A stretch of DNA of 64,000 nucleotides from Eledone cirrhosa. Its lineage: Eukaryota. The notes below the pieces were generated by a model. It saw nothing but the letters and a program-made list of their open reading frames with translations. It ran no database searches and was not told where the DNA came from. A program made the position numbers and the translations under genes. The DNA is taken from NCBI GenBank assembly GCA_964016885.1, contig OZ024741.1, positions 301,010,001-301,074,000 on the forward strand. Reading direction: 5' to 3'. This document shows positions 1 to 64,000 of this stretch, piece after piece (position 1 is the first letter of the stretch; every line of letters starts with the position of its first letter).

Positions 1-694
1 CAGCTGTATTTGCTTGTGTCGAATAATATTGATTTTTATCGAACAAATTGGGACGGTGTCATACAGGTTATAGTGCCAATCGTAATAACTTAGGCATTAA
101 ATCTTCGTCTATAATTTGCTACATAAAATATGGAGATAAATAATTTAATATTAATTTCTTCAATTGATTAGTTTCAATATATACAACTATAATCTTCTAA
201 ACTATTGATCTTCATTAGGACTCAGTGAATCTTGTTGGGCATAATTAACTAACTCTTATTAAACATATCATCATGTATTTCTCCGTGCTAAAATGGAGAC
301 AATAAAAAATAATGTACCTTACACCTATGGCTTATATGGCATACCAGTAACATAAATTGTGAATTAGTTTCATCTTGAAATTAAAACAAACTCATTGAAG
401 AAATCCATATCAATTTATGCAAAGGACAAATAATGAAAGAGACAGAGGGGTGGAAGCTGAACTACATTAAGAAGTGGGAATTGTTTAAGAAATCTCATGA
501 TGTTATGTGAATCTAAAACGATTGATAACAGGAACGGATGATGTAGTTGTGGCATGTCATTTTCATGGCATAACAAATGACAAATGATCTTCCGGAGTAT
601 GTGCCAGGTAAGTACCGGTTATTGTTATTCACTGTTCTTATATCCCACATTTATGATATTCCACCAAAGTAACAAATCATTATTAATGAAAACA

Positions 695-1170
695 TCTATA
701 TATATAAAACTGAGGTTGTCTGTCTGTCTACTAAAACGGTCGGCACACATCTCCTCTTAAACCGTACATTCAAATTTCGGTGATATTGCTACACTTATAG
801 ATGAAGGTCCGGCGGAGTTATAGATGAAGGTCCGGCGGAGACATCGGTCACAAAATGTTTCAAATCGACCCACGCTAAGTGCAAAAATCGAATTTGTAAT
901 GTATCGATTTTTCAGTTCAAATGTATAAATAGAGATGAGAGACGAGTTATTTCCCTTTTATGACGTCATTTGTTTATCTATTTACGTTACGAACAAACTA
1001 CGCGTACAAAAATACGCGAACAGCTTTCGGGCCAGTAAAATTTTAACCTGCAAAATTCATGAGTTCGAAATTTCAACATTAAGCTTCCATTTGCTTCATT
1101 TCCATTAAAAAGTCTTTTACAACAATATTTCAGCGCATCACCCGAGGCAACGCTGCGAGTGTGCTGGCTT
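695..1170 (+). mobile_element. Non-autonomous Helitron-like element (degenerate)
   Basis: Begins a|TCTATATATATAAAACTGAGGTTGTCTGTCTGTC. Ends in a degenerate CCCGAGGCAACGC hairpin similar to the 3' hairpins at 2884 and 60372. Internal ~21 bp tandem duplication ATAGATGAAGGTCCGGCGGAG at ~797-840. Confidence 0.45.
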
Positions 1171-1633
1171 GCCTCAAAATTAGAGAGGTTGCCCAGTACT
1201 CGCGACGTTGCTGTCTTTTGCTCTGGTGTTGGCTTCGTTGTTCACCCCTTCCTTTGCATTTTCTTTAATATTGTAGCATTGAAGGAATATATCTTTCATT
1301 GTATCATCCTTTATAGTGTTACAGAGGCATTTGTAATGTTATTTATGTATATATTTAAAATATATTTGTTATGTTATTCTACTGTAAATTTATTTATATG
1401 CTCTGTTTATATTTTCATTCTCACTACCCTCAATAATCTATGAAACTACATATATGTTGCAACTCTCTCTATATATATATCACACACATATACAAATACA
1501 TTTAAAGAGAGACAGTGAGATGTAGAGAGAGAGAGAGTGAGATAGGTCGTTATACAGAGAGGGGTACAAGATAATCAGATAGAGAGACAGGGAGAGAGAA
1601 TGGCGACGAACGCTGGTTCACACACACACACAA

Positions 1634-1683
<50 letters not shown>

Positions 1684-1751
1684 AGAGAGAGAGATCTGCG
1701 CGTTCTTTATTGTTCTCCATTCTGTAGAGGAAGAGGAAGAGAGGGGGGTAT

Positions 1752-1840
<89 letters not shown>

Positions 1841-1877
1841 GGTATGAGAAAAAAGGGAGGGGGTTGAGAAAGAAAGA

Positions 1878-2200
1878 AAGTTTAAGCAAAGAATCGCTGC
1901 TTTCAGCATTAACGGGATCTTCTGAAACTAAAGAATTTTATCTGTGAACGCAGAATTAAATATTTCGAGAAACGTTGCAACCGAAAGAAAACAGGAAGAC
2001 GATATTTTGGTTCGTGAAGATGTTCCCTGGTAAGCAACGGAAAAAAAGCGAGGATAATACGTCGTTATGTGGGACGAGAAGAACAATTTCATGCAAAGAC
2101 GAGACCAAGTTTATGGTGTAAATGGAGTCGTTGGACTAATATTATATTTAACATAACCGAATGATTTCCAGCCCCGGAGTTTAAGAATGATATAAATAAA
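1878..2200 (-). repeat. Fragment of PLE family A pseudo-LTR/3' UTR
   Basis: AAGTTTAAGCAAAGAATCGCTGCTTTCA...AACGGGATCTTCTGAAACTAA matches 9235-9500, 16560-16745 (rc) and 60725-60835. Confidence 0.75.
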
Positions 2201-2235
2201 ATTGTAAACGAAAATGACAGAGGTTATGAAAATAG

Positions 2236-2345
2236 TTGTTTCTACTTATGGCACAAGGCCAGCAATTACCCAGTACATTACTAGCACTTTATTTTATCGG
2301 CCTCGTAAGGATGAAAGGCAAAGTTAACCTCGACGGGATTTTAAC
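2236..2345 (-). mobile_element. tRNA-derived SINE, 3' half
   Basis: GTTTCTAC...GGCACAAGGCCAGCAATTACCCAG...AAGGATGAAAGGCAAAGTTAACCTCG, the reverse complement of the 7751 copy. Confidence 0.85.
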
Positions 2346-2479
2346 TTTGCCTTAAAATAGTAAAAGTAAATAGTGAAGATTTAGTCCAGTACATACGTAT
2401 GCGCCGACGGACATACACATACGTATACATACGCACACTCAAATACATACGCACACACACATACACACGCGTGTGTGTG

Positions 2480-2912
2480 TAAACCTTATGCATTTCTATA
2501 GTATTTTCACCAAACTTAAAACATAGGTTACTTATGTACTCCGGATGGTCATGGGCACTTTCATTTTTCCAGATATTGATTATAGGGCCTCCCGGAAGAT
2601 AACCCTCTTTAACCACTTCCTTGGAGTCGATTGAAGCACTGCAGTGCAATGCAACAAAACGTTATAACTTCTGGAGTTCGCAACCGATTTTCACAAAACT
2701 TGACACATGGGCTACGTTTGTTCTACAGATGAATGTGAACTCTCAGAATTGGCACATATTGAGTAGGGGACCCCTGAGGGCAGGAACCCTCTTTTGGAAA
2801 ATGCCGATGATTTTGTAAAAGCATAGTTTTCCAAGCAGCACTGAAGTATTGACATAAATGGTATATATAACTGGTATTTAATACCCGAGCAACGCCGGGT
2901 ACCTCTGCTAGT
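2480..2912 (+). mobile_element. Non-autonomous Helitron-like element, 3' part
   Basis: Ends with hairpin ACCCGAGCAACGCCGGGT followed by CTAGT (2883-2912), the typical Helitron 3' terminus. Repeated TTTTCAC(C/A)AAACTT..ACACAT motif inside. Confidence 0.6.
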
Positions 2913-3004
2913 AATTAATAAAACATGCATTTTAAATATTTACTTTAAAGAGAAATTGAAGAAATGTGAACAAACAATGTACAAAGCCGACTGTTCGGCT
3001 TTTG

Positions 3005-3291
<287 letters not shown>

Positions 3292-4554
3292 TGTGTGTGT
3301 TTGTCTGTGCGCGCGCGCGCGTGTGTGTGTGTGATTCGAAATAGATATGCAAGTTCGTGGAAAGTCAAAGGTAGTTTCCAGTTGGGAGTTACAGAAGTTG
3401 TAGGAATGTAAGTATATTATAGAGCTTTCCAGATCGGGGAAACTGCATATATTGACAAACATGACAAATATGAGAATGAGTACTCCATACCAAAGTAGAG
3501 TTTAAATATTCATTTACTATGGCTAAGTGGTGAGGCTTCTTACACTGGAGCTTCACTATCGCAATAGCAGGATCATGAGAAACAGTTAAATAGGGGAAAG
3601 TTCAGAGGAGGGACGTTTTAAAATAGGTGGGTAGGAAAGGAAACAAGGAAGTTATGAAAAGAGATAGATGAAGGGATTTAATACTTTTTTTATCAACTTT
3701 ATCATGATCATTGCACATACTATGACCACACCTTCCTTATTTATCTTTGTTCTTTCTTTATTGACTCCCCCCGGCCTGAACTCCCCACCCTTATTCCTTT
3801 AGCGTTCGACCGCCCCCCTCCCCCCACACTTATGCCCCACTAACACAACTAACACACCCCTCCTTTTCACCGCCCACCCCACACTAACAATACTAACACC
3901 TCCACTCCACCCCTCATCTGACCACCCTTCCCCAACTAACATACTAACATCCCTTCCCTCCCCTCTTCTCCTCCTCCCCCTCCTTATCACACGCACACAC
4001 CCACCGGCACATATATACACGCGCTCACACTAAACACACACACTACTACCACCACTAACCCTCACCCCCACACCTCTCACCCCACACCTCCATCCCACCA
4101 CCCCGCAACTAACCTCACTAACACCCCCTAACCCCAAGCACACGAACACACGCACCCACTTACACCACCCACCCCACACGCAACTAACATCACTAACACC
4201 CCCCAACCCCACGCACACGTACCCACACACCCTCGTACACCACCAACTCTACACACCCTACCACCACTAACCCCCTCTCACACCCGCATTCAACCCCTCC
4301 CCACCTCCCGCATACTAACACCCACTAACACCTCTTCATCAAACTACACACACACCAGTACACCACGCTCCCCCCATAGAACCACACACACCCTTCTCTC
4401 CCCACTCCACCCACACCCTCGCTCCACACTCACTCATCCCACTAACACCCCTACTAATACACACACACACACCCTCCTCACTCCAACTTTCACACCTACC
4501 CATCCTCGGCCCCTACCATTCCACTGACTGCTGCTGTGCCCTCTGGCCACCTCC

Positions 4555-5432
4555 CAACACCAACAGACGACAGCACTCACACTGCTGATCACTTCCTGTT
4601 GCGCGCGCACCCCACATCTCTCCTCTTCCGACCACCACTTCATGGATTACCCACACGCAGAATTTGACTTACAAAAAATCTACTAAACATCCTTGGAACT
4701 TACCAACTTTTCAACCATCCTATTGCGTAATCACCTATATAACTCACCCGCACACACACCCCAAACAATTTTTTTTCTCCACACGCCACCCACACCCACA
4801 ACACGCTTAAACCCCACGCACACGTGCTTCCCACCACATATTTACACCCTCAGCCTCCTGATTCCTCTCCCCCCACCCCCTATCCACACACGCACAGACA
4901 CTCCGACCCACAAAAACACCCCCCACACACATCTCTTCCTGAACATGCAACCCCGTTTTTCCCCCAACCCTTACTTTCACATACACACACACACACACAC
5001 ACACGCACACCTACACACACACACCACCTTCAGGCCTCCCCGCTCGGACACCCCGTCTCCCTCTCCCCACTCCACCCGCCACCAGCCCTACTCACCCCAC
5101 ACCCTTCTACCACCTGTTTACCCCCCTTTTAATTTCAGTTTATTTTGATCATGCCTTTATTTTTAAATTTTCTCATTCCTTGTAATTTGATCATGCTTTA
5201 TTTTTATTTTTTATCTTTATTTGTTTTTTTTAATTCCCACCGTTTCCTTTCGCTATATGTCTCTCCACCACTCCCCTACACACCTTTTGAACTCTGTTCC
5301 CACACACTTCTCACCTGAGGAAGGGCTTATGCCCGAAACGTCGTCCCCCACCTACCCCCCACTCTCCTGAGCGTGAAATTAATAAACATTTATTGTACTG
5401 CCTCTCTGTTTTGTCCCTGTTCAAATTTTTCC
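4555..5432 (+). mobile_element. Decayed Penelope-like element 3' end (GIY-YIG tail, C-rich UTR, HHR, AATAAA)
   Basis: Degenerate ..ADHF...H...LHGL...RRI..LGTY at ~4560-4705 resembles a PLE endonuclease C-terminus. HHR at 5311, AATAAA at 5381, ends in (TA)n. Confidence 0.5.
5311..5346 (+). ncRNA. Minimal hammerhead ribozyme (PLE type)
   Basis: CTGAGGA-A-GGGC TTAT GCCC-GAAAC-GTC, with palindromic ACGT stem III. Stem I is weak (2 bp). Confidence 0.6.
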
Positions 5433-5590
5433 ATTATATATATATATATATATATATATTGAGTATATATTCGTTGTATACCAACATCTCATTGGAGCAC
5501 TCGACCAAGTGCGCAGGTTGGTTTGGTTACTCCGGAGTAATGTAAAATAAAATACATAAGTCAAATATTTAAAATGTGGCTTCGTTTATT

Positions 5591-5645
5591 ACTGCTATAT
5601 ATATTTCGGTGACAGCCATCTTTGGTTGTGACCTCTTCAGGCAGT
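5591..5645 (-). ncRNA. Hammerhead ribozyme (left arm copy)
   Basis: Reverse complement of the 5872-5926 motif with one stem II substitution. Confidence 0.85.
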
Positions 5646-5871
5646 CTGAATTAGTGTGGTAGAGACGAGTACACATGTTGTTGAGGTTCATAACTTTGTC
5701 AATACTCTGATATGCCCAGTTCCTGGTTGTGTTGTTATTTCACTGAGGAACTGGAATCATATCCAGTTCCTTAGTGAAATAACAACCCAACCAGGAACTG
5801 GGCATATCAGAGTATTGACAAAGTTATACACCACAACAACACGTGTACTCGTCTCTACCACACTAATTCAG

Positions 5872-5926
5872 ACTGCCTGAAGAGGTCACAGCCAAAGATG
5901 GCTGTCACCGAAATATATATAGCAGT
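5872..5926 (+). ncRNA. Type I hammerhead ribozyme
   Basis: ACTGC-CTGAAGA-GGTcACAGCCA AAGA TGGCTGTcACC-GAAA-TATATAT-A|GCAGT. 5-bp stem I, long stem II, palindromic ATATATAT stem III, AUA cleavage triplet ending at 5921. Confidence 0.88.
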
Positions 5927-6324
5927 AATAACCGAAGCCAAATTTAAAACATTTTACTTATTCATTTTATTTTATTTCATATATATATGTATATATATTG
6001 GAAGAGAGAGCGGAATTCTGCGTGCGTTGCAAGTTGTGATATTTTCAAAGCACTAGCTTGTCACGTGAAACAGAAAGATTGACTGATTGAAAGGGATAGG
6101 ACGGGAAACAGAAAGAAAACTAATAGGAATACGCAGTTGTAATATTATGAGTAGGCATTAAGAAGTTGAGAAGTAAAACACTTTTATGGCAGTTGACAAG
6201 TAATTGGTAGCTACATATATAATATACACTAGTCAGAGCTGCACACAATTAAATAGATTTTCACAAATAGAATACAATATATTATATAATATATTATATT
6301 TATTTGCATCCATCTAAATGTCAG

Positions 6325-6383
<59 letters not shown>

Positions 6384-6580
6384 CGTTTCTGAATTTGTTT
6401 AGCAAGATTCTTTATCTGAAATCGTGTGTTGAAACCGATATTGTTATACTTTGGGAGGGTCATGTTGCCAATAAGAAACACACGCACCAGTTGCTTTCAC
6501 TTCAATTTAATTTATTAAATATTTATAAATTTCTGGTTGGTTGGCTGGTTCCACAACCAGATAGTTGTTTATATATATAT

Positions 6581-6625
6581 AGTCATAGTTCTTTCGTCAC
6601 ACACTCTGTGACCTCTTCAGTGACT
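6581..6625 (-). ncRNA. Hammerhead ribozyme, solo
   Basis: rc: AGTCA-CTGAAGA-G-GTCAC AGAGTGT GTGAC-GAAA-GAAC-TA|TGACT. Perfect 5-bp stems I and II. Stem III is short and imperfect. Confidence 0.75.
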
Positions 6626-6683
6626 GGGGATTTCTTTCTTCGTTTCTGTGCCTTTCCTTTCTTCTATCCTACGCCATTTTGTT

Positions 6684-6736
<53 letters not shown>

Positions 6737-6759
6737 TTATCTATCTATTTGTATATATT

Positions 6760-6791
<32 letters not shown>

Positions 6792-6822
6792 TCTCCCTCT
6801 CTCTCTCTCTCTATCTCTCCCC

Positions 6823-6868
<46 letters not shown>

Positions 6869-7750
6869 AACTAAGTGATACTCTTAGTGCTTATTGAATT
6901 TTAAAATAACGTGTGTGGAATATTTTAACAGAAGTCTTAGAACTTCGGTCAGGAAACGGCTGAGTTTGTTATTTAAGGAGGTATTTGATTCAGTCGGAAA
7001 TTGCATCAAACCTGTTTAAATAAACGATTCATATTTATTCCAGTAGAATCTGTAACTTATTTTATTCAGGGACATGTCCCAATATTCAAGTGTATCCACT
7101 TCTCAACTCATGTCAATAATAACGAAAAATCTAATCGCTCTTGAGAACAGTGAATCTGGGATTATTCATTTAACTAGTTTCAGCGAATGTTACTAATTAC
7201 TGCGCAACAAGATGTGTCGGAGACTGTGTATATCAATTCATCGCTTGCTCCCAAATAAACAAAGTGTGGTTGCACACATATAGAAATGATTTCATGGTGA
7301 CAATGGATTTGCATTGAGCAAAGATCATTAACCGAATAGGCATTAAATAAATACATTTCAGTGTTTGGAAAAAAAAAAAAAAACGTTGGGAAGATAAATA
7401 AGTGGAGGGAAAACGCAATCTATAGGAATTAGCTATCAACCGAGTGGGCTCTTATAAATAAAATGTGTGTTTACATAGAGAAATAGATGATAAATTTGAA
7501 GAGCTAATTTTATATTGTAAGTAAATAAGAATTGCATGTTTGTTTAACTACAAATTGCACTATTACCTCAGATTATTAACAGTAGAGAATACATATCAAT
7601 GTTAATCGATATAGTCGTCATGATAATCTAGTACAAAAAAGACTAATATTACATTGTCTCAATACAATGTAGACTTATGCCATGTATTAATGAATGCCTT
7701 GATCTGTTTCCAATATTGTTATAACATACTCTCACATTATAAATTATACA

Positions 7751-7940
7751 GGGCGGTGGATTGGCAGTATTGGTAGAGGGTCGGACGCCATGCTTTGACG
7801 TATAGAGTTACGGCCCTTGCCATTCTGAGTTCAAATCCCCCCAAGATTAACTTTGCCTTTCATCCTTACGGGGTCGATAAAATAAAGTACCAGTAATGAA
7901 CTGGGTAATTGCTGGCCTTGTGCCTAACGTAGAAACAATT
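7751..7940 (+). mobile_element. tRNA-derived SINE, full length
   Basis: GGCGGTGGATTGGCAGTATTGGTAG (A-box like), GAGTTCAAATCC (B-box), conserved CTTTGCCTTTCATCCTTACGGGGTCGATAAAATAAAGTACCAGT body, GTAGAAACAATT end. Confidence 0.88.
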
Positions 7941-8064
7941 ATAAATTATATATGTACGTCTATCAGACTGTCTATCTGTCTCTCTTTTGAACTATACATA
8001 CTCCCACTCTCTCTTTCTCTCTCTCAGTTTCTCTCTCTTTTCTGTCTCACTCTCTCCCCTCTCA

Positions 8065-8122
<58 letters not shown>

Positions 8123-8664
8123 TTATTCTTCTGTGCTAGATCAGCCTCGGTTTTAAGACTTGTCACAAGATGTCATGGGTTTCTACGTTGTGACATTATC
8201 TGTTAGATTTATTGTTCAATGAAATTTCTCTTATATACATTGTGGATGGACCTTAGCCAAAATTCCTTTTGATTTATTAGTGAAAACTAGATCGTTAAAG
8301 GTTTTCGTAGGGTCAGTGGTCTTGAAAACATTAACACGTTTTGTTAGGTTATGATTGAAAATAAATGATATTTGTAGGTTAAAACTTTCAACAATCGTTG
8401 TTTGAGATCAAAGCTGACGAGGTTGAGTTCTCTGTTGATAATTTGGAGTTATAAAATAATATGCAAGTCTGATCTCATTTGTTTCTTCTCACTGAGATGG
8501 AAAGTAATGTAAATATTATATATCGTAGTATGTAATCAAAGAAAATTTAACAAGCAAGTGAAGTAGCCAACAAATTGAAAAGGCAACAGTATTCTGGTAG
8601 TTTCTTTTTTGGTACTCAGCTTACGTACTATTAATTTCAAAGTAAAGTATATTATATATATATA

Positions 8665-9084
8665 TGAAACATGCAAAGTGGCGAAAGCCATACCAAATGA
8701 CTTAAAACTAAGACCTATTATAGCAGGCCCAATTTGTTAAATATACCACCTAACTAATTTCTTAGACATCTTATTGAAACCACTCCTCAAATACATTTTG
8801 AGTTTCATACAACATGATTTAGGTTTTCTCAAACATCTATCACAAAATGTAAGCCAAAATACTTACATGGTCTCATTGGACGTTGTAAACCTTACAGTAA
8901 CATTCCACATGATTAAGGAATCAAAGCTATCAAATACTTGCTAGACTCATTCCCTTATGTATTACAGACCGCTTCAATAAGAATTTCATCGTAGACTGGA
9001 ATTCATTTTAAATTATTCATGTTCGATGAAACAACAGAAATCAGGAACAGCAATGGGGACAAAAGTAGCGCCAGCATATGCCAA

Positions 9085-9087
<3 letters not shown>
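8665..9087 (+). pseudogene. Penelope (Neptune-like) RT fragment, frameshifted
   Basis: LKLRPIIAGPIC ... GTAMGTKVAPAYANL matches the RT at 21945. Bounded by (TA)n on both sides. Confidence 0.75.
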
Positions 9088-9123
<36 letters not shown>

Positions 9124-9129
<6 letters not shown>

Positions 9130-12100
9130 ATAATAATAAAATTGAAGACTAAAATCCAAAGAGGGCTCGATAAGGAAAATATATATCAAATATACAAGAA
9201 CCGTAGAGCAAATATTTATTAAAATAATAGATTAAAGTTTAAGCAAAGAATCGCTGCTTTCACCCTTAACGGGATCTTCTGAAACTAACAAAGTCAATCT
9301 GTAAACGCAGAACTGGATATTTCAAAAAACGTTGCAACCGGAGGAAGACAGGAAGACGATACTTTGGTTCGTGGTAACGTTCGCTGGCAAAGAACGGGAA
9401 AAAACGAATAATACGTCATTAATAGGAGCGGTGAAAAACAATTAGGCGCAAAGACAGAACCACGTTTATGGTATAAAAGAGGTCGTAGACTAATGTTCTC
9501 TTAGGTGGTGCATAGAGACGTTCTCTGGCAATGAACGAAAAAAAGAAGATAATAAGTCATATGTGGAGCGTGGAGAACAATAGCACGCAAAGTCAAGATC
9601 ACGTAAATGGTAAGCAGAAGTTGTAGACTAAAATTCTAACTAGGAGACCAAATGAATCTCCGCTACAGAGTTAAGAACAAAGTAATAGAAACAAATAAAT
9701 ACATACACGCAAACAGATACGTACATACAGAAGCATACGCAAAACCTTACTATAGGTATACAAAACCACGCACATATAAATATGTGTGTGTGTGTGTATG
9801 CTTGTGTACAAATAAATAAATAATTATATAAACGTATATAAGTAAATAAATACGTATATAACAAGCGCACACGCATACCTACATATAAATACACGAATGT
9901 TCGGAGACGTAAGTCAACTAAAACAAGAAGTACACATATACACACACCCACCATACTTATGAACCTGCATACTCACGCAGACGCAAAACTCCCGTATACA
10001 CATAGCCAAACCCTAAATACCAGAATATGTAAAAATGATACGCCATAACAGTCAAATATACGTACGAGAAGGTATATAGACCTTCACAAAACAAACGGGT
10101 AATATATACTTACCTATGCAAATAAGTAAAGGAATAAACAAACATATACTTAGCTCCCACATCAAGACGTACAATATCCACGTATAGATCGTACTATCCG
10201 TTAGGGTATAACGTGGGGCTGCAATACAGGAAAGTTTTGTGCAATTTATGTTTACAAGCCGAAATTGCCTCAGATGTTTTGTTTAAGATGTGGTCTGTGG
10301 CGTAGAGTATTTCCAGGGCCTCAGCAGCGCAGAGGTCACATGGTCTTTTATTTTCGTTATACGATCTAGCCCTAGCTAGGATATCCCAGTGTAACTTATA
10401 TTGGGTGTGGTTGTCTTTTAGACTCCAGATATAAGCTGAAAGTGACGTCATATTCCTTCTTAGAGGGTAACGAAAAGAATGGGTATGCATGTAAAGACGC
10501 TGCTTGAAACTATTGGCGGTTAACCCTATGTAGGCCCTACGGGACGTGGGTGTTACAACCTTACATTTGTAGACAATGTTACTAGAGAGGCATTTCCCGG
10601 ATAGGGGGCAATCAGCCCGATTCCTACAATTACAGTTAGTACTAACTACAGGGTTGCACGTGTTCCTACGGCTAGGTAGTTTAGCTAAATTTGAAGCTGT
10701 GATGTTATGTGCAAGGTTAGGAGTCGTAGAGTAAGAAATTTTAATAGTATTTCTATTAAAAATTTTACTATATTTATGTGTAGGGGGAAAATGCTTCGTA
10801 ATAAGGGAAAGAAAGATCTTAGCTAATGGTGTGGCCACCTCCATATTATATGGTGGGTTAAACCAACAAATTCCACGGGATCTATTTCTTGTAGGTCTAT
10901 TTTCGTACTCAGTATATGCTACCTTATCGACAAATCCACTTCGAGCAAGAGCTTCATTGTAATAAGTGGAATGGTCGTTGAAAATACGCTCGTTGGTGGA
11001 AAGACGGGAAAGCCTCAACGAAACGTTTATTGCCAGGTTCTTGGTTATGCTGGCAGGATTGTTGGAATGCTTACTTATGTAATTAAGCGTATCATTCGGC
11101 TTTCTATACGGGTAATACAACCCATTCAATAAATTGAGGGTAACGTCGAGGTAATTAACGACCGAGAGATTGGCCTCAACCTGTATAGAGAGGTTGAAGC
11201 CTTTAAAGAAGGCTGTGAGTTCTTTTCTGAACCTGTCACAAGCACGAGGTCCGCACTTAGTCATGGTCAAAAGATCATCGTCACGGTACAAACCACCGCC
11301 CGCGTTGGGGAATTCGTCCTTGATAGAGAAAAGAAGGAAAAGGCCAATAAGATCAGTAACCTCCGCAGAGTCACTGGCGCCCATACTCACGTCGAATAGG
11401 GTACTATTGGATTTTTTAATCCAAATAGAGTCGTCGAAATCAATCACCGACTTTCGGGCATTAAGGATGACATCAACTTCAAAATCCTTAACCACTGTGA
11501 GTGTTTTAGCGAAATTGATAGCTCTAAGGAGAAGTGGTAAAGTGATGGAGGAGTAGTAATTGTTGATGTCGAATTGGATAAAACGGCAATGTTCCTTGTT
11601 ACATATGCCGTTGAACCAATCAATCACCGCGAAAGAATTGTTCCACAGTGCGAGAGGGGCCAAACTTCTAATTTCAGGTATAATTCTATCAAGAATCGTT
11701 TTACTAAGTCTACCTAAATCGGACTTCGTAGGGTTAATAAGCCGAATAGAGGGGTTGTTCGGAAAATTGGATTTGTGATCCTTCAGGGCCCTCGTACGTA
11801 TATTTGATTGTATATGTTATGGCGTATATTTTATATATTCTGGTACATATACTTTTGGTTATGTGTATACGTGAGTTTTGCGTCTGTGTGAGGATGCGGG
11901 TTAGTACGTATGTAGGGTGTGTGTATATGTGTACTTCGTGTTTTGGTTGACGTACGTCTCCGAACATATGTGTATTTACATGTAGGTATGTGTGCGCTTG
12001 TTATATACGTATTTATTTATTTATATACGTTTATTTAATTATTTGTATACACGCACACACACACACACACACATATTTATATGTGCGTGTATTTGTATAC

Positions 12101-12245
12101 CTATGGCGAGTGTTTTCGCGTATGCTTGTGTATGTACGTATATGGATGCGTGTATGTATTTATTTAATTTCAATTACCTCTGTATTTTATTTACTTTATT
12201 CATAACTCTGAAGCCGAACATCATTCGGTTTACTAGTTAGAATTT
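9124..12245 (-). mobile_element. Penelope-like element family A (Hydra-like), 5'-truncated, with inverted partial pseudo-LTR
   Basis: RT-GIY-YIG ORF, then ~1 kb 3' UTR ending in (TA)n at 9124. Segment 11791-12245 is an inverted copy of 9630-10068. Confidence 0.9.
10194..11663 (-). CDS. PLE reverse transcriptase + GIY-YIG endonuclease (frame continues upstream to ~11785)
   Basis: FIQFDINNYYSSI, DVSMGASDSAEV, GLYRDDDL, WFNPPY, CNCRNRADCPL linker, NIVYKC...AYIGLT..FKQR..H, CDLCAAE. Confidence 0.92.
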   Translation of the reverse strand: MAPLALWNNSFAVIDWFNGICNKEHCRFIQFDINNYYSSITLPLLLRAINFAKTLTVVKDFEVDVILNARKSVIDFDDSIWIKKSNSTLFDVSMGASDSAEVTDLIGLFLLFSIKDEFPNAGGGLYRDDDLLTMTKCGPRACDRFRKELTAFFKGFNLSIQVEANLSVVNYLDVTLNLLNGLYYPYRKPNDTLNYISKHSNNPASITKNLAINVSLRLSRLSTNERIFNDHSTYYNEALARSGFVDKVAYTEYENRPTRNRSRGICWFNPPYNMEVATPLAKIFLSLITKHFPPTHKYSKIFNRNTIKISYSTTPNLAHNITASNLAKLPSRRNTCNPVVSTNCNCRNRADCPLSGKCLSSNIVYKCKVVTPTSRRAYIGLTANSFKQRLYMHTHSFRYPLRRNMTSLSAYIWSLKDNHTQYKLHWDILARARSYNENKRPCDLCAAEALEILYATDHILNKTSEAISACKHKLHKTFLYCSPTLYPNG

Positions 12246-15200
12246 AACAAGTAAATGATGGGTTTATTGTGTTGTATCAGATGAAAGAATGGTATTTAAC
12301 TAATGTATAGGTACGCGATGGGGCCCACCCACAGCCCCGGCGGACAGAATGGAGAAGGCATTTCCCCGGAGGACGGCAAGGGAGACGCGCTGTAAAAGCC
12401 ATTCCAACTCGCGGGGCTCACACCAACGGCTGGCCAGCTCAGCGCCTATGGTGGTGAGTAAGGAGGTAGCCCTGGGGCCCAGGACACCAGAAGTTTCCAC
12501 TGCCAGGGGAACGACCAGAAACCTGTCGGAGAGGGACCGGTATTTGAGGAGTTTGGCCCCCTCAGCCCGACGTGAAGCAGAACCTGGGTCAGTCGCAGAC
12601 TGCACCAGGTTGCGCCTGCAGAAAGTGTCGGTGCAAGTGGCATCCCAGACGAGGGTTTGCTACCGCGGAACGGGAAGATGGTCATGCCATCTGGCCTTTT
12701 GCCGTTCCCTCGATCCAGCCCCACCGACTCGAGCTTGGAAGGGAAGCCTGCAGCGTCCAAGCCACGTTTAATGACCACGTTGAGGGCAGTATGGCGTGGA
12801 ATTAGGCCGGCACTGTGGCGAAAGGAAAGCGGGTCGATGCCGAAAGAGTTCACGGTGGAACCGTAGCGACATTGGTGTGACTGGCAGATCCGGAGGCCGA
12901 GCCTCAGGGAAACGCTGATTCGCAGGCTATGGTTGTCTAGCAGCGTGCCAGTGGAGAAGGAGGGCATAGCATGCGCCAGGCACCACTGTGGGGTTTGGAG
13001 GCCGCACGAAAACAAGCAAGGCGGTGCTGGTCGAGCTGGTGCGTGAGCCTGTCTGAGGCCAGGCTGCACTGGATGGCATCCCAAGTGCGTTGGGTGACTT
13101 GACGTCAACAGGGGGAGAAGGAGGAGGGACGTCTACTGGGCTAAGTCCCAGCCAGTCCCACGTCTCACAGGCGGCCTCACGTTCTCTGAACACAGAGGGT
13201 TCTGCTGTGTTTTGAAGAACCCTACTGGCGAGGACGCGGCACGAGGTTACCGACGAAAGATACGCCGGCAAACTAGTGAGATCGGGGACCGGAGGCCTAG
13301 GCCGCCATACCTGACCAGTAAAGTGGCCTGTTGCCACCCTATGTCGTCAAACTTGATGTTGCATATCCTCTCGGCTGCTGCTCGGAGACAAGTATCGAGG
13401 TCAGCGAGGAGAGATGCCTGGGTGTAGGATGGAGTGCAGCGGAGTGTATAGAGAGCTTCGGCATGGCGAAGCAGGTCCTAAGCAGAAAGAGAGCTGCGTG
13501 GCCGTCAATCAAGCCCAGTCGGCTCGTGAGAATCTGGAGCTGTTGAAGTCTGGACCTGATGGTGAAGCGGATAGCCGGCGGGTGGATCGGTGACCCGAGG
13601 ATGAGGACATCCTCTTTGGGGGTCGCTGAACCTGGCGGAGAATGGACCGCAAGTCCAAGACGGAGGCTGCAAAGCTCGCAGCATCGATCCTGACGTTCAT
13701 CACCTCCGACTTGGCCGAGTTGACCTGGAGGCCGATTCCCGCCAGGGCAGGAATCACCGATTGAAGGTCTTGGCAGACCGTCCGTACGGGCCCGCCCAAC
13801 GTAGCATCATCCAGATACCAAACGTTGAGAGGGGCCGTGATACTACGGGTGATGTGATCAATACCAAGGGCGACCAGGTGGGGTCCCAAAGGGTCGCCCT
13901 GTTGGACCCCAGTAGCCTAGGGTATGACTGTATCAGCAGCTAGGAGCATGCTCGGGGCTCCATATGACAGGAGGGCCAGCGGGTAGACAGAGGGGGTTCG
14001 GCTGAGGCAGGCCTCGAACAGATGATCCCGTCGTAAAGAGTTAAAGGCATTCCTCATGTCAAGTTGACAATGAGATGCCTGGAGTCCCTGGATGCCGATA
14101 CCGATGGGCAGCTGCTGAAGAACTGCCTGATTGCATGAGAGGCTCCCTTACAGCCACCGGGCACGCCGACACCCGGTTGCACCGGACTAAACTCCTCACC
14201 CAGTTCGTGTGTGACGGACTTGCAGATCACCCTGGCAGCTAGCCTCCGGAAGACATTGCCCAGAGCAATGGGGCGTATGCCACCCTCTTTCTTCCTGAGA
14301 GCGGTGAGGCTGGCCGAAAAAAAGAGGCCTCGGGCGTAAGGGTCGAGGGTACCATGATTGAGCCTATTGGTGAGCGCCACAATTGCACTCAGAAGGCGGC
14401 GCCCGGCCTCAGCGGAGAGGGGGGGATGTCACCTCCTTGAGGTGGCCTGGTCCGAGACCATCAACACCTCCGCAGCTGCTAGCTGGGAAGGACCTGATGG
14501 CGGACATGATTTCTGCATCAGTAGCCACAAGGAGCAGGTGGGGTCGGGTGGGTGTATGGATCTGAGATCAGTGGGTGGCTCAGGGTGTTTGAGCCGCAGA
14601 GCAGCCATGATCTCCTCGGTGGGTGGGTGGACAGTGTCCTCTGAGGCAACAACTCTGACTGCGGCCGAGACATCACCCATGATAAGCTTTGCGTTTACCT
14701 GGTCACGCAAACGTTTGGCGCTGGCCTCGGGGGTTGAGGATAGGGGTATCTGAGGGTGTGGTGTGTGGCGTCCCTGGGCACGCTTGGAATGACGAGACAT
14801 TGGCCTTCACGAAGGCTGCTGTTGAGCGGCCACCCTGGTCAGCGCCAGAGCTGGGGTGGCCGAGGGCGAGTGGGGCAAAATAGAACAGCCGCTCCCAGTC
14901 ACTGGCTCGATTGGAGTCCAGGGCGCTCTCAATTGAGGAAGCGAGGGCATCGGCTATCGGCACCGATGTCGTTCTCGGGATCCTGAGTGGGATTTTCCGG
15001 AGCCGTCTGAGCCGAGCGATGTTGACAAGCGTGGCTCGGGCGTCAGGCAAGCTCGCTGTCCCATCTGGTGGTGGGCCAGACGGCTGTAGCTGGGAAGACG
15101 TGGGGAAGAGGCAGCTCCTGCACCCCCACCCTGCGAGGGCATTGGAAGCTCGACGAGTCAAGCCAACGCAGGTGAGGTGGTGGAAGCAGCCGCACCCCAA

Positions 15201-15575
15201 ACAGTTCCGGCTCCTCTTCCGTTTGTTAGTGGTGCCGCAAGTGCTGCAGGTGTCGATTTGGAGGGGTGGGGACGGGCGTGGGGCCGGGGACTGGGGCACC
15301 GAGCGGCATCATGGGTGGGTGGCTGGTATATGTAAGTGGAAGGGAAAGAGCTGGTAAGATGGCAGCATAGCTCATCTATATATATGAAGGTGCCAGAAAA
15401 CGAGAGCGAAAAGGGGCTGTATGCAGGGGGAGACACAGGAAGGTAGAATGGCAGTAAATGAATGAGTGAATGGATGGATGTACACAAACAAAAAAGGGGG
15501 GGGGGACAATGGGTTGTTCCCAGCGGAAAGACCCAGAGTTCAGCACGCACACATGCGAGCAACTGAGCAGTTTGT
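12246..15575 (-). mobile_element. CRE-clade-like non-LTR retrotransposon (PHD finger - RT - RLE), frameshifted
   Basis: PHD-like C4HC3 in ORF 14703-15299. GGIRPIALG and WYLDDATLGG RT motifs. RH...KRPDGMT and VPLAVETSG...QRVSLAVLRGNA RLE motifs. GC-rich block with AATAAA near its 3' end. Confidence 0.85.
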
Positions 15576-16280
15576 CATAGACGATATTCTCAATGGACGC
15601 GCTTACAATATTTGAATATAACTGAACCGTCGTGGCATTTAATTTGAAAAGTGGAGCAAAGTAAATGGAAAATAGTGAATTTGGAGTGTCAATCCCTTGT
15701 GATTTTTTTTTTCAATACCGGACTTACAGTTTTCCAGGATTTATACTCTTATTTTTTTTTTTTTTCCTTCAAAAGGATGGAGGTGTTTTATCTCATGAAA
15801 CTGACATTACTTAATGATGTTCGTCATCTATGGCTTATTCATATGTATTATTTCATAACTCTATAGAACTATTAGAAAGTTTGTGCAGTGTTCTGTGACC
15901 AGCCAGGTTTGTACAACAGGTAAGAAAAATGATGATTCGGTGACGGTTTCTTCTGATAGGAGCCTCTTCCACGTCGGAAGATCGAAGTGTGTTTTCTTGT
16001 CTTCTTCAATACTTTCATAAACGGCTTCGAAGATTTAAAACTTGTTTCAATTGGTGCTTCCATTTCCACACGGTCCTATTGTCTTATTTACAAAAATATA
16101 TATTTCTATATATTTCTTTATTTATTTCTCTTCTTTTAGTATAATATAGCGAGGTGTCACCAGTGATGTTTGAAGTTCCTTTTGTAATGTTTATCAGTGA
16201 TTGACCAACAATTAAAACTATAGATTATTTTATAAGAAGAGGTCAATTGCAAATTAAAATAATACCTGGCCCAGAACGTA

Positions 16281-16852
16281 TTGTATTTATTTACTTTCTT
16301 CTTAACTCCGTAGCGGAGATTCATTCGGTCTCCTAGTTAGAATTTAGTCTACAACTTCTGCTATACCATTTACGTGGTTTTGTCTCTGCGTGCTATTGTT
16401 CTCCACGCTCCCTCCACATACGACGTATTATCTTCGTTTTTTTCGTTCATTGCCAGAGAACGTCTCTATGCACCACCTAAGAGAACATTAGTCTACGACC
16501 TTTTTTATACCATAAACGTGGTTCTGTCTTTGCGCGTAATTGTTTTTCACCGCTCCTATTAATGACGTATTATATTCGTTTTTTCCCGTTCTTTGCCAGC
16601 GAACGTTACCACGAACCAAAGTATCGTCTTCCTCCGGCTGCAACTTTTTTTTTAAATATCCAGTTCTGCGTTTACAGATTGACTTTGTTAGGTTCAGAAG
16701 ATCCCGTTAAGGGTGAACGCAGCGATTCTTTGCTTAAACTTTAATCTGTTATTTTAATAAATATTTGCTCTACGGTTCTTATATATTTGATATATATTTA
16801 TCCTTATCGAACCCTCTTTGGATTTTAGTCTTCAAATTTATTATTATTACTG
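16281..16852 (+). repeat. PLE family A pseudo-LTR copy, inverted relative to 9124-9700
   Basis: Reverse-complement match to 9124-9700. Ends TTTATTATTATTACTG before (TA)n. Confidence 0.88.
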
Positions 16853-17159
16853 TATATATATATATACATATGTATATATATATACGTCTCTATACATATA
16901 TGTATGTACGTATACATACTTATATATATATATACATATGTATATATATATATATATAAGTATGTATACGTACATACATATATGTATAGAGACGTACAGT
17001 AGTATGTATATATATATACATGCACACATATATATATGTATGTATGGATTTACCGAGCATTTATTATAATGCTCGGTTTGTTTGTAAACAAACATCCCGA
17101 ATTAAGCCGTACAGTGTTTAGCAACCATCGTTGCCCTTTTGTTCAATACTGACAAAGGA

Positions 17160-17202
17160 ACGATGTACTAGTTTCAAGCTTACTAGCTATCGTCAGCACC
17201 GT
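17160..17202 (-). ncRNA. Hammerhead ribozyme, solo
   Basis: rc: ACGGTG-CTGACGA-T-AGCT AGTA AGCT-T-GAAAC-TA-GTA|CATCGT. 6-bp stem I, palindromic ACTAGT stem III. Confidence 0.85.
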
Positions 17203-17976
17203 ATACCTTCCTACCAGATGATTGAACGTCTGAAAGTATATACTTTCCTTATGCATATTAACGGCTGAGCAGCCTAATTTGCATATCGAGTGAGTTAATC
17301 GGTCGGGCGCACCGAAAACGATAAATGAAAAAAATTATATATATATATAAGATAAGTGTATGTGTGTTGTGCGTATGTTTGCCTCTTTCTCTCTTTCTCA
17401 TACGCCGCAAATATATACATATATACATATATATGTGTGTATGTGTGTGTGTCTGTGTGAGAGAGAGGCGGGAGTGAGAGGTAATGATAGGCAGAACACA
17501 GATAGATGTATAGATTATAAGAGAAACATATTACGATATAGGCATTCATTATCATATGACATAAGTCTACAACATTTATCAAGACAACGTAATATTAGCC
17601 TTCTTTGAATAGTTTATGGCCATCACTATACGGATTGGCATTGCAATGTATTCTCTTCTGTTATCACTGAATACACGCACAGAAACAAACCTGCACGGCT
17701 TATTTACTTACAATATAATATTATTTCTTCACATTTATCAACTATTTCTCTATGTAAACATATATTTTATTTACTAAGACCCCCAAACCATCGTCAACTA
17801 ATTCATATAGATGGCAATTTCCCTCTTCTTATGTATTTTCTTAACGTTTATCTAAACGCTGAAATGTATTTATTTAATGCCTCTTCTGTTAATGATCTTT
17901 GCTCAATGCAAATCATTTATCATGAAATCCCTTTTATCTGTGTAAACTCTCATTTCTTATCTGAGAGCGCGCGCGC

Positions 17977-18226
<250 letters not shown>

Positions 18227-19536
18227 ATTCAGAAAAGCTCAGAAATAAACAGCGCTCCAAATACTTCAGACAGCCTGGAAGTCAGGGTTGCAAGGATCTC
18301 CACACGTGGATCTGTTCCTAGCCAATATTATACATAAAATTATTTATATCATCAAGAGTAAGTACCGGGGGGATATATGAAACTCCTGTCACCCGTCACT
18401 TCCGCTACCCCAATCAGTCAAGTCAAGATCTTTCTTGTTCCGGCCTTATCTCCTACAATGGACCATCAACCATTTGCTTCATGATGGTTGTAAATGCTCA
18501 CCAAAGTTACTATGACCTCAATTCACATTCGCTCTACACACATTCACACATGTATACTCACACATCAGAATGGCATACGAACAACCGACACCAACTCGCA
18601 TATACACTCATACAACCCTCTAAAATCATGCACACTCACCTCAACGGTTCCACAACTCACATGATGCAGCCTTCTATGTAGACTGACTTATGTATGGACA
18701 CACACATACACACGCAAACACATTCCTGTATCATACATTTATATTCACCTTTCCACTTCTACTTCATACACCAATTATTCTATTTGCAATTTCGCCCTCT
18801 CTACATACATTTAGAGCATTGTATGTGTTTGTATGAGCGTATATGTATGTATATACATATGTATGTATGTGTAGATATTCTTGCGCTTGTGGGCTTATAC
18901 GCTACACATCACTATAGGGATCTCAACTATTCAGAAACTAATTAAACTTACACATATCACATGTATTTGCTTGAGAAAAAGAAAGAGTTAAAGAAAGAAA
19001 TAATGAGAAGTAAGTCGCTTTACAAATATTGCAAAATACAAAAGAAAAAGCGCCTAAAAATGATGAAACCCTATTTCTATATAAATCTTAATTATTTTGA
19101 GAGTAAATTCCTTATTCCAGTAAATGTGTGGTTGCGTAATTCTTAACCTTGGGATACATATTCTTCCTGATCGCGTAACATTACTGCGGGGACTGTGCCA
19201 TTGTACAATAGTCGATCAGTAAGATATCGAAAACATGCTGAAGCGTGGTTTGTTTTCTTATCACACACATAGAAAAATCATTATTCATTTTACTCTTCTG
19301 CGACACTACAACATTAATTAGAAGAATAACTACAGCAAAACAACAATAACAGGAACAACGGTAACAGCAGCAGTAACTAATGCTCAGCAGATTCCCTCTC
19401 TATAATCATCATATCATCACCATCTATTGTTAATACTATTACTACCACTTCTAGCAACAAAGCGATTTTCTATCTTCATTTGAATATGGTATGACATAAT
19501 AACGGAGCCAACTAGAAAAGATACTCCGTATATATT

Positions 19537-19656
<120 letters not shown>

Positions 19657-19786
19657 GAAGTTCTATTTAAATTGTTGGGATACAGCAAGCAAAAATGTTT
19701 ATAACTGATATAAAGCACTCAACAAATTATTGGAGTAAAAATACGATATATTAACAAATGGAAACTATATTTATAAAACCATATTT

Positions 19787-19849
19787 ATTTCATTATACAT
19801 ATTTCAAGGACACCAAGTTAAATTATGGTGTGCTTTCATCAGATAAAAT
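19787..19849 (-). ncRNA. Hammerhead ribozyme (left arm copy)
   Basis: Reverse complement of 19988-20050. Confidence 0.8.
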
Positions 19850-19987
19850 ATAATATAGAGCAGTTTTATAAATAAATATTGACATACCCTTAAAGAATGC
19901 GACCATTTCTGTTGTGAGCTTCCAACAGAAATGGTGGCATTCTTTAAGGGTATGTCAATATTTATTTATAAAACTGCTCTATATTAT

Positions 19988-20050
19988 ATTTTATCTGATG
20001 AAAGCACACCATAATTTAACTTGGTGTCCTTGAAATATGTATAATGAAAT
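19988..20050 (+). ncRNA. Type I hammerhead ribozyme
   Basis: ATTTTAT-CTGATGA-AAGcACACC..GGTGTcCTT-GAAA-TATGTAT-A|ATGAAAT. 7-bp stem I with one G-U pair. Confidence 0.82.
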
Positions 20051-20115
20051 AAATATGGTTTTACAAATATAGTTTCCATTTGTTAATATATCGTATATAT
20101 ATATATATATATATA

Positions 20116-21225
20116 TATTTATAAGTCGTTTGGAAGCCTCGACAATGCAAATGGGTAAATCTCCGGGTAACAGGGTCCGGTGTAGGAGAGAGAGAGATAT
20201 GTAAGTGGGTGTACGTTGAGATGCGTGGTGTGTATAAGATGTGTGAGATGTGTAGAATGAAGGGAAGAGTGAAAGGGTAAAAATAATAATAACAACACAA
20301 GAGAGAGAGAGTTACCTTGGGAGAGATTTAATAGTCCCTATATATTTCGGATTCACATCCATCAACTGGGGTTTTTTTTCCGGGGTGGGGGAAAAGGTTG
20401 TCTGTCGGACAATTCGGAACGCGTCTTTCGCTGTTTGTGATTTGAATATTTGAGGTATTCGGTCGGGCGCGCGTGCGCGTGAAATGGGGTCGGTCGTACA
20501 AACGACTACAACCGCAATTAAACAGCCGTTTAGAGAGAAGCGAAATGAAATGGCTGGTTTAAGTTAACAAGCGATGCAACAACACACAACACACGCAAAC
20601 ACACACACACGCAAACGAGACAACTACACACACACACGCACACACACACACAATAGCATTCCACCATACGAACATATTACACTGCCAATACAGATGAACA
20701 AGACAACTACACACGCACACACACACACTCAAGCGAGACAACAACACACGCACACACACACACAGTAACATTTAACAAGCATGCAGAGAATGGACTGACA
20801 GCAAGCGCCATCCCACTCCCTCATTCGGCCGTTGACTTCTGTACGACCGACACCATTTCACGCGCACGCGCGCCCGACCAAATACCTCAAATATTCAAAT
20901 CACAAGCAGCGAAAGACGCGTTCCGAATTGTCCGACAGAAAACCTTTTCCCCCACCCCGGAAAAAAACCCCCAGTTGATGGATGTGAATCCGAAATATAT
21001 AGGGACTATTAAATCTCTCCCAAGGTAACTCTCTCTCTCTTGTGTTGTTATTATTATTTTTACCCTTTCACTCTTCCCTTCATTCTACACATCTCACACA
21101 TCTTATACACACCACACATCTCAACGTACATCCACTTACATATCTCTCTCTCTCCTACACCGGACCCTGTTACCCGGAGATTTACCCATTTGCATTGTCG
21201 AGGCTTCCAAACGACTTATAAATAT
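20116..21225. repeat. Fold-back element, ~385 bp inverted arms around a ~340 bp spacer
   Basis: 20116-20500 is the rc of 20840-21225 (mirror ORFs 20061..20300 and 21040..). HHR-shaped motif with altered core at 20968-21005 and its rc at ~20334-20370. Confidence 0.88.
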
Positions 21226-21264
21226 TTACTTATTGTTCCACAATGCTTCAAGCAAACTTCAATA

Positions 21265-21412
<148 letters not shown>

Positions 21413-21495
21413 AAATTGAGGTTGGTAAGAGACAGAATACTTTTTTGTGAAAAAACATATAATTTTATAAGGTAAGGAAATAATAAAGGGTATAA

Positions 21496-21543
21496 AAAAT
21501 GACCGGTTTCGATGGGTCTGCAAAAGCCATCTTTTCAAATGTT
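21496..21543 (-). ncRNA. Hammerhead ribozyme, U3-A8 variant (inverted pLTR copy)
   Basis: Reverse complement of 24346-24393. Confidence 0.65.
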
Positions 21544-21953
21544 GATTAATATTAAGAAAAATTAATAATACGAAGAGTTAAAATTTGAGATTTGAAAATT
21601 CAAGTATAAAATTCATTGTGGGATTTCATAGTAGTTTTCATCTAGGTAGCAACAACAAGTTGACTGCTGTGTCCCTTTCTGGTAGTGAATGAGAAGTTAT
21701 TTGGGGTGTGGGTTATTTTATAAAGGTCACATTTAGCAATGGCCAACTGGCCAGCTGCTGGTCAGTGAGGGGGTGGAAGCAATATACATACAACTATGGA
21801 ATAACAGCAGTCCAATACTGGCTTAACACACACCCATGAGAAATACCGACACGCATCAACACAGATTTTATCACTGACGGACTCCGCTTTATCCTACAAA
21901 ATAACTACTTCACATTCAATGGTTCAACATACAGACAAGTATCAGGTACGGCA

Positions 21954-23144
21954 ATGGGCACGAAAGTAGCACCCACATATGCCAACCTAGTCATGGGATT
22001 CCATGAACAACAAATATACAGTCAATCCCTTCTCTTATTTGGAGACTCTTTCCACACACACCTCAAAGCCAATTGGAAAAGATATCTAGACGACTGCTTT
22101 ATCCTATGGCAAGAAGACATGAACTCACTTACTATGTTTAAAAACATGATAAACAACATAGATAATAACATACAATTCACAATGGAATCCAATCCTAAGG
22201 AATTAGACTTCTTGGATATTCTCATCTCTGTAATAGACGGGAAATTAGATACAGATATATTCTATAAACCCACAGATTCCAAGCAATACCTCTTTTTCAC
22301 ATCAAGTCACCCAAAACATACAAAACTTAACATTCCTTACAATTTGGCCAAACGTATATGTACCATAGTATCAGATCCACCTAAACGGGAGCAAAGACTA
22401 AAGGAACTAAAAGACACCCTTATCTTAAGAGCCTTTCCACTTGAAATAATCAACAATGGAATAGACAGGGCAAAACACCTAAATCCCCATCAACTTAACA
22501 ATCCAAAACAGAAAACCACACTCAACACCCTGCCATATGTATCCACTTTCAACCCCAGAAATACCGAAATGTTTGATCACCTACACAAAAACCTCCCCAT
22601 CCTACTTAAAGATGTAAAAATGAAGTCTATTCTTGAAACACACAAGATCCTTAAAAGTAAAAGACAACCCAAATCACATAAACGCATTCTCACTGGACCA
22701 AATATACTCAAACCAATCCTCAACCCTACAGTTACCAAATGTGGTAGAACAAACTGTGGAACGTGCCTCTACCTCACTGAAGGACAAACATTTACATTCA
22801 AAGATGGCCAAACATTTACAGTAAAAAACAATTTCACCTGCAACTCGGAGAACTTGATTTACGCAATAACTTGCGGTGGGTGCAAACACAACTACATAGG
22901 ACAGACGGGCACCTCATTACGCAAAAGAATGACCATCCACCGCCAACAAATCCGGGAAGCTAACACAAGAAAAATCCCCTTGAGCAGCCATATTGCGAAC
23001 TGCGCAGGAATGACACTACCCAACTTTAAAATCTTCCCCTTCTACAAGTGCCCAGATTCGTTCACACAGCAACAAAGAATAAACAAAGAAAATCTATTCC
23101 TTAACAAATTTAAACCAAAACTAAACGGGTTATTACCCCAATAG
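21954..23144 (+). CDS. PLE RT C-terminal half + GIY-YIG endonuclease
   Basis: GTAMGTKVAPTYANL, WKRYLDDCF, LDFLDI, DIFYKPTD, SSHP, KCGRTNCGTC linker, NLIYAITC...NYIGQT..LRKRMTIH. Confidence 0.93.
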   Translation: MGTKVAPTYANLVMGFHEQQIYSQSLLLFGDSFHTHLKANWKRYLDDCFILWQEDMNSLTMFKNMINNIDNNIQFTMESNPKELDFLDILISVIDGKLDTDIFYKPTDSKQYLFFTSSHPKHTKLNIPYNLAKRICTIVSDPPKREQRLKELKDTLILRAFPLEIINNGIDRAKHLNPHQLNNPKQKTTLNTLPYVSTFNPRNTEMFDHLHKNLPILLKDVKMKSILETHKILKSKRQPKSHKRILTGPNILKPILNPTVTKCGRTNCGTCLYLTEGQTFTFKDGQTFTVKNNFTCNSENLIYAITCGGCKHNYIGQTGTSLRKRMTIHRQQIREANTRKIPLSSHIANCAGMTLPNFKIFPFYKCPDSFTQQQRINKENLFLNKFKPKLNGLLPQ

Positions 23145-23479
23145 AATTGTCATAAAATATAAACACACATACGCACGGAATCACTACTATTAAAGACCAG
23201 AGACCAATTCTGTAGAATCAGGTTTATTCGTTGACAGACCATGCCTTTGTGTGACCAACACATCCATGTTAAACCCTGCACGTGCACACACATATATCTA
23301 TATATATATATGCGCACACAGAATTCACCACTGTCGGTTGCGGGGCCCAATCTACATGAAGAACTCAATGTGATCAGAATGACTTGTATTTTAATTTCAC
23401 TGTCCCAACTTCTTATATTATGGAAAAAATATATGTGAATGTATGTATATATATATATATTTGGAGGCCATTTCTCTGT

Positions 23480-23599
23480 GTGTCGGTGTATGTATGTGTA
23501 TATGTGTGTGTGTGTATGTGTGTGCATGTCGATGTATGTATTGTGTGTGCGTGTGTGTATGTGTGTATGTATGTGTGTATCTGGATGTATGCGTATGTG

Positions 23600-23634
<35 letters not shown>

Positions 23635-23767
23635 ATATATATATGTGTGTGTATGTCTATATATATGTGTGTGTGTGTGTATGTTTGTATGTGTGTATGT
23701 ATATATATGTGTGTGTGTGTATGTATGTGTGGGTGTGTGTGTATATATATATATATATATATGTGTG

Positions 23768-23800
<33 letters not shown>

Positions 23801-24030
23801 ATGTATGTGTGTATCTGGATGTATGTATGTATATATATGTGTGTGTGTGTATATATATATATATATGTGTGTGTATGTGTATATATGTGTGTGTGTGTGT
23901 GTACGTGTGTATGTATATGTATGTGTGTGTGTATGTATGTGTGTATATGTATATATATATATATATATATGTATATGTGGATGTATATGTATAGGTATGT
24001 ATGTGTGGATGAAGGTATGTGTGTATATAT
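23480..24030. repeat. Compound (TA)/(TG) microsatellite inside the PLE 3' UTR
   Basis: Direct observation. Source of the spurious ORFs 23384-24204. Confidence 0.95.
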
Positions 24031-24345
24031 AGGTGTAAGTGCACTAAATCCCTTTCTATCACGCTCCACTCTCCTACCCACCACAGGAAGATATATGTAT
24101 GTATATTGCTTCCACCCCCTCACTGACCAGCAGCTGGCCAGTTGGCCATTGCTAAATGTGACCTTTATAAAATAACCCACAACCCCAAATAACTTCTCAT
24201 TCACTACCAGAAAGGGACACAGCAGTCAACTTGTTGTTGCTACCTAGATGAAAACTACTATGAAATCCCACAATGAATTTTATACTTGAATTTTCAAATC
24301 TCAAATTTTAACTCTTCGTATTATTAATTTTTCTTAATATTAATC

Positions 24346-24393
24346 AACATTTGAAAAGATGGCTTTTGCAGACCCATCGAAACCGGTCATTTT
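24346..24393 (+). ncRNA. Hammerhead ribozyme, U3-A8 variant
   Basis: AAcAT-TTGAAAA-GATGG..CCATC-GAAAC-CG-GTC|ATtTT. Palindromic ACCGGT stem III. Stem I has one mismatch. Confidence 0.68.
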
Positions 24394-24695
24394 TTATACC
24401 CTTTATTATTTCCTTACCTTATAAAATTATATGTTTTTTCACAAAAAAGTATTCTGTCTCTTATATATTCCATGTGCCATTACCAACCTCAATTTTCTCT
24501 ATAACCTTCGTTTTGTGTAGAAAATTACACTTTTCATATGTATATATATATATATAAAAACAATCGTTTCCGCTGAACCGGTGCGTACAACTCACGTTCT
24601 ATGCAAATTAGTCTGCCCACTACTAATTTTCATAGAAAAAGCATATAACGATATGTGCTTTTACGATTCTCTAGAGAGGCCGGGGGATGGGTTAT

Positions 24696-24738
24696 ATATT
24701 GCTGATGAGATGTAATAACATCGAAACTAGTCCAATAT
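24696..24738 (+). ncRNA. Canonical minimal type I hammerhead ribozyme, solo
   Basis: ATATTG-CTGATGA-GATGT AATA ACATC-GAAAC-TA-GTC|CAATAT. All stems perfect, palindromic ACTAGT stem III. Confidence 0.93.
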
Positions 24739-24960
24739 TCCTGTATGGCTCTCTGGAGAATAGAGGAAAGGTGTTTCCTTGAAAACCCGTATGACTCTAA
24801 AACCCGGTTTGTCTGTTTGGTTACATACAGACTAGCTGGACACTCACAGTAAAGTGTCCAGTGAAAAACTCGGTACATGTACATATGTATACGTGTGTGT
24901 ATTTATATGCATACTAGTATTTCAGTATACATATGTGGATGTACACTTTTAACTTAATTG

Positions 24961-24999
<39 letters not shown>

Positions 25000-25014
25000 A
25001 ATATATATATTTTT

Positions 25015-25440
25015 TTTAAGTAAAAAGAAATCCAAACAAACTGGCGCGAAACCACCCAAACTTAACTCATATATGAAAAAACAACCTAAGCACCCCCGCT
25101 CCCCCCTTGTTTGAAGAACTTTGTAACGCGAACTGGCGCGAAATTTATTATACTTATTGACCAACCAATCAAAAACCTGGCGTTTCGAGCCACTTTTCTC
25201 CATATAAAACAAGTAACATTCAAAGACCAACCAGATGTGAGAAAAACCACAGACCCTCCATCTCAACTCTACTTTTGAAAAGCGGAACTGCGAAACCACT
25301 AAAGGAACAAGATAAATATATATATATATATTTTTTTAAATAATACTCCAGTTGCATTTTCGATCTTTTTTTCTTTATACTTTCACTCGTGTAGGACACC
25401 TCGGTTATTTTTCATTTTGTAAATAAACCTCACTTTCTAA
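25015..25440 (+). repeat. Solo pseudo-LTR of PLE family D with decayed U3-A8 HHR (~25268-25306)
   Basis: Matches 53115-53530 and 58465-58870. TTGAAAA GCGG AA CTGC GAAA CCACTA. TA-flanked. Confidence 0.8.
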
Positions 25441-25453
25441 TATATATATACAC

Positions 25454-25518
<65 letters not shown>

Positions 25519-27049
25519 GTGTGTGTGTGCGCGCGTTTGTGTGTGTGCGTTATATGTATACATGTATACATGTGAATATATATCGTAATATTTACAGAGA
25601 AACTATAAGTTGACAATATATTTTTCTTTCACAATATAGATAACTGTGATATGGGATATCTATGATTATCAATATCTTCTTTGTTTAGAGAAGCATATAT
25701 AAGGATATATAGATCTTCTTCCATGTTTCTTATCAAATATTCTGTGGGCTTTTCTTTTCTTCGAAGTTGAGTTAAAAAATATATTTATTTCCTATATAAC
25801 TGCCAATATTTTTCTGTATATTGCTTTCCTATACGAGTCGTCGTATCAATCATATAGAATCAGTTATGTTTGTATGTGCATACTAATGATCATCATGATG
25901 ATATATTACACTTTGATCATCTAGTCAGCATTAACGTGTGATGGATTACTTACAGCAAAATATATCAACATTAGCAACATACCATCAATCAATAGTTATC
26001 TCCCTTCTCAACTCAACCTTTGTGAGCGATTTAACAATAGATAGAGATGGCGGCCTTCCAACTGTATGTAAGACGAAATGCATCAAAATTTATTTTCTTT
26101 TTCTCTTGTGTTTATGTTAACTAATTTTTTAAAGGTTATTTCCTTCATAGTATTCATGAACATAAAATGTTTGTCAACTGTGAAGCAAAAAATATAAAAA
26201 ATATAAAATAAACTATCAAAAGAGAACTGATAAATATTAAAACCAAACATAGAAGCAAAATGTTGCAGCAAAAATATATCTAAAAATAATTATAGATGAA
26301 TACAATTTATAAATATACTTGGAAATGATTTTATTTCAGATGCTGTGACAAAAACATGATTTAATGTTTGATATGCTAAATCTAATAATATTCATGTTAC
26401 AACGAACACTCAATCAAGACAAAAAGAAAATTGCTCATTTTATAAAATGGTGCATGACAACTGAAGACAGAAATTAAAGAAATATACAAAACGAAGCCCA
26501 TCTAAAGCATAGTAACGCCATGATTCGATTGATAATATGATATACAACTTTAATCCGCCCACTTATCTACTTATACAGAAAATAATATGTTATAAACTGT
26601 CCTAAAACATTTTTCAATAGCTATCCTACTCCACTGTATTTATATCGTTTAACAGAAATGAAATATAAACCCCAAAAGTTCTGTTTTTACACTAAAGGAT
26701 CTCCCACCCCCTTCTGCAGTAGAGAAGAGTGCTAGATATTATAACCCGGAGTCTCGTGCACATAAAGAGAAACACCTGCATTTTTTTTTATGGTGAACTA
26801 TATTCCCATGATATTTCTTGAGGAAGTCGAATGATCGAATAGAATACTGGCAGTTGGTGCTTTGATTTATCGATCCTGAGAGGATAAGATGCATATTTGA
26901 TACATGTCGGAATTGAACTCAGAACAGGTGAGCCAGAATACTAGGCATTGTATCTGGGGCTTTAATGACTCTGTGAAATAATAACAAACACAAGAAATTG
27001 GGTATTCTTTTACAGATGTATTATCAATGTAAAACATGATAATATAATA

Positions 27050-27238
27050 ATTGTTTCTAGTTTTTGGCACAAGGCCACAATTATCCAGTGCATTACTGGT
27101 ACTTTATTTTATCGAGCTCGTAAGTATGAAAAGCAAATTTAACCTCGGCGGGATTTGAGCTCAGAATGTCAAGGGCCGTAACTCTCTGCGTCAAAGCATG
27201 GCGTCCGATCCTCTACCGATACTGCCAATGAACCGCCA
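27050..27238 (-). mobile_element. tRNA-derived SINE
   Basis: Full-length rc match to 7751-7940. Confidence 0.87.
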
Positions 27239-27904
27239 TGATAATATAATAATGTTGATTTTGAAATTTTGAAAGGTTAGTTCACTATTTTGATTAGAAT
27301 AATGGGTCACATTGACAGAGTATGTGACATCTACATTATTTTCTAGATTCCATAAAAAGAGATTTAACCATTTTGGTATTTAAAGGCTATTATTTTTGTT
27401 CTTGACTGGGGTTGAATACAACGATAGCAGTTTAGTTAAATCATTACAACCGAATTGATTGGAAATCGGAATGTAACTGATATTTGTAAGAATTCACCTT
27501 GTGTCTCCGGCAGTCAAAAGATTTTACAGACATAATGGTGTCGTTATAACCTTAACCCCAACCCTAACACTAACCCTAATGTGATATTGCTACGGTCCTC
27601 ACCATCGGTTAAAGCGCCAACATCTCTTCTAATTTTACGGATGACAAAATGAAAAAAGCGGAGAATTGATGCTTACGTTTCCATGTAAGAAGTAAATGAG
27701 ATAATGTTTCGTGCTATTAGTTGTGTGTGATTTAGTGAGAGTTAGGAGTGCGTGAGGAAGTTAAATTTTAGGTAGGATTTCCCTATTTGAAAGTATGAAT
27801 ACTAGGTCGATGAGAAAGTGATCAGGGAAGCTTTGTAAAGCATAATGATAGCATTGCAGCAATCTCAAACTCATAGTATAGCACAGGAAGGAGTTGTATA
27901 ATAA

Positions 27905-28085
27905 TGATTTCTAGTATAGGCACAAGGCCAGTAATTTGAGGGGAGGGGAAACTCGATTAAATCTACCTCAGTACGTTACTGGTGCTTTATTTGATCGACC
28001 CCCGTCAGGATGAAAGGCAAAGTTAACCTCGGCGGGATTTGAACTCAGACTATAATTGACCGTAACTCTATGCTGCAAAGCATAG
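27905..28085 (-). mobile_element. tRNA-derived SINE, longer 3' variant
   Basis: Same core plus a GAGGGGAGGGGAAACTCGATTAAATC insert, as in the 59291 copy. Confidence 0.8.
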
Positions 28086-28161
28086 AGTTGTAAAATAATG
28101 AGAATCATTAGATCTATCAATTAATAGAGTCATTGACTTACAAATTTGAAGAATTAGCTGC

Positions 28162-28198
<37 letters not shown>

Positions 28199-28240
28199 TA
28201 TACGCGTGTGTGCGTGCGCGCGCGTGTGTGTGTGCGTGTG

Positions 28241-28313
<73 letters not shown>

Positions 28314-29215
28314 CGATAGTCTGGAAGGTTTGAAGACGAATATAGAATCGATACGAGAAATGCACTAAAAGAAATAATGAAAACAAATCTTATGAAAATA
28401 CAAGAAATAAAAATAAATATTTACAGCCTAGAAAGCAGTATAAACAAAACACAGCTCTTATGAATAGTGAAAGGAAAATTCAATCAGTGTCTGAACTGTG
28501 CTAAAGAATAAGTAAATGAAGTGTCAGACACGGATAAATGAAATCGATACTGCTAAAGTATTTGGAATAGAAAATTGGAACGTTAAGCACTATTTAAAAG
28601 ATTATTTTATTAGAGTTTTATACTATCATAAACCATTATTGTATGTAATTAGTAGGTGAAAAACAAACCCCTCAGTCTTCTTGGTTAAAATCTGTTTGGT
28701 TATTTACTCGTACTTGAAGATATCTTGTTATATGACAAGTGCATCACCACGAAAAAATATGCCCCCGAACCTTTTAATCTAGTAAGCTTGAATATTCAGT
28801 CTAGAATTTAATTTATGACTTAAATATATAATTGCAGGTTATCCCTTGAAACTATTTGAACATTCTAATATATCATTGAATTAAAGACAATATCAGTATT
28901 CTGTGACCCTAATATTTGCATTATATTACAAATCGTTGGATTTCCGTGAGTACAATTTACAAATCAAGTTACATAAACAACCCGCTTTGAAATTGTAAAA
29001 AACAAAAATCCTGACATGTGGCGAAAGACATTCTAATGCATTTTGTATGGAGAAAAATAAAACGTAAAAGTATTTCCTACAGAATTTGAATATGTTACTA
29101 CGGCTAATGTACAATCACACTCTTTAGAGACGGCGCTGTGGTCAAATAAGTGAAATAAATATGCATTAAATGGACAATCGAAATGTTTTACCTGACAGCG
29201 AACATGAAGATTAAT

Positions 29216-29295
<80 letters not shown>

Positions 29296-29397
29296 TCAGG
29301 TTATCAATAATGTAGTGATAATATATCGTTACGTTAGAGATGAACAGCGTACGTGCAGGTTTGCTCAACGAGTATAAATTATATTCCGGAGAAATGT

Positions 29398-31652
29398 AGA
29401 AAGGATGAATATAAAATGAAAGTGCTTTTGTTAAAAAAGGAATTTATTAGGTATTGACATATGTTTCTGTAACAGACCGAATACCTATGTATCGCTGCTT
29501 GCGTAATCATATAATGTTAGCAAGTATTCGATAGCAAATGTATAATCAGTTGTCACTTCTTCAGAGATTTTGGATAAACTGGATAAAATCAGAAAAATTG
29601 AAGTATTTATATTAGTAAAAGAGGAAGGAACAGAGGGGATAGAATATGACAGATGGTAAAATAATTTACTGCTAAACAAGTATATAATGGGTTTTTAATG
29701 AGAATACCATGAGTAAATCTAAATAAGAATTTTGGGAGTGCCGATTTTAATCTCTACTTGACCAACTGGACAGTGGACAGGGCTGGTCATTTGGTGCAGT
29801 AGTATTAATCATAAAGTGTCAATTGGGGAAGGGGGAGATTTCGATTGCTACTAAATAACATCAATGCTAGTAGTCAGCTGGTATTTCCACTAGATACTCA
29901 ATACAGATACGATTAAACCGTTCCATAAACTAAATGAGAACCTTAAATATGTAAATACGAGTTCTAACCATCCACTCTCTATAATTAAATCCATCCCTAG
30001 AAATGTTTCTCTTAGAATCTCCCGCCTATCGTCCAACCAACAAACCTTCAAAGAACATGCCGAGTATTATGATGATGCACTTAGGAAAGCCGGTCACCTA
30101 GATAATATAGAGTATATAGTCAATGATCACCAAAACACCCAAAATAAATCACATAGGAGTAGAAATAGCACAGAATCACCACCATACATACACTACCGCA
30201 ATAGACACAATAATAGTCGCACACCACCAAACAGAAGGCGATGTAAGGAGTATATCTGGTACAACCCAGTCTATAACAAATCTATTAAAACCAATCTACC
30301 CACAAAATTCTTTCGATTAGTTAGAAAACACTTTCCAACATCACATAAATATAATAAAATCTTAAACCCTAACACCATCCGACTTTCATATTCAACCGCC
30401 CCTAATATTGAACAACATATAAAAATGCTTAACGCAAAACGGTTGTATAAACGCCTTCCAACACATAACAATACACGTAAAACATTAGCTATAACATCAC
30501 AAAACAACAAACAACATCCTGTCCTGCATAAGCAACCTCATCAACCCATCCATGGCAATACAACAACGCAAAATTGTAATTGCAACTGTGTCCAACCAGG
30601 AATGTGTCCGTTGAACAATCAGTGTCTTGAACGCAACATCGTATACAAATGTACTATCGAATCGGATAGACAGAAGTGGTACTATGTGGGATCTACAGCC
30701 ACCTCCTTTAAATCACGCCTTTATAGACATCGTTATTCGATAAAACATGAAAACCAGCGTTATGTAACAACACTCGCAGACAAGGCTTGGCAGCTGCGTG
30801 AAAATAACCAACAATTTCACCTAAAATGGGATATAATAGCGAGTGCCCCCCCATATCCCAATGGACAGGAATTTTGTAAATTATGTAATGTAGAATTATT
30901 TTGTATTATGAAATCCAAAAACATTTTATTAAATAACAGAATAGAGCGATCGTTATACTGTAACCATCGCTTAAAATCTACATTTTCATATTATAAATAC
31001 TACCAGGATTGAACGCCTGTCTCTATCCCCGTTTGATTGTCAAAATAGATATGAACATTCTTTATTAGTCTTAATTCTATCAACTCTTCTATTATTTACC
31101 TTTTAATACAAACTGCTATAGATAAAATGAGATTTCTGATTTTTTGATTCAATTCCCTAGTGGAAATACCAGCTGACTACTAGCATTGATGTTATTTAGT
31201 AGCAATCGAAATCTCCCCCTTCCCCAATTGACACTTTATGATTAATACTACTGCACCAAATGACCAGCCCTGTCCACTGTCCAGTTGGTCAAGTAGAGAT
31301 TAAAATCGGCACTCCCAAAATTCTTATTTAGATTTACTCATGGTATTCTCATTAAAAACCCATTATATACTTGTTTAGCAGTAAATTATTTTACCATCTG
31401 TCATATTCTATCCCCTCTGTTCCTTCCTCTTTTACTAATATAAATACTTCAATTTTTCTGATTTTATCCAGTTTATCCAAAATCTCTGAAGAAGTGACAA
31501 CTGATTATACATTTGCTATCGAATACTTGCTAACATTATATGATTACGCAAGCAGCGATACATAGGTATTCGGTCTGTTACAGAAACATATGTCAATACC
31601 TAATAAATTCCTTTTTTAACAAAAGCACTTTCATTTTATATTCATCCTTTCT
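29398..31652 (+). mobile_element. Penelope-like element family C (Hydra-like), 5'-truncated, with ~495 bp inverted pseudo-LTR copies
   Basis: 29398-29893 is the rc of 31157-31652 (identical mirror ORFs 29485 and 31371). Between them: LKYVNTSSNHP, WYNP, CNCVQPGMCPL, NIVYKC...YYVGST. Confidence 0.92.
30425..31012 (+). CDS. PLE GIY-YIG endonuclease portion (RT thumb upstream from ~29894)
   Basis: CxCx5C linker, IVY..YVG motif, FKSRLYRH, LKWDII, CKLCNVE. Homologous to ORF 10194-11663. Confidence 0.88.
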   Translation: MLNAKRLYKRLPTHNNTRKTLAITSQNNKQHPVLHKQPHQPIHGNTTTQNCNCNCVQPGMCPLNNQCLERNIVYKCTIESDRQKWYYVGSTATSFKSRLYRHRYSIKHENQRYVTTLADKAWQLRENNQQFHLKWDIIASAPPYPNGQEFCKLCNVELFCIMKSKNILLNNRIERSLYCNHRLKSTFSYYKYYQD

Positions 31653-31671
31653 ATATATATATATATATATA

Positions 31672-32089
31672 ATGAGTGTCCAAGTCTCAGACCAATACTT
31701 GGACACTGACCAAGAAACTCACTCAGATGGTGGATGGGTGCTACACGAGAATGTTGAGGATGGCTCTGAACATTAATCAGTATACACTGAGGATGAAAAA
31801 CTCAGAGCTGTATGGGAGCATCCCAAAAGTTAGCTCAAAAGTGACACAGAGGAGACTGAGGTTAGCTGGACATGCTCACCGACATCCAGAGTTGACATTG
31901 CACTCAGTGCTCCTTTGGGAGCCCCTACATGGACACACTAGAAGTGAAGACCAAGGTTAACGTATGTTGATGCCCTAAGGACAGACACTGGTCTGTTGGA
32001 GCCGCAGGACATGGCAGCGATAATGAGGGACAGAGACCGCTGGAGAGAACTCGTCCATGGATCTCGGGAATTTTACCCGCCTTAGATAG
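31672..32089 (+). mobile_element. RTE-like LINE 3' fragment
   Basis: WTLTK...DGCYTRMLRMALNI...RRLRLAGHAHRHPE...LLWEP..G. Ends in TAGATAG. Confidence 0.8.
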
Positions 32090-32324
32090 TTATATAATGA
32101 GAGGTACGCAGATATATGTGCATACATACACATGTATATATACACATATATATTTTCCCAAATATGTGAATGTGTGTGTTGTCGACCTTAACCAGTGTTG
32201 CTCTATGATTATGAGAGATAAAACAATCGAAATAATTAAATTCACTCGATATCAGAGCTATGTAACAAATTATAAAGTAAGAAGAAGTAATAGATACAGA
32301 TATATACCTCTGTTTTCCTCAATG

Positions 32325-32415
32325 TCCCGACTGTACAGTTTCGCTGGTCAGTATGCAACAATTTTACATTATAGAGGTGTAACATTGTTATGAGGCATAC
32401 CAGCTTCTCAAGGGA
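32325..32415 (-). ncRNA. Hammerhead ribozyme, U3-A8 variant (left arm)
   Basis: Reverse complement of 32974-33064. Confidence 0.78.
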
Positions 32416-32973
32416 ACTCCTCAGGGAAAGAGCGCTTTCCAGACACGTTTGTAGCAAGCGAGAAAATCTTAAAAAGGTGGAGGGAGAGATTATCACGTGA
32501 TACACCAGTCAAGAAAGGTGACTAAATCCCTTGTAGCAGTGAAAAAATATCTCAGAAGGCGGAGGGAGAAGTTAATACAAAATACTGAGGTTACAGGGGG
32601 GGGGTAAAGTTGACTGAAAGTGGTTATAGTGTTTGCTTAAAAGCAGTTACTATACTTCTGTGGTTACTCGATGCACATATATGTGCGTACCTCTCATTAT
32701 TGTCTCAAACTCCCACACGGTCGAGTAACCACGGAAGTATAGTAACTGCTTTTAAGCAAACACTATAACCACTTTCAGTCAACTTTACCTCTCCACTGTA
32801 ACTTTGGTATCATGTATTAACTTCTCCCTCCGCCTTCTGAGATATTTTTCACTGCTACAAGGGATTAGTCCCCTTCTTGACTGGTGTATCATGTGATAAT
32901 CTCTCCCTCCACCTTTTTGAGATTTTCTCGCTTGCTACGAACGTGTCTGGAAAGCGCTCTTTCCCTGAGGAGT

Positions 32974-33064
32974 TCCCTTGAGAAGCTGGTATGCCTCATA
33001 ACAATGTTACACCTCTATAATGTAAAATTGTTGCATACTGACCAGCGAAACTGTACAGTCGGGA
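32974..33064 (+). ncRNA. Hammerhead ribozyme, U3-A8 variant with extended stem II
   Basis: TCCC-TTGAGAA-GCTGGT[...]ACCAGC-GAAAC-TGTACA-GTC|GGGA. Inner helices ATGC/GCAT, AACAAT/ATTGTT, TTACA/TGTAA. 10-nt palindrome ACTGTACAGT. Confidence 0.8.
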
Positions 33065-33122
33065 CATTGAGGAAAAATAGGTATATATCTGTGTCTATTA
33101 CTTCTTCTTACTTTATAATTTG

Positions 33123-33200
<78 letters not shown>

Positions 33201-33206
<6 letters not shown>

Positions 33207-33318
33207 GTTTGGAGTTGTAAGGCCAAGGCAATGCAGGTATGGATATATATATCTATATCCATATATATATATATATCCATACCTGCATTGCCTTGGCCTT
33301 ACAACTCCAAACGTTTAT
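33201..33318. repeat. Short perfect hairpin (~50 bp arms, TA-rich centre)
   Basis: ATAAACGTTTGGAGTTGTAAGGCCAAGGCAATGCAGGTATGGATATAT followed by its exact reverse complement. Confidence 0.9.
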
Positions 33319-34913
33319 ACCTCATTACAAAATGCTCCAAGTGATCTACAACTTCCTCCTATATATATATATATATATACACACACAAGATATGTCTATT
33401 CCAAACCGCAAATACAGAAATAGGTTTTATTCCCGTTAAAATAACGGTGCATATAAACGCTCGTTATGTTAATTCCCTAAAGGCAAGGCTAGGTTTACTG
33501 GAATGGAAAAATGCATACTATAATGCATACTATACTATGCTACGTCTCACATAACATCCTGAATATCATCATCCACATTTACGGTAAAAATATTGAAAAG
33601 GGGAACTTTTGAAATGCTTAAAAATGAAATCTTTCTCCATTGGCATGCATTAGGATGTTAATGAATCATCCAGGTAATATCACTGCACTGATAACACTTG
33701 CCCACCGTGAAATTGTTGCCATTATATGTGCACTAAATTGACCAAGCGTTCGTCTAACTTTTACAGGTGTTCCTAACAAGGGCCCCAATATTGTACTAAA
33801 TGATTATCACAGCGGGTGAGGGATGTGTGAAAACGTCTGGAATTTGGTAACTTTTGCTTGTCATCTATTTCATCTGAAACTGTACAACATTATAATGTAT
33901 TAATTTAGTGCTACAAATGTATATTTTCGTCCCATATATCTTTTAAACAGTTATATAGCATATTACCTGATATTAACATATTCCTGTTATTTGGAACATG
34001 CGCACATACCAGACTTGTAAATTATAATTGATAAATGCTGCTAAAGTTTAGGAATATCAGCAAACTAATATAAATTGTAATTTTGATTCATTTACTTGTC
34101 AAAGTACAGATTGTGTAGTATATGAACTTTTTTTCTTTCCTGAATAACACCAATTAAGTTGAATATCGATGTTATAAACCCAATGACTACTTATATGTAT
34201 ATGTATTAGATATGGAATACCTATATGTACTTGTATTAAGAATTCACAGACAAGTTAAGATATGTCGCTCAAGCAAGTTTGTAAAGATACAGCAATACTC
34301 TTTCAAAATGAATAGCTTATAATAAAGCATGCATCAATGACTTTCTTACGAAGTTAAATGACGTTCCATTGCAACTAAATATTCTGGCCAATATATATCC
34401 AAGAAATAAGAAACGGAAAGTGTGAAAATCAATACATATTCTTAGGTGAAAAATTGTTATTGATCTATTCAAGCAAATAATTTGTGCTTTGTAATTCTAA
34501 GAAATATGTCATATTTCTTTCAGTTTTAGTAAAGCATGGAACAACTAATCTACAAATTGCCCTAGAGCAGTAGTAAAGAAACGTTATCAGGTTTTGGTTC
34601 ATTTAGAAGAGAAAATACTAGATGTCTTCAGAGATTTTCTGAATAATGCAGAGAATATCAATCATACGATTAAAATGTGAATGCTTTATAGCCATAAGAA
34701 TTGAATATATCAAGGAAAGTGACAAGAATTTTCTCATAGGAATTATTCTAAATCGACTATATCACGCAAAATTTCTCTTTCTGTCTCTTTGCGTCTATAT
34801 GTATCATATACATATTATATATATATACATATATATATGCAGGAAGCCCTCATATATACATGAAGATGCACAGAAGATTTTGGAAATTGTTTAAAGTAAG
34901 TTCTCACCACTCG

Positions 34914-35020
<107 letters not shown>

Positions 35021-35919
35021 GCGTGTTTGTGTGCGCGTGTGTGCGGCTGTGTGTGTCGCTGTTTGTGTGTGTACCTTACAAATATATGATTAGATTCAAT
35101 ATATGGCTGCTTTTGAAATACGTTGAATAGATTATATTTGTATATGGTAACTAAAAGAGACATCCGATAATGTTTCCTGATTCTACTTTCTTGGTCGCAT
35201 GAAATAGATCGCATGAAATAGGTCGCATGAATAGATCGCGTGAAATTATTACAGATACCGGTCACATAATCCATGATCTTGATTAATTTACCCTTGAATG
35301 AGTCTTTCAGATTATGAGACTTTTTATAACGGTTGATAGATGATATGGTATAGTCCGTAAGTACTGATGGAGTCGTATTGGGGGCGGCGGGGCGTATTGA
35401 CAAGCGCCGTTTCTTGGGCATTTTAACCCTTTAGCATTTAAACCGGCCGTATCCGGTCAGAATTCTCTTAACTCTTTCTGTTCAAATGAGCCATAACCGG
35501 CTTCTTATGATGATGTTTATCTATTATTCTCAAAATTTATAATATCAAAATCTCGTAGGTTTAATATTACCGTGAAAGTATAATAGTAAATATGGAATAA
35601 TGTAAATGCCTAAGGGATAAGTCTGACAGAGCCCATTTCCTCTCTAGACTAGTTTGATAGATATTTCTTTTAAATTATTTTCAAATACATTTCTACAATT
35701 AGTTCCTTAATTTTGAACTGTAATTGTTTTCCAAGGGGTTGTATATTGTATAGTGATGATGACGTAATAGCTGTCCTGGTTTTAGCAGTGATTTTTAAAA
35801 GTATTTTCTGGCCATTCATGAGAAATTTGCACTGATAGTCAACATATATTACATATTTTCTCCAAATCTTCATTTGGCTATTGGCAAGAATGGTGAATAC
35901 AGCATATCATTATAGTTTA

Positions 35920-36085
35920 TAGAGGGTCGGGCGCCATGCTTTACAGCATAGTTACGTCCCTTTACGGTCTGAGTTCAAATCCCGTCGAGGTTAACTTTGC
36001 CTTTCATCCTTTCGGGGTCGATAAAATAAAGTACCAGTAATACACTGGGATAATTGCTGGCCCTGTGCCAAAAGTAGAAACAATT
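35920..36085 (+). mobile_element. tRNA-derived SINE, 5'-clipped
   Basis: GAGTTCAAATCCCG B-box and conserved body. Confidence 0.85.
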
Positions 36086-36844
36086 ATAATTTATATTGTA
36101 TTTGAAATGCTTTAGTGATGCAACTCATTCTGTTCAATTTCTCCTTTTCATCAATTCTGTTGAACTTTCTTTAAATACGTCATTCGTTAAATATTTTCTA
36201 TAATTTTGAAAGTATATGATAGGTAGTACTACTTTATATTTGTCTTTCTAGTACTGTTGAAGTACGTTGTTTTATCTAGTGTGATACCAAATGAATGTAG
36301 AGTATTTATTACCGTCATGTGCATTTGAGTGCATATTTCATCTCGATCGAAGTCTGTCTTGCGCTTTCCTTATATGTCTCGTACATCATCTAATATACTC
36401 GCAATAAGAACCATGTAAAGGTATTTGCATTCAGGTGAAGATGGCTCAGATTGTGTATATCAGTTACATGTGATACTTATGTATCTGAAACAGCTCTTCG
36501 AGGTCAATCATAGTGTAGAAATGAAGTCAAAGGAGTACCTAAAAATATTTCTAAAGTATGTTAACATTGTGGTTGGTATTTTGGAGTGAGTTGTTCAAAT
36601 GTAGTAATACACATTGGAAAACAAATTAACATGTGTGGATTCTCAGCATTATTCATTCTAAAAACATAGAACGCCTACAGCACACATGGGGGGATAGCTT
36701 GCGAGGGATGTACTCAACAACCCCCATTGGATTTAATTGTATAAAAAAACATTCCTGAATGGTGTTCATCATCGGCTAGAAACGACGAAAGAAAGTGATA
36801 TCAAATTAAAGAATTTAAAACTGTGTCAACAGTTCGATATTCGA

Positions 36845-37228
36845 GGCCAACCTTTCCCTATGGTAATGAATCTTGAGTAATGGCCGAAAGAATACGATCG
36901 CAAATACAATCGGCCGAAATGAGGTTCCTCCGAAGGGTATTTGGAGTAAGGTTACACGATAGAGTGTGTAGTTCTTCGAATTGAGAGATCACACCACCGA
37001 TACTATGGGCATGATGTTAGAATGTTTCAGGAAAGAATCGCCGGACAGATTTTATGGGCAAAACCAACCAACAGGAGACCCAAGGGTAGACCCAGATCAG
37101 GATGGTTGGATAATATCCATCAGCTCCACTGGTCTCGCTTGGGGATCCAGCCGGATCAGTTGGAAACGGTTGCTTCTGACAGGACCATCTGGAAGGAGTG
37201 TTTGAGGAATCTGCTCCTTGACCCTCTC

Positions 37229-37261
<33 letters not shown>

Positions 37262-37290
37262 AAGAAGAAGAAGAAGAAGAAGAAGAAGAA
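36845..37290 (+). mobile_element. RTE-clade LINE 3' fragment with (AAG)n tail
   Basis: YGNES.VMAERIRSQIQSAEMRFLRRVFGV ... RPKGRPRSGWLDNI. (AAG)n at 37232-37290. Confidence 0.8.
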
Positions 37291-37639
37291 ACCTGTATCT
37301 ACCTTCACAATGTGTGAGAGAATTTTTGTTATTATATATCCATATATCGTTGGTAATTTTTGATTTTTTGATATTCTTAAGGCTTGTGTAAATATATATA
37401 TTATACTACAGTAAATTGCAGCAATAAATCATTCCGAAAATTGAATATGATTGACTATGAAAATGAAAATTAAGAAAATAAGAACGGATTAGAAATTAAT
37501 GATTCACATTTTAAAATAAACACATTTAAACAGCATATTCACTTTCATTCTCAATAAAGTTATATTAAAAGCTTAATGGGAGATTAAAAAATAATTGATA
37601 AACACGCTCACAAATATTCACAAGCATATATATATAGTA

Positions 37640-37825
37640 ATTGTTGTTTCTACTTTTTGCACAAGGCCAGCAATTACCCAGTACAATACTGGTACTTTAT
37701 TTTATCGACCCCGTAAGGATGAAAGGCAAAGTCAACCTCGGCGGGATTTGAACTCGGATCGTAAAGGGACGTAACTATGCTGCAAAGCATGGCGTCCGAC
37801 TCTCTACCGATACCACCAATTCACT
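37640..37825 (-). mobile_element. tRNA-derived SINE
   Basis: rc match to 55009-55195. Confidence 0.87.
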
Positions 37826-37906
37826 ATATATAGTTAAAATAATACATTATTGAAGACTAAAATCCAAAGAGGGCTCGATAAGGATAGATATATATCAAAT
37901 ATATAA

Positions 37907-37950
<44 letters not shown>

Positions 37951-38717
37951 GTACATACACACACACACGCACACATATATATATATATATTCGTATATGT
38001 ATATATATATATGTGTGTGTGTATGTGTGTGTGGGTGTGTGTATGTACGTATGTATATATATATATATATATGTACGTATATATATATGTATGTATGCTT
38101 GGTATATCATGTGTTAGTTAATCAACACTAGTTGATAGAGCACACGAGGAATTATATATGCAGGCATGTGTACTCCGTTGTGATTGTTATAACAATGATG
38201 TAGATATCAATAGGTTAGGATTTACCTCATTTACGTAATCGCTGTTATAAGTATTTCGATGGTAACTCTAATGTAACAGTTATGATATCATCAGACATCT
38301 ATTACGTGAAAGTAAATGTGTATGGATAGAAATTACAGGAATAAGATGACATGGACAAAAATATCGTTAAAAATTACTCATGCTGTTTCCATTCTGTGAT
38401 ATGCCACGGGCGAGTTATTGATGATGATCCTTCAAAATTGATATATTAGGTAATATAAATCACTACACAACATCATCACAAAGAATGTAAACGACACCGA
38501 GCTAGTGCTTGAAGTTAGTTCCAACGCTCCATCTGCCTAGCTTTCCTAAATTCCCTCGTGGTGCCATGATCTGAGATCGTCGACTTAGTCTGCTGTAAGG
38601 TCGTTTGTAAATTATTTAGCAGTAGGGGAGAACATGACAGCCACACTTATAAACACACACACACACACATACACACACACGCGCGCACGCACACACACAG
38701 ACTCTCACACACACACA

Positions 38718-38756
<39 letters not shown>

Positions 38757-38788
38757 GCACACGCACACACACACACACACACACACAC

Positions 38789-38851
<63 letters not shown>

Positions 38852-38948
38852 TATATATAAATGTAATCTGAGTTTTTCGACCTTCTAACTGTCAGAGCTA
38901 ATGTATGCTATTTTCTAAATACATCTGACAGTTGGCAGATGGACAGTG

Positions 38949-38994
38949 AACTGTACTGATGAAGAGTGATACCCAGAAACTAGTGTCTGCAGTT
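38949..38994 (+). ncRNA. Hammerhead ribozyme, solo
   Basis: AACTGTA-CTGATGA-AGAGTGATACCCA-GAAAC-TAGT-GTC|TGCAGTT. 7-bp stem I. Stem II partly decayed. Confidence 0.75.
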
Positions 38995-39164
38995 ATGTTT
39001 ACATCCCAACACAAGAGCAAGAATGAAGGGTTCATTCTACTGACATGGCTTTAAAAATGAGGCTTGTTTGCATAATTGCAAACGAATCGAATGTTATTCT
39101 TAATATTCGAAAATCTCAGATTACATTTAATGTATTCAGCCATATAGAGCGAATTTTTTTTATT

Positions 39165-39239
<75 letters not shown>

Positions 39240-39278
39240 ATATTAATAAATGGAAACTATATTTATAAAACCATAATT

Positions 39279-39341
39279 ATTTTATTATATATATTTCAAG
39301 GGCAACCAAGGCAAATTATGGTGCGTTTCATCAGATAAAAT
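39279..39341 (-). ncRNA. Hammerhead ribozyme, same family as 19988
   Basis: rc: ATTTTAT-CTGATGA-AACGCACC..GGTTGCCCTT-GAAA-TATATAT-A|ATAAAAT. Flanks 39237-39376 match 19745-19888. Confidence 0.75.
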
Positions 39342-39689
39342 ACAGATTTGTTTTATAAATAAATATTGACATACCCGGAGAAAAGACAGCCTTAACGGTT
39401 GAAGTTCGCTGGATAGCCACTGGACAAGGGAGAGGTTAGCAAAAGATATAAATGGACTGACTTAGTGACCCGGTCAAACGTCAACGACTATGGCACTGCT
39501 GGCTCCCCCCTTTCACACCAACAATAGAAAAAGCCCCAGCACCACCACCGACATAGCCAACAACAATAACAGGCAACTTCAACAAAAAGTATATTATATT
39601 ATTAATAATAATTTCATTCTTAAGCCAAGCAATGCTCATTAAGGAACCACTCATGATAATAACAATTTAAAAAACAACAAAAAAGAAAA

Positions 39690-42600
39690 CCCCGTGACAA
39701 AGAAATAGCAGGATGGCGGCCGGCGGGAAATAGCCCTGTCTCTAGGGGAGGACGACCCCTCTAGTCTTGGTTGACACTCGTCCTAGAAGTGGTAACACGA
39801 AATGATTACCCCTTGGCGGTTAAGGATAAAACGCGACAAAATAAAGTAAATGTCAAATGATAAAATCTCATACCGGATCGGCAGTCACCCGGGTCAAAAA
39901 GGGCCGCGTCCCTCAGAGAGGAACCAGACTGGGGTCGAAAAATTAGCTAATGGTTCAAACCTTCCCATCACTTCGGAGCTGGAGACCTCCCATAACCGGA
40001 ATACTCCTACTGTTGGCCCTCCATGCTCACCACCAAGAAATCCAAAGAAAAAGAGAGGAAAATGGTCAAGGGAAGACAATAAAGAAGTCCTTGAGGCTTT
40101 CTACATTGCCATGTACTACCCATCAAATAGATCGAATACAAAACAGACATATATCAACTGGAAAAAGAAACATACTCGAAAACAGAGGCTATATTGACAG
40201 TAACAAACTAGCCAATATACGAAGAAATATTATTAAAAAAAAGTTACCAACTGATATAGAAATTGATCAGATCAAGCTATTAGCACAAAGTCAGCGAAGG
40301 GAAAATGAAACATGTGTCAGTTAAAACGAGGTAAATTGTAACACTTCCAAATTAAAGAAAGGATCGAAAAAGTGGAGGGTGTGCATGCTCAAGATGAAAC
40401 TCAATATGAAAACAATGATATCATAAATGATAAAGATGAGAATGAACTTGCCAACTTGAAGGATGAAATTATGATCGAATGGATGAAAATGAAAGAATCT
40501 GACATGGAGGAACGAGACACTATCCCTAAGATCCAGAACTCCAAACAGAGACAAAAGATAATACACAAGACTAATATAATTCTCAAAAACATTATCATCA
40601 CAAACAAACTAAACATTACTGATTTAAATCATCTCTATTATGAATCGGCTAAAGTGATCACTCACTTATGCGCAGTGAAAATGAAAAAAACAAAGGAATT
40701 CCCACAAGAAATCTACTTGGCAAGAGAACATCAATCGCCAAATAAACCTTCTCCGATCTGACATAGAAATTTTAACAAACTACAAAGTAGGTGAACATGT
40801 TAAACAAACTAAACTTAGAAAATTGAAAAGAAAATACAGTATAAAATCAACAAGTGACATAGACATGCTGATAGAAATAATCAAGCAAAAATGTCGGCCA
40901 AAGTTGCTCGTTTAAGGCGCTTTGAAAAACGATCTAGATTCTATAAGAACAATAATATGTTCAAAAACAACCAAAGAAACTTCTACAGAAAAATTGGCAA
41001 GTCAACAATAACTGCTAAATCAATACTACCAAAGGAGGAGGTGCAAGAATTCTGGGAAAAGATCTGGGCCGAAGAAAAAGTTCATAATATACATGCCCCA
41101 TGGATAGACAGACAAATGAAAATGAAAGATTCAGCTCAACTTGAGGAACAAATATGGGAAAATATAACATTTGAACAGTTGCGTTTGGCTCTTAGAAAAA
41201 CCAACAAATGGAAATCCCCAGGAATGACAAAATACCAATTTTTTTTATAAATGCCTTCACAGAGTCTCATGAGCTGTTAGCCCAACTTTACAATGAAATA
41301 GTTAAGGAGCCAGAAAAGATACCATCATGGCTAGATAACGGCATTGCATTCCTGCTTCAGAAGAATAATGAGCCAAACAATCCCAAAAATTACAGACCGA
41401 TAACTTGCTTGCCGCAATGTATAAAATTTTAACATCAGTCCTAACTGAATATACATATGACCACCTGATAACAAATGATCTATTTCCCAATGAGCAGAAA
41501 GGGTGTAAACGAGGCTCATATGGCTGTAAGGATCAGCTTTTGGTTAACAAAATGATACTGGAAGATTGTCGTAATAGCCACAAAAATCTATCAATTGCTT
41601 GGATAGATTATAAAAAAGCATTCGATAGTTTGCCACACAGTTGGATTGAAAAATGTTTAGGGATTTTCGAAATATCCCCCGTTGTCAGGAGGATCTTGTC
41701 ATTCAGTATGAAGACATGGAAAACGACACTCCTTTTGAATAGGGAAAGAAAATCACTGGAAGCTGGAGAAGTTAATATTGATTGTGGAATTTTTCAGGGT
41801 GACTCTTTATCAACGCTTTTATTCTGCATCGCATTTACACCATTAAGTAAAATGCTAAATGAAACAAAACATGGATATAAATTCTATGACAAAACCATTA
41901 ATCACTTGTTCTACATGGATGACCTGTAACTATTTGCAAAAAATACTTGTTTCTACTTTAGGCAAAAGGCCAGCAATTACCCAGTGCATTACTGGTACTT
42001 TATTTTATCGAACCCGTAAGGATGAAAGGCAAAGTCAACATCGGCGGGATTTGAACTCAGATCGTAAAGGGACGTAACTATGCTGGAAAGCATGGCGTCT
42101 GACCCTCTACCGATACTTCCAATCCACGCACAATTGCAAGGGCTATCATCCACTGTGGATCAGTTCTGTGATGACATTAAAATGGAGTTTGGACTAGTTA
42201 AATGCGCCAAAGCAACGTTCACCAGAGGAAGCTGCTGAAAAGTTCAGACATTAATCTTGATCGGGGGAATGTGATAAGAGATCTTGATCAAGAGGAAACT
42301 TACAAATATCTAGGTGTTTGTGAAGGAGACGGAATCAAGCACTCGACAATGAGGGAAAGGATAAGGAAGGAATGTTACCGCAGAGTAAGAGCAATCTTAA
42401 GTACAGAATTGAATGCAAAGAAGAGGATCGATGTCATAAACGCGCTTGCCATACCAGTAGTAACCTACAGTTACAATGTCATCAACTGGTCAAGCACAGA
42501 GATCCGTAGGCTCGATACAAAAATTCGAAAACTCTTAACCATGCACAGAATGCATCACCCTAAGGCAGATATAGATAGAATATATCTCCCTAGGAAAGAA

Positions 42601-43744
42601 GGAGGACGTGGGTTAATCCAGTTAGACATTGCGTTGAAAACTTCAGCAATTGGATTTTCTACATATCTAAGGGAATCACATGATTGGATGATCAAACTCG
42701 TTTTGAAACACGAAAGCATCAAAAGATCATACTCCATTACAAAAGATGCACAAAGATACAGTAATGGACTACAAATTTCAGAGGTCCCTTTTACTGATGA
42801 AATGGAAAACACAGAAAAAGCGAAGCAGGTAAATGGCAAGAAAAGCCTCTGTATGGAAAATACCCAGAATGAGCTAACAATCCTGATGTTGACAAAATTT
42901 TAACCCATCAGTGGTTGGCATCATCTGAACTGAAATCGGAGACTGAAGGACTGATTATATCAGCACAAGATCAGTGTCTGACAACAAAAAATGACCAAGC
43001 CAACATAATAAAATATGCCGTGTATGTAAAAAAAAACAGAGACCATTGATCATATAATTTCAATGGGCAGTCCTATAGCTCCAACCGAATACCTAAACAG
43101 GCATGACAGAGCTAGACAATACAAACATTGGATAATGTGTAAGAATTTTGAACTGCCACATCAAAAGAATTGGTGGGAGCATCAACCACCTCCCATACTT
43201 GAAAAAGATCACATCTCAATCTTGTGCAACTTTAGCATCCAAACAGACCGAAAAATAGATGCAAATAGACCTGATATAATATTGAAGGACTTTAAAAAGA
43301 GGGTATGCCTGCTAATTGATATGTCCGTTCCAATAGACAAGAATGTATCTATAAAAACATTTGAAACATTGAGCAAGTATAAGTACCTGGAGATAGAAAT
43401 TGGAAAAATGTGGAAATTGAGAACTAAAACAATACCAGTGGTTGTAGGCGGTCTAGGAATTATACCTATCTAATGATTACATATGATTACTTACTAATGA
43501 TTAGTTAACGCAAATCCCAGGACACCCCCGTATAGGAGAAGTGCAAAATATAGTACTAATGGGAACTGCCCATATACTAAGGAAGATTCTGTCAATATAA
43601 GTACAACACAAGTCTAAACACCTAAAGATGAATGTGTGTGTATGTATGTTCTTTCTTGAACATGGCGGACCTTCTTGTCTATTGAGGTCACTGGTTGTGA
43701 CTTGGTGATAACTCGTATGAACATAAAGCAAGATAAATGCAACT

Positions 43745-43790
<46 letters not shown>
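39690..43790 (+). mobile_element. Dong/R4-like non-LTR retrotransposon (RT + RLE), degenerate, (TAA)n tail
   Basis: KRGKWSREDN, WKSPG, NYRPITCL, EQKGC, WIDYKKAFDS, GIFQGDSLS, HLFYMDDL, YKYLG, RKEGGRGL, RHD, NRPDII..LLIDMSVP..KY..L. (TAA)n at 43747-43790. 5' boundary uncertain. Confidence 0.88.
41945..42128 (-). mobile_element. SINE inserted into the Dong/R4 RT just after YMDDL
   Basis: Full rc SINE match. RT homology resumes at ~42130 (QLQGL..DDIKMEFGLVKCA). Confidence 0.88.
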
Positions 43791-43791
<1 letters not shown>

Positions 43792-43968
43792 TGTTTCTAC
43801 TTTTGGCACAAGGCCAGCAATTACACCAGTGCATTACTGGTACTTTACTTTATCGACCCCGTAAGGGTGAAGGGCAAAGTTAATCCCGCCTTTCATCCTT
43901 AGGGGGTCGATAAAATAAAGTACCAGTAATGCACTGGGTTATTGCTGGCTTTGTGCCAAAAGTAGAAA
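43790..43968. mobile_element. Two SINE 3' halves in inverted, tails-out arrangement
   Basis: 43790-43883 minus copy joined to 43887-43968 plus copy. (AAT)n on the left, (ATT)n on the right. Confidence 0.85.
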
Positions 43969-46172
43969 TAATAATTATTATTATTATTATTATTATTGGC
44001 GAACTACGTAGTAAATTGTATCATCTTGAGCTCCGCAAATGTTTGTTATTTTCAGTTATTTAAAATTGCAATTTATGGAAAATTTTTATTGTTAACTGTA
44101 TATAAGTGAACATACATTGATTTCTGAAAAGGACACTCAAAAATATTGGGGCCTTGGGCCCAAAATTTAAACTTTTTATAATTATCAAACAAAAAATGTA
44201 TTCTTTGAAAAATAATGGATGACTCAGATTCACTCATTCCTCACAATCCAACACCTCACACCGACACCACCATTGTAAATATTGCTACGTTTGCCAACAC
44301 TGGAATTGTAAGCAGTAGCAATATTTTAAATTTGTCTCAGGCAGACGTTCATTTCCCGCCATTACCAATGACTGCAGGTGTTAAAGCCGCCACCACCACC
44401 ACCACCACCACAGCGACAACAGAAACAATGAAAAAAATAAATTAACTCATGATATCGAAATGAATTCAACCAAAATGAACTCTTCCACACCGAACACCAC
44501 TGACGCCACCACCACCACAATTGAAACTAAAATTAACAATAGCAAAAATAACGATAATAACAACAGCAACAATGAAATTAAGAAAACTACCCTGAGTTTT
44601 GCCAGAGTAGCAAAAACGTGCGAAGCGATCCAGGTAACTCGGGAAGAATTAGACGAAGCCAAAGGAATAGTAAAGAAAGATGGGTACAGGGTCAGCCCCC
44701 CCCCCACCTAATAAAATGGAGCAACGTCGCCTATGCACCGTGTCTTATCGGACAATAAACATAAAATCGCGCCGAGTGGAACGGGCATCTGAGTCCCAAA
44801 TCCAAAAACCTTTTGGACATGTGTGGGCAAAAAACCCCACATCAGACGTGGGCAGAAGTATGGAACCGTGGACGTGTTCTTTGAAACCCACAGGAGGCCA
44901 GAGAACAATCCATGGCCCCATTAAGAAGTGACGATTTCACACTCATCCCAAGCTATTGTGGCCAGAGACTTGTGAAGATCAGGGTGACCCACGTTCCACC
45001 GGCCATCGAAATTACCTGGCTAATGGCTGCCGTCCTCGCCGGCATCGAGGCCAACACCAAAATAATAGAAATATCAAAAGAAAAGCAGGAGAACTGGTCC
45101 GGATATGGGATGGAGCTCCTGATCCAAGCGGACCATAAAAGCATTGAGGAGATTCCAGAGGTAATAGACCTCACTGACGGCAGCCACCTCACCGTAATCG
45201 TCGAGGGCAGAGACCTAGGTGTGTCGTTTGTGGTGAAGGAACCCGCCTAAGGGCTTTCTTCCCTCACGCTAAAAGGTTGAAGCCACCTCTCTTACCCACC
45301 CCAGTGACTCAACCATCAACACCACCAGCAGCAGAAATAGCAGCAACAACTGTAGCAGCAACAACAGAAGCAACTGTAACAGCAACAACCCCAGCAACAG
45401 TAGCAAAACCAACACCACCACCACCCAACGCCCCAGAACTAGCACCAGCGCCTACACCATCCACCACGCCACAACCAAAACCAACGCCCGTGGAGGATTT
45501 TCCACTCCCCGGCTTATCGCAACTGGAGACAGATTGTGACGACGAGGAGTGGGAAACGGTATCAGGAAAAAAGAAAAAAACAAGAAACCAAAAAAGAAAA
45601 AATTCTCTTCCTTCCCCCTCAAAAAACAAAATACAGAGGGAAACAAATAAATTATCGAACAAGAAAGTTAAGACAGATATGCCACCATCCACACCAGCAT
45701 CACCAACCCCATCACCACAAACACCAACACCATCACCATCATTAACCCCAACACCACCATCACCAACACCACAAAAGTCACCAAAAAGCTTAATAGAAAC
45801 AAACCCACAACAAACGCAAACAAAACAAAACAACCAAAACTATACACACTACACAGCATTAAATTTGAACAACAACCAATTATTACACTACATGCAACAC
45901 AACACCAGCATCACAGAAAAAGACTACACAACAACCCAAAAGTTCACACCACCTCCACACATACAAATCACTCGCATCACACAGAAAACGTACACGACAC
46001 TAAAACAAAAATTCCCCAAAGACATCGGAGACTTCCGGCAAACAATCTCCAGGATGATTTATAAGGTCATCCTTCCGGAGGAGGCCACAAGCAGTTAAAA
46101 GGATGGACAAACCATCCTTCCTACGAGAAGTAAGGTAAGTGGTCTTTCCCATCTTTTCCACTCCATTTCAAC

Positions 46173-47297
46173 ATGACCTCACTCAGAATAGGCAGCATAA
46201 ATGCGCGTGGCTTCGGGTCGTCATGGAAGCAGGGCCACCTGCTCAACGACCTCAGGTCACTAAACATAGATGTAGTGGCCATCAGCGAGACCAGAATCTC
46301 CGAAGCACGGGCCTTCGCACCGATTTTCGGCGGCGACGATGTGTACGCATCTCCCAGCCGTCCGGGATACGGGGGAGGAGTTGTTGTGCTTTTTCGGAGA
46401 GGTTTGGATCTCGCCATACAGGCCATCTTCCTGGACCCAGAAGGTAAGTTGGTGGTGATAGACGTGACCAGCGGAGACGGGCAAGCTTTCAGGCTAGTGG
46501 CCGTCTATGCCCCGACAGGAGCAGGGCGGCCTGATTTCTTCCGGCGTCTGGAGACCTTTCTTAGAACGTCCCGCTCTTTAGTGTTAGTGGGCGACTGGAA
46601 CGCGATCTTAGATGCACGCTGGGATTGTGTGGGATTAGCGGATAGGGGAGGAGGGTGCAAGAGCCTCACCAACCTGCTCAGGCGTTTTGAACTGTCTGAC
46701 AGGTACCGATTGGATTTCCCGAATGTGCCAATGTGGACTTGGACAAATCGCATAGGGTCAACCAGATCATATCTAGATAGAGTATTTTGTAGAGAAATAG
46801 ATAGGTCTAGCATAGGCTGTCCACAATTCAAGATAGTCAGCTACACGGACCACAAATTCGTGATCTGTGTGGTTGACTTAGATAGGCTTCATAGACGAGG
46901 ATCCGGCTACTGGAAGCTAAACGCGTCCTTACAAGCGCGCAAGGCCTACAGAGACCGGATTAGCGAACTAGTTAAGCGGGCGTTGAAGGGGGCCATCGTC
47001 AACAACAAGTGGTGGTTTGCTCTGAAAAGACCAATTAGAATAGAGTCCATTAGGTTTAGTAAGGCTTTAGCAATAGAGAAAAATAGAGCAGAGGGAGAAT
47101 TAGTTAGAATATTAGACGAGGGGCTTAGCAAAGCCATCGCGACCGACGTACTTGCGGCGAAATTGGCCCTTGACCAATTCTTCAATGCAAAGCACGAAGG
47201 CTGCGTTGTCAGAGCTAGGGTGCGTGCTCGCAGACACGAGGGAACGAAAGCCGTTCAATGGGCCCGAGTGGCGGAGGCGGTTTTTGGTTTTTGGTGA
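46173..47297 (+). pseudogene. Tx1/L1 ORF2 AP-endonuclease domain
   Basis: SINARG, ISETR, VYAP, VGDWNA, TWTN..SYLDRVF, TDHK, GYWKLNAS. Confidence 0.92.
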
Positions 47298-47401
47298 ACC
47301 ACGACGGTTTTTGGTGAACCACGACGGGCGCATGCTACTCGATCCCGGGAAAATGCGTGTAGCTTTTCAGCGACACTTCGCACAGCGGCCCGGATCGAGG
47401 G

Positions 47402-49579
47402 ATGGACTTTAGTGTCTACCTCGACGGACTGCCGCGGCTCTCGGCCACTGAGGCGGAATGTTGCGAAAAGCCGATAACAGCCGCTGAAGTACGGCAGGCA
47501 ATGACTGGCTGCACAAGGGGTAAATCGCCTGGTTTGGATGGTCTGGCCTATGAACTTTACGTACAGATGCCACACTTGTTCGGAAGCCACTTGGCGGACG
47601 TCTACTGCAACTGGCAACAGAACGGGAGAATTCCCAGCGCTGTGAGCCGAGGAATTGTGGCGCTGCTGAGAAAGGATCCGAACAAGGGGGGTAACATAGA
47701 TAATTTTAGGCCCATAACTCTGCTACACACGTTCAAGATTTTGGCCAATGATTTTGGCCAACAGAGTTCAAGATTTTGGCCAATGTGCTAGCAAAGAGGT
47801 TGGCGCTTGTCGTTTGTGGTCTGGTGGGAGAGGCGCAGACATGCGCCATTCCCTACAGATCCATCCACGACAAGCTCCACCTCATGCGATACATCGTAGA
47901 GAAGGTAGCTAGCGAACCTGTCACGGGTGGGTCCTTGATCAATTTAGATCAGTCGAAAGCTTTCGATAGGGTCGACCATCGTTACCTAGCGGCAGTCCTG
48001 AGGGCGGCTGGCTTTGGGCCCGTCTTCAGAGGCTGGATCGCTGCCAGGCACAGCGAGATGTGCTCTGTGGTGAGAGTGAACGGTCACCTTTCGGAACCGT
48101 TCAACATCATGCGCTCAGTCCGCCAAGGATGTCCACTCTCGTCCCTATTGTACGTATTGACTCTCGAGCCATTACTGCACAAACTGGAGACGTTGAGGGG
48201 GTCCCGCGCGAACTAGCATGCGGAAGATCCGCGTCAGCATATGCGCCAAACACATCGAGGCGATCGACACTACACTAAGAGAATACGAAGCGGTGACAGG
48301 AGCAATGATCAACCAGGAAAAGTCAGTGGGCCTGAAGCTCGGCACCTGGAGAGGCAGGTCCATGCCGTCCAACAGCGTCGTCAGGCGCTGGACGGACGGA
48401 CCGGTTAAATTGCTAGGGGTCTGTTTCGGTCCGGACATCCAGACGGACAAAAACTGGGCTGAGGTGACGAGCAGGGTGGCTTCTCTCACCCAGAAATGGG
48501 CGGAGAGGAGGCTATCCCTGAAAGGTCGAGTGGAGTTGGCTGACGCGTACATCGCGTCCGTCATCTACTACCGCCTGACCGTCGTACCTTGTCCTAGGCC
48601 CCGCCTTACTGAGCTGGAGCGTTTGCTCTTTCGCTTTTTGTGGAAGTGACGCGCTCCGATGGTCAGGCGGTCCATCTGCTGTCAACACCCGCTACGTGGA
48701 GGACTGGGCATGCCGTGGCTGATGATGCGCAGACACGCGCTCAGGCTACGACATCTCCACCTCTTCCTCGACGGTGCTCAGTTGTGGTCGCCGTTTGCTA
48801 GACGCCTCTTTCCCCAGCTCGTCTCCTTGACGGAGCTGCAGTCCTGGGTCAAGCGAAGACCGAGAGGGAGCGCTTGAAGACTGGAATGTCTTCAGGCGCT
48901 CACAGACCTCGACCAATCGGGCAATGTGATCGGTGGAAACTCCACCTTGGCGTTCTATAGAGGATTAGTGGAGAGGAAGAGCGACGACGTACTTGGGGAA
49001 ACCCTAGGTGTCGACGAAAATCAACTAGCCAATGTCATCGTGAGAACTTTCTGGCCGTGGTCTATGGTCAACTTCCAGAAATCCCTGGCCTGGCAATGCT
49101 ACCGAGGAGATTTGCCAGTTCGGGATAAACTCTACAGGCATAGAGGTGCCGTCAGCCGGGCATGTCCGAGATGCTCGCAGGGCGACGAAACCGTCCTGCA
49201 CGCATTCGTCCAGTGTCCGAGCATTGCTGACTTGTGGGTTTATGTCGAACACCTGCTGTCGCGTGTAGGACGGATCCAGCTATCAGCTGAGTCCATCGTG
49301 AGGATTGCCCTGCCTTCTTCCTTTAGCCGGGAAGAGTAGGTAATATGTATCTGTCTGGTGGCCATGGCGAAAGAGTTAGTATGGTGGACATGTTTGAAAG
49401 GGCTGAAGACGAGCACTTACCTCTTCGGTGATGCCCTGATTAACCTTTTCAAATTTCATTTGAAAAGGAAAATCAGGGTAAAGAGGGAAGTGCTCTCTTC
49501 CCAGCATTTTGTTGAAAGATGGGTGAGAAAGGCAAGAATGGCCCGAGTGAATGGGCCTACTCTGAGTATGTGTCTGTAA
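47402..49579 (+). pseudogene. Tx1/L1 ORF2 RT and C-terminal Zn motif, fragmented
   Basis: KSPGLDGL, NFRPITLL, LDQSKAFDRVDH, SVRQGCPLS, GGLGMP, CPRC...ETVLHAFVQC. Confidence 0.9.
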
Positions 49580-49879
49580 ATTAAAGGTGGAAAACTGAGA
49601 GTGGGCACTTGCCCTGGTGGTCAGGGTCACTGTGGCTTTTTAATGGGCTTTCTCCACGAATGTCCCTCGGAAGTCTCCCCCTTATTGGGGAATTTTTTCA
49701 TTGTTCTATTATTACATCCTTTTTTTTGTTGTTTTTTTACAGGCAGAAATGCCCTTTTGTACCGTCCAGTATTGTCATGTACTGTCCTTAATGTCTACTT
49801 TGTGTAAACCCTTGAGGTTAATAAAGAAAGCATTATTATTATTATTATTATTACTATTATTATTATTATTATCTAATGA

Positions 49880-50025
49880 TTTCCAGCATAGTTACGTCCC
49901 TTTACGATCTGAGTTCAAATCCCGCCAAGGTTGACTTTACCTTTCATCCTTACGGGGTCGATAAAATAAAGTACCAGTAATGCACTGAATAATTGCTGGC
50001 ATTGTGCCTAAAGTAGAAACAATTA
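49880..50025 (+). mobile_element. SINE, 5'-truncated
   Basis: B-box plus conserved body, directly after the LINE (ATT)n tail. Confidence 0.85.
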
Positions 50026-50296
50026 TTATTATATGTAATAATATTGTTATCATTATCCTTATTTTATACAGCAATATGTTAGAAGTATTGAGATAGGAAA
50101 TATATCAATATTATGCATTCCTCTGGTGCACATATTTTCTGCACTGAATTTCACTTTTGATCTGAAATATAAAATAAACCTCCGGAGATATACACAGCAT
50201 TGGAAGCCTATTATGCATTAGGTTACAGGGATTTGAACGTTGATTAACTTTAGATGGAATTAATACTTATATATTTGATACATACATATATACATA

Positions 50297-50476
<180 letters not shown>

Positions 50477-50693
50477 TATATTTATATATATATATATGTA
50501 TATATATATGTATATATTGCACTAAAAATAGGAAGCGCATATTTGCATGTATCTCTGTAAGTGTATATTGTATATATGTATATACGCTTTAACTTTTAAA
50601 CAAACACAGATGGTGTGACACATACATGCATACATGCAAACCCACACACACACATACATATATATTTATATATATTTATACATACATATATAC

Positions 50694-50727
<34 letters not shown>

Positions 50728-51006
50728 ATTTCATTAAAAATAGGAAACATATTATATATGCTTATACATTTATACACAAACCTGGTGAGAGAAACACGCA
50801 CACACATACACACACACACACATACACACACACACACATACATATATATGTGTGTGTATATGATTGTGTGTGTGTGCGTATGTGTGTATGTCTGGTTCTC
50901 CCTATGTGTGTGTATATATACATGCATATATACCAATAAATATATAAATATATAAATATATGCTTATATATGCAATATATATATAGTCTTCAAATTCATT
51001 ATTATT

Positions 51007-51067
<61 letters not shown>

Positions 51068-51472
51068 TTCCATCATATATATATATAAATGCTTCCATCT
51101 AAATTCACTTTAGAGATTTGGAAAATCTGCTTTGTGGTTTATCTAAGACAATATGTTACTCCCTTTTAACATTTACAATATGAAAATGAAATGAAATGAA
51201 ATAAAAGCAGCTTAATAACGTACCAGTTTTTCACCAAATATATTATCTGCAGGATATCATGAAGCTTCCGTTCTAGATACTCCTCGGACTGACACATACA
51301 CGCACGGATACATAGTGGTGTATATGTAAGTAATCGTTAATATAGACACTCACATGAAATATATAAACATGATGTATTTAGTAGATGCACTCGTATGTAT
51401 ACAATCTACAATTTTCATTACATGCATTTTAATATATTTTATTAAAACTATTTAAAATGTGGTTATGTAGTT

Positions 51473-51539
<67 letters not shown>

Positions 51540-51554
51540 GTGTGTGTGTGTGCT

Positions 51555-51605
<51 letters not shown>

Positions 51606-51731
51606 ATATACGTATATATCTATACATATATGTGTATGAATATATATATATATAAAATCATATACATATATGTCTATACCTATATATATATATGTATATA
51701 TATATACAAACATGCATACATATATATATAT

Positions 51732-51827
<96 letters not shown>

Positions 51828-51855
51828 GTGTATATATGTAATATATATATATGTA

Positions 51856-51896
<41 letters not shown>

Positions 51897-51902
<6 letters not shown>

Positions 51903-53530
51903 CAACCGAAATCACTGAAATCATTACTCGCCAATGCCAAATTACCTACCACAAACCCACAACCAACTGTCAAAAAATGTGGTCGCTCTAATTGTGGAAC
52001 CTGCACTCACCTCATTGCAGGCAACACGTATACATTAAAAATCAGGACAAAATTTTGCTGTAAAAAATCACTTCACTTGCTCATCAAAAAATCTGTTTTA
52101 TGCCATTAAATTTAAAGGATGCAATGAAGATTATTTAGGACAAACTAAACTCACACTGAGAAATAGAATGACAGTTCATCGCCAACAATTACGAGATCCA
52201 ACCACGAGACAGATACCACTAAGCGCACACCTAGACATTTGCGCAAGTAATAAGACACCCAAATTCCAAGTCTTCCCATTTTACCTTTGCGCTGACAATA
52301 CAACAGGACAAATACGAATAAATAAGGAAAATATGTTTATTCAAAAATATAGACCAGCATTAAATATAGTTTAATATACATTATGTCAACACCATAACAT
52401 GCTAACCATCCAAACAGTCACATACACACACACACACACACAAAATATATATTCTCTTCATCTTAACATGCTAACCATACTCCCACACACACATAACACC
52501 CATACACACACACACTCACCTCCCTCCCCCATTTCTGCTAATAGAATCACTTTCCTACACACACACACAAAATATATATATTCTTTCGATCTAACATACT
52601 CCCACACACACACACATAACACTCATATACACACACAACCCCCACCCCATGTCTACCAATAGAATCATCTTCCTATACACACACACTCACACAAACACAC
52701 AAATAAGCATACATGTCTACTTTCTTTATTTCAATAGAAAATCTGAACTCTGACGCCCCAGCGAACTAGCCATATTCACTGAACCAGAACAATTCTCCCA
52801 TCCCATTTCTCTTGACCATTCTTTTGCTTGTCATAAAATTCTCTAAAAGGCTACAAAATAAATTCCCAAATGTGGGCGTGGAACTTGTTCACGTGACCAT
52901 CATAATTTCATTTATAACCAATCAAATTCCATTTTTTTAAAAAAGCCTTCGTGAGCCACTTTTTTTATTGTCATAAAATTCTCTAAAAGGCTACAAAATA
53001 AATTCCCAAATACGGGTGCGAATAATAATGAACTTGTTCACGTGACACGCATAATTTCATTTATAACCAATCAAATTACATTTTTTAAAAAAAAGCCTTC
53101 GTGAGCCCCTTTTTTAAGTAAACAGAAATTCAAACACTCATATATGAAAAAACAACCTGAACCCCCCCCCCCCCCCTGTTTGAAGAACTTTGTAACGCGA
53201 ACTGGCGCGCGAAATTTATTATACTTATTGACCAACCAATCAAATTACTTCTCGAAAATCCTGGCATTTTGAGCCACTTTTTTCCATATAAAACAAGTAA
53301 CATTCAGAGACCAACCGGATGTGAGAAAAACCACAGACCCTCCATCTCAACTCTACTTTTGAAAAGCAGAAGAACTGCGAACCGGTAAAGGAACCAAATA
53401 AATATACATATATTATTTTTTAAAAAGACTCCAGTTGCATTTTCGATTTCATCTTTTTTTCTTTATACTTTCACTCGTGTAGGACACCTCGGTTATTTTT
53501 CATTTTGTAAAAAAACCTCACTTTCTAATA
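51897..53530 (+). mobile_element. Penelope-like element family D (Neptune-like) 3' fragment: GIY-YIG + UTR/pLTR
   Basis: [22 protein letters not shown]...YLGQT..LRNRMTVHRQQ..IPLS.H..INKE (51897-52374). Internal tandem duplication ~52830-53115. HHR missing one A at 53352-53392. TA on both flanks. Confidence 0.88.
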
Positions 53531-54054
53531 TATATATATATATATATTTATTTATTTATATATGTGTGTGTATGTGTATTATCCCCTCTCTCCCTCCCTC
53601 TCTCTCACTCTCTATTTATTGCTCTCTATCTCTTCCTCGCTCCCCCCCTCTCTCTCTCTCTCTTGCTCTCTTGATCTCTCTCTCTATATATATATATGTG
53701 TGTGTGTATGCATTTGTGTATACATGAGCGTATGGACATCCGTATTTCATTCTTATAAACTATACATTTCAAATTCTATATTTCAATTGAATTACGTAAT
53801 ATTTCGATCTTGCTTATCTTGATATATTTCAGATATATACTAATATATTGTTCTTGTGTAATTATCTAATTTTGAAAGGTTAAGGAATACAGACTGGTCT
53901 GGTGGTATGGCAATAAACATTTATATAATCAAGCCAAATTGTCGCATTGGCCTATTCCACCTGCATATTCTCATTTTCTCTCTCTTACTCTCTCTCCCCC
54001 TATGTGCCTCTCAGATTATTCATCTCTTATTAAAATGTGAAATAATATACAAAA

Positions 54055-54205
54055 CAGGTGAATTGGAGGAGTAGTTAGAATGTCGGAGTGAATGCTTTGT
54101 GGTATTCGTTCCGTTTCTCTGCTCTCTGAGTTCTAGTCCAGCCGAGGTAAACTTTGCCATTCATCCATTCGAAGTCGATAAAATAAGTACAAATCTAGTA
54201 CTGGA
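54055..54205 (+). mobile_element. Old degenerate SINE
   Basis: CTGAGTTCTAGTCC..GAGGTAAACTTTGCCATTCATCC..GTCGATAAAATAAGTAC. Confidence 0.65.
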
Positions 54206-54289
54206 GTCGATTCTTCCTCTATATCATTTTATCACATCCCCTCTCTTTCAATCTCTATCCTTCTTTGGAAGGAATCTGCTGTATTCAGA

Positions 54290-55008
54290 CCTGGAGAGGC
54301 GAGGTGACGAAACCGTTCTGCACGTACTTGTCCAATGTCCGTGCATTACTGACTTGTGGAGTTATGTCGAACAGCTACTGTCGCGTGTGGAACGAATCCG
54401 GCTATCCGCCGAGTCCATAGTGAAGATCGAGCCGCCACCTTCCTTAGGTCAGGAAGAGCAGGAAATGTTCCTCTGTCTGGTGGCAGTTGCGAAAGAGATT
54501 ATAAGGTGGACCAGGTTGAAAAGGCTAAAGACAAACACTTTCCACTTCGGCCAATCCCTCATCAACTTCTTCAAGTTTCACCTGGAAAGGAGGGTGAGAG
54601 TGGAGAGAGAAGTGCTGCCCCCCCCCCCCCCCAGTACATTTGCTAAAAGGTGGGTGAATGTGGCGAGAATGGCTCGTGTGAATGGGCCTACTCTGACCAT
54701 GCGCCTATAGGCTGGCTAACTTCAGGAGAGGGGTGCTCTCCCTGGGTGCCCTAGAAGAGCAGGGTGGTTCAGGATTGGTGGGGTACCCGAATCACCCCAG
54801 GGTCGTCCACCCCCTATCGGGGAATTTATTTTGTTATATTTATACATAGTTTATTTTATATTTTTATATTTTCATTGTTAAATTAGTCTTGCCATTGTGC
54901 ACTTTTACTCGACCTTATTGTAAACCCCCACTGTCCCTGTCTTTGTATTGTCCCCTACATGTCGGCCGTTGTGGCTAATAAATGAAATCATTATTATTAT
55001 TATTATTA
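54290..55008 (+). mobile_element. Tx1/L1-like 3' fragment with (ATT)n tail
   Basis: GDETVLHVLVQCP...FKFHLERRVRVEREVL...ARMARVNGPTL is homologous to 49180-49579. Confidence 0.88.
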
Positions 55009-55195
55009 GGGCGGTGAATTGGCAGTATCGGTAGAGGGTTGGACGCCATGCTTTCTAGCATAGTTACGTCCCTTTACAGTCTGAGTTCAAATCCCGCCGA
55101 GGTTAACTTTGCCTTTCATCCTTACGGGGTCGATAAAATAAAGTACCAGTAATGTACTGGGTAGTTGCTGGCCTTGTGCCTAAAGTAGAAACAAT
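55009..55195 (+). mobile_element. tRNA-derived SINE, full length, in (ATT)n
   Basis: TGGCAGTATCGGTAG A-box, GAGTTCAAATCCC B-box, (ATT)n on both sides. Confidence 0.9.
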
Positions 55196-55196
55196 T

Positions 55197-55242
<46 letters not shown>

Positions 55243-55244
55243 AC

Positions 55245-55306
<62 letters not shown>

Positions 55307-56189
55307 TTCTATATGTGGGGATGGGGGGATGGGAGGTGGTTGTGGTTGAATATCGAAATATATGCGAAATGTTCATGCAAATAAATATTTTTGTAGTCTC
55401 GCCATCAATTTTATAGCCGTGATTTTTCCACAAATATACTTAGCAAACGCTCCACCTTCCCCACGATAATTAAAATTGTAGGCCATTTGGTTGTATAGAT
55501 GCGTTGCTTTGCCTGAAATGCATGTCTATGTTCTGTTTCAAGTAGGTACTTCTGATCACCTACGTTTGGGGGTGTAGAGGGTCTATCAGAAAAGAACTAT
55601 ATTACTTCCTTTACCATATTGTAATTTGTTCACTCCTACTTTATGCCCGCTCATTATTATTTAATTGTACAAAGAGGTCACTTTATAATTTCTACATGAG
55701 TTCCCTAAATGTATATAGCTGTTTAAAAGGAACATTGAGGACACCGGAAAATTATTACATTACGTATGTTCATTTTTATTTTTATTTTAAAGGAGTTATA
55801 TATATTTTGATTCGAGAACAGAAATTATTACGGTACCTTCTCATTGTTGACATCACGGTTGGAGTCAGTGGTAGATTTTCAGGTGGCCCCATACGTGATT
55901 CTAAAAGCAAGATACAACAGCGTCCATATCCTTTTCTAGTGAACAATAGCTTTGTATATATGTGTATTCTTTGGCAGATTTCAAATAAATAGCTGTTTAT
56001 TTTTAAATATTTATGCATTTATAACGTCAACTTACAATTATATTAAATTTAATTTGTTTTATATCGCTTTATTAAATTTGAAATTTGTATAATTCATTGA
56101 ACAATAAAGATAAATAACGGAGTCCAATTTTTCATAAACTTACATATAACTCATTAAGAACACTGCAGAGTTTCAACTGAACCACACAA

Positions 56190-56790
56190 CTCTCCGAGAG
56201 CACACGGGAAGGGGTGCACCCCTCTCCTCTGTATATCCGTCATGGTCAGAGTATGCCCAATCATACGGGCCATTCTCACTACATCACCCACCTTTTAGCA
56301 AATGTACTGGTGGCAGCACTTCTCGCTCCTACCTAACCTTCTTTTCCAAGTGAAACTTGAAAATGTTGATGAAGGATTGGTCAAAGAGAAACGTTTCTAT
56401 CTTCAGTCCTTTCAATCTGCTCCATCACACAAAACCTCTTTCGCTACGGCCGCGAGACAGAGGAAAACTGTCTCCACTTCCCGGTCAAAAGAAATCGGTG
56501 AGTCAATCTTTACTATGGACTCGGTCGACAGTCGGATCCGTCTAACAGCGACAACAGCTGTTCAACAATTCGACAAGTCTGTAATATACGGACGCAGGAC
56601 GAGTGTGTGCAGAACGGTTTTGTCGTTCTGCGCACATGTCGGACATGCCCGTCTAATCTCACTTTCATGCCTGTAGAGTTTATACTGATCCGGCAGCACC
56701 CACCACCTAGGTAGCACAGTTAAGCGAGGCATTTCTGGAAGTCATCCATGATTCCCGTCTCACAAGTCCTCCGGAACAGACAGGTCAATT
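56190..56790 (-). mobile_element. Tx1/L1-like 3' fragment, decayed
   Basis: rc reads MDDFQK...KLYRH...RACPTCAQNDKTVLH...ESIVKI...FFNIFKFHL, homologous to 49060-49570. Confidence 0.8.
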
Positions 56791-57366
56791 CTATTTCGTC
56801 GAAACACATCCAAATATATGACGTCAAGTGATAAGATACTTTAAAGTCTTAAAATGCCTGATATATCTAAAAAAGGTAAACCGTACGTAATACTAAGTTC
56901 AAACAGTGCTCGTTCATGAAATACGTCATCAACAGTTTGAAATCTCCCTTGACCTGTTACATTAAATAGAACTGTGTATCGTAATTTTCTTTCACGTGAT
57001 AAATTAAATGAAATAGGATATGTCGAAAACATTAAAAATGTGCAAAAGATATTCAGAAAATGAACAAAGAATATTAGAAAACGTAGACACCCGAAATACA
57101 AAATTTCGAGGTGAGTTTGGTTCACTCCATGTTATTAATATTGAAAACTGTAGTGGTGTAATATAGAAAAGAAACTTTGGGTTATATATTAATAGAAATT
57201 TGAAAATTAGAACGATAGAACTGTTTATTCGGAAATTGGTTGTGAAAAACACCAAATAATTTCTCTTAAGGGTTCAATATAAATATATGAAACTTTATAA
57301 ACTATTTGAATAATATATATTTAAAATACTTTCGAAACATGAGGTTTAAAAACATTTATACGTACA

Positions 57367-57405
<39 letters not shown>

Positions 57406-57474
57406 AAAAAAAGATGAAATCGAAAATATAACTGGAGTCTTATTTTTTTTTAAATATATATATATTTATTCGGT

Positions 57475-57516
57475 TCCTTTACCGGTTTCGCAGTTCTTCT
57501 GCTTTTCAAAAGTAGA
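57475..57516 (-). ncRNA. Hammerhead ribozyme, U3-A8 variant
   Basis: Reverse complement of 58695-58736. Confidence 0.8.
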
Positions 57517-58297
57517 GTTGAGATGGAGGGTCTGTGGATTTTCTCACATCTGGTTGTTCTCTGAATGTTACTTGTTTTATATGGAAAAAAGTGGCTCGAA
57601 ATGCCAGGTTTATAAAGAAGTAATTTGATTGTTTGGTCAATAATTATAATAAATTTCGCGCGAGTTCGCGTTACAAAGTTCTTCAAACAAGGGGGGGAGG
57701 ACTCAGGTTGTTCTTTCATATATGAGTGTTTGAATTTCTTTTTACTTAAAAAAAGGGGCTCACGAAGGCTTTTTTTAAATAAATGTAATTTGATTGGTTA
57801 TAAATGAAATTATGCGTGTCACGTGAACAAGTTTTCATTAAATTTTCGCGCCCTTATTTGGAAATCTATTCTGTAGCCTTTTTAGAGAATTTTATGACAA
57901 GCAAAAGATAATGGTCAAGAGAAATGGGATGGGAGAATTGTTCCGGTTCAGTAAATATGGTTAGTTCGCTGCGGTGTCAGAATTCAGATTTTCTATTGAA
58001 ATAAAGAAGGTAAAGATCTGTATGTTTATTTGTGTTCTTGTGTGTGTGTATTGGAAGATGATTCTGTTAGTAGAAATGGGGGAGGGAGTTGTGTGTGTGT
58101 GTATATGGGTGTTATGTGTGTGGGGGGGGGAGTATGTTAAGATGGAGAGAATATATATATTGTGTGTATGTGTATATATGTGTGTAGGAAAGTGATTCTT
58201 TTAGTAGAAATGGGGGTGTTGTGTGTGTGTGGGGGGGTTTATGTATGTGTATGGGTGTTATGTGTGTGGGAGTATGGTTAGCATGTTAAGATGAAGA

Positions 58298-58332
<35 letters not shown>

Positions 58333-58694
58333 GTGTGTTTGTGTGTGTAGGAATATTTTTGAATGAACATATTTTCCTTACCTATTCGTATTTGTTCTGT
58401 TTTATTGTCAGCGCAAACGCATGTTAAGGTTTATTTAGTTCGGGTTTTTATTTTCTAAAGTCTTAAGTAAAACGAAATTCAAACACTCATATATGAAAGA
58501 ACAACCTGATCCCCCCCCCCTTGTTTGAAGAACTTTGTAACGCTAACTCGCGCGAAATTTATTATAATTATTGACCAAACAATCAAATTACTTCTATATA
58601 AACCTGGCATTTCGAGCCACTTTTTTCCATATAAAACAAGTAACATTCAGAGACCAACCAGATGTGAGAAAAACCACAGACCCTCCATCTCAAC

Positions 58695-58736
58695 TCTACT
58701 TTTGAAAAGCAGAAGAACTGCGAAACCGGTAAAGGA
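58695..58736 (+). ncRNA. Hammerhead ribozyme, U3-A8 variant
   Basis: TCtaCTT-TTGAAAA-GCAG AAGAA CTGC-GAAAC-CG-GTA|AAGGA. Palindromic ACCGGT stem III. Confidence 0.8.
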
Positions 58737-58864
58737 ACCAAATAAATATATATATATTTTTTTAAATAAGACTCCAGTTGCATTTTCGATTTCATCTTTT
58801 TTTCTTTATACTTTCACTCGTGTAGGACACCTCCGTTATTTTTCATTTTGTAAAAAAACCTCAC

Positions 58865-58948
<84 letters not shown>

Positions 58949-59030
58949 ATATGTGTGTGTGTATACATATATAGGAATATATATACATATATAGGAATAA
59001 ACCCACACACTCACACAGACAGACACAGAT

Positions 59031-59062
<32 letters not shown>

Positions 59063-59066
59063 GTGT

Positions 59067-59135
<69 letters not shown>

Positions 59136-59290
59136 AGGCGACAACTTATATTCTTTAAATCTCGAGGATTTTTTGTTCCGTATAGCGTTCTAACCATATT
59201 TTCCTATAATCTAAAAGATAGGTATAACTATAACAACGTATTTGATTACAACAGATTGCCATCTTTTGATTTATCAATTTATTATTTAAA

Positions 59291-59505
59291 CGGCGGTGGA
59301 TTGGCAGAATCGGTAGGGCGTCGGACAACATGGTTAGCGGCATACAGTTGTGGCCCTTTACGTCTATGTTCAAATCCCACCGAGGTTAGCTTCACCTTTC
59401 ATTCTTAAGGGTCGAAAAATAAAGCAACAGTAATGCACTGGGGTTGATTTAATCGATTTTCCCTTCCCTCAAAAATTGTTGGCCATGTGCCTAAATCAGA
59501 AACCA
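59291..59505 (+). mobile_element. tRNA-derived SINE, longer 3' variant
   Basis: GGCGGTGGATTGGCAGAATCGGTAG, GTTCAAATCCC and conserved body. Confidence 0.85.
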
Positions 59506-60370
59506 TTATTTAAAAACTTTCTTTAGGTTTTCACACTGTAGATAATATATTCATTTATTGACGTCGTATTTGTCCTTCTTCATGTCGGTTAAGCCTTATT
59601 ACATTTAATTCAGTGTAGTTAACTTTCCTGAAACTTGCATACTGTAATGACGAAACTATATACAATCATTATCCACTATCATTCGATTGTCGTCTTTGTT
59701 TTATTTTCCATTATGTGCCAATATTTATGGTACACATTTTACCTTGTTCATGATTATTTCATATTAATCAATGCTTGATATATTATTTACGTATCACCAC
59801 ACGCATTGTTCTTTTGGTGCTGCATTCTGAGGTGTTATTTGCCTTATAAGGATGGAAGAGAATAAATATGGTCGCTTTGTAAGATATTATGGTGTAAATA
59901 ATCTTCATAAAATTCATTTTAAGCAGACATAGCGCCAATAACTGTTTTAATAAATATAAATTTAACTATACACAGTGCATTAATGTGATATAATTTTTTC
60001 ACAAAAACCCTAAGGATTGTTTCCTCAAATAACACTATCTACTACAGTGTACATTAATATGTATGATATAAAATAATGCAGAATTAATCGAATCGAAATA
60101 CATTTTCTAGGTGTATAATTTTAAATAAAAATAATAGCAACGAAACAATAGGAATAACAAATTTTTTTTTTCTTTCATAATTTTAAGACACAATCTATAA
60201 TGTTTCTGAATTTTACTTTACTACTAACATCATATGCCAAGATATACTCTCATTTAACTTGCAAATAATTTATTTTAAATGGAATACTGATTTTAGTTTC
60301 AATAGGCAATTATATATACCTCTTATTGATTTCACGCTATCTTACATAAAATAAACGTCTTTTATAATAT

Positions 60371-60402
60371 ACTAGCAGAATGGCCCGGCGTTGCTCGGGA
60401 TT
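60371..60402 (-). mobile_element. Helitron-like 3' terminus
   Basis: rc: CCCGAGCAACGCCGGGCCATTCTGCTAGT, same hairpin + CTAG as 2884-2912. Confidence 0.6.
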
Positions 60403-61051
60403 TGCAATAGGATTCGTATATATTTGATATATATTTATCCTTATCGAACCTCGTGAAATAAATACGTTTGTTTATATTTTGTTATTATGTATGCAAAAAT
60501 ATCTGTCCATAAATATATAATTATATATATATTAAAATAACAGACTAAAGCTTAAGCAAAGAATCACTGCTTTCACTCTTAACGGGATATTCTACCTAAA
60601 AGCAGTATGAAGTACATACACTAAGACTAATTGATGTAATCTTTGGTCTTGTTTGTTTACATTTTGTTTTTGTGTATGCAAAAATATCTGTATACGAATA
60701 TCTATATTAAAATAACATATTAATGTTTAAGCAAAGAATCGCTGCTTTCAACCTTAACGGGATCTTCTTAAACTAAAAAAATCAATCTGGAAAACAGGAA
60801 GACGATACTTTGGTTCGTGAATACGTTCCCTGGCATAAGAATATATATACACACACACACTGATCGCGTCATATTGACGTAATGCAGACAGTCAGGCATA
60901 CAGACAGATATTATGAAGGCGCGACGTCATATCTATGTATCTATCTAAAAAGAGAAAGAGATCGCTAACTCATAAGGGAAGCAGACGACATATACACATG
61001 TATATAAATATATATAATAATAATAATAATATATATACATATATATATATA

Positions 61052-61766
61052 TATGATAAAATGGGGAGAAAAATACTGCTGGTAGCACATGGATAACGTA
61101 ATAAAATAAGTCCCTCATCAGTGATTTGCCGACGATCATAGATATTTCATTGCATTAAAAATCATATACCTCACGTCGGTGCAATAATATCCAAATTAAG
61201 TTATTAGGACAATTAAAACGCGTAAAGGGAGTGAGACAAGATAACAACAAAGAGTAGAGCTAACCGTAGAAGGGAGGAAACAAGCTTCATAGTTATTCTG
61301 TTAGCATAAGCTAGGTGAATATATGAGCGCTTAGAAAAAAGACCTTTTGCGAACGAATGCAATGTGAGAAAGAGAGAAATTGCTTTCGTCGCGAACGGGG
61401 TGAAGTGAGGAGAGGAGAAACAGTGAGTGAGTGAGTTAAAGTGTGAGGAAGAGTTAACTGACATGACAGAGGGGGCGAAAGAAAGTAGGAGAAACAGAGA
61501 GAATGAGGGAGCAGTAAGAGAGAGAGAGAGAGAAAAACAGAATCGCAGTTTAGGGAATTATATGTGATAAAATGGGGAGAAAAATACTGCTGGTAGCACA
61601 TGGATAACATGTAATAAAATAAGTCCCTCATCAGTGATTTGCCGACGATCATAGATATTTCATTGCATTAAAAATCATATACCTCACGTCGGTGCAATAA
61701 TAACTAAATTAAGTTATTAGGACAATTAAAACGCGTAAAGGGAGTGAGACAAGATAACAACAAAGA

Positions 61767-61768
<2 letters not shown>
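61052..61768. repeat. ~205 bp direct repeat pair
   Basis: 61052-61258 is near-identical to 61562-61768 (duplicated ORF start MIVGKSLMRDLFYY). Confidence 0.88.
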
Positions 61769-61816
<48 letters not shown>

Positions 61817-61833
61817 GTGTATACAGATACACA

Positions 61834-64000
61834 CGGCAATGTTCCTTGTTGCATATGCCGTTGAACCAATCAATCACCGCGAAAGAATTGTTCCACAGTG
61901 CAAGAGGGGCCTAACTTCTAATTTCAGGTATAATTCTATCAAGAGTCCTTTTACTAAGTCTACCTAAATCGGACTCCGTAGCGTTAATAAGCCGAATATA
62001 GGGGTTGTTCGGAAAATTGGATTTGTGATCCTTCAGGGTAAAGTGGCGAGAAATAGGGTCCAGAGGTTCAGTCCGGTCCAGGATGTTGTGATCAGGGGTG
62101 ATTTTAAACCCAGCATCGTTGATTTCATTAATGACGTTCCGATTAGTTTTACGGTAATTTACAGTATTATGTAGCAGTTGATGGTAAGTACTGCGTTCTA
62201 CTTTGTATAGATTGCCAGTTTTGTCGGAATGGACGTGCACGGAATTAGAATCCTTAATAGAACGAATTCTCACTCATAGTGGTTAAGGATTTCGAAGTTG
62301 ATGTCATCCTCAATGCCCGTAAGTCGGTGATTAATTTCGACGACTCTATTTGGATTAAAAAATCTAATAGTACCCCCATTCGACGTGAGTATGGGCGCCA
62401 GTGATTCTGTGGAGGTTACTGATCTTATCGGCCTTTTCCTTCTTTTCTCTATCAAGGAAGAATTCCCCAGCGCTGGTGGTGGTTTGTACCGTGATGATGG
62501 TCTTTTGACCATGACTAAGTGTGGCCCACGTGCTTGCAACAGGTTCAGAAAGAACTCACAGCCTTCTTTAAAGGCTTCAACCTCTCCATACTGGTTGAGG
62601 CCAACCACTCGGTCGTTAATTACCTCGACGTTACCCGCAATTTATCGAATGGCTTGCATTACCCGTATAGAAAGCCGAATGATACGCTTAATTACATAAG
62701 GAAGCATAACCAAGAAATTGGTAAGAAACGTTTCTTTGAGGCTTTCCCGTCTATCTACTAACGAGCGTATTTTCAACGACCATTCCACATATTACAATGA
62801 AGCTCTTTCACGGAGTGGATTTGTCGATAAGGTAGCATATACAGAGTACGAGAATAGACCTAGAAGAAATAGATCCCGAAGCATTATATGGTATAACCCA
62901 CCATATAATATGGAGGTGGCCACACCATTAGCTAAGATCTTTCTCTCCCTTATTATGAAGCATTTTCCCCTACACATAAATATAGTAAAATTTTTAATAG
63001 AAATACTATTAAAATTTCTTACTCTACGACTCCTAACTTTGCACATAACATCACAGCTTCAAATTTAGCTAAACTACCTAGCTGTAGGAACACGTGCAAC
63101 CCTGTAGTTAGTACTAACTGTAATTGTAGGAATCGGGCTGACTGCCCCCTATCCGGGAAATGCCTCTCTAGTAACGTTGTCTACAAATGTAAGGTTGAAA
63201 CACCCACGTCCCGTAGGGCCTAAATAGAGTTAACCGCCAATAGATTCAGGCAGCGTCTTTACATGCATACCCATTCTTTTCGTTACTCTTTAAGAATGAA
63301 TATGACGTCACTTTCAGCTTATATCTGGAGTCTAAAAGACAACCACGCCCAATAAAAGTTACACTGGGAGATACTAGCTAGGGCTAGATCGTATAACGGA
63401 AATAAAAGACCATGTGACCTCTGCGCCGCTGAGGCCCTGGAAATACTCTACGCCAAAGACCACATATTAAACAAAGAATCTGAGGCAATTTCGGCTTGTA
63501 AATATAAATTGCACAAAACTTTCCTGTATTACAGCCCCACATTATACCCTAACGAATAGTACGAACTATACGCGGATATTTTACGTCTTGATGTGGTAGC
63601 TATGTTTGTTATGTTTGTTATGTTTGTAGCTAAGTATACGTTATGTTTGTACCACTACTTATTTGTATAGGTAAGTATATATTACATGTATGTTTTGTGA
63701 AGGTACGTATACTTTCTCGTACGTATATTTGATTGTATATGTTATGGTGTATATATTATATATTCTGGTACATATGCTTTTGGTTATGTGTATACGTGAG
63801 TTTTGCATTTGTGTGAGTATGCGGGTTCGTACGTAGTAGGGTGTGTGTTTATGTGTACTTTGTATTTTGGTTGACGTACGTCTCCGAACATATGTGTATT
63901 TACATGTAGGTATGTGTGTACGCTTGTTATATACGTATTTATTCATTTATATACGTTTATTTAATTATATGTATACACGCACACACACAAACATATATAT
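61834..64000 (+). mobile_element. Second PLE family A copy with 5' inversion, decayed ORF
   Basis: 62270-63560 is homologous to the rc of 10194-11505. 61834-62269 encodes the upstream RT part on the minus strand. UTR 63560-64000 matches the rc of 9790-10190. Confidence 0.9.

Follow-up and report, generated by a model that had tools for sequence, protein, structure and literature searches.

Published accounts present the hammerhead ribozymes of Penelope-like elements (PLEs) as minimal, slow motifs whose role is not settled. In the pLTR motifs listed in PMC4209133 they are of type I, lie ~60 nt from the element end, contain the G10.1-C11.1 pair, and carry a palindromic helix III, which reaches 10 nt in four of them (Aedes 1–3 and Saccoglossus 2). 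Three of the 56 listed motifs have a U3-A8 core, motif pairs on opposite strands lie 100–700 bp apart, and about 1,300 U3-A8 matches come from Schistosoma PLE derivatives (PMC4209133); this core is a natural and active form (PMC3088659). The Hydra-clade PLEs of PMC8557442 insert into (TA)n, and six of their motifs have a 10-nt helix III. PLEs typically insert into (TA)n and leave inverted 5'-truncated copies, with a palindrome at the inverted joint and a tail at one end (PMC8557442, PMC3846280); the tail is of 30–40 bp and found on one side only (PMC8557442). Non-LTR retrozymes are protein-less type I units derived from PLE pLTRs and arranged in head-to-tail tandem (PMC7229834; bioRxiv 10.64898/2026.07.22.740005). 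In the pseudoknot hammerheads, of types I, II, and III, a tail-to-loop helix of 4–6 bp, established by mutation and rescue, replaces the loop-loop contacts (PMC3088659); this tail-to-loop form occurs in bacteria and at the human C10 locus (PMC3088659, PMC10085705).

The locus presented here lies in a stretch of 64,000 nucleotides of Eledone cirrhosa DNA (contig OZ024741.1, positions 301,010,001–301,074,000; hereafter the window) and shares all the PMC4209133 characters given above, including the U3-A8 core, the 10-nt palindromic helix III, and the spacing of the opposite-strand pair. It differs from the 56 listed motifs in its stem II, which comprises 62 nt and three helices at the locus and about 23 nt or less (by eye) in the motifs, and in the lack of the extra nucleotide that they have between A9 and G10.1. 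With the Hydra-clade PLEs it has in common the target and the length of helix III, and one of their motifs also has its TCCC/GGGA stem I, whereas the Hydra motifs listed in PMC8557442 have a C3-G8 core and a short stem II. The maximum length of stem II in that source is 53 nt (PLE-X1 from Selaginella, flagged as non-canonical), as against 62 nt at the locus and 90 nt in a neighboring motif. No ORF links the family to the Hydra clade (Hydra-type ORFs are found elsewhere in the window), two short arm motifs did not turn up in an exact text search, a weak test, of the PLE consensus supplement in PMC8557442, and a Hydra-like clade for the family is a guess. As in the retrozymes, a protein-less type I unit is derived from a PLE pLTR, but it is arranged head to head; a non-LTR retrozyme was rejected, as the arms are inverted and no tandem array is present at the locus. 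The candidate pseudoknot on the 5' side would have the same role as the tail-to-loop helix of PMC3088659, but it involves an internal loop of stem II, and no covariation was seen. Since stem I-stem II pseudoknots are published, any novelty would lie not in the mechanism but in its occurrence in an animal PLE with a long stem II.

Neither the fold-back nor the palindromic stem III is unusual for a PLE, and inverted ends, the U3-A8 core, the 10-nt palindromic helix III, and pseudoknots have all been published. The sole departure from an expected PLE end is the long stem II, of 62 and 90 nt in two families of the window. As a whole, the locus is probably a dead, ORF-less PLE insertion made of two 5'-truncated 3' ends placed head to head in a microsatellite, with a hammerhead acting as a dimer and a rod-like stem II.

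Anatomy of the locus and its family

The window consists of AT-rich, animal-type DNA with many TA microsatellites and retroelement debris. SINE-like repeats of 150–220 nt are abundant (7734–7956, 27036–27261, 35920–36097, 37634–37824, 41939–42127, 49876–50032, and 55008–55208), and LINE fragments occur at 12446–15308, 41372–41929, and 46134–49339 (an RT with a PHD-finger ORF, an RT, and endonuclease-RT-zinc-finger pieces). The features of the locus are as follows.

32094–32123, plus strand: putative host-flank 30-mer, likely template of the central insert (29/30 against 32671–32700)
32180–32264, minus strand: one-sided sequence past the left arm without a right-arm counterpart, candidate PLE tail (boundary approximate)
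32265–32671, minus strand: left arm, 5'-truncated inverted copy of the element 3' end (pLTR), 388/407 against the right arm
32325–32415, minus strand: mirror hammerhead with the same letters as the plus-strand copy (descriptor scan)
32671–32700, plus strand: central insert, the flank 32094–32123 inverted; one letter is common to insert and arm at the left joint
32701–32720, plus strand: 20 nt of element sequence heading the right arm and lacking in the left one (5' truncation is unequal)
32721–33123, plus strand: right arm, sense element 3' end abutting (TA)40 (alignment; multi-copy in four public runs)
32807–32938, plus strand: two imperfect direct repeats 79 nt apart (80% identity)
32949–32964, plus strand: predicted 6-bp hairpin directly 5' of the hammerhead (constrained folds)
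32966–32972, plus strand: TGAGG(A/T)G, candidate pseudoknot strand or part of a lengthened stem I that contains a tandem G.A loop (reads, folds)
32974–33064, plus strand: type I hammerhead, with stem I at 32974–77/33061–64, core at 32978–84, and GAAA at 33047–50 (descriptor scans)
32985–33046, plus strand: stem II, a 62-nt rod with CTCA in an internal loop (folding, shuffles)
33050–33059, plus strand: stem III palindrome ACTGTACAGT, with 3 bp closing a GUAC loop in the monomer and 10 bp in the dimer
33068–33072, plus strand: 3' TGAGG, mostly TGAAG in relatives, indel-prone (reads)
33124–33203, no strand: (TA)40 insertion target (repeat scan)

The inverted arms of ~405 bp reported in the initial annotation were recovered by alignment of 32265–32671 with 32721–33123, which gives 407 columns with 388 matches, 15 mismatches, and 4 gaps (95%); blastn stretches the match outward to 32259/33129. 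Eight of the 15 mismatches fall within 32790–32812, where five of the left-arm letters are listed family letters (two templates, conversion, or a G-run error are alternatives for this cluster), and the two arms show no difference within 32940–33075. The short inverted pair of the same annotation, 32094–32123 and 32671–32700, is likewise present, with 29 of 30 positions complementary (E 1e-7, blastn within the window). Its outer copy, which includes a near-perfect 14-nt palindrome, is situated ~60–140 nt outside the left junction, between a TA/CA-rich tract and the end of another repeat (31926–32089, matching 3016–3180), and is presumably of host origin. Next to the (TA)40 tract on the other side, 33200–33319 forms a separate near-perfect hairpin of 120 nt with a TA-rich loop and sub-threshold Rfam miRNA matches.

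No second copy of the family was found within the window by blastn, but four of six listed public runs, none of the six being RNA, could be matched to the right arm at 80% likeness. Contig records matching the arm number 364 (X1) and 341 (X2), and reads matching it across all identity bands number 5680 and 6383. These reads span 32700–32729, with listed letter differences, and the number of the 32807–32938 repeat units differs within the family (read joints skip 64–69 nt). Five opposite-strand joints at other truncation points are present in the public runs. The many read matches together with these joints indicate that the locus is one copy of an interspersed multi-copy family that repeatedly makes fold-backs.

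The locus represents the 3' end (pLTR) of a multi-copy PLE in head-to-head form. The identification is made from anatomy, because no ORF is attached to the family and the arm is unlike the five other pLTRs of the window (local alignments with them do not exceed shuffles). The anatomy comprises an inverted 5'-truncated copy, a hammerhead near the 3' end, and a microsatellite target, as in a pLTR. The five other hammerhead-bearing inverted ends are located at 5543–5974, 19741–20096, 21426–24463, 29394–31656, and 57413–58796. The third contains a 5'-truncated ORF with RT and GIY-YIG Pfam matches and a CX2-5CxxC linker, and the fourth a 5'-truncated ORF with the Hydra-clade CxCX5C, CxxC, and CxH motifs; two ORFs of the window in all, neither belonging to the family of the locus, have these motifs (a CxCX5C linker, with CxxC and CxH flanking the endonuclease E/N).

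The remaining PLE material of the window is varied. The fragment at 29394–31656 is a young Hydra-type PLE with inverted ends, its arms being 99.8% identical. A second Hydra-type family has copies at 9862–12000 and 61833–63926 (89% identical) and a 540-aa ORF without a Pfam match, 35% identical to a 372-aa Hydra-type ORF; descriptor scans found no hammerhead at its ends. Neptune-like fragments lie at 21426–24463, 51896–53527, 57413–58870, and 25065–25439. U3-A8 hammerheads with a 6-nt palindrome occur at 21501–21538, 24351–24388, 57480–57509, and 58702–58731, and this core is common to three hammerhead families in the window. Canonical-core pLTR remnants with a stem II of 14–30 nt are found at 5543–5974, 19741–20096, 39233–39376, 24696–24738, 6581–6625, and 17166–17196.

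The hammerhead, its long stem II, and a candidate pseudoknot

The hammerhead is built on the core TTGAGAA (32978–84), a compensated U3-A8 form that the initial annotation did not report. The core with its 3-8 pair, the GAAA, and an NUH site (GUC, with cleavage predicted after C33060) follow one another in type I order, and three helices of 4 bp (stem I), 6 bp or more, and 3 bp can form around the core. All 10 changes listed within 32955–33075 (40 of the 234 variant rows) fall outside the 39 positions of the core and the adjoining stem parts (P 0.017). Rfam returned no hammerhead at the locus at gathering scores, nor when the E limit was relaxed to 10 (52 matches), and since none of the other hammerhead motifs of the window reaches the gathering score either, this miss reflects the reach of the models. 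The pattern of the core with the proximal part of stem II was matched at no fewer than 119 metagenome loci and at 103 viral loci; among these 222, none is homologous to the arm (best blastn match 19 nt) and none makes a convincing hammerhead. An open frame starting from ATG 33004 was dismissed by eye, as family indels at 33066–33072 break it.

The 62-nt multi-helix stem II of the initial annotation is real. In the present copy it folds at -16.1 kcal/mol, a value equalled by just one of 200 dinucleotide shuffles (z between -2.8 and -3.0). Within 32955–33075, more than half of the depth in all four runs differs from the present copy at 32991, 32999, 33012, 33019, 33038, and 33071. The family letters at the first four of these positions add one stem II pair each, and those at 32993 and 33038 together add the pairs 32993-33039 and 32994-33038. 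With family-majority letters, combined without haplotypes from 40 of the 234 variant rows, the stem reaches -24.7 kcal/mol, owing to the four single-letter pairs, and none of 200 shuffles is as good. The present copy is, by this measure, a weakened version of a better rod; the pairing is kept in the family, where selection maintains stem II as a long rod. Its role would most likely be that of a structural or protein-binding platform, not of a pseudoknot partner.

A hammerhead-like motif with a comparable rod is present in the Hydra-type neighbor (31486–31594), where stem II is 90 nt long (z -3.75) and stem I has just 1 bp. By eye, the 8 nt past its cleavage site are complementary to a stretch within stem II. 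The motif may be inactive, or it may represent a switchable or a permuted form. No paper on long stem II in retrotransposon hammerheads was found in the open-text listings searched. The spacers used in published PLE searches are short (7–17 nt, with half cores noted at 35–50 nt), so motifs with a long stem II may be undercounted.

According to the initial annotation, the stem II bulge CCTCA (32994–98) can pair with TGAGG on either side of stem I (32966–70 and 33068–72), forming a pseudoknot in place of the usual loop-loop contact. All three pentamers lie at these positions and are complementary. In 5000 trials with shuffled 20-nt flanks, a match of at least 5 bp to single-stranded stem II arose in 6% of cases for the 5' flank, 33% for the 3' flank, 37% for either, and 1.8% for both; when pairing anywhere along stem II was counted, the shares were 24, 60, 69, and 15%, respectively. 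The 5-bp match is not clearly beyond chance.

The best surviving form of this proposal, which we consider tentative and somewhat unlikely, is that the 5' tail (32966–32972) pairs over 5–7 bp with the stem II loop (32992–32998), docking the two stems and speeding up cleavage at low Mg2+. Such a tail-to-loop helix of at least 4 bp can form, with 5 bp here and 7 bp with family letters, and pseudoknots are known in all three hammerhead types. CTCA is unpaired (0.88–1.0) in all the constrained folds, and CCTCA is kept in one X2 contig end. Neither 5-mer is altered among the changes listed (40 of the 234 variant rows), but zero listed changes in 10 nt has a P of 0.25, and no two-sided change within the 5 bp is listed. 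The changes 32971 A>T and 32993 G>A would extend the helix to 7 bp, a length reached in 0.4% of 5000 shuffles of a 13-nt flank, as judged post hoc and with linkage presumed. The two letters do not track each other, however, 32971T and 32993A making up 30% and 58% of X1 and 49% and 7% of X2, and both have other explanations: 32993A and 33038G can be placed equally in a stem II helix of 4 bp, to which C32994 is lost, and stem I is lengthened by 32971T. In the folds, 32971T and 33071A are compatible with a longer stem I whose two GA steps make up a tandem G.A loop, and this would explain the similar pentamers on both flanks.

RAD reads, which by their length probably carry both 32971T and 32993A, have a different 3' flank after 33065, in which 32971T has no stem I partner, so the change at 32971 is not explained there by stem I, and together with the one at 32993 it yields the 7-bp pseudoknot helix. 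These reads represent 6–18 read starts from few loci, and their 5' loose-end consensus could form a hairpin over TGA (by eye). With no pseudoknot penalty applied, four of the five variants folded show a net helix gain of -6 to -7 kcal/mol and the remaining one of -3.0 kcal/mol; for the RAD-type letters without the 3' flank it is about -7.8 kcal/mol. Pseudoknot initiation usually costs 7–10 kcal/mol. The gain (-3 to -8 kcal/mol) is cancelled by a cost of the same size. Moreover, the 90-nt neighbor lacks such flank pairing, and complementarity between flank and stem II was unremarkable in all six further hammerhead motifs of the window that were examined for it (p 0.19–1.0). The rod as a structural or protein-binding platform remains the preferred reading.

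Stem III and the mode of cleavage

The 10-nt palindrome at 33050–59, described in the initial annotation, was confirmed, but not the statement that it sets the locus apart from PLE hammerheads, for which palindromes of this length are published. The proposal that stem III is long enough for a monomer is likewise not supported: the monomer stem has 3 bp. As a hairpin it folds at +1.5 kcal/mol as against -13.4 kcal/mol for the duplex, it contributes just 0.7 kcal/mol in context, and the whole double hammerhead lies 16.4 kcal/mol below two monomers, in energy models that leave out tertiary contacts and concentration. On these calculations stem III is better read as a dimerization palindrome than as a monomer stem.

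A mainly monomeric ribozyme, with stem III closing 3 bp over a tetraloop, is unlikely. In a 131-nt context the constrained active fold is only 1.0 kcal/mol less stable than the minimum, and fungal PLE type I hammerheads with a long helix III cleave as monomers; against this, the active monomer accounts for 2.4% of the ensemble, or 0.35% with 10 more 5' nucleotides, and the loop is itself palindromic, a signature of the dimer form. In the dimeric reading, the hammerhead of the parent element would most likely cut pLTR-containing transcripts as a dimer held by the 10-nt palindrome, possibly aided by the element's protein. The hammerhead of a PLE studied in vitro required the protein (PMC11167929). 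In a read-through RNA of the present locus one arm would pair with the other, and the RNA would probably not cleave; as a transcript of both arms would be a 400-bp duplex, this copy is probably inert.

Origin of the fold-back and wider meaning

A PLE protein has been observed in vitro to cleave and extend both target strands, and two initiation sites account for the tail (PMC11167929). At the present locus, both target strands may likewise have been nicked, each priming reverse transcription from the 3' region of the RNA. Two cDNAs primed on opposite strands, with their ends then fused, would give head-to-head arms with unequal truncation, which explains the arms without a template switch. One of the cDNAs would have copied 30 nt of the nearby flank before the ends were joined, the copier being either the RT or a repair polymerase. 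Of the two or more template switches deduced in the initial annotation, two extra joints are thus still needed for the central 30 nt, and none for the arms. A second flank copy was absent from all four other fold-back regions searched in the window, so the central insert is not routine.

It is very unlikely that the central 30-mer is element sequence, with 32094–32123 as a third element fragment, or that the fold-back is an assembly artefact. The family reads were examined from 32700 onward, which leaves room for the former, but such an arrangement would break colinearity with the left arm. An artefact is at odds with the 19 of 407 columns that differ between the arms, with the unequal truncation, and with the recurrence of like fold-backs at the PLE ends of the window and in further family copies. 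Joined opposite-strand cDNAs with a copied piece of flank are retained as the probable route.

Two readings of the hammerhead and its flanks can be dealt with briefly. A canonical core CTGAGGA at 32965–32971 with a 75-nt stem II is hardly credible; it fits the standard descriptor, but its A9 position (32971) is T in 30–91% of the family depth, and its stem II is closed by only 3 bp as against 6 in the U3-A8 register. The 3' TGAGG (33068–72) is barely tenable as the pseudoknot partner, since the 5-bp match of the present copy is expected by chance at 33–60% and most relatives have TGAAG instead (33071 G>A, at 78% of the X1 depth with 32 contigs, 82% of X2 with 27 contigs, 52% of X4, and 59% of X5), with indels at 33066–33072 and no compensating change at 32995 among the changes listed. 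The conservation expected for CCTCA/TGAGG thus breaks down on the 3' side; on the 5' side, no two-sided change is listed and the changes listed leave both strands unaltered.

A broader possibility, also unlikely in our estimate, is that some PLE lineages here have expanded hammerheads in which a stem II of 62–90 nt, missed by standard descriptors and Rfam, is combined with a 5' pseudoknot of 5–7 bp and with fast, protein-free cleavage. The 5' pseudoknot, if true, would make this a fast PLE ribozyme, and the broader possibility would suggest that PLE families scored as hammerhead-less or half-core would carry such long forms. The 62-nt family and its 90-nt neighbor point to selection on more than the minimal core.
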